Source of the DNA: a virus
Lineage: Duplodnaviria; Caudoviricetes
Virus record (IMG/VR): IMGVR_UViG_3300027759_000044
Length of the DNA stretch: 64,000 nt
Reading direction: 5' to 3' (one strand)
Shown here one piece after another: positions 1 to 64,000 of the stretch. The notes below the pieces were generated by a model. It did no database searches. It saw only the letters and a program-made list of their open reading frames with translations, and was not told where the DNA came from. The translations under genes were made by a program, and so were the position numbers. Position 1 is the stretch's first letter, and each line of letters begins with the position of its first letter.

Positions 1-1
1 T

Positions 2-1411
2 ATCACTGTAGCAGGCCCTACCGCTTTTACGGCAACTGCCACGTCAGACACGGCTGCAGGCGCAGAAGAAACGGCAAGAAAGCAAGCTTTTATTAAAGCT
101 ACTTCTACGTATGGAGTAGGTACTACTCAAATAGTAGGTCAAGAGGAAGTTAAAGTTAGATTAAATAATGATCCTGAGACTTATGGTAGTGGGGTGCCAA
201 CAACCTATACCGCAACATATACTATTCAAGCAGAACAAATAGCCCCGGCAAAAACTCCTGACCCTGTACCAGTAGCTACCCCACCAGAGACCCAAGTAAC
301 AACTACACCTCCCTTTACACCACCGCCAATAGATAATCAAACAGTAGTTCCAGTAGTAGCTCCTGACCCTCCGCCTAATTTTGCACCAGTAGTTGCACCA
401 GCTACAATTCCAGACAATCCGGGACTTGATGACGGGCCCCAAATACCAAACCCTGTTAAATTGGTATCACAAGAAATACCTATTGGTAATCAAACAACTG
501 ATGTAATTACACCTCCTTCAGCAAATCAACCTTCTAATTTACAAATTGCTAGTGTTGTTGCTGTTCAAGGACTTCAGGCTAATAAGAATCCAGCAGTTTC
601 TGAACAATCAAGACAAGATGCAGTAAATAAAAAAACAACAGATGATTGGCGAGTAAGATTAAGTTTAGCACCAAACACAAACTACTTATATAATGCAACT
701 CCTGCAGGTATATTAGAGCCATTACAAAATACGGATGGTGTTGTTTTTCCTTATGTACCACAAATACAAGTTTCATACGCTGCCAATTATGAAACGTCAG
801 ATATTGTACATAGTAATTATAAAATGATTCAATATAAAAATAGTGCAGTAGATCAAATAACCATAACCGGCGATTTTACCGCCCAAGATGCATTTGAAGC
901 AAATTACTTATTAGCAGTAATACATTTCTTTAGATCGGTTACTAAAATGTTTTATGGTAAAGACCAGGTTCCCAAACCAGGCACGCCCCCACCGTTATGT
1001 TATTTGCATGGGTTAGGAGATTTTCAATTTAATTATCATCCATTAGTTATTAGTTCATTTAATTATAGCTTGCCGAACGATGTGGACTATATACGTGCAA
1101 GCAGTCCTACATTGGCACCCGGAGCTGACTCAACTGCATATAATCTTAAGGGTGGACCACAATCAGCGGGAAACATTAGGATGAAACAAGGAGAAAAACC
1201 ATTGAATACGGGTGCAACAGTATCACCGGCTAACTTTCCAAATAAAGCAACAAACACACAACCAACATATGTACCTACTAAAATGAGCATCTCAATAACA
1301 GCCTTCCCGATAGTAACTAGAAATAATATTAGTAATACTTTTAGTTTAGAAAAATATGCAACTGGCGCATTATTAGAGGGTAATAAACTTAAGGGCGGGG
1401 GAATTTGGTAA
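2..1411 (+). CDS. Baseplate/tail-tube initiator-like protein (T4 gp48/gp54 or eCIS tube-initiator type), 5'-truncated by the window edge
   Basis: Frame is open from position 2 to TAA 1409-1411. Pro/Thr-rich linker, then a tube-like domain (GVVFPYVPQIQVSY...ITITGDFTAQ...GTPPPLCYL...ISSFNYSLP). Heads a gp53-gp27-gp5-gp25-gp6 gene run. Confidence 0.6.
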   Translation: MTVAGPTAFTATATSDTAAGAEETARKQAFIKATSTYGVGTTQIVGQEEVKVRLNNDPETYGSGVPTTYTATYTIQAEQIAPAKTPDPVPVATPPETQVTTTPPFTPPPIDNQTVVPVVAPDPPPNFAPVVAPATIPDNPGLDDGPQIPNPVKLVSQEIPIGNQTTDVITPPSANQPSNLQIASVVAVQGLQANKNPAVSEQSRQDAVNKKTTDDWRVRLSLAPNTNYLYNATPAGILEPLQNTDGVVFPYVPQIQVSYAANYETSDIVHSNYKMIQYKNSAVDQITITGDFTAQDAFEANYLLAVIHFFRSVTKMFYGKDQVPKPGTPPPLCYLHGLGDFQFNYHPLVISSFNYSLPNDVDYIRASSPTLAPGADSTAYNLKGGPQSAGNIRMKQGEKPLNTGATVSPANFPNKATNTQPTYVPTKMSISITAFPIVTRNNISNTFSLEKYATGALLEGNKLKGGGIW

Positions 1412-1722
1412 TGGCAAATAACACATCATATCCAGCAACAAGTCCATATTATTCAACTGACATAGTTAATAGTAAGTTTTTAGATGTAATGATAGATAGA
1501 CCTATCGTTAAAGACCAATCAGATATATATTGGGAGATTACATTAGTATATGAATATCGTCCTGATTTATTAGCATTTGACTTATATGCTGATAGTAGAT
1601 TGTGGTGGGTATTTGCTAGCAGAAATCCAAATAGATTAAAAGATCCAATGTTTGATTTTGTCACAGGTTTGGGAATTTACTTGCCTAAAGCAGAGATGTT
1701 AACACAAATATTGGGACTATAA
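1411..1722 (+). CDS. Baseplate wedge protein, T4 gp53/LysM-like
   Basis: ATG 1411 overlaps the upstream stop (TAATG). Motif YEYRPDLLAFDLYADSRLWWVFASRN resembles gp53-like proteins; synteny agrees. Confidence 0.65.
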   Translation: MANNTSYPATSPYYSTDIVNSKFLDVMIDRPIVKDQSDIYWEITLVYEYRPDLLAFDLYADSRLWWVFASRNPNRLKDPMFDFVTGLGIYLPKAEMLTQILGL

Positions 1723-4386
1723 ATGTATTCTATTAATATACAAGCCAATACCGGACTTTGGATAGTAATTGATGATACTACCGGTAAAACTATTAGTAGA
1801 GGAGCCGACCCGTTAATAGCCATTAATCTTGCTATTGAAAAGGGCATGCCAAGCACCTTTAAGGAGCCATTATTATCTCAAGCTGAGATAATAGAGAAAA
1901 AAAAGAAAGAAGAATTAGACGCTAGACTTGCTGCCGACGAAGCCGAACGAAACGCACGTGAAGCATCAAACAATAATCCAACCAATCTTAAGGGCTCCGC
2001 TGACAGTGATAGCGGTAGTGAAGCTAAAAATACTCAAGCTAAAAACAATCCTCCTAATGCTAGCGGTGTGTATAATGAAAATAGTAATGAAATGGAAGTG
2101 CAAGCTAAAAATTATGCGGGTTCTACTCAAGCAGGATCAGCTAATGTTGCAACAAAAAGACCAGGGTACACAACAGGTGACCTCCCTGGATTAAGAATAC
2201 AAAATCCATTATCAAATCTATCTAGTTATACATATCAGACAACATTATATATGATAACACCTGATGCTTATACTGCCTTTATTGAATCGGGTAGAACTAA
2301 TATTGATGCAATTAAAAAAGCAGTAACCACGTCGGCTGCTGCCGCAGTAAAAGCTAGTGAATCAGGCGCATATATTGTTGCACAAAGTGGTGGAATAGGA
2401 CCCACACAACAAAGAATACCAGGGGCCGAATTTGACTTTTATATAGATGAGTTAAAAATTTATAATTACCTACAAGGTTCGGCTACTACTACATCATCTA
2501 ATGATTATAAGATAACTTTTAATATATATGAACCGCAAGGATTTTCATTAATAACAAAATTAACTAATGCATCAGATCACTTAAGATCCGTTAGTAAAGT
2601 AAAAAACTTTAATAAACAATCTAATCCAACTAGACACTTTTTTATTCTAGGTTTACGTTTTCAAGGGTACGACGAAGCCGGACAAGTTCTAACAAAAAAA
2701 ACATTCCCTCAGGATAATTTTAATTCAGATTCAGGTGGAGTGTTTGAAAGATTTTTTGACATTGAAATTAGAAGTTTTAAATTTAAACTTGACGGAAAAG
2801 TAACAGTTTATAATATTGAATCAGTAGTTATTGGTCCGGGTACAGCTATGGGCGTTAAACGAGGTAGAATAGATAGTGGAGCAACAGTTCAAGGAGAGAC
2901 CGTAGATCAAGCATTGCAAGGAAAGGACGGATTATTAACAAAATTAAACAAACAATTAAAAGAACGGGCAGATGCAGATCCAAACAAAGTAAGTGTACCA
3001 TCAGAATATAAATTAGTTTACTTGGGCCCTGGTACAAAAGAATTAATAGGTGACTCACCAATTGTTAATATAACCAATTTGGTTAAAAATACATGGCCAA
3101 TGGGTGAGGGAATACAAGATATTAGAGGTGTGAATGAAAATGCCTCAGTTAGATTACTTCCTAATAGTAATCAACGTAGTATTACATGGAAAAATGGAGT
3201 AAGCATAATGCAAGCAGTACAAGATATTATCACCCAAAGTGATTATATGCTTGACGCATTAACTGCAATTATACCTAATCAAGAAGAACCAAATCCAAAA
3301 CCAAACAGTGAAAGCAAAAAGAGAGGTACCAAAACACCCGGTATATTTAGATGGTATAATCTAAGTGCAGAAGTAAAGGTTAAAGAGTTTGATACTTCAA
3401 TTAAAGATTTTGCATATGAAATTACATATATCATTCAACCATATGATACTCCTTATGTAAGAAGTAAACATTTAACCGCCACTAAAGAATATTATGGAGC
3501 ACATAAACGATATGATTATTGGTATACTGGAAAAAACTCGGAAATATTATCATATGAACAAACTATGAATAACGCATTTTTCAATGCTACTTTAAATCCC
3601 GGAACCGCAACTGGTAACGATGATGTTCCTAGTAGTCCGGGAAAATTTACTAATGAAACTAAAACTACACAGTTGAATGTGAGTAAACAAGCACAAAATT
3701 CTGTATTAGCTAGTTTATTTAGTGTAGCTGATTATGCTCAAGTTAAGCTTACTATTATGGGCGATCCGGATTATTTAATGACCGAGTCATCTGGTAGTCC
3801 TAATGCAGTATATCGTCAATTTTATGGTCAAGATTTTACTATTAATCCAAACGGTGGTCAAGTTTTTATTGAGATTGATTTTAAAGAAGCAGAAGATTAT
3901 GGTACAAATGGGTTGTTAACGGTCAACCAATCCGTATTGTTTTGGAATTATCCCAAACAAATAAAAGATATTGTTAAAGGTATTAGCTATGTTGTAGTAC
4001 AAGTACAGCATAGTTTCAGTAAAGGTAAATTTACACAAGAATTAACATGTAGAATTAATCCGTTTAATAATTACAACGATCCAGAACTATATCGTTCTGC
4101 TGCATCAGATCCTAATACTAATATTGGTTCCGAAGTAGAAGCAGGCGTACGTACCTCAGAAACACAAGGCGGCGGAGTTGATAAAACACAAACTGCAGGT
4201 AATACTGGACTTAAAGGAGATCCGATAGTACAACCGGTAAATCCTGAATTAGGAAATCAAGGCGGTACTTCTAATCAACCGTCCGTTCTAGCCAGCTCAC
4301 CTAATGATGATAGAGACCCGCCACCAGCTGTTGTTATAGCAAGTCAAGGAAGAGAGCCACCTGAATCATCTGGAAATGGAGCTTAA
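1723..4386 (+). CDS. Baseplate hub protein (gp27-like), inferred
   Basis: 887 aa between gp53-like and gp5-like genes. C-terminal KLTIMGDPDYL and VVQVQHSFSKGKFTQELTC resemble hub (gp27/gpD) C-terminal motifs. Confidence 0.5.
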   Translation: MYSINIQANTGLWIVIDDTTGKTISRGADPLIAINLAIEKGMPSTFKEPLLSQAEIIEKKKKEELDARLAADEAERNAREASNNNPTNLKGSADSDSGSEAKNTQAKNNPPNASGVYNENSNEMEVQAKNYAGSTQAGSANVATKRPGYTTGDLPGLRIQNPLSNLSSYTYQTTLYMITPDAYTAFIESGRTNIDAIKKAVTTSAAAAVKASESGAYIVAQSGGIGPTQQRIPGAEFDFYIDELKIYNYLQGSATTTSSNDYKITFNIYEPQGFSLITKLTNASDHLRSVSKVKNFNKQSNPTRHFFILGLRFQGYDEAGQVLTKKTFPQDNFNSDSGGVFERFFDIEIRSFKFKLDGKVTVYNIESVVIGPGTAMGVKRGRIDSGATVQGETVDQALQGKDGLLTKLNKQLKERADADPNKVSVPSEYKLVYLGPGTKELIGDSPIVNITNLVKNTWPMGEGIQDIRGVNENASVRLLPNSNQRSITWKNGVSIMQAVQDIITQSDYMLDALTAIIPNQEEPNPKPNSESKKRGTKTPGIFRWYNLSAEVKVKEFDTSIKDFAYEITYIIQPYDTPYVRSKHLTATKEYYGAHKRYDYWYTGKNSEILSYEQTMNNAFFNATLNPGTATGNDDVPSSPGKFTNETKTTQLNVSKQAQNSVLASLFSVADYAQVKLTIMGDPDYLMTESSGSPNAVYRQFYGQDFTINPNGGQVFIEIDFKEAEDYGTNGLLTVNQSVLFWNYPKQIKDIVKGISYVVVQVQHSFSKGKFTQELTCRINPFNNYNDPELYRSAASDPNTNIGSEVEAGVRTSETQGGGVDKTQTAGNTGLKGDPIVQPVNPELGNQGGTSNQPSVLASSPNDDRDPPPAVVIASQGREPPESSGNGA

Positions 4387-4400
4387 CTTAAAGAAATATT

Positions 4401-7400
4401 ATGGAATACGATGGATTTAAACCCCGTGGGGAAACAAAAGCAAATAAAGCTGATGCCGGTGGTGCAGCATTACGTAACCTACCATTATTTGGTATTGTAA
4501 AAAACAACATTGACCCTATTCGTTCAGGTAGATTGCAAGTTTACATTAGTGATTTAGGCGGACCTAATCCTGATGATAGTACAAGTTGGTCTACTGTAAG
4601 TTATATGAGTCCATTTTATGGTTTTACTACTCCATCAGGAGCCGACACCGGGTACGGAGAATATATAAAAAATCCGCACAGTTATGGTGTATGGAATAGC
4701 CCACCTGATCTTGGCACAACTGTTATTTGTGTATTCATTAACGGAGATCCTAATTATGGTTTTTGGATTGGATGTGTACCAGAACCAGATGCATTGCAAA
4801 TGGTTCCTGCAATTGGTGGTACTGACAATATTGTTGCAAATGCAGGAGAGGCAAAGGGATTAGGTGGCGCCGTCAGATTACCTGTAACTAATATTAACAC
4901 AAATAATCCGGGTATTGCCAACACCGGAAAGTTTTTAACTGATGCTAAACCTGTACATAGTTATGTTGCTAGTATATTAGCACAGCAAGGATTAATCAGA
5001 GATCCTATTAGAGGTGTTATTGGTTCTAGTGCCCAACGTGAAAGCCCAAGCCGAGTTGGTTGGGGAGTAAGCACACCAGGACGTCCTATATATGAAGGTG
5101 GTTTTACTGATGAAACAATTGCTAAGGCTGCAACAAGTGGTAAATCAACTGGATTAAAAGTTGTTGCCCGCAGAGGTGGTCATACATTAGTAATGGATGA
5201 TGGAGATATATTAGGTCGTGACCAATTGGTAAGACTACGTAGTAGTTTAGGACATCAAATATTAATGAGTGATGATGGCCAATGTTTACACATTATTCAT
5301 GCTAACGGACAAAGTTGGATTGAGTTAGGTAAAGAAGGCACAATTGATATGTATTCTACCAATTCAGTTAATGTAAGAACACAGGGTGATTTGAATTTAC
5401 ATGCTGATAATAATATTAATATCAATGCAGGTAAAGCATTAAACATAAGTGCTGATACGATTGCAATTAGCAGTGAAAAAGAAACTACACAAAAAGTTGG
5501 AACAGATTTTAGCTTATATGCTTCAGGACAATACACTACTAAAGTAGATGGTAAGATGAGTTTTGCTAGCGCAGCCGACTCATCTTTTTATAGTGACGCA
5601 ATAACATATTTTAATGGTAGCAAGATTAATTTGAACACAGGCACATCAAGTTTAGTACCACAAGAAGTTAAACCATTACCAATAACAGCGCATACTGACA
5701 CATTAAATGATGCGACTAAAGGATGGGCAGCTGCACCGGGCAAGTTATTAAGTATTGTGAGTAGAGCACCTGCACATGCACCATGGGCTAGCGCAAATCA
5801 AGGTGTAGATGTTAAAGTTAATAACAATGCAAGTGCCGCATTACCGGCAGCACCATTGCCAGCAGTAGCGGCCGCAAATGCAAGTGCAGGCGAAGTGGGA
5901 GTAACCGCACCTGTAACAGTAGCGGTTGCTTCTACTGTACCACCATCAGCGGCAATTAGCGCGGCATTAGATAAAAATACAACTGGTACAATGGTTGCTC
6001 AATTATCTACGTTAGCCGCTACTGGACCGGCAGCTGCCGCAGTTAAATTGGGTGCGGCTGTAGTAGAAACAGCAACTGGTCCAGTAGCGGCAATTGGTGC
6101 TATGGCACAAAGTCCTGCGCAAATGGAAGCATGTGGTGTTATTAAACCAGGTTCAGCTGCATTAGTTAATTGTTTAGTAGAGGGTGGTAAAACGGTACAA
6201 CAAGCATTAACCCCAAATTTATTTACAGGCAAAGACGGTGCATCAAACTTAACTAGCTATGTAAATAATCCAGTAGCACAAGTTGCCGGAGCAGTGGCTA
6301 CATTGTCACAAGCGCAATCAGCATTAACAACAGCCGGTTTAATTACTGGTAAAGAATCAGGCTCATCAATTGCAGGTTTAGTAATGTCAGCGGCAACAAC
6401 TGGAGTAACTAATACGGTAAACTTTGTTAAAAATGCCGCTACACAAGCACTTGGTGTAGTAACTGGAGTAGTAGGAACCGCTACTAAGGCAGTAAATAGT
6501 TTGTTGGGCGGCCCCGGTAATTTAATAGCAGGTGGTAATTTTGCGGGCGCATTAGCAACTAAAGTTACTGGTGCACTAGGTGGCATATCAGCCTCATTAG
6601 ACGGATTGAAAAAGACTGCATTGGCAGGACTTAAAGGAATAACAGGTTTACTAGATAACGCAAAAGGGGTAGCGGCTGCAGCCTTTGGGGCAATTACTGC
6701 TTCTTTACCAACACTAAAAGCCGGAGTTCCTCAAAACATCAAAGACATAACAGAAAAAGCAATTGCTGTAGCTCAAGCTCCGGTACAGGTACCGGGCACC
6801 AATTCATTGACAGGAGCATTAAATTCTATAACAGGAGCGGTAAAAGGAGCACTAGCAGGAGCCAATCCATTAGCAGGAGCATTGAAGGATGTGACTGGTG
6901 CCAACCCGTTGTCAGGCGCATTAAGTTCTGTAACTAATGTTGTAACCGGGGCAGTATCAACTGTAACCGGGGCAGTATCAACTGTAACCGGAGCATTGGG
7001 TACGGTGGATACAACACTTAGTACAGCCACCGGATTAATTAAAACATCATTGGGCGGAACTACAAACTTGTCTACTGGTTTAGATTTATTGCCCGGTGGA
7101 GGTGGAGGTTCGTCATTAGTTAATAATGCCGTCGGTGCTGTCAATAGTATACCGGGGGTAGCAGCCGTTAACGGTTTAATTGGTCAAGCAAAATCAATTA
7201 CAGATGGGATATCTAGTTTAACCTCAGTTAATCCGTTGGCATCTTCAGGTGCATTAAATGCGATTAAAGGAGCAGCCGGGGCATTGACAAAAGGTTTAGA
7301 TGATTTAAAGAGTGGTAAACTATCATTAGCAACATTGGCGTCTGCTGGATTGCCGGCGGGAGCAGCCGCACAATTAAATGCCGCTATGAGTTCAATGAGT

Positions 7401-7826
7401 TCAGGTGGCGCCGTCCCAATTAAATTACCTACAATAGCTATTAATACAAATGATAGAAGTGAATTAACGCAATCAATAACAGCATTATTGGGCAGTGTAA
7501 AAATACCAATGCCAAACTTTGAAGGAAACCCGGCTACATTGGGGAAAACAATGTCTGAAGCTGATATTGCAGAATACGACAAGGCAACGGCAGAACTTAA
7601 TAACCTTAGTGATAAACGATTTGATTTAATCAAAGACCTAAGGAACGCTCAAGGTGCTCTTAGAAAAGCTAAAGAAGAATTACCGGCCGGTGATCCTGGA
7701 ATTGCAAGTGCAGAGGCAGCATATAATACTGCTAAAGAAAATATAACTAATTTAGATAAACAACGTGAAGAATTGAAGAAAAGAGTATTTGAGGTTACTA
7801 CGGGTGATAAGCCCATGACAGCATAA
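4401..7826 (+). CDS. Baseplate central spike, gp5/VgrG-like, with long Gly/Ala-rich C-terminal extension
   Basis: N-terminal OB-fold motif FGIVKNNIDPIRSGRLQVYI...VICVFINGDPNYGFWIG; beta-helix segment GGHTLVMDDG...GHQILMSDD...SWIELGKEGTIDMYS; followed by gp25. Confidence 0.75.
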   Translation: MEYDGFKPRGETKANKADAGGAALRNLPLFGIVKNNIDPIRSGRLQVYISDLGGPNPDDSTSWSTVSYMSPFYGFTTPSGADTGYGEYIKNPHSYGVWNSPPDLGTTVICVFINGDPNYGFWIGCVPEPDALQMVPAIGGTDNIVANAGEAKGLGGAVRLPVTNINTNNPGIANTGKFLTDAKPVHSYVASILAQQGLIRDPIRGVIGSSAQRESPSRVGWGVSTPGRPIYEGGFTDETIAKAATSGKSTGLKVVARRGGHTLVMDDGDILGRDQLVRLRSSLGHQILMSDDGQCLHIIHANGQSWIELGKEGTIDMYSTNSVNVRTQGDLNLHADNNININAGKALNISADTIAISSEKETTQKVGTDFSLYASGQYTTKVDGKMSFASAADSSFYSDAITYFNGSKINLNTGTSSLVPQEVKPLPITAHTDTLNDATKGWAAAPGKLLSIVSRAPAHAPWASANQGVDVKVNNNASAALPAAPLPAVAAANASAGEVGVTAPVTVAVASTVPPSAAISAALDKNTTGTMVAQLSTLAATGPAAAAVKLGAAVVETATGPVAAIGAMAQSPAQMEACGVIKPGSAALVNCLVEGGKTVQQALTPNLFTGKDGASNLTSYVNNPVAQVAGAVATLSQAQSALTTAGLITGKESGSSIAGLVMSAATTGVTNTVNFVKNAATQALGVVTGVVGTATKAVNSLLGGPGNLIAGGNFAGALATKVTGALGGISASLDGLKKTALAGLKGITGLLDNAKGVAAAAFGAITASLPTLKAGVPQNIKDITEKAIAVAQAPVQVPGTNSLTGALNSITGAVKGALAGANPLAGALKDVTGANPLSGALSSVTNVVTGAVSTVTGAVSTVTGALGTVDTTLSTATGLIKTSLGGTTNLSTGLDLLPGGGGGSSLVNNAVGAVNSIPGVAAVNGLIGQAKSITDGISSLTSVNPLASSGALNAIKGAAGALTKGLDDLKSGKLSLATLASAGLPAGAAAQLNAAMSSMSSGGAVPIKLPTIAINTNDRSELTQSITALLGSVKIPMPNFEGNPATLGKTMSEADIAEYDKATAELNNLSDKRFDLIKDLRNAQGALRKAKEELPAGDPGIASAEAAYNTAKENITNLDKQREELKKRVFEVTTGDKPMTA
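6941..6991 (+). repeat. 21-nt tandem repeat (TGTAACCGGGGCAGTATCAAC, about 2.4 copies) encoding VTGAVST
   Basis: Two exact copies at 6941-6961 and 6962-6982, partial third copy to 6991. Confidence 0.9.
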
Positions 7827-7827
7827 C

Positions 7828-7834
7828 ATAAATA
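7828..7834 (+). promoter_or_regulatory. T4-like late promoter element (ATAAATA) upstream of gp25-like gene
   Basis: Intergenic ATAAATA resembling T4 late TATAAATA; SD-like GAGGA lies before ATG 7852. Confidence 0.65.
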
Positions 7835-7851
7835 CAGTAGAGGATAAGAAT

Positions 7852-8301
7852 ATGCCATCATACATTGGGTTCAGTACAATTAACGCTAACAAGCCACGAT
7901 CTACTAATTTGCCGGCCGGTCTTGCAGGTGGAGTAGGTTCTATGGTACAACCAGTTATACCTGGAAAAAAATACAGATTAGTAGACGAATCACTTGTAAT
8001 ACAAGATTTTATTAACTCATTAAATATTCAACAGGGACAAAAAGTAGGCAATCCTGGTTATGGTACTACTCTTTGGAGTTTTGTATTTGAGCCAAATACG
8101 TTTGATGTACAACAACAATTAGAAACTGAAATTAGACGAGTTGCTAATCAAGATCCGAGACTAATACTTAATACTGTTAGTGCATTCCCGCAAGAAAACG
8201 GTATATTAATTGAGGTAGAAATGGCTGTTACACCATTTAATAACGCACAAACACTTAGTGTTTTCTTTAATAATAGTACAAATACAGCAGTAATTCAATA
8301 A
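7852..8301 (+). CDS. Baseplate wedge protein gp25-like
   Basis: LNIQQGQKVGNPGYGTTLWSFVFEP...IRRVANQDPR is the typical gp25/GPW pattern; lies directly before gp6. Confidence 0.85.
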   Translation: MPSYIGFSTINANKPRSTNLPAGLAGGVGSMVQPVIPGKKYRLVDESLVIQDFINSLNIQQGQKVGNPGYGTTLWSFVFEPNTFDVQQQLETEIRRVANQDPRLILNTVSAFPQENGILIEVEMAVTPFNNAQTLSVFFNNSTNTAVIQ

Positions 8302-8329
8302 TCTTCCAAAAGTGATGTTTTCATTTAAG

Positions 8330-8336
8330 ATAAATA
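8330..8336 (+). promoter_or_regulatory. T4-like late promoter element (ATAAATA) upstream of gp6-like gene
   Basis: Intergenic GATAAATA, 19 nt before ATG 8356. Confidence 0.65.
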
Positions 8337-8355
8337 CTTAAAAGAGAATACCACT

Positions 8356-11300
8356 ATGGCAACTAGTTCACGACAATCAGCATTATTCGGCGTCAATGAT
8401 TGGAAGGCAATTTATCAAACCTTCCGTGAAGCCGATTTCCGTTCATATGATTATGAAACATTACGTAAAAGTTTCATTGATTATCTACGTGTTTACTATC
8501 CAGAAACTTATAACGATTATATTGAATCAAGTGAATTCATAGCACTAATGGACGTTATGGCGTTTATGGGTCAAGGTTTAGCTTTCCGTAGCGACTTAAA
8601 CGCACGTGAAAACTTTATTGACACAGCAGAACGTAGAGATAGTGTTATTAAATTAGCAAATTTAGTTAGCTATACTGCTAAACGTAGTTTAGCTGGTCAA
8701 GGATATATTAAAGTAGTAAGTATTCAAACAAGTGAAAACATTACGGATCTTAATGGATTCAATTTAAGCAATCAAACAGTATTATGGAATGACCCTGCGA
8801 ATGTCAATTGGTTAGAACAATTCAACACAATTATTAATGCCACATTGATTAGTACACAACGTATTGGTCGTCCGGGTAATACAGCACAACTATCAGGTAT
8901 TAAAACTGAAGAATATACTATAAATATTCCTCAGGGTAATTTACCAATTATTCCATTCACTGCGGTAGTAGATAACCAAGCAATGAATTTTGAATTAGTT
9001 AGTTCAACTACATTAAATGAAGATTATGTATATGAGATACCCCCTGCGCCTAGCGGTAAAATGAATATGGCTTATCGTAATGATAAATTAGGTTATGGTA
9101 GTCCAAATACAGGTTTCTTCTTTTATTTTAAACAAGGTAATTTACAGAATTTTGATTTTAATTTAGCACAGCAAATATCTAATCAAGTAGTTGATATTGC
9201 TAATATTCAGGGAGTTAATAACACAGATACTTGGTTATATCAATTAAGTACAGATAATAATTCTACAATCAATAGAACATTATGGAATCAAGTAGAGAAT
9301 GTATATGCAGATGCCTATTTACAAACAGAAAATAGTGTTCGCAGAATCTTTTCAGTGGCTTCCAGATTTAACGATCAGGTTAGTTATACTTTTGGTGATG
9401 GAGTATTTTCCGAGATTCCAGTTGGAACATTTAGAGCATATGTACGTGCGGGTAATGCATTGACATATACTATTAATCCAACTGAGATGCAAAATCTATC
9501 AGTTGCAATAAGTTATATTAGTAGGGTAGGACGAACAGAAACACTTACATTAGGATTAGAATTACAGACACCAGTGTCAAACGCACAGGCTAGAGAATCA
9601 TTAGCAAATATTAAACAACGTGCCCCTGCCCGCTACTACACACAGAATAGAATGGTTAATGGTGAAGATTACAACAATTTCCCATATACATTATACAGTT
9701 CTATTATTAAAAGCAAAGCTATTAACCGTAGTTCTGTTGGTGTATCAAAAAACTTAGACCTGTTAGATCCAACCGGAAAATACTCCAGCACTAATTCATT
9801 TGCCTCAGATGGTGGAATGTATCAAGATGATACTGACGGTAATGAATTATTAACTATCAATTCATCTGGTGATATCATCACATTCTTAACAGATACATTA
9901 GGTGCACTCTTAGCAGATAATCGTGCTAGACAATATTATATACAAGATTATACGAGATACAATGTTAATGCGGCTTCCGGTGACGGTACAGTATATTGGC
10001 AAGAACAAACAGTTAATGCTAGTAGTTTAACTGGTTATTTCTTTACCATTAATGGTAGCGATAATACTCCTATAGCAGTAGGAACATATTCTACCTATAA
10101 TATGAAATATACTACTAAAGGTGCAATGATGAAATTCACTGCGCCGGCAGGATATTATTTTAGCGACACAAATCGTTTAATAGCTGGTATTGCTAGCCCA
10201 TCAGATAAAACATATATATGGACTACTGTATTAAATGTAGTAGGTGACGGATACAATAATGGTGAAGGCGCATTTAGTAATGGATTAGGTCCAATTACAT
10301 TAAATGGATATGTACCACAAGGTGCAATAGTAACTACTATATTGCCCGCATTTGATAATTCATTGCCTAATATAGTAATACAAGAATGTATTGTTAGAAT
10401 GGAACTTAATCAAAGTTTTAGTTTAATATTTGATAACAGTTTAACTATTGCTCAAGATCGTTGGAGTATTGGCACATATAATGCTAGTAATTATTTTGTA
10501 AACTTTTTAAGTTTAGGTAATAACCGTTATAGTATAACATATCGTTCATTAGCATATTATTTTGGTAGTGTAGCTGATACCCGTTTCACATTTGAAGCTG
10601 GTAAATTAGTATATGATCCTTTTAGTGGAAAAATATTACAAGACTTTGTTAAAGTATTAGCAACCAATACACAACCTAGTAGTAATTATCCATTAGCAAC
10701 ACCTATAACAGCAAGTATTATTGGTCAAACAGTTGAAAGTGACGGCTATGTAAATGATTTTGAAGTTGAAGTAGCAAGTATAGATGTTAATGATAGAACT
10801 ATTGTAAGTAATCCAGATTTCTTTACAGAAGTAACAGGTTATGTTAATGGTAATACTAATATAGGAATTTACACATTCTTTGTATTATTACAAGATGCGG
10901 TAAATCTTTCACGTTACCAATTAATACCATCAACCGATGTAGTGTATATCTATTCAACCAAAACACAAATTGAAATAGTTAAGTACGAGTACCCAGAAGG
11001 TCAATTGTTCTATGCATTTACCGATAATTTATTTTATACAACGATTCAAGATCAAACAGTTAACACACCATTTTATGTTGTAACTGAACAACCACAATAT
11101 ATTATGAAACCAGGACGTCAAGGATTACAATTCCAATATCGTCATAATAGTAATAACACAACACGTATTGATCCAGCAACTACAAACATTATTGATTTGT
11201 ATGTTGTAACTCAGGCTTATTATACAGAGTATCAAAACTGGTTACAAGATATTACTAATACTGTACCAATACCAGACAAACCAACAATTAATGAATTAAC

Positions 11301-11739
11301 ACAGGCTTATGGATCATTAAATGATTATAAGATGTTAAGTGATAGTATTATTTTAAATAGTGTAATATTTTTACCATTGTTTGGATCTAAAGCACCCGCG
11401 CAACTAAGAGCAACAGTTAAAGTTATTAGAGCAAGTAATACAAATGCAAGTGATAGTGAAATACGTAGTGCAGTTTTAACTGCCATGAACACATATTTTA
11501 ATATTAACAATTGGAATTTTGGAGACACTTTTTACTTCAGTGAATTGAGTGCGTATTTACATGCTGAAGTAGGAGATTTGATTAGTTCTGCGGTACTAGT
11601 TCCAAATGATCCTACAATGAGTTTTGGTGATTTATACGAAATTAAATCAGCTCCGTATGAAATATTTGCTAATGGAGCAACAGCAAATGATGTTCTTGTG
11701 ATTGCAGCACTTACACCAGCACAGTTACAAATAAGATAA
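8356..11739 (+). CDS. Baseplate wedge subunit gp6-like
   Basis: DFRSYDYETLRKSFIDYL...DYIESSEFIALMDVMAF...ENFIDTAERRDSVIKLA; FGDGVF; QNRMVNGEDY are T4 gp6-family motifs. Confidence 0.85.
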   Translation: MATSSRQSALFGVNDWKAIYQTFREADFRSYDYETLRKSFIDYLRVYYPETYNDYIESSEFIALMDVMAFMGQGLAFRSDLNARENFIDTAERRDSVIKLANLVSYTAKRSLAGQGYIKVVSIQTSENITDLNGFNLSNQTVLWNDPANVNWLEQFNTIINATLISTQRIGRPGNTAQLSGIKTEEYTINIPQGNLPIIPFTAVVDNQAMNFELVSSTTLNEDYVYEIPPAPSGKMNMAYRNDKLGYGSPNTGFFFYFKQGNLQNFDFNLAQQISNQVVDIANIQGVNNTDTWLYQLSTDNNSTINRTLWNQVENVYADAYLQTENSVRRIFSVASRFNDQVSYTFGDGVFSEIPVGTFRAYVRAGNALTYTINPTEMQNLSVAISYISRVGRTETLTLGLELQTPVSNAQARESLANIKQRAPARYYTQNRMVNGEDYNNFPYTLYSSIIKSKAINRSSVGVSKNLDLLDPTGKYSSTNSFASDGGMYQDDTDGNELLTINSSGDIITFLTDTLGALLADNRARQYYIQDYTRYNVNAASGDGTVYWQEQTVNASSLTGYFFTINGSDNTPIAVGTYSTYNMKYTTKGAMMKFTAPAGYYFSDTNRLIAGIASPSDKTYIWTTVLNVVGDGYNNGEGAFSNGLGPITLNGYVPQGAIVTTILPAFDNSLPNIVIQECIVRMELNQSFSLIFDNSLTIAQDRWSIGTYNASNYFVNFLSLGNNRYSITYRSLAYYFGSVADTRFTFEAGKLVYDPFSGKILQDFVKVLATNTQPSSNYPLATPITASIIGQTVESDGYVNDFEVEVASIDVNDRTIVSNPDFFTEVTGYVNGNTNIGIYTFFVLLQDAVNLSRYQLIPSTDVVYIYSTKTQIEIVKYEYPEGQLFYAFTDNLFYTTIQDQTVNTPFYVVTEQPQYIMKPGRQGLQFQYRHNSNNTTRIDPATTNIIDLYVVTQAYYTEYQNWLQDITNTVPIPDKPTINELTQAYGSLNDYKMLSDSIILNSVIFLPLFGSKAPAQLRATVKVIRASNTNASDSEIRSAVLTAMNTYFNINNWNFGDTFYFSELSAYLHAEVGDLISSAVLVPNDPTMSFGDLYEIKSAPYEIFANGATANDVLVIAALTPAQLQIR

Positions 11740-11742
11740 GTA
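11736..11742 (+). promoter_or_regulatory. Late-promoter variant ATAAGTA upstream of the giant gene
   Basis: Overlaps the gp6 stop; one mismatch to ATAAATA; same variant at 52051. Confidence 0.45.
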
Positions 11743-11765
11743 ATATATAACCATAGAGAGAAATA

Positions 11766-14700
11766 ATGGCAACAAGAATTAGAACATTAAATTTTCTACC
11801 TGAAATATTTAAAACAACTACTAATAGTCAATTTTTAAATGCAACGCTGGATCAAATAGTAGACCAACCAAATACTAAAAGAATTCAGGGTTATATAGGT
11901 AGTAGATTTGGGTATGGCGTTAATGCTAAAAATTATTACGTAACAGAACCTACAAAAATTAGAACAGATTATCAACTTGATCCCGGTGTAGTATTTCTAA
12001 AAAAAGACACAAGTACTGCTCAAGATTTTATCAGCTATCCAGGTATAATTGATGGGTTAGAGTTAGAAGGTGCATTGATTGGTGACAATAACAGATTGTT
12101 TACTAGTGAATTTTATTCATGGGATAGTTTTGCTGGTCTAGATAAAATTATTAACTTTAATCAATACTACTGGATTCCTGAAGGACCTGAAGCTGTCACC
12201 GTTAGTACAGAAACAGTTTATAATGCTACTGATTATATTATTACAAGTACTGCTAACGGATATTTAGTAACCGCTACTGGACAATCACAGGGCTCTACTA
12301 ACCCTGCACTTACATTATTGCGTGGTGGTACATATACTTTTAATGTTAATCAAGCTAGTGAATTTTGGATCCAAGGTATGCCAGGCATTACTGGATATGA
12401 TCCAAATCAACCTAACGTACAGACCCGTGATGTATTTGGGGTCAGTAATAACGGTGCAGAAGTTGGTGTAGTAACATTTACGGTTCCTTTTAAAACAGCA
12501 CAAGATGAATATCAATTTCCTGGAAATAACCGCGTTGATTTAGTAACTACCTTATTGTATGCTGAGTTAGACGGCGTGTTACTTAGTAGTTTAACAAATG
12601 GAATAGATGGTATTACCTCACTTGATGGCCTTACTTTGATGTTCTATAATAACGAAAATGAAACTACATTTTATACAATTACATATACAGGTAGCACAAC
12701 AGATCCTACAATAACATTAGTTGTTGGAGACACTATTCCTATTGAAGAAAACATTACAGCAAATTTTGGTACAGAATATATTGGTAGACCATTTTATAGA
12801 ACTACCGGCAGTGTTATTACTTTAATTCCTTATTTAAGTTCATTATTAGATACATTATATTACCAAGACGGTACCTCAAGTAATAAAGTGGGTCAAATTA
12901 GATTAATATCTAGTAACACAACTAATAGAATTGATGTGCTTACTGATATTATAGGTCAAGCAAACTATACATCTCCGAATGGTGTAGTGTTTACTAATGG
13001 ATTAAAAGTAATATTCTCTGGCGAAATATATCCTGCTAGCTATGAGAATATTAGATATTATGTTGAAGGTGTAGGTACAGCAATACAATTGATTCCAGTA
13101 ACTGATTTTGTAGCGCCGGAACCATTCACTCAAGGTACATACATACCTTTTGACACGACACCATATGACATTGGAAATTTTGATGTTAATTTATATATTC
13201 CTGTATTACAAGATTATATTACTATTGCTAGAAATAGTATTGATAAGAACCCTTGGTCAAGAAGTAATAGATGGTTTCATATTGATGTAATTAACGCTAC
13301 TGCTACTTATAATAATAATCCGGCGTTAGCCACAATATATGCTACTTCAGCAAATAAAGCCAATCGTCCAATTATTGAATTTTACCCTAATCTGCGTTTG
13401 TTTGATTCGGGCGTTGTGGGCAAACCCCCAATTGACTTCATTGACTTTAGAACAACAGATGCGTTTAATAGTACAACCGGTGTTGCTGGACAAGAAAATT
13501 ATTATCCTGATGTAGAAGTTTATACCGGTTATAATGCTACTATCGCTACGGTTTCGGTAACACCGGTCAGTGTTACATCTTTTATAGTAGGACAATCTTA
13601 TAAGATAAGCACGTTGGGTAATACTAATTGGAATACCGTTGCCGGTACTACTGGTGTAACATATAGTCTTAATAATATTGTTATATGTGCAGTAGTCGGA
13701 TCAGGTACTGGAGCAGGCATAAAAATGTCTACTAATATTCAAATTAATTCAGAATATGTAACCGGCGCATTTCAAGTTGATCAATATATAAATGATAGCA
13801 CTAATTTGTTACCAAGAAATAGTCAAATTACTTCTATAACCGGCACCACAACATTTATATTAACAGTAGCTTGGCCTGAATCACAGGCTGTATCTGCTGG
13901 CAGCAATGCGTCATTGATAGCTAATGACATACAAAACGATAGTTATTCTGTATTTGACGGAGCACGTATTGTATTTGCAGCCGATGCTAATTTAAATGTC
14001 AGAAATAAAATATATGTAGTTAGATTTTCTACATTAGTATTTGGTGATACACCGGTAATTACATTAACAGAAGCTGAAGATGGGCTTGTCTTAGCAGATG
14101 AACAAACATTTACATTTAGAGGCTATAATTATCAAGGTATGGATTTTTACTTTGACGGTGCTAATTGGCAAGAAAGTCAACAAAAAACAACAGTAAATCA
14201 ACCACCGTTATTTGATGTATTAGATAATAATGGAATTAGTTTTGGTGATCCTGAGTTGTATGTTGGTACTTCATTTGCTGGTAATAAATTATTTGCGTAT
14301 AGAATTGGTTCAGGAATAGATGATCCTGTATTGGGATTCCCATTAACATATAGCTCAGTTGATAATCTTGGTGATATTAGTTTTGACGTATCATTAAACT
14401 CAGCCTCATTTAACTATGTAAGTGGAACTATTCCCATTACACAAAAAGTTAATACTGGATATGTTTATAATTATAGTGATTTGACAACCTCAGTAAGACA
14501 ATTGGGTTGGCAAACTGCAATTGGCCCTAGTGTACAATATCAAATATTTGAATTTAATTATTATGCCGGCATCCCAACTTCCACATTCACATGTGACATT
14601 GCTAAACTAGCTGACACAGATAGTGCGTGGCCTACTATACAATTATTTGTAAATAATAAAATACAATATTCAAGTGACTACACAGTAGTAACAACTGATA

Positions 14701-17700
14701 CACAAACAATAGTAACCTTTACCGTGCCTGACCCACTAGTAGACACCGTAATTGAAATATTATTATTAAGTGATCAGGTAAGTGAAACAGCTTATTATGG
14801 TATACCTATTAACTTGAATAATAATCCACTAAATGAAGATATTACTACAGTTAATGTGGGTGATATACGTGGTCAATATCAAAGTAGTTTCTACAATAAT
14901 CCAAACACCACCGGCGATGTATTTGGTTCAAACAATTACCGTGATTTAGGTAATATGGTACCATATGGTAATAGAATTATTCAAAATAGCGCAAGTTTAG
15001 TATTGCCAGGTGCATTCTTGCGTAAACAAAATCATAATCTATTCAATGCGTTAATGTATAATAGCAGAGAATATATTACATTTAAAACATTATTAGTTGA
15101 TACTATTAATACAACTGATTTTACAGAACGTTTATCTCCGTCGACCATGTTAGACAACGCATTGGATACAATTACTAAAGCAAAAACAGATAGTAATAGT
15201 TTCTTTTGGAGTGATATGTTGCCATCGAAAGCGGCATATATTACTAATACATATAGTTTTGCAAATGCATTAGATGTAAGTATATATCCATTAAGTAAAA
15301 TATATAATTTTGCCACAGCTAACTATAACGGAGTATTAGTTTATATAACCAATACATCAGGAATTATAACACAATTAATAAGTGGAGTTGATTACACAAT
15401 CAGTATTGATAGCCCATCATTAACAGTAACATTAGATTTAGCACCGGGTGATCAAATTACAATTAAAGAATATAATCAAACATATGGTAGTTATGTTCCA
15501 AATACTCCTACTAAATTAGGATTATATCCCTCAACTATTCCTACTGTTATATTAGACACAGCATTCTATCAACCTACATATTTTATTGTAGGTCACGATG
15601 GTTCATATAATAAATTATATGGTGACTACATTGACGGAGTATTAATTGATTTTAGAGATCAGGTATTACTTGAATTTGAAAAACGTATATATAATAATTT
15701 GAAATTAAGTAATGTTATTCCTATACAAGAATATGAAGTACTACCGGGCTTCTTTAGAGATACTGATTATAGTTATGATGAAATATTACAAATTTATACA
15801 ACTAGTTTCTTAGATTGGGTTGGTCAAAATAGAATTAATTATAAAACTCAGTTTTATAGTGCTAATAACGAATTTACATACAATTATAATCAAAGTGGTA
15901 ACAAGATAAACAGAGAAGTTATCCCACAAGGATATTGGAGAGGTATATATGAATACTTCTATGACACCAGTAATCCTGATACAATGCCATGGGAAATGCT
16001 TGGATTTACTGATAAGCCAACATGGTGGGAAACACGTTACGGTCCAGCGCCGTATACTAGTGATAACTTAGTATTATGGAATGATTTAGCAGAAGGTATT
16101 GATTGGAATAATGGTAATCCAGTTGTTATACCACAAGCAATTCGTCCTGAATTATTACAAATATTACCCGTAGATAGTCAAGGCAACTTAGTATCACCTT
16201 TTGTTTCTATTGTGGGTAACTACAGTAACACATCATTCAATCGTGACTGGATAGTAGGTGATGTGGGTCCGGCAGAATTCTCATATCGTAGAAGTAGTAG
16301 TTGGCCGTTTGACTTAATGCGTATACTAGCATTAACAAAACCAGCTGAATTTTTTAACTTAGGTGTTGATATTGACAACTACAAATACAATGAAGAATTT
16401 AATCAATATCTAGTTAATGACCGTAGTCATTTAGTTATAAGTGATGTAGAAATTTATGGTAATGGTGTTGCTAAAACAAGTTATATCAATTGGATTGTTG
16501 ACTTTGAAAAACAAGTAGGAATTGATTCTACCACTAATATTACTGACCTCTTATTTAACATTGATGTTAGATTAGTATACAGACTTGCCGGCTTCAGTGA
16601 TAAGAATTTATTAAAATTCTATGTTGAAAAATCAACCGCTAATAGTAACAACAGTAGTTTGTTGATACCTGATGAAAGCTATCAAGTATTGTTATATGAT
16701 AATCAACCATTTGATAAAATTGTTTATAGTGGTGTGGTTATTCAATTAACAACTACTGGTTACAAAGTATATGGTAATAGTCAAACCAATGCGTATTTTA
16801 CAATATTAGCACCAAAAATTAATGGCAATTATGAAAGAGTATCAGTTCAAGGATTGAGTGTACAATTAGCTAGAGATTATTATGACACACCTGAGGTAGT
16901 AGCATATGGTACTGAGTTCGTAACAGTACAACAAGTATCACAATTCCTAGATGGTTATGGAAGATATCTAGCAAGCCAGGGAGTATTATTTGAACAAATA
17001 GAATCTGGATTAACAGTTAGTTGGAGACAAATGGTAGCCGAATACTTGTATTGGGCACAATCTGGTTGGGAAGTAGGAAGTATTGTTAATATTAACCCAG
17101 CAGCCAATTTAATTTCTATCAACAAAGATAGTTATATTGTACAACCGTTAACACTACAAAGACAAAACTTTGTGTTAAATCAAAACTTGTATCCAATACA
17201 AAGTGTAGATTTAAGTATAGTTCGTGATGGAACATTATTTACAGCACAGCCGTTAAATCAGGGTGACACGGTTGCGTATGGACAATTTAGCATTAGTAAT
17301 TTTGAACATGGTATTGTATTTGATAATGTTACATTATTTGATGATGTAATATATAACTTGATTACTGGTCTACGTCAAAATCGTATTACTGTTCGTGGTG
17401 CTAAAACTGCTGAATGGAATGGTACAATTGATGCACAAGGTTTTATTTTAAATCAAGATAATATACTTGACTGGAATAAAACAGTAAAATATACAACCGG
17501 TAGCATTGTTAAGTATAAAAACAAATATTGGATTGCACTTACTATTATTCAAGCAAAAGAAATATTTGAAGAACGTGAGTGGAAAGAAACAGATTATAAC
17601 GAAATACAAAAGGGTTTATTACCTAATACTAGTACCCGTTCATATGAAAGCACAATATACTATGATGTAAATCGTGCTAACTTAGAGAATGATGCTGACT

Positions 17701-20700
17701 TATTAAGTTTTAGTTTGATTGGATATCGCCCTCGTGATTACTTGGCATTAGTTGATTTAACTGACATTACACAAATTAATGTTTATAAAAACTTTATTAA
17801 AAATAAAGGAACATTAAATGCGGTCAGTGCCTTTAAGGGTGCTAACCTGCCACAAGGTGGTATTGACTATGATGTATATGAAAATTGGGCTATTAAATCA
17901 GGAGAGTTTGGTGGTGTATTAAACAGTAACTTTATTGACTTTAAATTAAATCAAAATTTATTAACCGGCAATCCTAGTATAGTTGGATTAACTAATGGTA
18001 TATCCACTAGTGGTGTACAACAAGAAGTACCGTTATACAGTTTGTATAATTATGCTCGCCCTGTAACTAGTACAGATGTATTACCATTATTACCAACTGA
18101 TACTCCCTCTACATTGTTCCCTTATGCAGGATATGTTAATTTTAATGATGTACGTATTGCGGCATATTATTACTATAACTTGGCAAACAGTATATCTCCT
18201 CGAGGCGTAATAACACCCTTATCAGAATTATATGTAGGACAATATGTTTGGTTAGCTGATTATCAAGGCACTTGGCAAGTTATGACACCGGTAAGTTTGG
18301 GTGCTGTAATATTTGCAAAAAACAATTTAAATGGTACAGCAACACTAACATTTGTCAATCCACACGGACTAATAAAATATCAACCATTTGCTGTTGTTAA
18401 TTTCAATGATAATTTGAATGGTTATTACATAGTTAATACTGTAATTGACCTTAATACAGTATTGGTTAATGTAACATTAGAACCGGCAATTACTACAGTA
18501 ACTGGGCAGGGAATTGGATTTAAATTCCAATCACAACGTGTGGATAATCCTAGTGATATAATTGATTTACCTTTATTGAATACTGAATTTGTTAAAACTA
18601 AAGTTTGGGTAGATACTAATAATGACGGTGATTGGGCCGTATATCGCAAGAGTTTAAATTATGCTTATGATTCTGAATTAGTAAAAGATGGGTCAGAAAC
18701 TTTTGGTAGTGCAGTCGCATATACTGATACATTGGGTTACTTAATTGGTGACGCAGATGCTGGCCGAGTATATCGTTATTCTTTCAATGTATTATTTGAT
18801 AGATATGATTTGATTCAAACTTTAACAGGTACCGCTTCATTTGGTACAAGTATTGCTTATGCTAATGATATATTTGTGGTGTCTCAACCTACAGGTACAC
18901 CTGAAGTTTACATTTATCAATTGGTAGTTAACACTACCGTAGATGAATTACAATCGTTACAATCTGCTATCTCAGCGCCCGGTGGTGTAACTGAGTGGGG
19001 AAGTGCTATTGCTATATCTGGTGATACCAATTGGTTATACATATCAGCAGTAACATCTTCTACTAGTCTAGTATATGTTTATCGTTATTCAACTATCACA
19101 GAAGAATATGAACAATCTGCTACTATTGATTTGGGATTAACCAATGCTGATAACTTTGGATACTCATTGTCAACAGATTACTATGGTGATACTGTTATAA
19201 TTGGAACACCTAATCAAAACTATAATGCTTCTACGGAAAATTGGGGATACACCTATGTATATGATAGAACTGTTCAAAATTTTGAAGCACAATACACAAG
19301 TATCCCGTTAGTACCTCAGACATTTACGTTAGCGTGGACACCTAGCACAACTTCAATAACTGTTACTGCAAGTGATTCAACGTTAGATCGATTTACCTGT
19401 GCTAGTAGTTCTACTCTTAATATAGGTGACCCTATCACATTTACCGGAACAGTGTTTGGTGGAATAGCATTGAGTACGGTTTATTATGTATTAGCTAAAC
19501 CTTCAGGAACTACTTTTACTATATCTGCCACACGCAGTGGATCAACGTTACAATTAAATAACGGTAGTGGATCAATGACCGCAACACAACAAGACACACC
19601 ATTGTACGTATCAGTTAATGGAACTTTGATTGATGATTCAACATATTTTAATGTGGGTTCTACTATTACTATAGTACAAGGATTAAACGCAGGTGATATA
19701 ATCACGGTAAGTGGTAACAACTTTGTGTTATCCCAAACTCTTACAACTGAAAACACACCTAGAATTGGTGTACAATTTGGTATCAGTGTAGATACAAACA
19801 CATATGCTAGTGAAATATTAGTTGGAGCTCCGTTTGAATTAAACAGTACAAACCAAGAAGGCGCTGTATATCGTTATACCAATGGTGGTGGCAAGTATGG
19901 TATGATTATTGGTACAACTGAAACTAATGTCACTACTACTAGAATTATTTTAATTAATGGTTACATAGTAACATTAACTGCCGGTAATGTAACAGTAGTA
20001 GCAAATTCAATTAATCAAGCAAGTATTACTAATGTACAAGCATATGAGCAATTAGATATTTATGGTGACCCAACAGGCAACTTAATTATTAGTTTATTAG
20101 ATAATTCATTAGCATCACCAAATGATAAACTTAATATTACAGTATTAGATACAGCTACATGGGCCGAATTGGGAATTAACACCTACACTCAAACACAAAT
20201 AATTAATGATCCGCATACTCAAGTCACAACTCAATTTGGTAACGTAGTAAAATTTAATGAATTTAACTCATTTGTAGTAAGCGCACCTACTGCTACACGT
20301 TATACAGCAACAACATTTGATTCTACTGATGATGAAGATTATGATAATGACACATTATTTGATAATAATGCGACACAATGGATAGATACTTATCAAAATG
20401 CGGGTGCTGTGTATATGTTTGATTACCTATCAGTTTACAATGAATCATTAATAAACTGTGGTAATTTTGTATATGCACAGAGTACAAATGATATTAATGA
20501 AACATTTGGTAGTCAACCAATGTATGGTCATTCTATAGATTTTAACGCATCACGTGTAATTATTGGTACTCCGGATTTCAAACCAGATACCGTTGCAGGA
20601 CAAATTGTAACGTATTTTAATTCTATCGCAGAACCTGATTGGAGTGTATTCAGAAGTTCAAGTCCAGTTGTTGATATTAACCGAATTCAAAACATACAAT

Positions 20701-23700
20701 TGTATAGCGCAATTACTAATAATACATTAGATAATTTAGATTATATTGATCCATTACAAGGTAAAATATTAGGATCAGTAAGACAAAATATTGATGTAGT
20801 ATCAAATGTTGATCCGGCTGGTTATAATAGTCCTGATAATACGCAGGGCTCAATTGTTTGGGGCGGCGCCCAAGTTGGACAATTATGGTTTAACACAAGT
20901 ACTACACGATTTGTAAATTATCATCAGGATGATGTTGTATATAACAGTAAATGGTGGGGACAAATATTCCCAGGCAGTGATGTAACTGTTTATAGTTGGA
21001 TAACAAGTAATGTTCCCCCGATATCATATCCGGGCCCGGGGACACCGTTTACTATTGACAATTTTGCAATTGAATATATTTTAAATGCAACCGGTATATT
21101 AACTCCTGTATACTTCTATTGGGTAAGAAATACTAATATTATATTTACCAAGCTTGGTAAGACTTTAGCTGATAGTATTATTCAATCTTATATTGCGTCA
21201 CCTATTAATTCAGGAATCAGTTATTTTGCTCCTTTAGACCAAGATATATTTGCTTTATATAATTGTGGAGACAACATCAATGCTAATGATACAGTACTAC
21301 ATATAGGTTATTCTACTGGAACAAATGATGATGTTTCACATAGTTTATACAATTTAATTCGTACTAATTATGCTGACGATTTCTTACCTGGATTACCTAC
21401 TGTTGATGGATCTGGCGTTCCTAAATCATTATATGATAGAATGTTAGATAGTTTATGTGGTGTAGATGAATCCGGTGCAGTAGTGCCTGACCCATTCTTA
21501 CCTAAACCAGTTCAATATGGTATATATGCAAGACCAAGACAAGGTTTCTTTGTCAATAGATTACTTGCATTGAAAAATTATTTAACATATGCTAATGACG
21601 TACTAGCACAGTATCCTATTAGTGAAACACGCAGGTCATTGTTTTTGTTTACTGAAGGAGCGATAAATCGTTCAACCGACCCAGTATATAATACTGATCC
21701 AACAAGTCCTTATTATAGTGTCAATCCATGGACAGGTCCAATTATACCATTCTATAATACTACGGATTATTGGTATTATATTAATTGGTGGGCAACTGGG
21801 TATGATAATAATACTAAATCAGCGTTACAAGTACCTATCTATGCTGACTTAGCAACAATAAATGCCACCGCTGGTTTAATTGTTACTGTTACAGCAAACG
21901 GAGATGGTAAATCTGAAACCTATGTATATACTAATTTAAATATATGGGAACGTATTGGTTTACAAGACGGTACTATTGAATTTAGTAGTAATTTGTGGGA
22001 TTATTCGGTGGCTAGATTAGGCTTTGGTGACAATTTCTTTGATACTACGCCGTATGATACATATCCATCACAAGAAACACGTAGTATAGTTAGAGCATTA
22101 AATGAAGAAATTTATACTAATGAATTATTAATCTTTAGAAATAAAAGTTTAATTTTATTATTTGAATTCATTCAAAGTGAATCTATTGAATCACAGAATT
22201 ATTTACCATGGTTAAATAAAACATCATTTGTTGATGTTGGACACACCATACGTGAATTATTACCATTAGAAGTATTCCAATCAGATAATCAAGATTTCTT
22301 AGCCGGGTATGTTAATGAAGTTAAACCGTACCATGTAGTTATTAAAGAGTTCTTATTTAAATATACAGGTTCTGAGTTATATGAAGGAACTATAACTGAT
22401 TTTGATTTACCAGCTCAGTACAATACTGAAATTCAACAGTTTATAACTCCTGAATTAGTATACACTAATCCAAGCGGTGATAATCAATATTTACCTACAG
22501 ATCCTATATGGCAAACTGCTCCGTATTCTGAGTGGTTTAACAATTATGGATTAGGTATTACTGGAGTTGATGATTATCAGATAACCGTGTTGGCATCATA
22601 TGTTTCATTAAATTCGCCGGCTATGGCCGTAGATAATGCGTATGGTTTCCCAATTAATGGTATTATATTAATAGGTGATGAATTAATAGGATATTCTAAT
22701 GTTGACCGATCAAATAATACACTTAGTGGATTAACACGTGGTATTGATGGCACACCAATATCAATACATATTCCGGGAGAAATAATTACAATAAATTTAC
22801 CTGCAGTATTAGTATTAAATAGTGGTCGTGGATATACTGAACCTCCTAGAGTAATTGCATATATTGATACTACTATATATCCAGAACCAAGACGTGCCGC
22901 AGTACTACAAGTAGTAATGAATTTAGATTCAATATTGCGTGTAGATGTAATTGATCCAGGTGATGGATATGTTGTATTACCTGAAATTATAATCGATCCA
23001 TCTGTATCAGTGACATTTACGTCAGACGATGTTAATTTGATATCAAATACAATATCATTACCTTCACCATTATTACAAACTGGTGACTTGATAAAATATA
23101 CTATAGGAACAAATACCACTGCCGTTGGTGGATTAGATGTTGACCAATATTACTATGTACATGTATTAGAAACTACACCAACATTTGTTGTTGCTTTATA
23201 TACTACGTATAGTGATGCTATTAACGATAGTGATCGTGTATTCTTGTTTAATATTGGTTCAGGAGTTAATAATGTATTAAGCGTTAGTGCTAGAGCAAGT
23301 TGTGTATCAACTTCTTTACCAATAAGAGAAAATCAAATTACATTGAGATTTGATAGAACATCGTACAATTCAGAATTAACTGACTGGGTAGGAGGATCAT
23401 TTTATGGAAGTTTCTATGCTGGATTATATAATAATTCAGAAAGAATTTCTAGTTCAAGTATTGGATTACAATCAACTCAACCTGACATTGACACCATATT
23501 AGCCAGTGCGGCAGGCGCAGTTTTTGAAATTGAAGATGTTACAAACGTTGAAGTACTTACTTGGAGCTCACGTACTAGAATTGTATCAGCGATTAATACC
23601 AGTACTAATGTAATAACAATAACTGCTTCAGACGGTGGTGCATCACTTATCAATAGTGATACAATAACTAATCCAACTATAGGTTTTTATATTGGCATGC

Positions 23701-26700
23701 CAATTCAATTTATAGGATCTGTTGCCGGTAACATAATAGTAGAAACTACTTACTATATTAAATCATTAGTTGATGGAGATAAAATTACATTATCTGCTAC
23801 AATATCAGGTGGGGTGCCCGGTGGAGAATTGTCAATGGCGGGAACAACATTAGGATCAGCTGGTTTAACTGCTTATGTAGGTGAAGTAACTAACACCGCG
23901 GTAGTTACTATGTTTTATCCCGGTATATTAACAGCTACAGCTACTACAAGTACAACCAATTCAATAACAGTTCCGTTAACAGGTAGTGGTTTAGGCGGAA
24001 CTACTGGATTCTACACAAATTTACCAGTATTTTTTGTAGGTACTGTATTTGGTGGTGTTATTGAAAATGAGAGATATTATGTTACTACTGTAATAGACGA
24101 TGAAACATTTACTATGTCTACAACAGAAGATCCTGTAATGGTTAGTGTCACCAACACTACAGCTAGTACGGATTATATTACGTGTGATGATGCAACTGGT
24201 TTATCATTCAATGACCCTATAATATTTAATAGTATGAGTGTTAGTGGATCTGCCGTATCAACATTTGGTAATATAGCAGACGGGACCATTTATTATGTAA
24301 GTGCTATAATTAATGATACTAATTTTCAAATATCTACTGTACCTAATGGTGGAACATTTGGCTTAGCTGATCAGGCTGCAGGTACAGGTACAGGATGTAC
24401 AGGAACAGATCAAAAAGATATAGTACAATTAACTACCGCTACAGGTACAATGACATGTAATGTTGGATTACCGGTTAGTCCGGGTCAAGTTACCGGACAA
24501 CAATTTACATTCTATCCAACATCAACAACTACTGTATCTTCTCCTGCATTCACTCAAGGCAATTTGATTACCAGAACTATTAAGAATGCATTAGCTGACG
24601 GAGATTATCTATCATTAGAATCTGAAACCGGTGGTATAACTAATGTTTATGTAAATATGCCTATTAGGGTAGCTGCATCATATGGTGGATTAAGTACAGG
24701 TACAACATATTATGTTAAAGAAATTGGAACAGTAACTACTGAAGTAATTCAAACTACGTCAGCAAACGTATTAATTTCTACAGGTACAGCTGGATTTTAT
24801 GTTAATATGCCTATAACCTTTACAGGGTCTACCTTGGGCGGAACTATTGAAAACACATTGTATTTCGTCAAAACTGTAAATGTTAATGGAACTGATTTTA
24901 CTATCACGGAATCACTGGGTGGCACAACACTTGCCTTGAGTAATGATACAGGATCAATGACAGTAACCGGAGAACCCTACATTAAGGTGTCATCAACACT
25001 GGGAGGCGGGGTCTTACCACTATCAGATTCAGTAATTAATACAAGTACAATATTGACACAGTACCCAACATCAGCTCCGACATTTGATGTAAGTTGGATA
25101 TTAGGTGGGTATAGTGTTGAGGTCACCGGAGCAGGTACAGGATATGCAATTAACAATACCTTTACTGTATTAGGTGCAGCATTATCTGGTACCACTCCAG
25201 CAAATAATTTAGTAATGACAGTTAATACTATCGGAACTAATGGACAAATAACATCATTAATTAATTCAGGTACTCCTCCTGAAATTGTTGAACAATATTA
25301 CTTAAAAGTAATATCAACAACAGAATGTGAAGTGTATAGTGATTCACAATTACAAATTCCAGTTACTGGAATAAACTTCCCGTTCACCTCAGGTGATTAC
25401 GCATTATTACCGGAACCATTCTACTTTAATCAAAGTATCGTCAAATACAACAATAGAGTTTATCAATGTATTGTCAGTAACAATGACACAGAGTTCATAT
25501 TTGGTAAATGGGAAGAATTACGTAGTGACAGTAGAAAACTAAATGCCCTAGATAGAATTATGGGTTATTATCAGCCAACTATTAATATGCCAGGTTTGGA
25601 TTTGACGCAATTAGTAGATGGCATTATTTATCCAAATAGTACATACCAAGATAACGCTTTCCCTCCCTCTGAAGAATACACATTAGATACTATCTTACAG
25701 GATCAATTGTTTAGTCCACTTCAAGTGGATGTTACTTCTATAGTATGGAACGGTACTACATATTTTGCCCCAGCCAATACACCTACATATTCAGATATCA
25801 CTAATAGTACTAATGGAACTACTTGGGTATCTAATAAGTTATCAAATCAACCAATAGCATTAACTGATATAGTATACGCAGATACAAAATATGTCATGAG
25901 TTCACAAAACAATGTAACTCCTATATTAGTAAGTACTGATGGACTTGTCTGGACTACTACTGGGCTAACAATTGGGTCAGTTTCAATAGATAACACAAGT
26001 TTAAATAGTGTTGATTATTTTAACGGCATCTATGTTGCTGTTGGTGATAATATTGTATCTAGTGTGGATGCTTATACCTGGATAGAAAGATTTAACTTCA
26101 CTAATATGGTTTTATATGGTGTATCAGCTATAACTATTACTAATTTTAATGGATTTATTGCTGTTGGAGTTGGCCCTGATTATAGCGTTATCCCTACAAT
26201 AACACAAAGTGTTATATTAAAAAGTTTAGACGGAATATCATGGACAAATATTACACCATCTGCATCAGCCGAAACATTATATGGTGCATCTAGTGGTAAC
26301 AACACTATTGTAGTTGTTGGAAATAACGGAGCTATATTTACAAGTATTAACGGTAGTAACTGGAATAATATTAGTACCGGTAGTGCTAACTTAAGAGATA
26401 TTACTTATTCTGATAGTCTAGGATTATTTGTTATTGTTGGAGAAACTGGATTTATTAGTACATCTGATGGTAGCACATGGTCAGTAGAAACATCAGGTAC
26501 TACTGAAAATCTAAATAGCGTAATATGGAATAGTGATTTAAGTGAATTTATTGTAACAGGTAATAACAATGTTATACTTAAGAGTACAAACGGCACCAAT
26601 TGGACAATTAGTAATATATTTATTACTGACCCTACTATATATGATGTTCAAGGTGATTCATTCACATCGGGTTATGGTCCTGAAGAATTAGTACCGGGAG

Positions 26701-29519
26701 TAGTATCTGACAATTTAACAATGGTAGTTACAACTCGTCCGGGCACAAATTGGGAAGTAGCAACGTATCAACATGTTGGTTATAATGTTGTAGCCACAAC
26801 TCTAACTCCAATAACTGTTGGTCAATTAATCTTTAGTTTTGATAGATTAGTTTTAATACCAGCACAGTTATCTGTATTCCAAATTGACGGAACAACTGGA
26901 TTATCAACACGATTATATGATGATTCATTTACAATAAATTGGCTGATAAAAACAATTACATTGTCAAGTCCATTACCGGCTGGTGACTTATTAATGATAG
27001 AAGTATATGAGGTTGGTAATGGTGACCAATTAGAAAAATCTAATAGTCAAACTGATCCTATTAGAATTAATGAGGATACTGGATTTAATGAAATCTATTT
27101 AAATTGTAATTATAGCGCAACCCAAACATCCGGATCCGGAGTTATTATACCAGGTACATCACCAATCAATGTTATTGCGACAGAAACAGATAGTACAGAA
27201 AATTCTATATTATGTGATGATGTTAGATACTTTACAATAAATGATCAAATTATATTCTACGGAGATGTGTTTGGCGGGATAGTAGCTGACACACATTATT
27301 ATGTTAAGACCGTAAGTAACATAACAAATAAAATTACAATATCAGAAACTAATCCAGGAGGAGTAGCAGGACCTACATTTATATTAACTACTGATACTGG
27401 ATCAATGGATATTATAATAGAAGTTGGAAGCGGCGCCCCTTGGACAGATCCTATAGTTTATCACAATGGCACTAAACTTATATTAGGTCATACTAATAGA
27501 GTTACCCAAACTTCTAGTGCTACTAATTCTATAACATGTAATACTACTAGTGGTATGGAAGTAGGGGAAACAATTGTGTTTAGCGATACAATGTTTGGCG
27601 GAGTGATAAATTCACAAACAATATATTATATTGAATCAATTATTGATGCTAATGAATTTACTATTTCTGAAGCACTTGGTGATCCAGCATTAGTATTGAC
27701 TAATGCAGTTGGCGGTGCAATCGGCATTACTAATGATTATGCCTTTGGTATAGCAGATAATGGTATATCAGCAAAAATAATATTTGCGGCACAATATGAT
27801 GACACCACAGATTATCTAACCTATACTGTATTTGGTGAAACATTCCCTAATCAATACGGTTATACTATTCCTGAAATTCAATTGATTACCGGAGACGGAA
27901 CAGTGGGACCATTTACCTTAATTAATTATGTTGGTGATGATAATCCAGATAATGCAGTAGTGGAAGTTAACGGAGTTCGTATACTTGATACTGAATATAC
28001 AATTGATGATGTAACAAATACATTGACTTTTACTTCATTAACTCCCTCATCTAGTGATACTATTGCTGTAACTAGTTATAACTTAACTGAGAGACAAGAT
28101 TTTAATACCCAGTATGGTATAACAAGTGCCACAGTTTCAAGTATTGTTAATATTAACAATGAAATTACACCTCCTATCGTAACAACATACGTTACTGCAA
28201 CCACAACAGGCACTAATTTATTAACTTGTAGTGATACTAGTGGATTCATTGTAGATCAAACAATTATATTTCAGGGAACCGCATTTGGTAATGTAGTAAC
28301 GAATGGAACTGTGTATTATGTAAAATCAGTAACATTCCCCTATGATGGTACATTTACTATCTCATCAACATTGGGTGGCACAACATATACATTGACTACA
28401 GACTCCGGAGTTATGATAGCATATGTAGGTGGTCAACCTGCAGTCCGCGTCACTACTGGTAGCCCGCATGGATTAACTCCTCCAACTGCAAGTGATGAAT
28501 TAATCAGAATAGACGGTACTTTAGGTTCAATACAATTAAACAACAATACTTACTATGTCCACGTGATTAATGACACACAAATTGATTTGTATAATACACC
28601 ATACTTATCTGCTATAGGTGATGTTAATGATCCAGTCACAAGTATATCCACATATACATCCGGTGGTTATCTATGGATAGATGAAACATTTGTAGTTAAC
28701 AGTGTTTGGGAACAAGATAATGTTGACAGACTATGGGTTACTGTTAATGGGTATCGTGTCCCGGCATCATCGTTGTACTTAAATGCTAATAATAACTTAA
28801 GTATTTTGGTACCAATTATTTCGACCGATGAAATTACTATAACAAGTATGATATCAAGTGCTACTCCAAATCAATTGGTTTACTTACAAAATGTTAATAA
28901 GAACGGGGTAGGTACAGTATACAGAGCAAATACTGATACTAGAACTTGGTTAGTCGAACCACTATATTATACAAATGAAACAATATTTGTATCAGATGTA
29001 ACTAGAATCACAGACACAGTAGTACAAAATGTTGTTGCTCCGGCAGCAATAAATGGTATTATAAGTATAGGATTAGATGCTGATAAAAATACTATTTCAC
29101 AAGTAATAGTGTATAACACTACTTCAAGTAGTTATGTAAATTCTAGTAACTATACTATAGAAATTATAAATTTAGCTCCAATTTTACAGATAACCGATGA
29201 GGTTACTGTAGGAGATAGTTTAGTCATAACTACTATCGAGGGCAATTTAATATATATTAACGGGGAACAAATTAGATTTAGTACCGTAGATTTATCTAAT
29301 AATACTATAACTGGATTACAACGTGGTTCAAATGGTACCGGAATATTAGACTTTATACCAAAGTATTCTGAAGTATTTGGAATATTGTCCAATAATTTGT
29401 TACCTAGTGTAAACTACAACTTGACTTGGAACAGTAATGTTTACAATGTAACCGACGGAGACCCGTTACAGATTAGCGAGACAAATGCGGCATATTTCTT
29501 AAATTCGGGGGTGTCTTAA
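11766..29519 (+). CDS. Giant (5917 aa) modular baseplate/virion protein in the gp7 position
   Basis: Uninterrupted 17.75-kb ORF after gp6. Contains FG-GAP-like repeats, Asp-box-like repeats and about 11 copies of a GxPIxF...GG...YYV...FTIS module. Thr/Ser/Asn-rich, beta-type composition. Confidence 0.75.
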   Translation: MATRIRTLNFLPEIFKTTTNSQFLNATLDQIVDQPNTKRIQGYIGSRFGYGVNAKNYYVTEPTKIRTDYQLDPGVVFLKKDTSTAQDFISYPGIIDGLELEGALIGDNNRLFTSEFYSWDSFAGLDKIINFNQYYWIPEGPEAVTVSTETVYNATDYIITSTANGYLVTATGQSQGSTNPALTLLRGGTYTFNVNQASEFWIQGMPGITGYDPNQPNVQTRDVFGVSNNGAEVGVVTFTVPFKTAQDEYQFPGNNRVDLVTTLLYAELDGVLLSSLTNGIDGITSLDGLTLMFYNNENETTFYTITYTGSTTDPTITLVVGDTIPIEENITANFGTEYIGRPFYRTTGSVITLIPYLSSLLDTLYYQDGTSSNKVGQIRLISSNTTNRIDVLTDIIGQANYTSPNGVVFTNGLKVIFSGEIYPASYENIRYYVEGVGTAIQLIPVTDFVAPEPFTQGTYIPFDTTPYDIGNFDVNLYIPVLQDYITIARNSIDKNPWSRSNRWFHIDVINATATYNNNPALATIYATSANKANRPIIEFYPNLRLFDSGVVGKPPIDFIDFRTTDAFNSTTGVAGQENYYPDVEVYTGYNATIATVSVTPVSVTSFIVGQSYKISTLGNTNWNTVAGTTGVTYSLNNIVICAVVGSGTGAGIKMSTNIQINSEYVTGAFQVDQYINDSTNLLPRNSQITSITGTTTFILTVAWPESQAVSAGSNASLIANDIQNDSYSVFDGARIVFAADANLNVRNKIYVVRFSTLVFGDTPVITLTEAEDGLVLADEQTFTFRGYNYQGMDFYFDGANWQESQQKTTVNQPPLFDVLDNNGISFGDPELYVGTSFAGNKLFAYRIGSGIDDPVLGFPLTYSSVDNLGDISFDVSLNSASFNYVSGTIPITQKVNTGYVYNYSDLTTSVRQLGWQTAIGPSVQYQIFEFNYYAGIPTSTFTCDIAKLADTDSAWPTIQLFVNNKIQYSSDYTVVTTDTQTIVTFTVPDPLVDTVIEILLLSDQVSETAYYGIPINLNNNPLNEDITTVNVGDIRGQYQSSFYNNPNTTGDVFGSNNYRDLGNMVPYGNRIIQNSASLVLPGAFLRKQNHNLFNALMYNSREYITFKTLLVDTINTTDFTERLSPSTMLDNALDTITKAKTDSNSFFWSDMLPSKAAYITNTYSFANALDVSIYPLSKIYNFATANYNGVLVYITNTSGIITQLISGVDYTISIDSPSLTVTLDLAPGDQITIKEYNQTYGSYVPNTPTKLGLYPSTIPTVILDTAFYQPTYFIVGHDGSYNKLYGDYIDGVLIDFRDQVLLEFEKRIYNNLKLSNVIPIQEYEVLPGFFRDTDYSYDEILQIYTTSFLDWVGQNRINYKTQFYSANNEFTYNYNQSGNKINREVIPQGYWRGIYEYFYDTSNPDTMPWEMLGFTDKPTWWETRYGPAPYTSDNLVLWNDLAEGIDWNNGNPVVIPQAIRPELLQILPVDSQGNLVSPFVSIVGNYSNTSFNRDWIVGDVGPAEFSYRRSSSWPFDLMRILALTKPAEFFNLGVDIDNYKYNEEFNQYLVNDRSHLVISDVEIYGNGVAKTSYINWIVDFEKQVGIDSTTNITDLLFNIDVRLVYRLAGFSDKNLLKFYVEKSTANSNNSSLLIPDESYQVLLYDNQPFDKIVYSGVVIQLTTTGYKVYGNSQTNAYFTILAPKINGNYERVSVQGLSVQLARDYYDTPEVVAYGTEFVTVQQVSQFLDGYGRYLASQGVLFEQIESGLTVSWRQMVAEYLYWAQSGWEVGSIVNINPAANLISINKDSYIVQPLTLQRQNFVLNQNLYPIQSVDLSIVRDGTLFTAQPLNQGDTVAYGQFSISNFEHGIVFDNVTLFDDVIYNLITGLRQNRITVRGAKTAEWNGTIDAQGFILNQDNILDWNKTVKYTTGSIVKYKNKYWIALTIIQAKEIFEEREWKETDYNEIQKGLLPNTSTRSYESTIYYDVNRANLENDADLLSFSLIGYRPRDYLALVDLTDITQINVYKNFIKNKGTLNAVSAFKGANLPQGGIDYDVYENWAIKSGEFGGVLNSNFIDFKLNQNLLTGNPSIVGLTNGISTSGVQQEVPLYSLYNYARPVTSTDVLPLLPTDTPSTLFPYAGYVNFNDVRIAAYYYYNLANSISPRGVITPLSELYVGQYVWLADYQGTWQVMTPVSLGAVIFAKNNLNGTATLTFVNPHGLIKYQPFAVVNFNDNLNGYYIVNTVIDLNTVLVNVTLEPAITTVTGQGIGFKFQSQRVDNPSDIIDLPLLNTEFVKTKVWVDTNNDGDWAVYRKSLNYAYDSELVKDGSETFGSAVAYTDTLGYLIGDADAGRVYRYSFNVLFDRYDLIQTLTGTASFGTSIAYANDIFVVSQPTGTPEVYIYQLVVNTTVDELQSLQSAISAPGGVTEWGSAIAISGDTNWLYISAVTSSTSLVYVYRYSTITEEYEQSATIDLGLTNADNFGYSLSTDYYGDTVIIGTPNQNYNASTENWGYTYVYDRTVQNFEAQYTSIPLVPQTFTLAWTPSTTSITVTASDSTLDRFTCASSSTLNIGDPITFTGTVFGGIALSTVYYVLAKPSGTTFTISATRSGSTLQLNNGSGSMTATQQDTPLYVSVNGTLIDDSTYFNVGSTITIVQGLNAGDIITVSGNNFVLSQTLTTENTPRIGVQFGISVDTNTYASEILVGAPFELNSTNQEGAVYRYTNGGGKYGMIIGTTETNVTTTRIILINGYIVTLTAGNVTVVANSINQASITNVQAYEQLDIYGDPTGNLIISLLDNSLASPNDKLNITVLDTATWAELGINTYTQTQIINDPHTQVTTQFGNVVKFNEFNSFVVSAPTATRYTATTFDSTDDEDYDNDTLFDNNATQWIDTYQNAGAVYMFDYLSVYNESLINCGNFVYAQSTNDINETFGSQPMYGHSIDFNASRVIIGTPDFKPDTVAGQIVTYFNSIAEPDWSVFRSSSPVVDINRIQNIQLYSAITNNTLDNLDYIDPLQGKILGSVRQNIDVVSNVDPAGYNSPDNTQGSIVWGGAQVGQLWFNTSTTRFVNYHQDDVVYNSKWWGQIFPGSDVTVYSWITSNVPPISYPGPGTPFTIDNFAIEYILNATGILTPVYFYWVRNTNIIFTKLGKTLADSIIQSYIASPINSGISYFAPLDQDIFALYNCGDNINANDTVLHIGYSTGTNDDVSHSLYNLIRTNYADDFLPGLPTVDGSGVPKSLYDRMLDSLCGVDESGAVVPDPFLPKPVQYGIYARPRQGFFVNRLLALKNYLTYANDVLAQYPISETRRSLFLFTEGAINRSTDPVYNTDPTSPYYSVNPWTGPIIPFYNTTDYWYYINWWATGYDNNTKSALQVPIYADLATINATAGLIVTVTANGDGKSETYVYTNLNIWERIGLQDGTIEFSSNLWDYSVARLGFGDNFFDTTPYDTYPSQETRSIVRALNEEIYTNELLIFRNKSLILLFEFIQSESIESQNYLPWLNKTSFVDVGHTIRELLPLEVFQSDNQDFLAGYVNEVKPYHVVIKEFLFKYTGSELYEGTITDFDLPAQYNTEIQQFITPELVYTNPSGDNQYLPTDPIWQTAPYSEWFNNYGLGITGVDDYQITVLASYVSLNSPAMAVDNAYGFPINGIILIGDELIGYSNVDRSNNTLSGLTRGIDGTPISIHIPGEIITINLPAVLVLNSGRGYTEPPRVIAYIDTTIYPEPRRAAVLQVVMNLDSILRVDVIDPGDGYVVLPEIIIDPSVSVTFTSDDVNLISNTISLPSPLLQTGDLIKYTIGTNTTAVGGLDVDQYYYVHVLETTPTFVVALYTTYSDAINDSDRVFLFNIGSGVNNVLSVSARASCVSTSLPIRENQITLRFDRTSYNSELTDWVGGSFYGSFYAGLYNNSERISSSSIGLQSTQPDIDTILASAAGAVFEIEDVTNVEVLTWSSRTRIVSAINTSTNVITITASDGGASLINSDTITNPTIGFYIGMPIQFIGSVAGNIIVETTYYIKSLVDGDKITLSATISGGVPGGELSMAGTTLGSAGLTAYVGEVTNTAVVTMFYPGILTATATTSTTNSITVPLTGSGLGGTTGFYTNLPVFFVGTVFGGVIENERYYVTTVIDDETFTMSTTEDPVMVSVTNTTASTDYITCDDATGLSFNDPIIFNSMSVSGSAVSTFGNIADGTIYYVSAIINDTNFQISTVPNGGTFGLADQAAGTGTGCTGTDQKDIVQLTTATGTMTCNVGLPVSPGQVTGQQFTFYPTSTTTVSSPAFTQGNLITRTIKNALADGDYLSLESETGGITNVYVNMPIRVAASYGGLSTGTTYYVKEIGTVTTEVIQTTSANVLISTGTAGFYVNMPITFTGSTLGGTIENTLYFVKTVNVNGTDFTITESLGGTTLALSNDTGSMTVTGEPYIKVSSTLGGGVLPLSDSVINTSTILTQYPTSAPTFDVSWILGGYSVEVTGAGTGYAINNTFTVLGAALSGTTPANNLVMTVNTIGTNGQITSLINSGTPPEIVEQYYLKVISTTECEVYSDSQLQIPVTGINFPFTSGDYALLPEPFYFNQSIVKYNNRVYQCIVSNNDTEFIFGKWEELRSDSRKLNALDRIMGYYQPTINMPGLDLTQLVDGIIYPNSTYQDNAFPPSEEYTLDTILQDQLFSPLQVDVTSIVWNGTTYFAPANTPTYSDITNSTNGTTWVSNKLSNQPIALTDIVYADTKYVMSSQNNVTPILVSTDGLVWTTTGLTIGSVSIDNTSLNSVDYFNGIYVAVGDNIVSSVDAYTWIERFNFTNMVLYGVSAITITNFNGFIAVGVGPDYSVIPTITQSVILKSLDGISWTNITPSASAETLYGASSGNNTIVVVGNNGAIFTSINGSNWNNISTGSANLRDITYSDSLGLFVIVGETGFISTSDGSTWSVETSGTTENLNSVIWNSDLSEFIVTGNNNVILKSTNGTNWTISNIFITDPTIYDVQGDSFTSGYGPEELVPGVVSDNLTMVVTTRPGTNWEVATYQHVGYNVVATTLTPITVGQLIFSFDRLVLIPAQLSVFQIDGTTGLSTRLYDDSFTINWLIKTITLSSPLPAGDLLMIEVYEVGNGDQLEKSNSQTDPIRINEDTGFNEIYLNCNYSATQTSGSGVIIPGTSPINVIATETDSTENSILCDDVRYFTINDQIIFYGDVFGGIVADTHYYVKTVSNITNKITISETNPGGVAGPTFILTTDTGSMDIIIEVGSGAPWTDPIVYHNGTKLILGHTNRVTQTSSATNSITCNTTSGMEVGETIVFSDTMFGGVINSQTIYYIESIIDANEFTISEALGDPALVLTNAVGGAIGITNDYAFGIADNGISAKIIFAAQYDDTTDYLTYTVFGETFPNQYGYTIPEIQLITGDGTVGPFTLINYVGDDNPDNAVVEVNGVRILDTEYTIDDVTNTLTFTSLTPSSSDTIAVTSYNLTERQDFNTQYGITSATVSSIVNINNEITPPIVTTYVTATTTGTNLLTCSDTSGFIVDQTIIFQGTAFGNVVTNGTVYYVKSVTFPYDGTFTISSTLGGTTYTLTTDSGVMIAYVGGQPAVRVTTGSPHGLTPPTASDELIRIDGTLGSIQLNNNTYYVHVINDTQIDLYNTPYLSAIGDVNDPVTSISTYTSGGYLWIDETFVVNSVWEQDNVDRLWVTVNGYRVPASSLYLNANNNLSILVPIISTDEITITSMISSATPNQLVYLQNVNKNGVGTVYRANTDTRTWLVEPLYYTNETIFVSDVTRITDTVVQNVVAPAAINGIISIGLDADKNTISQVIVYNTTSSSYVNSSNYTIEIINLAPILQITDEVTVGDSLVITTIEGNLIYINGEQIRFSTVDLSNNTITGLQRGSNGTGILDFIPKYSEVFGILSNNLLPSVNYNLTWNSNVYNVTDGDPLQISETNAAYFLNSGVS

Positions 29520-29522
29520 ATG

Positions 29523-29529
29523 ATAAATA
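29523..29529 (+). promoter_or_regulatory. T4-like late promoter element, 5 nt before ATG 29535
   Basis: GATAAATA-AATAT-ATG. Confidence 0.6.
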
Positions 29530-29534
29530 AATAT

Positions 29535-29687
29535 ATGAGTGATAATAAAGAAGAAAATAAAGCTAAACCTGTACAGGAATATGGCCCTAAACCCGACGAA
29601 CATGGTGGGTTTTATTTCTCATCACATCTAAAAATAACTGATCCAAATACCAAAGAAGTACTGGTTCAAACAAGAGGCGATAACTAA
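29535..29687 (+). CDS. Small 50-aa protein (not in ORF track)
   Basis: MSDNKEENKAKPVQEYGPKPDEHGGFYFSSHLKITDPNTKEVLVQTRGDN*; fills the gap and its stop overlaps the next ATG (TAATG). Confidence 0.7.
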   Translation: MSDNKEENKAKPVQEYGPKPDEHGGFYFSSHLKITDPNTKEVLVQTRGDN

Positions 29688-30307
29688 TGTCAGTAATAAC
29701 ACTATCATATAAAGTAGAAGGGTTTTTAAAGATTTATGACCCTAATAGCGGAGAAGTTCTAGTAGATAAGCATAATGCTATTAACTACGAAAACATGAGT
29801 GAGGCCATTGCTGATACACTAAGCAGTCGCGGTTACGGAGAGATTTATCAAATGGCATTTGGGAACGGTGGTGCAAGCGTAGATGAAACAGGTGTTATCA
29901 CATATCTACCCCCAAATACTACTGGTCAAAATGCGGCCCTATATAATCAAACCTATGCTAAAATTGTAGATGATACTAGTGTTTTTAACCTAGATCCCAC
30001 ACGTAATAAAATGACAGTTTCTCACACAACCGGTCGTGTTTATACTGACATTTTAGTACAATGTTTATTAGATTACGGTGAGCCTGCAGGACAAAATGCA
30101 TTTGACAATAGTACTCAAACAGATTCAGCTTATGTGTTTGATGAATTGGGTTTATTAGCAAATTACGGAACAGATAGTAACGGGAATGTTCTTACACGAT
30201 TATTAACTCATGTGATTTTTCACCCAGTACAAAAGAGTTTGAATAGACAAATTCAAATAGATTACACAGTCAGAATTCAAAGTTTGACAAATCTAGTGAC
30301 AATTTAA
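29687..30307 (+). CDS. Virion structural protein (baseplate/fibre-associated), function unassigned
   Basis: 206 aa; YQMAFGNGG...FDELGL...LLTHVIFHPVQKSLNRQIQIDYTVRI resembles fibre-attachment proteins; structural context. Confidence 0.55.
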   Translation: MSVITLSYKVEGFLKIYDPNSGEVLVDKHNAINYENMSEAIADTLSSRGYGEIYQMAFGNGGASVDETGVITYLPPNTTGQNAALYNQTYAKIVDDTSVFNLDPTRNKMTVSHTTGRVYTDILVQCLLDYGEPAGQNAFDNSTQTDSAYVFDELGLLANYGTDSNGNVLTRLLTHVIFHPVQKSLNRQIQIDYTVRIQSLTNLVTI

Positions 30308-30308
30308 G

Positions 30309-30315
30309 ATAAATA
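30309..30315 (+). promoter_or_regulatory. T4-like late promoter element (ATAAATA)
   Basis: Intergenic GATAAATA upstream of ATG 30339. Confidence 0.6.
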
Positions 30316-30338
30316 ACAGAATATCGGGATAATTTAAT

Positions 30339-31547
30339 ATGGCATATACGATTGTAAAAAGTGATGGTACAGTACTAACGACCATTGCCGACGGTACTAT
30401 AAACACGACTAGTACATCATTGGGTTTACCGGGCAGGAATTATGCTGGTTACGGTCAATCACTTGATACTAACTTTGTTCATGCAATGGAAAACTTTGCA
30501 GATTCAACACCACCGGCAAATCCATTACGTGGTCAATTATGGTATAACACAAATACTAGTACACTATGTGTATGTCCAGCTGATAATACTACTACAGCAA
30601 GTAATTGGATTACCTTAGCGCAGTCGGGTGGTTCAGGCACAACAACATTTGGATCAGTAACAGTTACTGGAAATCTACAAGCAAATAACATTCAAGCAGT
30701 AAACAATTCAAATGCTGACTCTATCACAACTAGATTATTAACAGTTACAGCTAATGCCTCTATTTCATTAGCTAATGTCACAACTGGCAATATTATTACA
30801 TTAAATACAACAACTATAACAACTGGTGCTAACGCAACACCTGGAAATATTATTGGTACATGGACATTGTCAGGCGGTTCAGGTGGAACATCAAATGCCT
30901 TTATAGTAACAGGTGGTGTCATTAATGCTGTTAACGGTATTAAGACTGACAATTATTATTATGCTAATGGCGCAAACTTTAATCCATCTGGTTCATATAA
31001 TAACGCAAATGTGTTTGACTATTTGACTGGTTCAAATTCAATATCACAATTTACAGGTAATATAGCCCCTACTAAGATTACAACAAGTAATATTGCAGGC
31101 GGTGGAACAATTTTTGGCATTTGGACATTAGGTGCTAACGCAAGATTAAATGCAACTTATGCTGACTTGGCCGAGCGTTTTGAATCAGATAGTCCATATG
31201 ATGCGGGTACTGTAGTAGAATTGGGCGGCAACGCTGAGATTACTGCAGTGGTACATGAATTAAGTGAAGATGTATTTGGTGTTGTATCAAACACAGCGGC
31301 TTATCTAATGAACGCAGGTGCAGGAGATGATTCTACTCATCCCGCAGTTGCTGTAGGTGGTAGGATACATGTTAAAGTCACTGGTAAAGTTTGTAAAGGT
31401 CAACGTCTAGTCTCAGCTGGTAACGGTATTGCTCGGGCAGCTATTGAAGGTGAAGCAACATCATTCAATGTAATTGGTCGTGCTTTAGCTAATAAAACTA
31501 CTGATGATGTTGGAACAGTAGAAGCATTTGTTTCAATTAAAGGATAA
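30339..31547 (+). CDS. Tail fibre-like protein with C-terminal intramolecular-chaperone/autoproteolysis-like domain
   Basis: N-terminal ENFA...PPANPLRGQLWY anchor motif; Thr/Gly/Asn-rich shaft; C-terminal YADLAERF...GTVV...FGVVS...VKVTGKV...IGRAL resembles peptidase G2/S74-type chaperone domains. Confidence 0.6.
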   Translation: MAYTIVKSDGTVLTTIADGTINTTSTSLGLPGRNYAGYGQSLDTNFVHAMENFADSTPPANPLRGQLWYNTNTSTLCVCPADNTTTASNWITLAQSGGSGTTTFGSVTVTGNLQANNIQAVNNSNADSITTRLLTVTANASISLANVTTGNIITLNTTTITTGANATPGNIIGTWTLSGGSGGTSNAFIVTGGVINAVNGIKTDNYYYANGANFNPSGSYNNANVFDYLTGSNSISQFTGNIAPTKITTSNIAGGGTIFGIWTLGANARLNATYADLAERFESDSPYDAGTVVELGGNAEITAVVHELSEDVFGVVSNTAAYLMNAGAGDDSTHPAVAVGGRIHVKVTGKVCKGQRLVSAGNGIARAAIEGEATSFNVIGRALANKTTDDVGTVEAFVSIKG

Positions 31548-31550
31548 AAG

Positions 31551-32507
31551 ATGAGTTACGCACAATTTGGAACAATTCAAGCCAGTGACTACAATACTCT
31601 AGTAGGTACAAATCCGAACACATCCTCTGGTACACTAAACACAGTTTGGTCTACCGGCGGAACAGCAGCGGGTTATGGACAAACTGCTGAAGGAACTGTC
31701 GCAGTAGGTGATACTGTTACGGCAGCTAAATGGGCTAATTTAATTACTAAAACAGCAAATACGGCTTCTCATCAAGGTTCAAGCATTACGGCTGTTACTG
31801 CCCCGGCATCTGGAAATACAATTACATATAATGCTAACATTAGTACAAACTTAACAACAATTTACACCAGTCGGTTAAATGCTGCATCTCAGGGTAGTAC
31901 TACTGCTAACAGTGTTGTATACGGTAGCACATGGACTACAGCCTTGACCTTTACTCATACTGTTACTTTTGCCAATGGTGATGCAGCAAGATATTTCTTT
32001 AACTCGGGTGGACAATTAAAAATAACATGTTCACATGCTAATAGCACATCGGGTATTAATTTGTTATTTAATGGTTTAGCAAGTAATGTTGGCACAGTAG
32101 TCATGTCCGCACCCACATCAGGAACAGCAACCATTTCAGGAACAGCGTATACTGGTATTTATAAAATTGGTTCTGGTGGAAATGCTCCTACTATTCTTCC
32201 CAACAATGGATATTATGCTTTAACAACCAGCAACGCTAATGTGTTCACTCAAACAGCATCAACTGGGCCGGGCGCTTATTTAGCTACCTTTATTCGTGTT
32301 ATTGCTAAATCAAATGGTACAGTTGGTTCAAACGGTGACGTGGGTAACGTTGTTACTTTATATACTGTTTGGGATGAAGTTCCGGACGGCGGTCTTGTAG
32401 TAGGTACAGGCTCCACTGTTACCGTTACTGCTCAGGCGCCAGAAACAACTAATTTGGCTAACACTTGGGGTACTATTAGTGTTGCGGGATCTGCAACAGG
32501 CTCATAA
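31551..32507 (+). CDS. Virion structural protein (tail fibre-associated)
   Basis: 318 aa Thr/Gly/Ser/Ala-rich; VTFANGDAARYFFNSGGQLKI motif; follows the fibre gene. Confidence 0.55.
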   Translation: MSYAQFGTIQASDYNTLVGTNPNTSSGTLNTVWSTGGTAAGYGQTAEGTVAVGDTVTAAKWANLITKTANTASHQGSSITAVTAPASGNTITYNANISTNLTTIYTSRLNAASQGSTTANSVVYGSTWTTALTFTHTVTFANGDAARYFFNSGGQLKITCSHANSTSGINLLFNGLASNVGTVVMSAPTSGTATISGTAYTGIYKIGSGGNAPTILPNNGYYALTTSNANVFTQTASTGPGAYLATFIRVIAKSNGTVGSNGDVGNVVTLYTVWDEVPDGGLVVGTGSTVTVTAQAPETTNLANTWGTISVAGSATGS

Positions 32508-32532
32508 TTTTTAACAACGGAGTTGTATTCAT

Positions 32533-32539
32533 CTAAATA
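32533..32539 (+). promoter_or_regulatory. Late promoter element (CTAAATA) opening the glycan/radical-SAM island
   Basis: Intergenic, followed by SD AGGAG and ATG 32555. Confidence 0.6.
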
Positions 32540-32554
32540 CTCGTAGGAGTCTAC

Positions 32555-32860
32555 ATGGATACAAAGTCATTAATAACCGAAGCCAAAGCCCGCTTTAATC
32601 ACAATAGCGCAAAAGCATATTTAAAAGACAAATACGATAGTAAATTTATTGTAGCCGATCAAAACGGTTTATGGCGCTCTAATTTAGAAATTATCAACTT
32701 CTTAAATTCAACATCAGATTCAGAAGTTATTATTATTGATACCTTCAACAACCCTGTCAAAGTTATTAGACAAGATTTGTTAGATAAACTCAGCACAGTT
32801 TATAAAACAACTATGGAAGAATGGTATAACGAATGGGTTGAATTAGAGAAAAACCGATGA
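32555..32860 (+). CDS. Hypothetical protein, 101 aa
   Basis: Clear SD; ATGA overlap with the next gene. Confidence 0.7.
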   Translation: MDTKSLITEAKARFNHNSAKAYLKDKYDSKFIVADQNGLWRSNLEIINFLNSTSDSEVIIIDTFNNPVKVIRQDLLDKLSTVYKTTMEEWYNEWVELEKNR

Positions 32861-33660
32861 GCAAGGGTGCATTATTATTTGCGTTTAACTCACCTAAGTA
32901 CAACTACTATGATATGGCAGTTGCTACAGCTAAACGCATTAATCATTTTTTAAATTTACCTGTTACAATAGTAACAGATGAAAGTTCTATTCCTGATAAT
33001 AGAAATTATACCTTTGACAAAACTATAACAATAACCCCTGATAAAACTAATAAACGTGATTGGGGTATATGGATTAATAAGGGTAGATATAAAGCATTTG
33101 AATTAAGCCCGTATACCGAAACATTATTGTTAGATACAGATTATATGGTAAACTCATCTAAACTACTAAAAACATTTGATTTACCCACTGATTTCTGCTG
33201 TCACGATACTACTAGTTTTTTAATGCAACCGAGTGTTTCTCAAGAACTGTTAAGTGTTTATAGCTTTAATACATTATGGGCAACTGTAATTAACTTTAAA
33301 AGAACTAAACGGTCAGAACAAATATTTCAATGTTTAGGAATGGTACAAAATAATTTTGAACATTATGCTAATATACATGGATTCATCTCAGCCACGTTTA
33401 GAAATGATTATGGATTAACATTAGCTACACGTATTACTAACGGACATATTATGCCAATTGAAGATATAATTCCTTGGAACTTGTTGCATGTAGGAAAAAA
33501 TACTAGTGTTTATAGAAACAATGACCATGAATTTAATACAGAATATACAGTAATGTTTGATAACTGGCAACGTGGCAAAATTCGTAAAGAATATAATACT
33601 ATCAAAGATACTGACTTTCATGTTATGTCTAAAGAAAACTTTATGGAGCTAATAGCATGA
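32857..33660 (+). CDS. Glycosyltransferase, GT-A fold (GT8/mannosyltransferase-like)
   Basis: KGALLFAFN...FELSPYTETLLLDTDY (DxD motif); FRNDYGLTLA. Confidence 0.65.
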   Translation: MSKGALLFAFNSPKYNYYDMAVATAKRINHFLNLPVTIVTDESSIPDNRNYTFDKTITITPDKTNKRDWGIWINKGRYKAFELSPYTETLLLDTDYMVNSSKLLKTFDLPTDFCCHDTTSFLMQPSVSQELLSVYSFNTLWATVINFKRTKRSEQIFQCLGMVQNNFEHYANIHGFISATFRNDYGLTLATRITNGHIMPIEDIIPWNLLHVGKNTSVYRNNDHEFNTEYTVMFDNWQRGKIRKEYNTIKDTDFHVMSKENFMELIA

Positions 33661-34406
33661 CTAAAGGATTTGTAATAATGGCACAGGATACTGCTACAGT
33701 AAGTTATACTAACTGTGCTAAAGCATTGGAAAAAAGCATAAAACGTGTCATGCCTAATGCTAACGTTACTATAATTACTACTGATATGTTACCACACGGA
33801 AATTTGGGTGGTTACACAAATGATTGGCAAGTGTATGAAGCAAGCCCGTATGATGAAACTATTAAATTAGAAGCAGATATGTATATTCCACGCAACATTG
33901 ACTATTGGTGGGACGTTCTATCTACACAAGATGTTGTAGTATCAAGTTCTATTAGAAATTATAAGCAAGAACTATCTGATATTAGACTATATCGTAGATT
34001 TATTGATGATAACAATTTACCTGATGCATATAATGCGATAACATATTTTAAAAAATCAGATACGGCTAACCAATTTTTTGATATAGCAAGAAATGTCTTT
34101 GAGAATTGGGATGAGTATAAAAAAATACTAAAGTGTAATCCCGAAGAATTGGCTTCTACAGATTGGGTATATGCCATAGCATGTCATATTGTAGGGGTAG
34201 AAAAAACAATGATGCCGACATTTACTGAAATGTCGATGATTCATATGAAACAATATATTAATGGTACACCAACCGAAAACTGGACAGATACTTTTATATA
34301 TGAATGCTTATCTAATCAAATTAGAATTCAAACTATTCCACAACAATACCCATTTCACTATCATATAAAGAATTTCAGTGCTAAAATATTAGAAGGTATG
34401 AAATGA
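33657..34406 (+). CDS. Glycosyltransferase-like paralog of 32857
   Basis: KGFVIMAQ...YEASPYDETIKLEADM (ExD at the DxD position); STDWVYAIA. Confidence 0.6.
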   Translation: MTKGFVIMAQDTATVSYTNCAKALEKSIKRVMPNANVTIITTDMLPHGNLGGYTNDWQVYEASPYDETIKLEADMYIPRNIDYWWDVLSTQDVVVSSSIRNYKQELSDIRLYRRFIDDNNLPDAYNAITYFKKSDTANQFFDIARNVFENWDEYKKILKCNPEELASTDWVYAIACHIVGVEKTMMPTFTEMSMIHMKQYINGTPTENWTDTFIYECLSNQIRIQTIPQQYPFHYHIKNFSAKILEGMK

Positions 34407-34759
34407 CTACGTCCAATGATGAAAAAGATTACATTATACTATGGGAACAACCTAAGTTAGAACCACCGGAATTTAGATTGTATTACGATGATAACGGTAA
34501 TGTAATATATTATAATGGAGATAAATCTGGTATCGGTAATTACATTGTTATTGATGCTCTTACCTTTGCGGCCGCAAGACATGATATAAAAGTTATTGAC
34601 AATAAAATATCTACTGTTGCGGCCAATGCGGTAATACATAAATTAATGCCAAATGATATTGAAGGTATAGAGTGTCATCTTGAAGATATAAGTGTAGTAG
34701 TTGATAATACATATACTGATAAAAACAAAAAATGGAAATTAACAACATATGAACTTTGA
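34403..34759 (+). CDS. Hypothetical protein, 118 aa
   Basis: Overlap-coupled at both ends within the operon. Confidence 0.65.
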   Translation: MTTSNDEKDYIILWEQPKLEPPEFRLYYDDNGNVIYYNGDKSGIGNYIVIDALTFAAARHDIKVIDNKISTVAANAVIHKLMPNDIEGIECHLEDISVVVDNTYTDKNKKWKLTTYEL

Positions 34760-35702
34760 AGATATTATTGATGTAGCAGATTTAGACTGTATCTATCTTA
34801 GTTATGATGAACCACAGAAAGAAGAATTTTGGCTGAAAATTAAGAACATGGTACCTTGGGCAAAACGGGTTGATAGTATTAAAGGCAGTGATGCCGCACA
34901 TAAAGCGGCAGGGGAAGCAAGCGATACTGAACGTTTCATTTTAATTGACGGCGATAATATGCCTAACGAAAGTTTCTTTAATCTACAATTAGACTTCACT
35001 GGCAAAGACCCTAACTATAAGATAGCACAATATCGTTGGAAAGCAATTAACAATATCAATGGACTACGCTATGGTAATGGCGGAATGAGTTCTTGGACAA
35101 AAACTTATGTGCGTGAGATGAAAACACATGAGCATCAAACTGAGGGTGATGTTTCACGAATCGCTGACTTTTGTTTAGACAGCAAAGATAACTTATACTG
35201 GACAATGTATGATTGCTACTCTACTACTTATCCTAATTATACTCCGTTTCAAGCGTGGCGAGCTGGATTCAGAGAAGGAGTAAAAATGGTTCTTGACCAT
35301 GGTGCCAAACCCACAGTTGATGCACTAAAAGAAACGGTTGCCAGTCGCAATCTCAACAACTTAACAATCTGGCACAACATCGGTCGTGATGTAGAGAACG
35401 GTGAGTGGGCTATTTACGGAGCACGTCTTGGTACATATATGACCATGCTTACTGAGTGGGATCCTGCTAATGTACAATGGTTTGATAACTATACAGTACT
35501 ATGGGAAGAACATTTACATAGAGATCCTGACCGTGAATCGGCATTACTTGGAGCCGCACTACATGACAAGTTGGGACTACCAATGAATCATTTTGATGGA
35601 GGACAAAGCAAGTTCTTCAAGCGTCATTATAGTGCTGATAAATATAATCTCGGGCCGTTAGTCAAAGAGATGGATGTTATTAGAAAAATAGAAGGTTGGT
35701 GA
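34749..35702 (+). CDS. Glycosyltransferase-like protein (GT-A fold)
   Basis: DCIYLSYDEP...RVDSIKGSDAAHKAA...FILIDGDN (DxD)...NGLRYGNGG. Confidence 0.55.
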   Translation: MNFEDIIDVADLDCIYLSYDEPQKEEFWLKIKNMVPWAKRVDSIKGSDAAHKAAGEASDTERFILIDGDNMPNESFFNLQLDFTGKDPNYKIAQYRWKAINNINGLRYGNGGMSSWTKTYVREMKTHEHQTEGDVSRIADFCLDSKDNLYWTMYDCYSTTYPNYTPFQAWRAGFREGVKMVLDHGAKPTVDALKETVASRNLNNLTIWHNIGRDVENGEWAIYGARLGTYMTMLTEWDPANVQWFDNYTVLWEEHLHRDPDRESALLGAALHDKLGLPMNHFDGGQSKFFKRHYSADKYNLGPLVKEMDVIRKIEGW

Positions 35703-35703
35703 T

Positions 35704-37131
35704 ATGAGTGAAAATATTAAAGGTGATGAAATTGGCAAAGTTGATGGCAAATTTCAAAGCTTATATCAAAACTCATCTGAACACGTATTAAAAGAACTTA
35801 ACAACGTAAGCCCAAGCTTTTGTTTAGCTAAATGGTATAATGTAAGCATTCATATCCCTACTGGTAGAACACATAGTTGTTATCATCCTCCCACACATCC
35901 TATCCCAATTGAAGAAGTAAAAATTGATGTAAGCGCATTACATAATACCAAATATAAAAAAGAACAACGTAAGCTGATGTTGGAAGGTAAACGTCCTTCT
36001 GAATGTAATTTTTGCTGGGAGATAGAAGATAGTGGTAACCAGTTAAGCGATAGGGCATATAGAAGTAAAGATGTATTTGCTCCGGGTATAATTGGTGAAG
36101 CCATACAAATTGGTTATGAAGGTAATCCTAAGCCTAGATATGTAGAAGTTAACTTTAATCAAGCATGTAATTTTAAATGCACCTACTGTAGCCCACACTT
36201 ATCATCCGCATGGATGCAAGATATTGAAAAGAATGGGGCTTTTATTCTATCCGATCATTGGCATAATGATATGACTTGGATGAAAGAATCCAATATGATT
36301 CCAAACAACAGGTCAGATAATCAATATATTGAAGCATTTTGGGAATGGTTACCTGACATTTATCCCACACTACAAACATTTCGTATGACCGGCGGTGAGC
36401 CATTAATGGATAAGAATACATTTAAGATGTTTGAGTATGTAAAAGATCATCCAAAAAAAGATTTACAACTAAGTCTGACTAGTAACTGTTGTCCACCTGA
36501 AGGACAGTGGGATAGATTTATGAATGGTTTAAAAAATATTACTGATGCTGATGCTGTGGATCACTTTATGTTATTCTGTAGTTTAGACAGTTGGGGCAAG
36601 CAAGCTGAATATATCCGTACTGGAATGGATTTTGAACTATTAGAAAAGAATATTATTGACTTTTTAATCAATAGTAAAAAACATAGTTTGACTTTTATTG
36701 TAACGTTTAACGCATTAAGTTATACAGGCTGGTTAGAGTATGTTAAACAAATACATAACATGCGTAAGACATATTGTACTGATAGGCAACTGATTTGGTT
36801 TGATGTTCCGATGTTATCTAGCCCCGAATGGCTTAATCCTAGAATTTTTCCTGAACTTATTACGGAGCTTGAAAAATCTGTTAAGTATATGCTTGAACAC
36901 AAAGAAGCTGACCACAATAGATTTAAAGGCTTCAAAGATTTTGAAATCAACAAAGTTGAAAGACTTATTGATTGGGTAAAAACTGAAAACAATTTTGACA
37001 GAAGTTTAGCAATGAAAAACTTTTATATGTACTTTACCGAACATGATAAACGTAGAGAAACAAACTTTTTAGAAACTTTCCCCGAATTAACTGAACAATG
37101 GAATAAATGTAAGGACGAACATGGACGATAG
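35704..37131 (+). CDS. Radical SAM protein with N-terminal Twitch/SPASM-like Cys domain
   Basis: CNFKCTYC (CxxxCxxC), TGGEPLM; N-terminal FCLAKW...GRTHSCYHP...CNFCW. Confidence 0.9.
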   Translation: MSENIKGDEIGKVDGKFQSLYQNSSEHVLKELNNVSPSFCLAKWYNVSIHIPTGRTHSCYHPPTHPIPIEEVKIDVSALHNTKYKKEQRKLMLEGKRPSECNFCWEIEDSGNQLSDRAYRSKDVFAPGIIGEAIQIGYEGNPKPRYVEVNFNQACNFKCTYCSPHLSSAWMQDIEKNGAFILSDHWHNDMTWMKESNMIPNNRSDNQYIEAFWEWLPDIYPTLQTFRMTGGEPLMDKNTFKMFEYVKDHPKKDLQLSLTSNCCPPEGQWDRFMNGLKNITDADAVDHFMLFCSLDSWGKQAEYIRTGMDFELLEKNIIDFLINSKKHSLTFIVTFNALSYTGWLEYVKQIHNMRKTYCTDRQLIWFDVPMLSSPEWLNPRIFPELITELEKSVKYMLEHKEADHNRFKGFKDFEINKVERLIDWVKTENNFDRSLAMKNFYMYFTEHDKRRETNFLETFPELTEQWNKCKDEHGR

Positions 37132-38479
37132 AGTTGTATTTGTAAAAAGCGTAAGAGATAGATTAAACACAGTAAGCCCAAGCTTCTGTGCGATGAAATG
37201 GTTACACCAAACATTGTATCTACACACCGGTGATAATCATAGCTGTTATCATCCTAGACCACATCATATCCCGCTAGATGAGATTGCCGTTGACCCAAGT
37301 GCATTGCATAACACTAAGTGGAAAAAAAAACAACGTAAAAAGATGTTAGAAGGTGAGCGTCCGGATGAATGTTACTATTGCTGGAATATTGAAGACCTTG
37401 AAGGAGATCATATCAGTGATAGGATGATACATAGCGCAAGCGATTTTAGTGAACCATTCATTGAAAAACTAGCACAAATGCCATGGGATGCACCTGTTAA
37501 TCCACGTTATTTGGAAGTAAGTTTTGGTAATGCGTGTAATTATCGGTGTGGTTATTGTAGCCCGCAAGCTAGCACAATGTGGATGGAAGAAATTAAAAAA
37601 CATGGTAACTATGATTTAACATACAATCAATATGGTATTGATTTTTTAACATCAGGTACATATTATGGACCTAAAGAAGAAAACCCATATATTGAAGCAT
37701 TTTGGAAATGGTGGCCTAGCTTAAGAAATGATTTACATACATTACGTATTACAGGTGGAGAACCATTAATGAATCCTGGTGCTATGCAGTTCTTTGACTT
37801 GTTAGAGGATGAACCCGCGCCAAACTTAGAAATAACATTGAATAGTAACTTGGGAGTTACATTTGATAGAGTTGATAGATTGATTGAACGTGTAGGATCA
37901 TTAACATCACAAAATAAAATACGTAAGTTTAGTTTTTTTACAAGCATTGAAGGTTGGGGAGAGCAAGCTGAATATATGCGTACAGGTATGAAGTGCGACC
38001 ATTGGGAAAGAAATATGAGAGCTGTTATGAAAACCGGCGCAACTATTAACTTGATGTGTACATTCAATGTATTATGTGTAGCAACATTTGAAAAGTTGTT
38101 ACATAAGGTTATTGAATGGCGTAAAGAGTTTGGTAAACATAGTGTTGGTCTTGATACTCCGTATTTGAAAGAACCACCCCATTGGATGATTAACATATTG
38201 ACACCTGATTTTATTCCATATATGGATAAGACGTTGAAGTTCATTCAGGATAATCCAGAACACTTTCATGCAGTAGAATATGAAAAATTTAAACGTGTTA
38301 CAAATTATATGAAAGAGCATGTGATTAGTGAAGACAAGATCCGCGCTGGACGTAGAGATTTCTATAGTTTCTTTACTGAGAATGATAAACGTTTGGGTAC
38401 GGATTTAATTAAAACATTCCCTGAATATAAAGACTTCTATGATTTGTGTAAGGATGTTTATGACAACTATGATAAATGA
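37121..38479 (+). CDS. Radical SAM protein, tandem paralog of 35704
   Basis: CNYRCGYC, TGGEPLM; shares many blocks with the upstream gene. Confidence 0.9.
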   Translation: MDDRVVFVKSVRDRLNTVSPSFCAMKWLHQTLYLHTGDNHSCYHPRPHHIPLDEIAVDPSALHNTKWKKKQRKKMLEGERPDECYYCWNIEDLEGDHISDRMIHSASDFSEPFIEKLAQMPWDAPVNPRYLEVSFGNACNYRCGYCSPQASTMWMEEIKKHGNYDLTYNQYGIDFLTSGTYYGPKEENPYIEAFWKWWPSLRNDLHTLRITGGEPLMNPGAMQFFDLLEDEPAPNLEITLNSNLGVTFDRVDRLIERVGSLTSQNKIRKFSFFTSIEGWGEQAEYMRTGMKCDHWERNMRAVMKTGATINLMCTFNVLCVATFEKLLHKVIEWRKEFGKHSVGLDTPYLKEPPHWMINILTPDFIPYMDKTLKFIQDNPEHFHAVEYEKFKRVTNYMKEHVISEDKIRAGRRDFYSFFTENDKRLGTDLIKTFPEYKDFYDLCKDVYDNYDK

Positions 38480-39692
38480 AAATAATAAACATTCATGGTG
38501 TGTAAATGCATACCATGCTCTTAGTGCTAACAATGACGGTAGTACTAAAACATGTTGTATGATCGGGGAGGAATACAATAAATTATCTAAAACTTCTAAT
38601 GAATACTACATTGGAGTCAAAAGTATTAAAGAAAACTTTGACTGTGACGCCGCACAAAATCTTAGAGATAATCTTTCAAGGGGTATAAAAGATAATTCCT
38701 GTCGTCTATGTTGGCAAGAAGAAGAAGGCGGGAGAAAAAGTAAACGTCTACGTGATAATGAAAAATACCTACATGCTATTGAATTTGATGGTCAGGCTCC
38801 GTTTACAGGACTTGCTAAGGTAGAATTAAACTTAGGTAACAACTGTAACATTAAATGTAGAACATGTCATCCTACAATTAGTTCTACCTGGATGAAAGAG
38901 GCATTTGATTTGGATCACGCACCCCGCGGCACTACATATAAAACATTTAGTGTAGGTATGAAAAAGTATCACCAACATTATGATGATGATAGCAGTTTTT
39001 GGCCTGATCTTATTGAAAACTTAGAAACAATTAAACAATTTGATTTTTATGGTGGCGAACCTTTCTTAAGCAAAAAGATGTGGGAAATATTACGTATATG
39101 TGTTGAACGTGGATACGCCAAGGACATTGAGCTACATTATAATACAAATGGAACAGTATGGCCTAAAGATATTGAGTTATGGAAACACTTTCGCTCAGTG
39201 AATATTAGCTTTAGCATTGATGGTATTGGTGAACGTTTTGAATATATGCGTTATCCTGCAAATTGGCAAGAAGTTAGAGCAAATATGAAAAAAGCTGTAG
39301 ACTTTAATATTGAACATAATAACTTATCATTAAGTTGGTGTATGACTTTAAGTAGTCTAAACATATATTATTTGCCTGAACTATTAGATGAGTATTACAA
39401 AAACTGGACAAGTATGGGATTCTATTTGAATTTAGTTCATAATCCAAATCATTTCAATATAAGCAAAATGTCACCTGAAGCTAAACAAGCCGCATTAGAA
39501 CAACTAAACAGTATTCCAAAAGAATATGAAAATGCATGGTATCAACTTCCCGGTATTATTGGGTTTATGATGGCCGGGGAATATGATCCCACAACATGGA
39601 ATTATATGCTTAAAACAATAGATAAGCATGACAAATATAGAGAGCAAGATTATGCTAAAACATTTAGTGATTTTTCAAAGGCAATAAGATGA
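38460..39692 (+). CDS. Radical SAM protein with N-terminal Twitch-like domain
   Basis: CNIKCRTC, YGGEPF, YNTNGT. Start moved to ATG 38460 because of AAGGA at 38450-38454; 38469 is also possible. Confidence 0.88.
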   Translation: MTTMINENNKHSWCVNAYHALSANNDGSTKTCCMIGEEYNKLSKTSNEYYIGVKSIKENFDCDAAQNLRDNLSRGIKDNSCRLCWQEEEGGRKSKRLRDNEKYLHAIEFDGQAPFTGLAKVELNLGNNCNIKCRTCHPTISSTWMKEAFDLDHAPRGTTYKTFSVGMKKYHQHYDDDSSFWPDLIENLETIKQFDFYGGEPFLSKKMWEILRICVERGYAKDIELHYNTNGTVWPKDIELWKHFRSVNISFSIDGIGERFEYMRYPANWQEVRANMKKAVDFNIEHNNLSLSWCMTLSSLNIYYLPELLDEYYKNWTSMGFYLNLVHNPNHFNISKMSPEAKQAALEQLNSIPKEYENAWYQLPGIIGFMMAGEYDPTTWNYMLKTIDKHDKYREQDYAKTFSDFSKAIR

Positions 39693-40981
39693 GTGAACAA
39701 TTCTGGAAATCTAATAACTTAATGCAGATGCACATTGAGTTAACTAATTTATGTAACGCAGCCTGTCCTATGTGTGTTAGATTTTATAACAATAGTCCAC
39801 ATACTAGACCTGATTTAGAATTTGGACAAATCACTATTGATAAGTTTAAAAAATATTTCCCACCAGAAATTATTCGTAAATGTAATCTTATTTTATTTTG
39901 CGGCGTGCACGGAGATCCATGTATTGCTAAAGATATGTATGAGATATGTGAATATATCTATGAATGTTCTGAAACTACTGCTGTGCGTGTTAATACCAAT
40001 GGGGGTATGCGTAAAAGTGATTGGTGGGCTAAACTAGGCGCATTGTTTGCTAAACGAAAAAAGAGTTTAGCCGACGATTTTTGGGAAATTATATTTAGTA
40101 TTGATGGGTTAGAAGATACCAATCATTTATATCGTAGAAACGTAGAATGGTCAGCATTGATGGAAAATGTTAAGGCATTCGTTAATGCAGGTGGAGGAGC
40201 ATCTTGGGATTATTTGATATTTAAGCATAATGAACATCAAATACAAGAGGCAAAACGTTTTAGTGAACAGATTGGCTTTAGAGAGTTTATCCCTAAAAAA
40301 GCTTTGGGTGTAAGCTATGATGTTGAGAATAAGTTGACCATCATGCCTGTATTGAATAAAGAAGGTGAATTAGATTATACAATTGAATCACCTGTTAATC
40401 CAGAAAATAGAAACTTACCTAATGCTGATGGCACCTTACCATTAATGTATTGGCCCTTTAAGGTTGATGAATATCGCAAACTTAAAGATGATAAAGAATC
40501 TATAAGAATGAATTATGATATCAACGCTGATTCAATTTATCAGACTGCAATTAATAATAAAAACTTTGATGAGCAAGATTCATGTAGTATTATTTGCAAA
40601 TCCAAGACACCATTAGGCGGCAAAGAAATATTTGTTGATAACTTTGGCAGAGTTATGCCTTGTTGTTATATCGGGACACACTTAAATGGTAAATATAATG
40701 ATATTGCATCCATGCAATTATACAATCATATGAATCAATATGGCTGGGAGCATTTTAGTTTAGATACACATACATTAGAAGAAATACTTGATGCCGGACA
40801 CTTAGATAGAGTATTTGCTGATTCATGGAAGAAAGACTCAGTTAAGAATGGTAAATTAGCATATTGTGCTAATACATGCGGTAAGAAATCAGCTATTGAT
40901 AAAATATTTTCACATGAATTGAATGATAAAGCTAGTCAAATGGAAAAGTTTAGAACACAAAATGAACATAGAGTTGATTGA
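39689..40981 (+). CDS. Radical SAM protein with C-terminal SPASM/Twitch domain
   Basis: CNAACPMC, GVHGDP, FSIDGLEDTN; C-terminal FVDNFGRVMPCC...CANTC. Confidence 0.9.
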   Translation: MSEQFWKSNNLMQMHIELTNLCNAACPMCVRFYNNSPHTRPDLEFGQITIDKFKKYFPPEIIRKCNLILFCGVHGDPCIAKDMYEICEYIYECSETTAVRVNTNGGMRKSDWWAKLGALFAKRKKSLADDFWEIIFSIDGLEDTNHLYRRNVEWSALMENVKAFVNAGGGASWDYLIFKHNEHQIQEAKRFSEQIGFREFIPKKALGVSYDVENKLTIMPVLNKEGELDYTIESPVNPENRNLPNADGTLPLMYWPFKVDEYRKLKDDKESIRMNYDINADSIYQTAINNKNFDEQDSCSIICKSKTPLGGKEIFVDNFGRVMPCCYIGTHLNGKYNDIASMQLYNHMNQYGWEHFSLDTHTLEEILDAGHLDRVFADSWKKDSVKNGKLAYCANTCGKKSAIDKIFSHELNDKASQMEKFRTQNEHRVD

Positions 40982-43038
40982 TGGACAGCAAAAAACAGTC
41001 AGGATATAAAAAACTATTTACATTAAAAGTATCTAATCCTAAACCCAAAGTTGATACTGATTTTGATGATAAACATACTAAAGTTATGGCAGCAATATTG
41101 CCATATGCTAGAATTAAACCACAAAAAAACTTAATTGATGTTGCTACTGAGGATATAAGTCGTAAAACAAGTGTAATGTATATGTTATTGCCTCAATGGG
41201 CAAAGATGTTCGCACCCTATAATGTAGCCAGACTTGTTGCCCTAACCAAAGCCGCTGGGTATAGAACCACCGCAGTTGATTTAAATGCTAAAGCAGGACA
41301 AGAATATTCTAAATGGGATATTGACTTTGATCCATGGAGTAGTGCAAGAGAATGGAAATGGTTAGAAAACACATATCATACAGAGCTACATAAACACTTA
41401 GAACCTTTGTTAGAAAAATACTTAGACTATATCGGTGAAGTTAAACCCGATGTTATTGGCTTTAGTATATATTATTGTAACGAAGAACCAACTAAGTGGA
41501 TGGCAAAAGAAATAAAAAAACGTTATCCGAACATTGTTATAATGGTAGGAGGTCCGCAATGTCATCAGAGTTATTGGACACCCATACCTGAGTTTGATTA
41601 CATAGTATCAGGTGAGGGTGAAAAGATGGTGTTAGAGATACTAGAAGAAATAGAATCTGGTGTAAGACCAACGGAACAAAAATGGTTAAGACAAGAAGAG
41701 GGTCAACGATTAAACTTAGATGCATTACCTAGACCTGATTACAGTCATTTCAACTTTAGAGAATATGCAATGCCCAATGGTGCAAACGCAGAACTAAGTA
41801 GAGGGTGTGTAGCTAAATGTGTGTTTTGTAGTGAGACACACTTTTGGAAATTTAGAGGAAGGCAAGCAACATCTATTATAGATGAAGTAAGTGATTTATA
41901 TCACAACTATGGAATTGATGTTATTTGGTTTTTAGATAGTTTAGTTAACGGCAATCTTAATGAACTTAGAGCATTTGCTAAGGGTGTTGTAGCTAGAGGA
42001 TTAAAAATACATTGGACCGGATACGCAAGATGTGATGGTCGTATGGATTTAACTTACTTAAAAGACCTAGCGGATTCCGGATGTTTAAGTTTAAGCTATG
42101 GTATTGAATCAGGATCAAATAAAGTATTAAAAGCTATGGATAAGGGAGTTACTGTTGAAGAAATAGAACAGAACTTAAGAGATGGAACTATAGTAGGAAT
42201 AGAAGCATTCACTAATTGGATTGTAGGTTTTCCGGCAGAAGAACACCAAGACTTCTATGAAACACTGACCTTAATTTGGAGAAATAGAAACAACAATATT
42301 ACAGATATTGCCGGTGGACATGGGTTTACTATTCCTCCGGATACCATTGTAGGACAAGCATCAGAACAATATGGAATCATTAAAGCTTATTACTTAAACA
42401 ATTGGATTAAGGAAGACTTTACCAATAGTAAACTACATAGATTAGTTAGAGTAAAGACGTTCAACATACTATTACACTATCTTGTAACCAAGCTTGATAT
42501 GGGTTGTAGTGGTATGAGACCAACAATTGAATCATTTTATACTCTTAATGTTAAAAACAACACACCACTAGAGATGGAGTTTGAGTCATTTGATTTCAAT
42601 ATAATCAATACAGGTAATAATTTTGCTGATTCATTGATGAATGAAATATGGCCTTTGTTAAGACTGTTTTGGAAAGCACAGGGCGCATATGATATTGAGA
42701 TTATATTTGACCCAGCCCAGGATTTAAATGAGTTTAGTGATAGATTAGCAGGAAACTATTCAGCTAGTTATAAGTTCTCAATAGATGAGAATGGTAATTG
42801 GAATGCTAATTTTGATTGTGTTTATAAGCAAGATGATAATGCATGGAGATATTCGGATTATTCGAGAGCAGATTCAGTTGCAGCCTCACGTGCTAGACAA
42901 TTAGCAGAACCAGACTCTGGTGGCATAAGTACCTGGACAATGGAAAAATATAAAAAACATATGACATTGTTAGATGAGTTAATATTAGTAGATTTCTCAT
43001 TTGAACACAAATACATTAGTAATGGAATTTGGAACTAA
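40981..43038 (+). CDS. Cobalamin-binding (class B) radical SAM protein
   Basis: B12-binding-like domain PDVIGFSIY...VGGPQ...VSGEGE, then SRGCVAKCVFC, YGIESGS, WIVGFP. ATG 40981 overlaps the upstream TGA. Confidence 0.88.
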   Translation: MDSKKQSGYKKLFTLKVSNPKPKVDTDFDDKHTKVMAAILPYARIKPQKNLIDVATEDISRKTSVMYMLLPQWAKMFAPYNVARLVALTKAAGYRTTAVDLNAKAGQEYSKWDIDFDPWSSAREWKWLENTYHTELHKHLEPLLEKYLDYIGEVKPDVIGFSIYYCNEEPTKWMAKEIKKRYPNIVIMVGGPQCHQSYWTPIPEFDYIVSGEGEKMVLEILEEIESGVRPTEQKWLRQEEGQRLNLDALPRPDYSHFNFREYAMPNGANAELSRGCVAKCVFCSETHFWKFRGRQATSIIDEVSDLYHNYGIDVIWFLDSLVNGNLNELRAFAKGVVARGLKIHWTGYARCDGRMDLTYLKDLADSGCLSLSYGIESGSNKVLKAMDKGVTVEEIEQNLRDGTIVGIEAFTNWIVGFPAEEHQDFYETLTLIWRNRNNNITDIAGGHGFTIPPDTIVGQASEQYGIIKAYYLNNWIKEDFTNSKLHRLVRVKTFNILLHYLVTKLDMGCSGMRPTIESFYTLNVKNNTPLEMEFESFDFNIINTGNNFADSLMNEIWPLLRLFWKAQGAYDIEIIFDPAQDLNEFSDRLAGNYSASYKFSIDENGNWNANFDCVYKQDDNAWRYSDYSRADSVAASRARQLAEPDSGGISTWTMEKYKKHMTLLDELILVDFSFEHKYISNGIWN

Positions 43039-43041
43039 ATA
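43035..43041 (+). promoter_or_regulatory. Late promoter element CTAAATA, 5 nt before ATG 43047
   Basis: CTAAATA-TCACT-ATG, overlapping the upstream stop. Confidence 0.55.
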
Positions 43042-43046
43042 TCACT

Positions 43047-43808
43047 ATGGATAAAATAGATATAGATTCATTTGATAGGATAGTAGCGTACGGTTGTAGT
43101 TATACTGCAGGTGATGAGTTGTTAGACCATGAAATATTAGGTATTAGTTTTGAAGCATGTAATAAATTAAAAAATTCTTATAAAAAATTATATCCTTATA
43201 ATTTTTATAAGAATTTACCAAAAGATGTTTTATATAAAATAGAAACAACCAACCCACAAGTGTCATGGGCCGGACAGTTAGCTAAACAGTTGAATAAACC
43301 TTTTCTAAATAGAGCAAAAGGTGGCTCTGGTATAGATGAAATTTTGTTCACTGTGGTATCTGATAGGACAAATAAAACCATATCGGATAGAGATTTGATT
43401 GTAGTTGGATTAACCTATCCAGAAAGAATACTTCATATAACTGATAACCATATATGTACTTTACATCTAGGTAATCAACATGGCTGGCCGTCGGCCGATA
43501 CACATAAAGCAAGTGTTGAATTATGGAATAATAGTAATACTTTGTTTAACTATTACAAATCATTATTCATCTTAACTAAATTGGGATTAAATATTAAATT
43601 ACAACCAATTTGCATGCCTTCATTTCAGGATATAAATAAAAAACTATGTGATCAGGTTATTATGCCTTTAAGGGATGAAATAGCAGACTACATGTTTTTT
43701 ACGACAGAAACGTTAAATGTAGATTTGCCATACAAGTGTGGTTTTGGACATGTAGCAATTGAGGCTCATATTGAGTTAGCAGACAAAATTCACAAACAAT
43801 ATTTTTAA
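43047..43808 (+). CDS. SGNH/GDSL-fold hydrolase or acyltransferase-like protein
   Basis: Block I AYGCSYTAG, block II RAKGGSG, C-terminal GH. The track start 43029 is TTG; ATG 43047 preferred. Confidence 0.6.
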   Translation: MDKIDIDSFDRIVAYGCSYTAGDELLDHEILGISFEACNKLKNSYKKLYPYNFYKNLPKDVLYKIETTNPQVSWAGQLAKQLNKPFLNRAKGGSGIDEILFTVVSDRTNKTISDRDLIVVGLTYPERILHITDNHICTLHLGNQHGWPSADTHKASVELWNNSNTLFNYYKSLFILTKLGLNIKLQPICMPSFQDINKKLCDQVIMPLRDEIADYMFFTTETLNVDLPYKCGFGHVAIEAHIELADKIHKQYF

Positions 43809-43810
43809 AC

Positions 43811-44641
43811 ATGAGTAATACTTTTAAATTAAACGACATAAAACGAGTAGTAGCTTACGGATGTAGTTATACAGCCGGAGTTGAGTTAGCAGACGCTGAT
43901 TTTATTCCGCATCTTACTTTAGACGAAATTAATGCTGAGAAAAAAGCATTAGGGCAACATCTGTTTTATTCAAAGTATCCTGCGGTACTGTTTCAAGCTC
44001 CTCCGGAAAAGAAACAACTTGAGTATAATAGGGCCTGGCCAAAACATTTGATTAATTATTTAGAACTGCCGTTAGATTATTTAAATCGTTCAATTGCCGG
44101 GGCATCAATGGAAGCGATCGTATTTGCTATAGAACATGATTTACACAATGGCATAATTAATGATGATGATTTGATAGTAGTAGGTGTAACTAGCGCAGAT
44201 AGGATATTAACAATTAATGATGAAGGCTCGCCTAGTAGCCTAGTATTACATGATTTAGATTCTAGATGGACTAGCCAAGAGTTTAGAAAAATGTTTACTA
44301 TGGAAATTGCTAACGATCATTGGTTATTATACAATTGGTATCGTTCAGTAAAGTACATTGATATGTTATCAAAAACACTTAACAATAGGATATTACAAGT
44401 ATATTTACACACCAATGATCAGGCCTATAAAAATGTATTCAATGTACATAATAATGAATTTTTAAACATAATCAATTCATTGGAAAATATTGAATCAATT
44501 TTGGATAAAGATTTGTCTTTTGGTAAGGTAGAACCATATTGGAGTCATAAAACAGAACACGGCTTTTATCATCCTTACGAGATTCTACATAAAAATTTAG
44601 CTAAGATATTAGCAGAAAAAATTAAAGAAAAATATATATGA
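43811..44641 (+). CDS. SGNH-fold protein, tandem paralog of 43047
   Basis: AYGCSYTAG, RSIAGAS, FYHP. Confidence 0.6.
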   Translation: MSNTFKLNDIKRVVAYGCSYTAGVELADADFIPHLTLDEINAEKKALGQHLFYSKYPAVLFQAPPEKKQLEYNRAWPKHLINYLELPLDYLNRSIAGASMEAIVFAIEHDLHNGIINDDDLIVVGVTSADRILTINDEGSPSSLVLHDLDSRWTSQEFRKMFTMEIANDHWLLYNWYRSVKYIDMLSKTLNNRILQVYLHTNDQAYKNVFNVHNNEFLNIINSLENIESILDKDLSFGKVEPYWSHKTEHGFYHPYEILHKNLAKILAEKIKEKYI

Positions 44642-45861
44642 AAAAAGAAACCTTTTGTTCCTTACCGTTTAGTGCATTATTCTTAGGAAGTGATGGTGGT
44701 GTAAGACCCTGTTGTTCATTACGAGGAGAGCTAGGTAATATCAATGATAATTCAATTGAGGAAATTATTCACGGGAAAATTGCTACTTCTATTAGACAAT
44801 CCATTATTAATAATGAGATGCATTCTATGTGTAGCCAATGCCAAGAATTAGAGTCCAGAGGCGCTAGAACAGAACGTTCAGGTACTATTGAAATGTTTGA
44901 CAAGTTTAAAGATTATACCGAAAAAGACTTTTTATTAGAAAAACTTGACCTACGTTGGAGTAATACTTGTAACTTAACATGTAATTATTGTTATGAATAT
45001 TTTAGTTCTAAATGGGCAGAAATTAAGGGTATTAAAGTAAACGCAAATAAAGAAACAGCAGAAGAAAAGGTATTCTCATTCATTGAACAAAATTTACAAG
45101 ACAATCCAAACGTAAGATTTAATGTTAACTTACTAGGAGGCGAACCTTTATTACAAAAACCTAACTCTAGGCTTATTGAGTTAATTAAAAACAATTCAGA
45201 TATATACATTTTGACTAACTTAACAGTACCTCTAGAAACTAATAAAGTAGCAAATTTACTGTTAGAAGGTAATAATGTTGCATGGGGAATTAGTTTTGAG
45301 ACAATAGGTAATAGATTTGAATATGTAAGAAAAGGTGGAGATTGGAACCAGTTAGTTAAAAATCTACGATATTTAAATTTAAACAAGGTTAAGCACATTG
45401 ATTCTCATCCTTTATACTGTGTGTATAGTGCGTTTAATTTAGTAGAATACTTTGAGTTTTTAGGAGAAGAAGGATATTTTCATAAACAATATTGGCAAGT
45501 ATTACAGAATATTCCCGGTCTTGATGTATTTCAATTACCTTACCCAATGAAGGTTAAAGCTATTAAAGAGTTAGAGACATGTTTTAATCGTTATGAAAAT
45601 ACTTTTGATTTGTCATTACTAAGATCCGTTCATAGTGGATTAGTAAGTTCTATTGACAAACAATATTGGGATAGTACCGCATGTTTTACATGGCTTAATG
45701 ATTTAGATAAATCTATACCTGGTCAAAAACAATCATTTATTGATAATTGGGCAGAATTGTATGATGATATGTTATCTACTTATAATTGGCTTACTGATAG
45801 TAATGGAAATATGAATCCTAAAACAGAATATGAGAGACCAATCTATGTTAGAAAGATATAA
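44638..45861 (+). CDS. Radical SAM protein with N-terminal Twitch-like domain
   Basis: FCSLPF...DGGVRPCC...CSQC, then CNLTCNYC, LGGEPL. Confidence 0.9.
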   Translation: MKKETFCSLPFSALFLGSDGGVRPCCSLRGELGNINDNSIEEIIHGKIATSIRQSIINNEMHSMCSQCQELESRGARTERSGTIEMFDKFKDYTEKDFLLEKLDLRWSNTCNLTCNYCYEYFSSKWAEIKGIKVNANKETAEEKVFSFIEQNLQDNPNVRFNVNLLGGEPLLQKPNSRLIELIKNNSDIYILTNLTVPLETNKVANLLLEGNNVAWGISFETIGNRFEYVRKGGDWNQLVKNLRYLNLNKVKHIDSHPLYCVYSAFNLVEYFEFLGEEGYFHKQYWQVLQNIPGLDVFQLPYPMKVKAIKELETCFNRYENTFDLSLLRSVHSGLVSSIDKQYWDSTACFTWLNDLDKSIPGQKQSFIDNWAELYDDMLSTYNWLTDSNGNMNPKTEYERPIYVRKI

Positions 45862-45864
45862 TAT

Positions 45865-47106
45865 ATGGCAGTTTTAAACTATGAGAATTACCCTCAAATA
45901 TTATCATGGGGCAAAAAGTGTAACGTAGATACTACTACTATAAAAATTCATAACGGAAACTATCCGTATCATAGATATTTAACCATACGTGATTATACTG
46001 ATACTGATTATTGGTATGCTGAAGTATTACACGGTGATGCTTTTTATTGTTTCCCCTTAACAGATTTAATGTCGGAAGAAATATTAAATAGAGTTCGAAA
46101 TAAAGAAGTAACTATACTAGTATGCCATCATCATGAGGCATACCATTGTATAATACATGATCTATATGAGTTTTTAATTGTAGCAAATAACATCCCTCCG
46201 GAACAGGTACTATTATTAACTAATAGTCCGGATATTATAACTGAAATAAACTTTGTTAGTTCAATGTTTAATTTAAATCCAATTAAGGTTGAATGGATGA
46301 CAGAATTTGAAATGTCAGCCTCGGTAAAAGCACAAGAGCTTAATTTTCCTGAAATGAAACATACCGTAGCTAAAACTTTAGTTGATAAAGAATATCCTAA
46401 AAAGTTTTTAAGTTTTAATGGCTTACATAGACCACATCGGTCATTATTGGTGTCTTTATTAGCCGCTATGGATGTATTACAGTATGGCCATGTAAGCTAT
46501 AACTCATACACATTTCCAAACTATAAAAACCCTTCATCAAAAGAAATATATGATTTAATGTTAACATGGACTGAAAGCTCTACAGAGTTTACTGAAATTT
46601 TAACAAATAATAAAGAAAAACTTAGCCAGTTAGATACAATGTATTTGGATGACGCTCCAAAAATAGATAAAGGTATAATGGTGGAATCTTTTACCAAAGA
46701 ATGCGTACCATTTTATGAAGAAACGTATTTTAGTGTAGTAACTGAAACACTGTGTATGAGGATACACAGCCATGACGGTCATACTGGAATAGGAAGATTA
46801 TTAAGTGAAAAAACGTTTAAAGCTATCCTCAATAAACATCCTTTTATATTAGTAGGAGTTCCAAAAACACTTCAATTATTAAAAGAGTTGGGATATAAAA
46901 CGTTTAGTCCATGGATTAACGAATCGTATGATGATGAGTATGATGATTGTAAAAGACTATTAATGATTGCCCAAGAGATTAAAAAACTAGCTGAGTTAAC
47001 ACCTGTTGAATTAACTGAATTTTTAAAATTTGCTACTGGTATAGTAGAACATAACTTTAAAGTAATACATTCTAAAAAGGGGCCCTGGGCTACCCCCTTA
47101 AATTAA
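45865..47106 (+). CDS. Putative glycosyltransferase-like protein (unclassified)
   Basis: C-terminal YFSVVTET...SEKTFKAI...HPFILVG...LGYKTF...ESYD resembles GT10-like GT-B C-terminal domains from phage glycan islands (recollection, not a search). Confidence 0.45.
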   Translation: MAVLNYENYPQILSWGKKCNVDTTTIKIHNGNYPYHRYLTIRDYTDTDYWYAEVLHGDAFYCFPLTDLMSEEILNRVRNKEVTILVCHHHEAYHCIIHDLYEFLIVANNIPPEQVLLLTNSPDIITEINFVSSMFNLNPIKVEWMTEFEMSASVKAQELNFPEMKHTVAKTLVDKEYPKKFLSFNGLHRPHRSLLVSLLAAMDVLQYGHVSYNSYTFPNYKNPSSKEIYDLMLTWTESSTEFTEILTNNKEKLSQLDTMYLDDAPKIDKGIMVESFTKECVPFYEETYFSVVTETLCMRIHSHDGHTGIGRLLSEKTFKAILNKHPFILVGVPKTLQLLKELGYKTFSPWINESYDDEYDDCKRLLMIAQEIKKLAELTPVELTEFLKFATGIVEHNFKVIHSKKGPWATPLN

Positions 47107-47453
47107 CCGTATTTCTTAACTTCTTTAACCGGATCATTAAGTAGTTCGGCCATTCTATTTTTTAATACATAACGTTCACTTAATATATTACGAACATGTA
47201 TGGCTCTACGACCTACTTCTTCTAAACTATATTTGTGTTCTACTGTATACTTTTTGAAATCGTCCTCAAGTTCCCAAACTCTAGCATGTACCTCATATAG
47301 TTTATCTAAATCTTCTTTGATTAAATTAAAATTTAACTCTTTAAGTTGGTCAGTGTAGAAGTCTAGTTCTTCTTTATTATCACCTAGCTTTGCAAACTTA
47401 AGTTTGGCAATACAATAACGGTCTACTAGTTCAATTACTGGAAATTTATACAT
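47103..47453 (-). CDS. Small helical protein, DUF6165-like
   Basis: P-x-x-ELVDRxxIxKLK N-terminus, LYEVHARVWELEDDF, and RYVLKNRMAELL resemble DUF6165 proteins of glycan loci. Confidence 0.5.
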   Translation of the reverse strand: MYKFPVIELVDRYCIAKLKFAKLGDNKEELDFYTDQLKELNFNLIKEDLDKLYEVHARVWELEDDFKKYTVEHKYSLEEVGRRAIHVRNILSERYVLKNRMAELLNDPVKEVKKYG

Positions 47454-48642
47454 TTGTTATTTCTACCTTAGGAAAATATTTTAAGAAAACATCTTGTTTC
47501 ATGTTACGTATAGTTTTTATTCTATTACTTATCTCAGTAAAGAAGTTCCAAGCTAATGGCATAAACACTATTTTATCATCTATATTAAACTCTGCTATAG
47601 CATCCGGCCCTTTAATTAATATCTTAGTGCCCGGAGTATATAAGTTTTGTTTTAACGGATTATCATCAATGATTAAATCTAACTGAATGTCTATATAGTT
47701 TAATAATGTATTGCCCTTTGCGGCCGCGCCATATCCTACTATCTTATATCCTTGTTGTTTGTATGTTAACAGCGTTTGTTTAAGGGTAACTATATTATTA
47801 TTCACGTTTTGTACCCATTTGGTATAAGTATCAACCTTATGTAAAGCTGACTCGGTCGTTAATGCATTTTGTATGTTAAACGGTTTACCCTCAATCTTGC
47901 TGAACACAAATACATAACTGGTACCATGAATGGGAGTGCGTATAGCTTCAACCAAATATAATCCTGCTCTCTTTGCTAATTTATTCATGCTATTGATATT
48001 AAAATAATTAACATGCTCATGGTAAATAGTATCAAACTCATCATTGAGTACCATATTAGCCTGACTAGTTTGTACAAACAATTTAGTATGATTGCTCATA
48101 AGTTCACGGCAGTTGATTAAAAATTCTAAAGGATTTGGATTATGTGCCATTACATTTTGAGCTGTTATAGCATCAAATCTACTATTCAACTTGGATAATA
48201 CTTTATCATTAAAAAAATCACAAATTATTGTATGATTCTTTGAACTAGTAGGATAGATATTTTCTGCTGGATCAACTCCCCACGTATCATATCCTAATGT
48301 TTTAAAACAATCTAATTGCGTACCGTCATTGCATCCTATATCTAACACCCGATTGTTAAGCTTAGTGCAATATTCATTAACATAGTTAGCAAACCAGTTA
48401 GAATAGTCTTTTAATGTATTGCTAGTACCACTAACATATAGATAGTTTTTATATATTAATTCAGGGTCAACTATAGTAGTTAATTGGAGGTGAAGGCAAT
48501 CTAAGCATAGATTGACACCTAACGGGAATGTTAGTTCATCTTCATCTTTAGTGGATAGATAGCTATTAGCTAAAGGTTGTTTCCCTAAATCTAAAGATGG
48601 GGTTAAGTTATGTGACCCGCAAGCCAAACATGTATTATTCAT
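47446..48642 (-). CDS. NDP-hexose C-methyltransferase (SAM-dependent)
   Basis: N-terminal Zn site CLACGS...CLDC, VLDIGCNDG, DTIYHEH, C-terminal YGAAAKGNTLL. Confidence 0.85.
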   Translation of the reverse strand: MNNTCLACGSHNLTPSLDLGKQPLANSYLSTKDEDELTFPLGVNLCLDCLHLQLTTIVDPELIYKNYLYVSGTSNTLKDYSNWFANYVNEYCTKLNNRVLDIGCNDGTQLDCFKTLGYDTWGVDPAENIYPTSSKNHTIICDFFNDKVLSKLNSRFDAITAQNVMAHNPNPLEFLINCRELMSNHTKLFVQTSQANMVLNDEFDTIYHEHVNYFNINSMNKLAKRAGLYLVEAIRTPIHGTSYVFVFSKIEGKPFNIQNALTTESALHKVDTYTKWVQNVNNNIVTLKQTLLTYKQQGYKIVGYGAAAKGNTLLNYIDIQLDLIIDDNPLKQNLYTPGTKILIKGPDAIAEFNIDDKIVFMPLAWNFFTEISNRIKTIRNMKQDVFLKYFPKVEITNV

Positions 48643-49540
48643 ATTTTAAAAATTGATTTCTGTTACTAAAGGTAGCATTGTCAAACTTTGTAGATAATTC
48701 ATCTACAATAGTATTAACTGTTTCTTTAAATTCAAAGTCAAAAGTTTTTTGAAACTTTGTCGTATCCATAATAAAGTCATATGAACCTGTAACATCAGGT
48801 TGAACATTGACATTACTTGATAATAATGAACTTATTTTATTACTAAGTCCTTCAACGGAATCATAAAAACTAGCTAGATTGTATATCCCTGCTATTGGTT
48901 TTTTAATGATAGTATCTATTGCCCTAGATATATCAGCAATACCTAAAATAGGACGAATAATATTTTTATTGTTAATAAGAATGTTTCCGTTCTCAATAGA
49001 ATGTTTGGTCATTGAGTTTATCATTAACTCTTCCCTAACGTTAGGACTCCACCCGTTAACGGTACCAAATCGTAACCCTACAATATTATACCCCTTAAGG
49101 ATCATTGATTGTGCAATATTATCAAGTGTGTATTTGGTCAAGTCATAGTTATTAATAGGTTTAAAAATAAGGTCAGTATCTTCATTTGTTTCTGAATGAG
49201 TATCACCATATACGCTTCCACTACTTGCATAGATAAGAGTTTGTCCCTTATCAAGTTTATGTGCTAAGTTGATGAAGTTATTGACATTATTATTCCAACT
49301 AGAGTTAGCTTCTCCCTGACACATTTTAACTGAACTATGACCGGCTAATAATACTACAACCTCAAACTTTGCTATATAATCTTTGGTAAGTGAGTTGTAA
49401 TCAATTACATTACTAAATCCTAAATTTTTACCAAACCAACATGTATCTATGCTTTGTATATCATAAGTATATTGTAGGTCGTGTGTTAGGCGGGAACCTA
49501 TATATCCGTTCCCACCTATTAATAGTATCTTTTTAGCCAT
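48635..49540 (-). CDS. NAD-dependent NDP-sugar epimerase/dehydratase (extended SDR)
   Basis: IGGNGYIG, YASSGSVYG, YDLTK (YxxxK), LRFGTVNG. Start ATG 49540 (or 49543). Confidence 0.88.
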   Translation of the reverse strand: MAKKILLIGGNGYIGSRLTHDLQYTYDIQSIDTCWFGKNLGFSNVIDYNSLTKDYIAKFEVVVLLAGHSSVKMCQGEANSSWNNNVNNFINLAHKLDKGQTLIYASSGSVYGDTHSETNEDTDLIFKPINNYDLTKYTLDNIAQSMILKGYNIVGLRFGTVNGWSPNVREELMINSMTKHSIENGNILINNKNIIRPILGIADISRAIDTIIKKPIAGIYNLASFYDSVEGLSNKISSLLSSNVNVQPDVTGSYDFIMDTTKFQKTFDFEFKETVNTIVDELSTKFDNATFSNRNQFLKYE

Positions 49541-49545
49541 CATTA

Positions 49546-49552
49546 TATTTAT
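49546..49552 (-). promoter_or_regulatory. Late promoter element on the minus strand driving the inverted cassette
   Basis: Reverse complement reads ATAAATA-TAATG-ATG(49540). Confidence 0.6.
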
Positions 49553-49569
49553 TGACTATTTTAGGGTCG

Positions 49570-49576
49570 ATAAATA
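49570..49576 (+). promoter_or_regulatory. Late promoter element, divergent from 49546-49552
   Basis: GATAAATA in the intergenic gap upstream of 49641. Confidence 0.55.
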
Positions 49577-49640
49577 ATCGTATTAAGGTAATAACAGATT
49601 ATAATACTGATAAAAACGGAACATTAATAGAAAGATAACT

Positions 49641-49736
49641 ATGTTTATAATACGCTGGATTAAAAATATTATTAGAGAATACAAATATCGTAAACGAATT
49701 AAAGAATTACGTAAACGTGACCCATTTATTTATTAA
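49641..49736 (+). CDS. 31-aa basic peptide (not in ORF track)
   Basis: MFIIRWIKNIIREYKYRKRIKELRKRDPFIY*; first ORF after the late element; amphipathic basic helix. Confidence 0.55.
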   Translation: MFIIRWIKNIIREYKYRKRIKELRKRDPFIY

Positions 49737-49748
49737 TAGGTATACTTA

Positions 49749-50579
49749 ATGAGCCTTGCCAAATTAAATACCTTAATGTCTGATAACATAGATGATTTTA
49801 AAAAGTTTAGCATAGTTGCTACACGCAAAGATTTGTCTATTCAAACCGATATGAATGTACACTATTTTAGTCCATTAGACTATACACATAGAGAAACATG
49901 GAACTATGAAGATTTTAGTTACGATATATCTAAGTTAGGGTTTAGAGACAATTCAAATATTCCATCTGATATAGATATAGCTGCATTTGGTTGTAGTTTT
50001 ACTTTTGGTCAAGGTCTACCTAAAAATGTGTTATGGCATCATTTATTGGGAGATAGTTTACAACTATCTACGTATAACTTTGGGCAGCCTGCCGCAAGTG
50101 TAAAAACAGTATTAGATATATTTTCGTTAACGTGTAATCATACTAAAATAAAACATGCTATTTTTTTACTCCCACCATTTTTTAGATTACAGATAGCAAG
50201 CAAGCATAAGCATTCAGACAATGTTGAATTGATTCCTATAATACCTAATTATTCTAGTAATTTGGAAAATTCATATATGTTAGATGCGTCGGCAATTTAT
50301 AAATCATTGCCCAACGAAGAATTATGTAAAAATTTCAAAGATAATGTATATCTTATGGAATATATTGCTAAAAAAAATAATATTAAAATTTATTATTCTT
50401 CATGGGATAATTCAACGTATGAGATATTGCTTCAAATGAAATTTAAAAGTGCAATATTGTTACCAAGATGGATTGATTATACTACACCTGAGTTAAAAAG
50501 TTTGGCAAGAGATATGTTACATCCCGGACCGTCAAATCATTTGAAATGGGCTGAAGAAATTAAACCTTATATAATATAA
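49749..50579 (+). CDS. SGNH-fold protein (third copy)
   Basis: AFGCSFTFG, FGQPAAS, DMLHPG (DxxH). Confidence 0.65.
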   Translation: MSLAKLNTLMSDNIDDFKKFSIVATRKDLSIQTDMNVHYFSPLDYTHRETWNYEDFSYDISKLGFRDNSNIPSDIDIAAFGCSFTFGQGLPKNVLWHHLLGDSLQLSTYNFGQPAASVKTVLDIFSLTCNHTKIKHAIFLLPPFFRLQIASKHKHSDNVELIPIIPNYSSNLENSYMLDASAIYKSLPNEELCKNFKDNVYLMEYIAKKNNIKIYYSSWDNSTYEILLQMKFKSAILLPRWIDYTTPELKSLARDMLHPGPSNHLKWAEEIKPYII

Positions 50580-52054
50580 TGAACTACATAGGTATTTCAT
50601 CTGGATTCCATGATGCAGCTGTTAGTGTTATAGATGATACTGGCAACATACTCTTTGCTGGGCACAGTGAACGATATAGTAAAAACAAACATGATAAAGA
50701 TATATGTGACGGATTATTAACCGACGCACTATCACATACCAATTATGTGAATTTACAATATCATTACTATGAACGCCCGTGGTTAAAGTCATTGCGTCAA
50801 TTACGTAGTGGAGAAGGTTTTGTTTGGCCAACATGGAATAATTTATTAGGTACTGTATACAATGACATGAGTAAACCTAACATACACACTCATAATCATC
50901 ACTTAAGTCACGCAGCCGCAGGGTTTCAAACAAGTATTTTTCAAGATGCCACTATTGTAGTAATTGATGCTATTGGTGAGTTTGATACTATCAGTATTTG
51001 GGATGCTAGATATATTAATGGAATAGCAAAGTATAAAAAACTATGGGGACAACGATATCCAGATAGTATTGGGTTGTTTTACTCAGCAATGACTAAACGA
51101 GCAGGTCTTAAACCATTAGATGAAGAATATATACTGATGGGTATGGCAGCATATGGTAACACTAGACCTTTGCGAGAAATGTCTAATACTTTAATAGAAT
51201 CTTTTAGCAACCTCACATTCAAACAAAACCTACATGTAGGTGTATCTGATGATTTTGCCAAAGGTGCGGACAATATGGACATTGCACATAGCGCACAATT
51301 GATAGTTGAACAAATGATAATGGCAGTTATTAGTAAAGCACGAATGCTAGGTGGTAGTAGGAACTTAGTGTATGGCGGAGGAGTAGCATTAAATTGTTTA
51401 GCAAATAGATTGTTAGGAGAATATTATGACAACATTTGGATTATTCCTAATCCTGGCGATGCTGGTTCTAGTCTTGGAGCCGCTGCTTTGGGCTACGGTA
51501 AACAGCTTAATTGGATTGATGCTTATCTTGGTCATAATATCCCTGGTGACTACCCTGTTAATAAGTTATTGGATCATCTTGTTACCACTGGCATTGTTGG
51601 TGTGGCTAGTGGTCGTGCTGAATTTGGACCTAGAGCCCTTGGACATAGAAGCTTACTTGCAGATCCAAGAGGATCAGCAATAAAAGATAAGGTAAATGAG
51701 ATTAAACGTAGACAAAAGTTTAGACCATTTGCTCCTATTATATTAGAAGAATATGCTGATACTTACTTTGATATGCCTAAAGGTTTTACTAACAGTCGAT
51801 ATATGCAAGTTATCAGTAGATGTAGAGTACCTGAATTATTCCCTGCTATTGTTCACCATGACAATACCAGCCGTGTTCAAACAGTACCAAAAGACGGGTC
51901 GGGTATTAGAGAACTATTAGAAAAGTGGTATGTGTTAACTGGATGTCCAATGTTGTTGAATACATCATTAAACATACGTGGTGAGCCGATGGTTAATGAT
52001 AGAGCAGATGCTGATAGATTTGAAAAACTTTATAATGTCCCTGTAATTTCATAA
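50579..52054 (+). CDS. Carbamoyltransferase, NodU/CmcH family
   Basis: GFHDAA, HHLSHAAA, VVIDAIGE, GGVALNC, PGDAG, GRAEFGPRALGHRSLLADP, FRPFAP, LNTSLN. Confidence 0.92.
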   Translation: MNYIGISSGFHDAAVSVIDDTGNILFAGHSERYSKNKHDKDICDGLLTDALSHTNYVNLQYHYYERPWLKSLRQLRSGEGFVWPTWNNLLGTVYNDMSKPNIHTHNHHLSHAAAGFQTSIFQDATIVVIDAIGEFDTISIWDARYINGIAKYKKLWGQRYPDSIGLFYSAMTKRAGLKPLDEEYILMGMAAYGNTRPLREMSNTLIESFSNLTFKQNLHVGVSDDFAKGADNMDIAHSAQLIVEQMIMAVISKARMLGGSRNLVYGGGVALNCLANRLLGEYYDNIWIIPNPGDAGSSLGAAALGYGKQLNWIDAYLGHNIPGDYPVNKLLDHLVTTGIVGVASGRAEFGPRALGHRSLLADPRGSAIKDKVNEIKRRQKFRPFAPIILEEYADTYFDMPKGFTNSRYMQVISRCRVPELFPAIVHHDNTSRVQTVPKDGSGIRELLEKWYVLTGCPMLLNTSLNIRGEPMVNDRADADRFEKLYNVPVIS

Positions 52055-52057
52055 GTA
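52051..52057 (+). promoter_or_regulatory. Late-promoter variant ATAAGTA, 5 nt before ATG 52063
   Basis: ATAAGTA-TACTA-ATG, overlapping the upstream stop. Confidence 0.45.
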
Positions 52058-52062
52058 TACTA

Positions 52063-55000
52063 ATGCTTAGAGATGTATTTTATTACGGGAATAAACCCAA
52101 TGTTCACCCAAGAGAAAAACATGCAATTGATTTAGTTGATGCTAGACAACAAGCTACTACTGAACATTTTTGGATAATCAATGAATATTGCGATTATACC
52201 AATTTTGATTGGGATTGGGACTTTGATTTTTTACCTGATGAAGAAGTTTGGACAGGTGAACATAATAATGTATGGCCAAACAAACAAAATAAAGACAGTG
52301 GCACATGGCTATGTTCAACCCAATATAGCGACATTATTATATATCGGGCAGATGTTGAACCTGTTAATAGAAAAAATACAAAACATAATAATTGGGTAAT
52401 TTTAGATAAGATTGATGAAACCAAATTTGATTTTAGTTGGGAGCCCAATCCATATGATCCTCCTTATATATACAAATGGGGTTGTAAATTCTATCCCGCT
52501 GAAATTAAACATTATGTAGAGTATCATGTTGAGGGTGCTACTAATATAAAATATATGCCTGATGTAGTAGAATTATCTCCTGAATGGGATAAATGGAAAA
52601 TAAATTATTCTATTGACAAATCAAGTTTTGATTTTAGTTGGAGACCTGATCCTCGTGAACCAGCATTTATTTATATGTTTGGTAACACACAATATCTAGC
52701 TGAAACGATGCCAACAGTTGAATATCATGTATCGGGAGCAACAGAACAAAAATTTATTGATGACCTATCAATGAGAGCCAAAATATTACCCAATAGTACA
52801 CGATTTGAACATTTAGAAAATTGTGATGGAATAGATTATTCATGGGTACCTGATCCATGGAGTCCCCCGTATATCTATGCTTGGGGCAATCAATGGAATA
52901 AACCAGAAGATAAAATCTCTATTCAATATGTTGTTGAAGGTGCAACAGAATACAAATACATGGAAGACCGTGCTACACGTAAACCATGCATGGACAACTG
53001 GGAAATACCACCTTATGTTATAAAGAATAGTTTTGATTTTAGTTGGGAACCTAATCCACATGACCCACCTTACATATATCAATTTGGTACAGTACATCAA
53101 AAGACAGGCGGTCCTCGCTATACAGTGCCCGGTGCAACAGAATTAAAATATATTGATACTGTTAAAGCAGAAGTAGTAGCATGGAGATTTACAAATTGGT
53201 TGATTCCAAGAAATGTAGACCAGGCATCATTTGATTGGAGTTGGCATCCCGATGATACTGACCCGCCCTACATCTATCAATTTCCTAGTACATGGAGTAA
53301 AACAGGTGGACCTAAATTTACTGTAGAAGGTGCCACTGAAACAAAATATATAGATTCGTTAATAGCAAAAGTTAAACAAGATATGACACATTGGTCTATA
53401 CCTGAAGGATTAGATACTAGTGAGTTTGATTTTAGTTGGCATCCTGATGTTGAAGACAAACCCTATATATATCAATTTGGTACACAATGGCAAAAAACAA
53501 ATGGTCCTGTTTTTACTGCTCCATTATGCGATGAAACTACACCTATCAAGTATATAGATATTATCAAAGCAAAATATTTGCCTAATAAAACAAATTGGAT
53601 TATACCTGCAGGGTTTGATGAAACTAAATTTGATTTTAGTTGGCATCCTGATGCAACTAGCCCGGCATATATCTATCAGTTTGGCACACTATTAGATGAC
53701 GTTCATTTAGAAGACGGTCCTAAATATGTTACACCCGATAATGACGGGACCATTGTATTAATGGAAAACATATTGTTATCAGATACAGTAGTACAGTACC
53801 CTCAATATTATATTGAAACTACATTAGAAGCATTGATAGAACAACACATAGATGAAATCTTTTGGGCATTACGTAAGAACATTAACTATACTAAGTTTGA
53901 TTTTGCATGGCAACCAACTAAAGAACAAGCATTTAATATTAACACATTTGGTAGTCCTGACAGTGAGTTAACACAAACCTACTTAGTTAACGGTAAGATG
54001 TGGCAAAAAGGTTATAGAGATATTAGCTTTATTGAAAATACAAAACTAGATGAAGAATATCTATCTAAGTTATTCAAACAAGTTGACGCTTTCTTTGTGG
54101 ATAAAGGTAATAAAGAATCTGCTACTAGATTTGAACAACTAAAAATACACTTCCCTACACTACAAAAGACACGTTATCTAAACAGTTGGGTTGATACAAT
54201 CAATCGCTGTATCAACAAATCTACTACAGAACTATGCTGGATATTGAATAGTGAATTAGATTATACTAACTTTGATTTTAACTATTATCCTAACCCATGG
54301 CAAATGACAATGGTTCATGTATTTGGCACTCAATGGAGTCATTGGGGTAGTACGTTTATGGTCAATAAAGAAACCTTTGCGGAAGATACAAAGTATGTGA
54401 AAATTATTGAACACCTAACTAACTTAAACTTTGTAAAAACAAAACGTGCTATAGCTAGTAATTGCTTGTATGATGTTTACTTAATTGATTATGGTAATGA
54501 CGGAGTTAATGATATTGTTTCATTAATAGAAAGCAAGATTAAACGTGAAAACGTTTATACAATCAAGTATGAAACTGATTACTTAACTACATTGAAGAAT
54601 ATGCTATATGAGTTGGGTATAAAAAAGGATCACTACATTTGGGTATGCAGTTCAATATGTGATTACACTAACTTTGACTTTACTTATATATGTGATCCAT
54701 TCTCATTGGAGCAGTTACATGTATTCCCTAGTGATAAACAAAAGTTTGGAGATACATTCTTTATTAATGTAAACAAATTACGTATTCTTGTAGAAGATTT
54801 GGATAAGCTAGAAAATATAGAGAAGATTAACTTTAATCAGCATCAAAAAGTAAAACGTTTGCCTGCCCCTAGTTTTGTTACTGATGCTGATACACATTTG
54901 AATTTCAAAAAACATAGTTATAACTTCCCTTATGCTGTGTTTACTACAAGTGATAATTTAATCGCACCAGACATTAATGATGAACCAATCAGTATGTGGT

Positions 55001-55812
55001 CTATTGAATCTAAGAATATATTGATTACGAATATGGGAGGCACACGTATTGTTGTACCCAAAGAAGCTAATAATTATGTTGAAAAGGAGTTGTATGATTA
55101 TCCATACATTTCCAAAGCAACAAAGATAGGACAGTCAACGCCACTGGATATAGTCTTCCTAAGTAACGGTGAAACCGGAGCTGACGAGAACTACGAACAC
55201 TTACTGAACGTGACTAAAGGACTGAAAAATCGTGTTGTTAGAGTCGACGGGGTCAATGGTCGTGTTGCTGCCTATCATGCAGCCGCAATTGCTAGTCAAA
55301 CATCTTGGATGTTTACGGTGTTTGCTAAATTAAAAGTTAATAGCAAGTTTGACTGGACATGGCAACCTGATAGATTACAAGTACCTAAACATTATATCTT
55401 CTATGCAAGTAACCCTGTTAATGGATTAGTATATGGTCACCAAGCTATGATTGCGTACAACAAACAGATTACATTAAGTAATATGGGCAAAGGATTAGAC
55501 TTTACATTAGATAGTGAGCATGAAGTTGTTGAGATTAATTCGGGTGTAGCACGTTACAATACAGATGAGTTTAGTACATGGCGCACTAGTTTCCGTGAAG
55601 CTATTAAGTTACGATTAGATGATAGTGCTATTAGTAGACACAGATTGAAAGTATGGACAACCGTTGGTGAAGGAGACTATGCCCAATATAGTACACAAGG
55701 TGCTCAACATGCTGTAGAATACTTTGAACAAGTCAATGGGGATTTAGACAAATTACGACTAAGTTATGATTGGCCTTGGTTGCAAGAGTATTTTAATACT
55801 AAATACAATTGA
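52063..55812 (+). CDS. 1249-aa repeat protein built from GT-A-like fragments
   Basis: About 12 copies of FDFSWxPD-type motifs; C-terminal domain (DIVFLSNGE...RVDGVNGRVAAYHAAA...NGLVYG...WRTSFREA) parallels the 34749 protein. Confidence 0.7.
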   Translation: MLRDVFYYGNKPNVHPREKHAIDLVDARQQATTEHFWIINEYCDYTNFDWDWDFDFLPDEEVWTGEHNNVWPNKQNKDSGTWLCSTQYSDIIIYRADVEPVNRKNTKHNNWVILDKIDETKFDFSWEPNPYDPPYIYKWGCKFYPAEIKHYVEYHVEGATNIKYMPDVVELSPEWDKWKINYSIDKSSFDFSWRPDPREPAFIYMFGNTQYLAETMPTVEYHVSGATEQKFIDDLSMRAKILPNSTRFEHLENCDGIDYSWVPDPWSPPYIYAWGNQWNKPEDKISIQYVVEGATEYKYMEDRATRKPCMDNWEIPPYVIKNSFDFSWEPNPHDPPYIYQFGTVHQKTGGPRYTVPGATELKYIDTVKAEVVAWRFTNWLIPRNVDQASFDWSWHPDDTDPPYIYQFPSTWSKTGGPKFTVEGATETKYIDSLIAKVKQDMTHWSIPEGLDTSEFDFSWHPDVEDKPYIYQFGTQWQKTNGPVFTAPLCDETTPIKYIDIIKAKYLPNKTNWIIPAGFDETKFDFSWHPDATSPAYIYQFGTLLDDVHLEDGPKYVTPDNDGTIVLMENILLSDTVVQYPQYYIETTLEALIEQHIDEIFWALRKNINYTKFDFAWQPTKEQAFNINTFGSPDSELTQTYLVNGKMWQKGYRDISFIENTKLDEEYLSKLFKQVDAFFVDKGNKESATRFEQLKIHFPTLQKTRYLNSWVDTINRCINKSTTELCWILNSELDYTNFDFNYYPNPWQMTMVHVFGTQWSHWGSTFMVNKETFAEDTKYVKIIEHLTNLNFVKTKRAIASNCLYDVYLIDYGNDGVNDIVSLIESKIKRENVYTIKYETDYLTTLKNMLYELGIKKDHYIWVCSSICDYTNFDFTYICDPFSLEQLHVFPSDKQKFGDTFFINVNKLRILVEDLDKLENIEKINFNQHQKVKRLPAPSFVTDADTHLNFKKHSYNFPYAVFTTSDNLIAPDINDEPISMWSIESKNILITNMGGTRIVVPKEANNYVEKELYDYPYISKATKIGQSTPLDIVFLSNGETGADENYEHLLNVTKGLKNRVVRVDGVNGRVAAYHAAAIASQTSWMFTVFAKLKVNSKFDWTWQPDRLQVPKHYIFYASNPVNGLVYGHQAMIAYNKQITLSNMGKGLDFTLDSEHEVVEINSGVARYNTDEFSTWRTSFREAIKLRLDDSAISRHRLKVWTTVGEGDYAQYSTQGAQHAVEYFEQVNGDLDKLRLSYDWPWLQEYFNTKYN
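55799..55805 (+). promoter_or_regulatory. Late promoter element (CTAAATA) for the tmRNA precursor
   Basis: Inside the last codons of the upstream gene; 5 nt later is G55811, just before the first strand that pairs with the coding piece. Confidence 0.55.
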
Positions 55813-56090
55813 AGTTATTGCTGTATGAAGCGATGTAAAATAAGTTCAAGACGCCGGGGCAGTGCCGGCCATCTCCACCTAAGTGTATGAGGTATATTTA
55901 GGTGGGGATGACACAGGATCGATTGGGCAAAGAGTAACAAAGTGGACAGCTCGGCAAAGCAGAAGCCGTTAGGGTTGGGGGAACTCGGCCGTAGAAGCAA
56001 AAAAAGTAACCGCAAACGACTCACAGTTCGCATTGGCAGCTTGATAAAGGCTACCTAGGGTAAGACATACCTCGTAACAGAAACTCAGAA
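55811..56090 (+). ncRNA. ssrA: Circularly permuted (two-piece) tmRNA
   Basis: T-arm GCCGG-GGCAGTG-CCGGC (55853-55869), acceptor 3' strand CATCTCC-ACC (55870-55879), then 5' strand GGGGATG (55904-55910) with G3.U70 pair. GTTCAA 55844-55849 pairs with TTGGGC 55923-55928; GTTATT 55814-55819 with AGTAAC 55933-55938. Tag GCA AAC GAC TCA CAG TTC GCA TTG GCA GCT TGA TAA (56012-56047) = ANDSQFALAA. Ends approximate. Confidence 0.93.
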
Positions 56091-56116
56091 AAGGCTCTTC
56101 GGAGCCTTTCCTATTT
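56090..56116 (+). terminator. Intrinsic terminator-like hairpin after tmRNA
   Basis: AAAGGCTC-TTCG-GAGCCTTT: 8-bp stem with C(UUCG)G tetraloop and an interrupted U-rich tail. Confidence 0.75.
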
Positions 56117-56151
56117 AATAAATATCATGATATTTCTCAACTAAAAAGCAA

Positions 56152-56158
56152 ATAAATA
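56152..56158 (+). promoter_or_regulatory. Late promoter element (ATAAATA)
   Basis: Intergenic, upstream of SD AGAGGA and ATG 56184. Confidence 0.6.
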
Positions 56159-56183
56159 CTATCTCTAGAGGATGATAATAAAA

Positions 56184-57317
56184 ATGAAAAGAATTCTCGC
56201 TATAGTTGCCATGCTGGGTATGGCATTCACTACGCAAGCACAAACTACTACTACATCAGGAACAACCGGCGGTACAACCACTGGCACAAGTACACTGATT
56301 AATCAAAACTCAGCAATATCAGGTGGATACTCTTCTACCAGTTTAGTAGATACTAATAGTACAAGTAACAGTACCAGTACGGTTACTTCTAATAGTAATA
56401 CTACTAGTAATAGCAACAGCACCAGTACCGCTGCCGTTAATAGTACTAGTGCAAATACTAACAATAATACTAGTACTAGCGTAAACACTAACAATAACAT
56501 CAATAGTGGTACAAGTACTGTTAACAATAACAATGTTAGCTCCGGAACAATGACATACAATAACAATAACGTTAATACCGGAACAATGACTTATAACAAT
56601 AACAATGTTAGTACAAGCACAAGTAATAACACAAACATTAACAAAAATGAAAATACTGGTACAATGACATACAATAATAACAATGTCAGTACAGCCACTA
56701 ATAACAATAACAATGTTAGTACAAGCACAAGTAATAACAATAACGTTAATACTGGTGATATGACTAATAGGAATATCAATACTTCAACAAGTGCTAGTAC
56801 TTCAGTTAACAACAATGTTAATCAAAATAATTCAGTTAATACAAATATTCAACAAGGTGAGTTAACCAACAAGAATATTAATCAAACTGAGATTACACAA
56901 CGTGTTATTCAGCCGCCACCAACTGCTGTAGCTCCTGCTATGTTGTCAGGTGGTAATGCTGACCTATGTTCTACTGGTAGTAGTGGTAGTGTACAGACGC
57001 AAGTATTTGGTGTAAGTTCAGGTGGAACTATACGTGACATGAATTGTGAACGATTAAAATTATCTAAAACTCTATACGATATGGGTATGAAAGTGGCCGC
57101 AGTGGCTACTATGTGTCAAGACCGTCGTGTGTTTGATGCTATGTTAGCCGCAGGAACACCTTGCCCATACGAAGGCAAGATAGGTGAACAAGCTAAAGCA
57201 CAATGGGAAGCTAATCCAGATAAGATACCTAAAGTAGATGAGGAAAAACTAGATGACACTTATAAGAAAGTTGGCATTGGGGCTGTTCTTGGTCTTATTG
57301 TCAACAAAATATTCTAA
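56184..57317 (+). CDS. Secreted/membrane protein with Asn/Thr/Ser repeat region and Cys-rich C-terminal domain
   Basis: Signal peptide MKRILAIVAMLGMAFTTQA; GTMTYNNNNV repeats; DLC...NCERLKLSKTLYDMGMKVAAVATMCQD...GTPCP; C-terminal hydrophobic anchor. ATG 56184 fits the SD better than 56172. Confidence 0.75.
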   Translation: MKRILAIVAMLGMAFTTQAQTTTTSGTTGGTTTGTSTLINQNSAISGGYSSTSLVDTNSTSNSTSTVTSNSNTTSNSNSTSTAAVNSTSANTNNNTSTSVNTNNNINSGTSTVNNNNVSSGTMTYNNNNVNTGTMTYNNNNVSTSTSNNTNINKNENTGTMTYNNNNVSTATNNNNNVSTSTSNNNNVNTGDMTNRNINTSTSASTSVNNNVNQNNSVNTNIQQGELTNKNINQTEITQRVIQPPPTAVAPAMLSGGNADLCSTGSSGSVQTQVFGVSSGGTIRDMNCERLKLSKTLYDMGMKVAAVATMCQDRRVFDAMLAAGTPCPYEGKIGEQAKAQWEANPDKIPKVDEEKLDDTYKKVGIGAVLGLIVNKIF

Positions 57318-58956
57318 TAGTCAACAAGTTGATACAACAGGTAACCTGACTAACTTTACTAATCAGGCTACTGGTACTACCTCTACTTGGCAAAATGCTG
57401 GTACGATCGGTCAACAGTTAACTTGCTGGGAAGCCGGAGGTCCTGGCTATTGTGGTCCACTACCTAGAGTTGCAGCCTGGGGTTCAGGTAGTAATGTCAT
57501 CAACTTCTCTTATGGATTAACAGACTTAAATCAAGTAGTCAATATTAAAAACGCATTGCCTAATTCAGGAACAGGATTACAAGTTAACGGATTTAACTTT
57601 AGTTTCCAAGCTAAAAACGGTAACGGTTGGGATAATGGTATGCAAGATTATCTAACAGCGTATGTCAACATCTACAATAACACAAACTCAAAAGTAGTAG
57701 AGGCATACAACTATGACCTCAATCGTAAATACAACTGGACACAGTTTAGCTATTCAGAAACATTTAAGTCAGCATATGGTGCTCCTGATTTAGGCAATGC
57801 TCAGTACGGGTTCATTGGTAAAGATAATAACTTTTGGGTAGGGCCATATGGTCCAGAAATAACTGCGGTAAGTTTTAGTTTAAAATATAGTGTTGATCCT
57901 TGTGCTACCAACCCATTATATTCACCTAGTTGCAGAGGTTACAATGATGCTATGGCTAAACTAAATCCAATAGTAGTTGCGCCTGAAGATACTCCTCCAC
58001 CGCCATCACCGGATGGTATGCCTCCACCGCCACCGGGTTCAGAACCACCATCGGGAAGTCCACCTCCTCCAGGACAAGGCCCTGGCCCAAACAATAACCC
58101 CAACGGTCCTCCGCCAAACAATCAACCTCCTCCTCAAGGTGGTGGTCAACCACCTAAGCCAGGTGAAACAAAAACTGCAAGTGATAACAAAGCTGGTCCT
58201 AGTCTAGGATCAGTATTGAGTATGATTAATACTAATCAAGCTAGAATAGGTAATGAAACAAAAGCAGTTGTTCAAGCGGCAGAAAGTGCGGCAGCAAAAG
58301 ATGCACAGCAAGCACAACAGCAAGCTGAAACAGTGGCAGGAACATTAACTACTCAAAGTATTACTGGCAGTCTAACAACTACAGGTACAACGGCAACAAA
58401 AACAACCAGCTCATCACAAATGTCAGTTGTTTCTATTTTAAACACAGCACAGGATAGTATCATTAATATTGGAGGTCTACGTGCGCCAACTCAGAGTATA
58501 TTTGTTGAACCTAATACTACAATGAATAACAATACGTCATTTGGATCAACAGAAATGTATAGTTTACAATCACCTCAAGGACGTAATGCTACTACTATTG
58601 AAGTAGAAGTACCACAGAATGAGGGTATTAAAATGGGTTCACGCTCAGTGTTAAATGATGCAATAGAAGAACGTCCAGTTGCACAGAATACAAATACGCA
58701 AGAACAAAAGACAGAATTAGTGAATAGAAATGTTCAACCAAATGAATTAGCTGGGGGTGTCGATATAGCTAGAATGGCAATTCAACCTGCCGGTTATCAA
58801 GCATATTCATTTGCGTTAGCAGATGCACCGTTCTATTCACCAAAAGAGATTTATAAAAATCAAGTAAATGTAGACAACGCAAGAGTATTGCGTCAATTGT
58901 CTAGTGATAGATTACACCAAGACTTGGTAAACTTACAATATAAATTAGGACAATGA
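57253..58956 (+). CDS. Secreted protein with beta-rich N-domain, Pro-rich linker and low-complexity C-terminal half
   Basis: Signal-like N-terminus; DPCATNPLYSPSCRGY motif; poly-Pro stretch about 57990-58160; overlaps the upstream gene by 65 nt. Confidence 0.7.
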   Translation: MTLIRKLALGLFLVLLSTKYSNSQQVDTTGNLTNFTNQATGTTSTWQNAGTIGQQLTCWEAGGPGYCGPLPRVAAWGSGSNVINFSYGLTDLNQVVNIKNALPNSGTGLQVNGFNFSFQAKNGNGWDNGMQDYLTAYVNIYNNTNSKVVEAYNYDLNRKYNWTQFSYSETFKSAYGAPDLGNAQYGFIGKDNNFWVGPYGPEITAVSFSLKYSVDPCATNPLYSPSCRGYNDAMAKLNPIVVAPEDTPPPPSPDGMPPPPPGSEPPSGSPPPPGQGPGPNNNPNGPPPNNQPPPQGGGQPPKPGETKTASDNKAGPSLGSVLSMINTNQARIGNETKAVVQAAESAAAKDAQQAQQQAETVAGTLTTQSITGSLTTTGTTATKTTSSSQMSVVSILNTAQDSIINIGGLRAPTQSIFVEPNTTMNNNTSFGSTEMYSLQSPQGRNATTIEVEVPQNEGIKMGSRSVLNDAIEERPVAQNTNTQEQKTELVNRNVQPNELAGGVDIARMAIQPAGYQAYSFALADAPFYSPKEIYKNQVNVDNARVLRQLSSDRLHQDLVNLQYKLGQ

Positions 58957-58957
58957 T

Positions 58958-59047
58958 ATGAACGGTGAACTAATTTATGATATAGTATGTGGAATTGTAG
59001 TAGTTACTGCAATCATTGTTGTAGTGTGTTATCTAATTTTAAAATAA
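58958..59047 (+). CDS. 29-aa single-pass membrane peptide (not in ORF track)
   Basis: MNGELIYDIVCGIVVVTAIIVVVCYLILK*; exactly fills the gap between flanking genes. Confidence 0.5.
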   Translation: MNGELIYDIVCGIVVVTAIIVVVCYLILK

Positions 59048-59061
59048 ACTAGGAGAAAAAA

Positions 59062-59682
59062 ATGAGTGAAGAAATAAAAGACGTAAATGCAAAGGTTGAT
59101 GAACTAGAAGCAGCCGCAAAAAAATACGCAAGCAAGGATACGGTAATCAGTATTGGTGGATATGAGTTTACACCCGCCAAACTAATGGTAGCATTTACTA
59201 TCGTATCATCTATACTGGGTGGACTTTATGGTTCATTTGAAGTGTACAAAGACTATGTGGGTATGAAGAAAAAGATAGCTGAATACTCTGCACCAGACTT
59301 ATCTGGATTTGATAAGCGTTTAGCAGTTATTGAAGAAAATAGTCAAAAGGGTGCTGATTACACACGTGATATCAAAACCGATTTAAAGAACGATATTCGC
59401 CGTAACGAAACTGTAACTGAACAAGTAGAACGTAGTGTTAAGAATGCCCAACGTGAAACTGAGTCAGAAATGCGTGATATGCGTAAAGCTGTGCGTGAAG
59501 ACTTGGAAAGAGCTAGAAACGAAGCTAACGCAATTCGCAAGGATATGGAATCAACCCGTAAAGAAATTAACAGTGAATTTACTGCGGCACGTAGAGAAAT
59601 CAACCGTGAAGTAGAGACACTAAAGAGAGAAGTTGATAGCAAAATACAAAAAGCTATGGACAATCCTTTAGCTAACAAATAA
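59062..59682 (+). CDS. Membrane-anchored coiled-coil protein
   Basis: SD AGGAG; TM segment LMVAFTIVSSILGGLYGSF followed by a long charged heptad region. Confidence 0.75.
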   Translation: MSEEIKDVNAKVDELEAAAKKYASKDTVISIGGYEFTPAKLMVAFTIVSSILGGLYGSFEVYKDYVGMKKKIAEYSAPDLSGFDKRLAVIEENSQKGADYTRDIKTDLKNDIRRNETVTEQVERSVKNAQRETESEMRDMRKAVREDLERARNEANAIRKDMESTRKEINSEFTAARREINREVETLKREVDSKIQKAMDNPLANK

Positions 59683-59684
59683 GA

Positions 59685-59706
59685 TTGTCACTAATTTGTC
59701 ACATAT
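59685..59706 (+). promoter_or_regulatory. Pho-box-like direct repeat
   Basis: TTGTCAC-TAAT-TTGTCAC-ATAT: 11-bp-periodic 7-mers matching the PhoB consensus CTGTCAT-A(A/T)A(A/T)-CTGTCA(C/T). Confidence 0.75.
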
Positions 59707-59712
59707 CTCTCA

Positions 59713-59719
59713 ATAAATA
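59713..59719 (+). promoter_or_regulatory. Late promoter element downstream of the Pho-like box
   Basis: ATAAATA-CTAT-ATG(59724). Confidence 0.6.
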
Positions 59720-59723
59720 CTAT

Positions 59724-60566
59724 ATGAAAACATATCGTTCTATTTTTGTGAGTGATGTACATTTAGGTACCAAAGATAGTCAGGCTGATAAGTTAAATAA
59801 CTTTTTAAAACACAATACATGTGATACACTTTATCTAGTAGGTGATATTATTGATGCATGGCGTATACAGCAAAACAAGTGGCGCTGGAAACAAAGCCAT
59901 ACCAATGTAGTACGTAGAGTGTTAGGCCATGCTAAACGTGGTACTAGAGTTGTTTATATCGCTGGCAATCACGATGAGTTTTTAAGACCTATGATTCCAT
60001 ATGATTTTAGTTTTGGTCTTATAGAAATTCATAATCAAATAGAACATATAGGTATAGATGGAAAGCATTATCTAGTCACACACGGTGATTTATTTGATGG
60101 AATTACACGGCTAGCACCTTGGCTAGCATTTTTAGGAGACAAAGCATATGATTTCATTTTATCGCTCAATAGTAAGTTCAATTGGATACGTCATCGTTTT
60201 GGTTTTGGGTACTTTAGTCTTAGCAAATACCTTAAACACAAAGTAAAAAAAGCCATAGATTTTATGTTTCAGTTTGAAAAGAATCTAGCTGGGTATTGTA
60301 AGAAGCGAGGATTTGATGGTGTAATATGTGGTCATATACACCATGCTGAAATAAAAACTATAGATGGTGTCATTTACATGAATGATGGTGACTGGGTTGA
60401 ATCTTGTACAGCACTAGTAGAACATCATGATGGACGTTGGGAAATAGTTACTTGGACTAGGGAGAAGGACAATGTGGGTATTAATAATTCTAGCAGTTCA
60501 CATGAACGACCCAAAGGACATACCGGGACGAGTGGAGTTGACATTTCAGGACAAACTCTCATGTGA
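59724..60566 (+). CDS. Metallophosphoesterase of the LpxH-like/PlcP family (candidate phospholipase C)
   Basis: SDVHLG, LVGDIID, AGNHD, THGD, CGHIHH, NDGDWVESCTAL. The track start 59685 (TTG) lies in the Pho box; ATG 59724 preferred. Confidence 0.85.
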   Translation: MKTYRSIFVSDVHLGTKDSQADKLNNFLKHNTCDTLYLVGDIIDAWRIQQNKWRWKQSHTNVVRRVLGHAKRGTRVVYIAGNHDEFLRPMIPYDFSFGLIEIHNQIEHIGIDGKHYLVTHGDLFDGITRLAPWLAFLGDKAYDFILSLNSKFNWIRHRFGFGYFSLSKYLKHKVKKAIDFMFQFEKNLAGYCKKRGFDGVICGHIHHAEIKTIDGVIYMNDGDWVESCTALVEHHDGRWEIVTWTREKDNVGINNSSSSHERPKGHTGTSGVDISGQTLM

Positions 60567-60642
60567 ACAAAGTTTACAAAGTATGACATATTGGCTAAAG
60601 TTTAGTCAATTTAAAATTGAAGGAAAGTGTATAAAAAAATGA
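60472..60642 (+). CDS. 56-aa protein with hydrophobic N-terminus and two Cys (not in ORF track)
   Basis: SD GGAGAAGG; MWVLIILAVHMNDPKDIPGRVELTFQDKLSCEQSLQSMTYWLKFSQFKIEGKCIKK*; ends in an ATGA overlap with the GT2 start. Confidence 0.65.
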   Translation: MWVLIILAVHMNDPKDIPGRVELTFQDKLSCEQSLQSMTYWLKFSQFKIEGKCIKK

Positions 60643-61349
60643 AACTCAGTGATAAAATTACTATTGTTGTACCTTGTAAGAATGAAGAAAATTATATTCA
60701 TTATTTGTTAGATTCGTTGCGTAGTCAAGATATTGGTGATACTAGAGTTATCATTGCTGACTGTTCTACTGATAATACTAGACAAGTCATTAACGATAAC
60801 AGTGATTCATTGAATATTGAAATCATTGAGGGTGGTCCTGTTTCTATTGCTAAGAATAACGGAGCACGATTAGTTACTACTCCTTATATACTATTCATTG
60901 ATGCTGATGTTCGTTTCTTTAAAAATAATGTCATTTATGATGCTGTTAATAAAATTGACTCTATGAATTTGGATCTTGTTGGATTGAATATCAAATGTTA
61001 TGACAAAGACCCAAGAGCAATGCTCGGTTTCACTCTTTTTAATACAATAAACAACACATTGAAATATTTTTCACCCTTTGCAGTTGGAGCATTTATGCTA
61101 ACTCGTAAAGATAAGTTTATAGAATACGGTGGATTCCCCGAACAGTTCTCAACTTCCGAAGATTATTTTTTGTCAAGGAAATATAGCCCTAAAAAGTTCA
61201 GAATTGTTAAACATCACTTTGGTCAAGATAGTCGTAGATTTAAAAAGATGGGATATCTTGGTATGGGTAAATATTTAATAAAAAATTTTGTTAATCGCAA
61301 TAATAAAAAATACTGGGATAGTTTAGACTCATCTAAATATTGGTCGTGA
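60639..61349 (+). CDS. Glycosyltransferase family 2
   Basis: ITIVVPCKNEE, IIADCSTD, AKNNGA, LFIDAD, SED, DSRRF. ATG 60639 is coupled to the upstream TGA. Confidence 0.88.
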   Translation: MKLSDKITIVVPCKNEENYIHYLLDSLRSQDIGDTRVIIADCSTDNTRQVINDNSDSLNIEIIEGGPVSIAKNNGARLVTTPYILFIDADVRFFKNNVIYDAVNKIDSMNLDLVGLNIKCYDKDPRAMLGFTLFNTINNTLKYFSPFAVGAFMLTRKDKFIEYGGFPEQFSTSEDYFLSRKYSPKKFRIVKHHFGQDSRRFKKMGYLGMGKYLIKNFVNRNNKKYWDSLDSSKYWS

Positions 61350-61350
61350 T

Positions 61351-61372
61351 TTGTAACATCACTGTCACACAA
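61351..61372 (+). promoter_or_regulatory. Pho-box-like direct repeat
   Basis: TTGTAAC-ATCA-CTGTCAC-ACAA; the proximal half-site is a perfect consensus match. Confidence 0.65.
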
Positions 61373-61378
61373 TATCTA

Positions 61379-61385
61379 TTAAATA
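61379..61385 (+). promoter_or_regulatory. Late promoter element (TTAAATA) followed by a 5' hairpin
   Basis: Predicted +1 G61391 starts hairpin GTGCCA-TGG-TGGCAC; SD AAGGAG 61421-61426. Confidence 0.55.
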
Positions 61386-61432
61386 ATTATGTGCCATGGT
61401 GGCACACAAACTAACCCCACAAGGAGAAACCC

Positions 61433-62080
61433 ATGAGATTAGAAGATTTAGCCGCAAGATTAGTAGCTGTAGAAGCCAAATTAGCAAACCTAACTGGTAC
61501 AACAGTTAATACAGACAGTGCCACAAGCATTGAAGAACTAGACGCAAGACTTTCTGTAGTTGAAGTTCAGGTTGACCAATTAATCATTGAGAAAACAGAA
61601 GCTCACATTGGCGCTATTGTTGCCGCAGTAGCAAATGACGCACCAGTTGACGTAGCAGAAGTAGTTGCATTGTCATCAAGCGTATTCCATGAAGAAGCCG
61701 CTAGCATCGTTACTGATGTTGTTACAGCACAAACTGAAGCTGATCCAATTGTTCATACTGAAGTTGCTGATATTGTTTCAGCCGCTGTCATGGCAGTTGT
61801 TACAGCAGATCCAGAAGTTGTTATTGATCCAGTCGCAATCACAGAAGCTATCATGCAAGCAGTTGCTGATATGCCAGCCCCGACTCCAGAAGTAGCTCAA
61901 CAAGTTGCTGATGCAGTTGCGGAAGTTATCGCTACAGCTACAGGTGTTGAAGCAGTTGCCCCAGAAGTAACACAACAAATTGTGGAAGCAATCGCTACTC
62001 CTGCAGATCCTGCATTAGATGCAATTGAAGCACGTTTGAATATTGCTGAAGCAAAAGTTGATTTCTTGTTGGGAAAGTAA
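61433..62080 (+). CDS. Acidic Ala/Val-rich protein with terminal coiled coils, function unknown
   Basis: Strong SD; 215 aa without Cys, Trp or Tyr; three RLxxhE heptad motifs. Confidence 0.8.
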   Translation: MRLEDLAARLVAVEAKLANLTGTTVNTDSATSIEELDARLSVVEVQVDQLIIEKTEAHIGAIVAAVANDAPVDVAEVVALSSSVFHEEAASIVTDVVTAQTEADPIVHTEVADIVSAAVMAVVTADPEVVIDPVAITEAIMQAVADMPAPTPEVAQQVADAVAEVIATATGVEAVAPEVTQQIVEAIATPADPALDAIEARLNIAEAKVDFLLGK

Positions 62081-62162
62081 TAATTAGTATTAAACGTTGG
62101 TTTTTTACTCTTTTTAAATCGGACACAAAATAGCGTGTCGCTGGATTTGCGTAACCAGTACT

Positions 62163-62186
62163 AAGGGCCCTATAGGGCTCTTTTTT
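62163..62186 (+). terminator. Intrinsic terminator
   Basis: AAGGGCCC-TATA-GGGCTCTT stem-loop running into a T-tract (62181-62186). Confidence 0.75.
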
Positions 62187-62195
62187 ATTGGATAA

Positions 62196-62217
62196 TAGTA
62201 AAACAATTGTCATATTG
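62196..62217 (+). promoter_or_regulatory. Weaker Pho-box-like repeat
   Basis: TAGTAAA-ACAA-TTGTCAT-ATTG; proximal half-site near consensus, distal half degenerate. Confidence 0.5.
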
Positions 62218-62223
62218 CCTAGC

Positions 62224-62230
62224 ATAAATA
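62224..62230 (+). promoter_or_regulatory. Late promoter element (ATAAATA)
   Basis: 7 nt before ATG 62238. Confidence 0.6.
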
Positions 62231-62237
62231 CAGTACT

Positions 62238-63056
62238 ATGAAAAAACTACTACTATTATTATTCGTACTGATTAGTTCAGTTGTCCACGCACAATTACCA
62301 ACTAGTACTGTACCACTACCCGCTGATATTGCCGCAATTAAGAAAGCAAATGTTCTTATTGTGGCAATGACCAAAAAAGATAACCCTCCCTTCTTCAGTG
62401 GTGGCGAGGATGATATCAAAGGTCTTGACGTTGAAATTGCACGAAGAATAGGCGTAATGCTTGGAGTTCCTGTAAAATTTAGACGAGATGCCGAAAGTTT
62501 TGCTGAGGTTGTTGAACAAGTACGAGACGGGCGAGCAGATGTTGCAGTAAGTAAATTATCTGTCACAGCCCCTAGACTACAGGTTGTTAGATTCAGTGAT
62601 CCATATATTAAACTAAGACAAAGTTTAGTTATCAATCGTTTATGGTTAAGTCAAAACAGTCAAGGTAAAGAAACATATCAAGTCATTAGAGATTTTAACG
62701 GTAAGATAAGTTTTATTCGTAACTCAAGCTATGATACATTTGCCCGTATTAATTTCCCTAATGCTGTATTTCTTCCAGAAGATAAGTGGGACGTAATTAT
62801 CGATAAAGTTACACGTGGTGATATCGCAGCCGCTTATCGTGATGAATTTGAGATTAAGAAAATTGCTTTTGAAAAGCCAGATGCGGCAATCACAACAAAA
62901 AGTATTACAATCTCTGATAGCGTGGATAATATTGCTGTAGCAGTCAATCCTAAATCACTACAATTGTTAAGCATTATTAATTACGTTATTAAAAATGAAT
63001 ACAACAACATTGACACTAAAAAGTTAATGGATCGCTACAAAGCTGAAAAGAAATAA
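62238..63056 (+). CDS. Periplasmic amino-acid-type substrate-binding protein (SBP family 3)
   Basis: Signal peptide MKKLLLLLFVLISSVVHA; NPPFF...GLDVEIARRIG...ADVAVSKLSVTAPRLQVVRFSDPY. Confidence 0.85.
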   Translation: MKKLLLLLFVLISSVVHAQLPTSTVPLPADIAAIKKANVLIVAMTKKDNPPFFSGGEDDIKGLDVEIARRIGVMLGVPVKFRRDAESFAEVVEQVRDGRADVAVSKLSVTAPRLQVVRFSDPYIKLRQSLVINRLWLSQNSQGKETYQVIRDFNGKISFIRNSSYDTFARINFPNAVFLPEDKWDVIIDKVTRGDIAAAYRDEFEIKKIAFEKPDAAITTKSITISDSVDNIAVAVNPKSLQLLSIINYVIKNEYNNIDTKKLMDRYKAEKK

Positions 63057-63065
63057 GGACCTAGT

Positions 63066-64000
63066 ATGACAACCGCACATTTAAAATCGTTTTTAACAAG
63101 CCCGTGGACCATACTTGGTTCTATTATAGTGGGCGTACTGAGCGGCGTTTACGCACCTGAGTTCAGCATAAACTTTGACAGTATTGGTAGTATCTATATC
63201 AGCTTACTTAAAGTTGTTGTTCTTCCATTCTTATTAGCAACTATATTAGTTGGTATAATTGGCTTACTACAAAAAGAAGGTAGTCAACAACTAATTCGTA
63301 AAATCATTATTGGTTTTGTGTCTAGTATGTTCTTAGCCGCAATCATTGGTGTTGGTACAGTTCTTGTTACAGGAACTGAAATGACTCCTGAAAAGAAAAC
63401 ACAACTTGGTGTACTAGTTAATACTAAGGATAGTGGAACTGATTTGAACATCACTCTTAAAGAACCAATGCCTATAGCACCAGAAGTTAGTGCTGGTAAA
63501 ATGGCAGAGAAGTTTATTCCAGAGAATATTTTTAATACACTAAACAATGGTGAAAGTTTGAAGATTGTTATATTCTGTTTAATCTTTGGTGTTGCCCTTG
63601 GTCATCTACAAACTGAAGGTCAAAAGATGTTGGTTGAAGTACTTAAAAGCATTCAACAAGCAAGTATCAGCATCTTTAAGTTCTTAAACTACTTCTTACC
63701 AATAGCATTGTTAGCAATGATTGCCGCTCAAGTTGGTAAAGTAGGTGTAGGTATATTCTTAACTATGTTTGACTTTGTGTTCCAGCAATTCATTGGTGGA
63801 CTATTAGTAGTTGCCGCAGGTACTGCTATGATTTGGTGGAGGTCTGGATTAAGTCTCTCCACTGTTATCAAAGAAACTAAAGAAACATTGATTGTTGCTG
63901 TTAGTTCACGTAGCTCTTTAGCTTGCATCCCATACGCACAAGAAGCATTACATAAACTACACTTTGACAAAGGTGGAGTTGAATTAACAGTTCCGTTAAG
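63066..64000 (+). CDS. Dicarboxylate/amino-acid:cation symporter (DAACS, GltP/DctA family), runs off the window end (not in ORF track)
   Basis: SD AAGGA, ATG 63066; open to the end. YISLLKVVVLPF, FIPENIF, IVIFCLIFGVAL, LPIALLAMIAAQV and the HP1 serine motif SSRSSLACIP. Confidence 0.88.
   Translation, partial: MTTAHLKSFLTSPWTILGSIIVGVLSGVYAPEFSINFDSIGSIYISLLKVVVLPFLLATILVGIIGLLQKEGSQQLIRKIIIGFVSSMFLAAIIGVGTVLVTGTEMTPEKKTQLGVLVNTKDSGTDLNITLKEPMPIAPEVSAGKMAEKFIPENIFNTLNNGESLKIVIFCLIFGVALGHLQTEGQKMLVEVLKSIQQASISIFKFLNYFLPIALLAMIAAQVGKVGVGIFLTMFDFVFQQFIGGLLVVAAGTAMIWWRSGLSLSTVIKETKETLIVAVSSRSSLACIPYAQEALHKLHFDKGGVELTVPL

Follow-up and report, generated by a model that had tools for sequence, protein, structure and literature searches.

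A phage operon joining a family-3 solute-binding protein to a DAACS carrier and a racemase: a candidate binding-protein-fed importer of aspartate-like compounds

Introduction

Binding-protein-dependent secondary transport is known for the TRAP and TTT systems and, since 2025, for TAXI-GltS. Solute-binding proteins of family 3 (SBP_bac_3) are classically components of ABC importers, and carriers of the DAACS family normally work, to our knowledge, without a binding protein. In Bordetella pertussis, the TAXI-GltS system couples the gene of a periplasmic binding protein to that of an elevator-type carrier for amino acids and lacks membrane genes of the ABC or TRAP kind (Jaques et al. 2025, PMC12344293). 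Glutamate binding was measured for this system, and fused homologues were used as an argument for dependence (PMC12344293). The cysteate locus of Bilophila wadsworthia comprises an SDF carrier, CuyB, RidA, and CuyA, is involved in anaerobic sulfite respiration, and has no reported binding protein (PMC11193023).

Here, we describe a locus at the end of a 64,000-nucleotide stretch of a giant freshwater phage (hereafter the window; IMG/VR record IMGVR_UViG_3300027759_000044), in which a family-3 binding-protein gene is directly followed by a DAACS/SDF carrier gene. No pairing of a DAACS/SDF carrier with a family-3 binding protein was found in the literature searched, an absence limited to that set; relative to it, the combination is new in the sense of not found described.

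The binding protein and its adjoining carrier

The gene of the periplasmic binding protein occupies positions 62238-63056 (+ strand) and encodes 272 amino acids. Its product matches the Pfam family SBP_bac_3 (PF00497; E 3.5e-18, 66 bits with a cut-off of 26.4), and the N-terminus reads as a Sec-type signal peptide, MKKLLLLLFVLISSVVHA cleaved before Q, without a lipobox Cys, so that the mature protein would comprise residues 20-272. The AF2 model (pLDDT 90.9) has a two-lobe class-F fold, whose top Foldseek matches are amino-acid-binding proteins (E about 1e-18); these matches are generic with mixed ligands (Arg, Trp, Cys, Glu) and gave no ligand call. The alpha-amino-acid motif is kept (S108, T110, R113, S163/S164, and D202), including R113 for the alpha-carboxylate and D202 for the alpha-amino group, and the gene evolves with a dN/dS of 0.04-0.08.

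The TAA stop codon of this gene (63054-63056) overlaps the AAGGA ribosome-binding site of the carrier gene, read from the sequence at 63055-63059 (+ strand), and the carrier ATG follows at 63066, 9 nt past the binding-protein gene. From there the reading frame is open to the window end (63066-64000, + strand), giving the first 311 of about 425 residues. The fragment matches Pfam SDF (PF00375) over positions 3-283 of 387 (E 1e-43, 150 bits with a cut-off of 27.9). In a related phage locus (L001), the gene end was retrieved: the carrier, 95% identical, is intact (L001:10001-11278, 425 aa) and matches positions 3-384 of 387 (224 bits with the same cut-off). As the carrier is whole there, the open end here reflects the window edge and not a truncation of the gene. 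An earlier note on this DNA had read the two genes as a family-3 periplasmic binding protein with a DAACS symporter 9 nt behind it, and both assignments hold, with an untruncated symporter.

The carrier gene is likewise constrained (dN/dS 0.05-0.10), and its product has the serine-rich motif of HP1. In an HMMER alignment to PDB 9bgz, the TM8 equivalents of GltPh D394, R397, and T398 are kept (the phage carrier reads DMIRT); residues of this type hold the amino group and the acidic side chain of the substrate, and the corresponding D396, R399, and T400 of the carrier are invariant or nearly so in three alignments (A1-A3). The same alignment to 9bgz places NRIGS where GltPh-type carriers have NMDGT, H for N401, N for D405, and M for S93, and the canonical Na1 and Na3 ligands are absent. 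This change is common to the whole of a large divergent clade, which has xRxG in place of NMDGT with a nearly invariant Arg (88 of about 109 readable cluster representatives). Since the Na+-site residues are replaced, the ion coupling would differ from that of GltPh and the EAATs. Judged from these residues, the carrier probably suits an acidic alpha-amino acid but couples its transport to ions in a different manner.

Operon layout and phage relatives

Relatives of the window were taken from IMG/VR. In L001, the carrier gene is followed by genes for a 201-aa protein with one transmembrane helix, an Asp_Glu_race racemase, and a porin. The binding protein, the carrier, the one-helix protein, and the racemase, in this order, form an operon of overlapping or closely spaced genes that is flanked by terminators in L001. 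Among the 36 related loci collected, the four-gene operon is present in every one that reaches far enough (33 loci), whereas the flanks vary, and purifying selection on the binding-protein and carrier genes is strong (dN/dS 0.04-0.10 over both). No ABC permease or ATPase gene lies downstream of the carrier in L001. Four relatives of 330-350 kb that are 95-100% complete have no match to BPD_transp_1 and no match to ABC_tran above the cut-off. The earlier note had seen no ABC permease or ATPase gene between the two, and this lack extends to the downstream genes of L001 and to four near-complete relatives; ABC components just downstream, which that note had counted as evidence against its proposal, were looked for in L001 and are absent.

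Comparison with the phage GenBank collection found nothing similar to the window at the nucleotide level; the binding protein and carrier have only distant protein matches there (about 24% identity), most of which fall in bacterial DNA or in fragments without annotation. Lake metagenomes contain the phage copy in great abundance and in hundreds of sequence variants. Both genes are matched at 99% or more by contigs of RNA libraries from two lake studies, with DNA carry-over possible; these contigs span only parts of the stretch, and transcript ends are unreadable from them.

The third gene product has no Pfam holin match, and its sole family match is phrog_31287 (function unknown). Its AF2 model (pLDDT 78.8) consists of a transmembrane helix and an alpha/beta domain, which aligns with the T4 T chains 6PX4, 6PSK, and 6PXE at a TMt of 0.63-0.68, a range in which ordinary GAF domains score similarly. 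Going by this model, the protein is likely a one-helix GAF-like protein, possibly with a holin-T-like architecture. A holin-like gene and a late-type promoter (see below) are an odd fit for a nutrient importer.

The racemase and the substrate

The racemase of L001 (PF01177 type) carries both catalytic Cys motifs, CNTAH and GCTE. Its nearest solved relatives are the aspartate racemases 3S7Z (E 9e-48) and 1JFL. It also passes the NCBIfam CuyB equivalog NF052483 with 211.7 bits (cut-off 190), as do seven other racemases of the module, from phages and bacteria, with 203-240 bits; all those scored exceed the cut-off modestly. The enzyme is predicted to be of the aspartate/cysteate type, with the nearest structures pointing to aspartate and NCBIfam to cysteate.

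Cysteate is isosteric with aspartate and, going by the substrates of EAATs, would suit the Arg and Asp that the carrier has kept. This opens a second route, in which the module imports L-cysteate and a CuyB racemase makes D-cysteate for a D-cysteate sulfo-lyase, as in B. wadsworthia, so that the infected cell would gain sulfur, pyruvate, and ammonium. The CuyB scores agree with this route, as does the cuyA neighbourhood of B. wadsworthia, where an SDF carrier adjoins CuyB (PMC11193023). Against it, the scores lie modestly above the cut-off and the closest solved proteins are aspartate racemases. Moreover, no match to the PALP family (PF00291; the family of CuyA) was found in five phage genomes, and two Sulfuricella metagenome-assembled genomes (MAGs) with the module have only four housekeeping-sized PALP matches, of which none lies near the operon. 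We therefore regard the cysteate route as unlikely, and an aspartate-like substrate is preferred: most probably D/L-aspartate, with cysteate as a possible member of the same range.

The earlier note had raised a phosphorylated substrate such as phosphoserine. This finds no support in the conserved fourth gene, an Asp/cysteate-type racemase, nor in an operon that lacks a phosphatase and a carrier that keeps Asp/Glu-type binding residues.

Bacterial counterparts, fusions, and coupling

The trio of binding protein, carrier, and racemase is also encoded in bacterial loci, metagenome contigs among them (L037, L038, L047, L049/50, and L051) and in the two Sulfuricella MAGs (L039 and L040), at 35-44% identity per protein, while L052 has the SBP and SDF genes only. 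The SBP and SDF genes are adjacent in all of the eight bacterial contexts sampled, overlapping by 4 nt in L049, and no ABC genes stand beside the homologous pairs in these contexts. A profile search of genome contigs with a three-sequence alignment gave only two informative genomes, and in a sample of 400 genomes of the class to which the Sulfuricella MAG belongs, only 4 had the phage SBP subfamily.

In two proteins (P0235 and P0240), a signal peptide, an SBP domain, a transmembrane helix, and an SDF domain are fused in one chain, and the SBP domain falls in the phage SBP subfamily. Three others (P0192, P0201, and P0216) are C-terminal SDF-SBP fusions. As their linker has no membrane helix, the binding domain would be cytoplasmic, so that an association of SBP and SDF need not always imply delivery in the periplasm.

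Complex prediction for the binding protein and the carrier gave an ipSAE of 0.51 with 0.00 for the best control; the runs share at least 90% of their contacts, and the partner pLDDT is at least 84. Of 80 solved complexes, 58 attained the mark applied, as did 2 of 110 mismatched pairs, and passing scores of 0.60 or below comprise only 7 of the 80 solved complexes together with both passing mismatched pairs. The prediction thus weakly favours docking of the binding protein on the carrier. A candidate for the contact site is the conserved DLE..L motif in the extracellular TM3-4 loop.

These data bear on a further explanation, in which the two proteins are independent: an orphan SBP that works with a host ABC importer or in another role, a DAACS carrier that works alone, and neighbouring genes that were captured jointly. 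SBP_bac_3 proteins are classically ABC components, the best NCBIfam matches of the phage protein, all below threshold, are ABC binding proteins, and DAACS carriers normally need no partner. Given this usual role of family-3 proteins, the host may supply an ABC partner. The invariable adjacency in the sampled bacterial contexts, the lack of ABC genes alongside, the existence of fused SBP-TM-SDF chains, and the complex score far above its controls speak against independence, as does the divergence of the SBP subfamily in step with the SDF clade (about 40% identity for each). We consider independence quite improbable.

The binding protein would instead serve the secondary carrier and not an ABC pump. 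This was the central proposal of the earlier note, and the idea of a binding-protein-assisted secondary transporter gains support from the presence of the pair in every related phage locus, from the bacterial pairs without ABC genes, from the N-terminal signal-SBP-TM-SDF fusions, and from the weak complex prediction.

Promoter and Pho-like repeats

The intrinsic terminator of the upstream gene (61433-62080) lies at 62163-62182 (+ strand), with an 8-bp stem of which five pairs are GC, followed by a T run; its counterpart in L001 lies at 9105-9124. A new transcription unit begins behind it. The late-type promoter element ATAAATAC is found at 62224-62231 (+ strand), 14 nt before the ATG, a distance that leaves little or no leader, and there is no Shine-Dalgarno sequence. 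On the + strand of the window this element occurs five times, always 11-26 nt ahead of a gene start, and it is likewise found in front of the baseplate genes (7852 and 8356). No other upstream element is kept across most related loci. A sigma-70 reading (TTGTCA-N16-TACAGT, 9 of 12 positions) was rejected: it would place the start of transcription within the ORF, and the relatives do not keep its elements.

In E. coli, the textbook Pho box ends about 10 bp before the -10 element. Upstream sequences were judged by the same end point and by two direct repeats of 7 bp at a spacing of 11 bp. Pho-like direct repeats lie at 62197-62214 (+ strand): the distal one, AGTAAAA (62197-62203), matches at 4 of 7 positions and stands at -27 from ATAAATA, and the proximal one, TGTCATA (62208-62214), matches at 7 of 7 and stands at -16, with a 4-nt spacer between them. 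The same offsets recur in the two-repeat boxes of the neighbouring PlcP-like and acidic-protein genes, at 59713 (TGTCACT/TGTCACA) and 61379 (TGTAACA/TGTCACA), and across 78 promoter-like sites, repeats matching at least 6 of 7 positions cluster mainly at -27 and -16. No match to the 18-bp E. coli Pho-box consensus within three mismatches was found near 62208. The relatives keep one or the other repeat, or neither, and the bacterial operons have no such repeats upstream. The Pho-like box proposed in the earlier note is thus partly supported: the perfect TGTCATA half-site is in register with the neighbours' boxes, the distal repeat is weak, and conservation in relatives is uneven. The sequence suggests that a phage late-type promoter with a weak PhoB-like half-site drives the operon.

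These features could also belong to a phosphate-starvation importer of phosphoserine or phosphonoalanine that supplies phosphorus for phage DNA synthesis. The perfect promoter-proximal repeat, in register with the two-repeat boxes of the neighbours, and a geometry equal to the textbook E. coli arrangement would agree with such a role. There is, however, a single good repeat, relatives vary in the repeat that they retain or lack both, the bacterial operons are without Pho-like repeats, and a racemase takes the place of any phosphatase or C-P-cleaving enzyme. This explanation appears very improbable.

Proposed mechanism

From the observed gene content, synteny, fusions, motifs, fold, and selection, we infer a model that extends to binding-protein dependence, substrate, coupling, and regulation. 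Its core is that a bacterial binding protein-DAACS-racemase module has been captured as a phage operon importing an aspartate-like compound through a binding-protein-fed carrier, a reading that we hold to be fairly probable. The four-gene operon would have been copied from the bacterial module, with a holin-T-like one-helix GAF protein inserted by the phage, and would be transcribed from the phage's own ATAAATAC late-type promoter with its weak PhoB-like half-site. In the periplasm of the host, the secreted family-3 protein would capture an acidic alpha-amino acid, dock on the outer face of the carrier, and pass its ligand on without an ABC pump, in the manner of the TRAP, TTT, and TAXI-GltS systems. 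The carrier would work as an elevator of the glutamate-transporter fold that kept the substrate-holding Asp, Arg, and Thr of TM8 and replaced its Na+-site residues, and the cytoplasmic two-cysteine racemase would convert the imported compound between its D and L forms.

A bolder version is offered tentatively, as possible but doubtful. It proposes a new class of SLC1/DAACS elevator, in which a fixed Arg stands in for the Na+-site Met/Asp and docking of the SBP, not Na+, primes the HP2 gate. Giant lake phages would have acquired such a carrier along with a racemase, so as to draw D-aspartate-like compounds from dissolved organic matter while infecting phosphate-starved hosts.

If the model is correct, the class would be built on the SLC1 fold of the human EAATs, the best-studied elevator transporter, and, with its rewritten Na+ sites, would serve as a natural experiment on the glutamate-transporter fold. 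As the phage copy is small, abundant, and under strong constraint, it is convenient for biochemistry. The auxiliary system would span the periplasm, the inner membrane, and the cytoplasm, with a porin next door, and would be wired to a phage promoter with a possible input from phosphate status.

Comparison with known systems

The phage operon resembles TAXI-GltS in that a periplasmic binding protein is tied to a secondary elevator carrier and fused homologues exist for both, whereas a TAXI-type protein and GltS (ESS family) are used there, and SBP family 3 and DAACS/SDF, known from sequence, are used here. TRAP (DctPQM) and TTT (TctABC) likewise move organic acids by secondary transport that depends on a binding protein, through membrane parts of the elevator type, but employ other binding-protein families (DctP/TAXI and TctC, respectively) and other membrane components, and the phage system has no small accessory membrane subunit. 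With GltPh, GltTk, E. coli GltP, and the EAATs, the carrier shares the full-length SDF fold, the serine-rich motif of HP1, and the D394/R397/T398 equivalents; it differs from these transporters by an identity of only about 25%, the missing Na1/Na3 ligands, and the binding-protein partner.

In the B. wadsworthia locus, an SDF carrier also adjoins a PF01177 two-cysteine racemase, and the phage racemase passes the CuyB cut-off, but CuyA and RidA were not found in the phage module, which in turn has a binding protein. Finally, the cyanophage pstS and phoA genes under host PhoB are similar in having a Pho-type repeat upstream of a phage auxiliary gene, whereas the operon described here joins a single strong half-site to the phage's late-type ATAAATAC.

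The phage operon

The first gene of the transport locus (62238-63056, + strand) encodes a family-3 solute-binding protein (SBP) of 272 aa (Pfam SBP_bac_3, E 3.5e-18), whose N-terminus is a Sec-type signal peptide, MKKLLLLLFVLISSVVHA|Q, that lacks a lipobox cysteine. An AAGGA ribosome site overlaps the SBP stop codon, and 9 nucleotides after the SBP gene a glutamate-transporter-type (DAACS) carrier gene starts at ATG 63066 and runs on the + strand to the window end as an open frame of 311 aa, which covers positions 3-283 of the 387 in the Pfam SDF profile (E 1e-43). The direct succession of the two genes described in the earlier note is thus correct as stated. Both genes are under strong purifying selection, with a dN/dS of 0.04-0.10 and synonymous sites near saturation.

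The end of the carrier gene and the genes downstream were read from relatives, for which 36 related viral loci were retrieved. The viral relative L001 (95% identical) has a complete, not a truncated, carrier (425 aa, SDF 3-384/387). The next gene, for a 201-aa protein, begins within the carrier end and is followed, through an ATGA overlap, by a gene for a 230-aa Asp_Glu_race protein (the racemase). Terminator-like sites flank this stretch at L001 9105-9124 and 12606-12623 with no + strand terminator-like site between them, so that SBP through racemase make up a four-gene unit. All four genes are present in every sufficiently long related locus, while the flanking genes vary. ABC components do not follow the carrier in L001. 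Four relatives of 95-100% completeness gave no match to the ABC permease profile and none to the ABC ATPase profile above its family cut-off. The two genomic outcomes that the earlier note named as refuting its reading, ABC genes just downstream and a truncated symporter, are thus not observed. Beyond the window end, after the terminator and as its own unit, L001 carries a Gram-negative porin gene (12644-13549; Porin_4; best NCBIfam match neisserial PorB); L004, L005, L007, and L010 have copies of it at 47% identity. This porin points to a beta-proteobacterial-type host.

Bacterial counterparts and fusion proteins

By an exhaustive profile search the phage carrier was assigned to a clade, the closest non-phage members of which are 35-43% identical to it. 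Eight clade contexts were examined (L037, L038, L047, L049/50, L051, L052, and the Sulfuricella MAGs L039 and L040). A family-3 SBP gene adjoins the carrier gene in all eight, a PF01177 racemase gene also does so in seven, and ABC genes are absent from every one. SBP, carrier, and racemase are each ~36-44% identical to their phage counterpart, and this similar level of identity indicates that the trio was inherited as a unit; the SBP-carrier-racemase module is bacterial. The 201-aa gene is absent from the bacterial operon versions and is therefore a phage insertion, not a transporter subunit. Its product combines a membrane helix at the N-terminus with a GAF-like domain. One of its best compact structural matches is the T4 holin T periplasmic domain (TMt 0.63-0.68), but ordinary GAF domains reach similar scores. 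In some bacterial versions (L038:8084-9388, L039:7801-9255, and L040), a paralogous second SDF carrier follows the racemase, giving the order SBP, carrier, racemase, carrier. One possible reason is that one enantiomer is imported and the other exported.

The same profile search delivered proteins in which both domains are fused. In P0235 and P0240, a single chain joins a signal peptide, a binding domain, one hydrophobic helix, and the carrier, which is the topology required if a binding domain in the periplasm is to be tethered to a carrier with a cytoplasmic N-terminus, and their binding domain has the signature motifs of the phage SBP subfamily. The carrier-first metagenome fusions P0192, P0201, P0216, and P0169 call for caution: SDF precedes SBP_bac_3 and the hydrophobic linker helix is absent; without that helix their binding domain would be cytoplasmic, where it perhaps serves as a regulatory ligand sensor instead of a delivery domain.

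Predicted complex of binding protein and carrier

Structure prediction of the carrier with the mature SBP gave an ipSAE of 0.51 (median of three runs), whereas the best of three controls scored 0.00; the runs shared at least 90% of their contacts, and the partner pLDDT was at least 84. In the benchmark, 58 of 80 solved complexes and 2 of 110 mismatched pairs attained this mark, and only 7 of the 80 solved complexes together with both passing mismatched pairs did so at 0.60 or under; since we built the alignments ourselves, these counts apply only roughly. The prediction lends weak support to SBP-carrier docking. A clade-invariant D-L-(E/N)-x-x-L motif is found in the extracellular TM3-4 loop (carrier residues about 105-150, window 63378-63515), where D126, L127, and L131 are invariant in one of the carrier alignments, and a conserved P-x-N-I-F lies just past it. 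We regard this loop as a candidate surface for SBP docking.

Substrate

The SBP is modeled with confidence as a class-F two-lobe fold (pLDDT 90.9) and keeps the family-3 residues for alpha-amino acids, namely an S-x-x-S-x-T-x-x-R motif with R113, S163/S164, and D202. When the carrier was aligned by HMMER to a solved aspartate transporter, the TM8 Asp, Arg, and Thr (ligands of the amino group and acidic side chain) proved to be retained, while NMDGT is changed to NRIGS, the N401 equivalent to His, and the D405 equivalent to Asn. Among ~109 motif-readable cluster representatives of the clade none has NMDGT, and the Arg replacing the motif Met is near-invariant (88). As the canonical Na+ ligands are gone, the ion coupling of the carrier must differ, in a manner that we can only infer.

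The racemase carries both catalytic cysteine motifs, and its closest solved relatives are the aspartate racemases 3S7Z and 1JFL. Our reading is that the substrate is an aspartate-like acidic amino acid, and the simplest explanation for a racemase in an uptake operon is that one enantiomer is imported and the other used. D-Aspartate salvage is our leading guess. Cysteate ranks second: eight module racemases, five of them from phages and three from bacteria or metagenomes, score above the NCBIfam cut-off for the cysteate racemase CuyB (203-240 bits vs 190), and in the Bilophila cuy locus an SDF carrier adjoins CuyB (PMC11193023). An enzyme of the family of CuyA, the D-cysteate sulfo-lyase, was found neither in five phage genomes nor in the vicinity of the Sulfuricella MAG operons. 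For the phosphorylated substrate (phosphoserine) proposed in the earlier note there is no independent support.

Promoter and Pho-like box

The sole upstream element conserved across relatives is ATAAATA(C/T), 12-14 nt before the SBP ATG, a spacing that is fixed among them. All five + strand ATAAATAC sites in the window lie 11-26 nt before a gene start, two of these genes being baseplate genes, and the element is the phage's own late-type promoter element. At 62224-62240 it ends 7 nt before the SBP ATG and no Shine-Dalgarno is present, so that the SBP mRNA would be leaderless or nearly so; the baseplate genes with this element have leaders of 20-26 nt and a ribosome site. Upstream of the SBP gene in L002, L006, L008, L009, L015, and L034, ATAAATA is replaced by a conserved TTATGGA(C/G)(A/T)CAT..AATG, perhaps a second class of promoter for this operon.

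The Pho-like box reported earlier stands in part: no match to the 18-bp E. coli Pho consensus within 3 mismatches occurs upstream of the SBP gene, but a half-site is in register with the boxes of neighboring genes. TGTCATA lies exactly 16 nt and a weak AGTAAAA 27 nt before the promoter element, the offsets of the clear two-repeat boxes at 59713 (PlcP-like phosphoesterase gene) and 61379. Across 78 promoter-like sites of the window and relatives, repeat matches of at least 6/7 fall mainly at -16 and -27 and less often at -35 and -9; other relatives have TGTAATA at -27 instead, or no repeat, and Pho-like repeats are absent before the bacterial operons. The box thus appears to be a real, positioned half-site of uncertain strength, informative on phage promoter design and not at all on the substrate. 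If the PlcP-like ORF began at its listed TTG (59685), its own Pho-type box and ATAAATAC would fall inside the coding frame (window 59685-59726); the true start is probably ATG 59724.

Phage context and expression

The window is a giant-phage fragment; its upstream ORFs have matches among the PHROG families for baseplate and virion proteins. The closest relatives are 330-350 kb contigs from IMG/VR, and one of these has terminal repeats. Directly past the baseplate genes lies a single 5917-aa ORF (11766-29519), which presumably encodes a giant fibre or adhesin. At least five radical-SAM genes form a run (35704-45861), one with a B12-binding and one with a SPASM domain; genes for a C-methyltransferase (47446-48642, - strand) and for a Nol-like carbamoyltransferase (50579-52054) follow, and together they resemble a pathway that modifies sugars or peptides. 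Two lake studies have metatranscriptome libraries with contigs that match parts of the SBP gene (62275-62454) and carrier gene (63449-63751) at 99% or more, a mere hint of expression, as DNA carry-over is possible.

Comparison with known systems

Synteny, fusions, and the lack of ABC parts support the core interpretation of the earlier note, and we consider it reasonably probable that the phage carries an SBP-assisted secondary transporter as an auxiliary system. A pairing of SBP family 3 with a DAACS carrier is not described in any paper of the literature searched. By function the phage module resembles TRAP, TTT, and TAXI-GltS; in family terms it combines SBP family 3 with a DAACS carrier that fails the family's Na+-site signature. 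TAXI-GltS was proposed in 2025 by an argument from coupling plus fusions (PMC12344293), and the same argument is used here.
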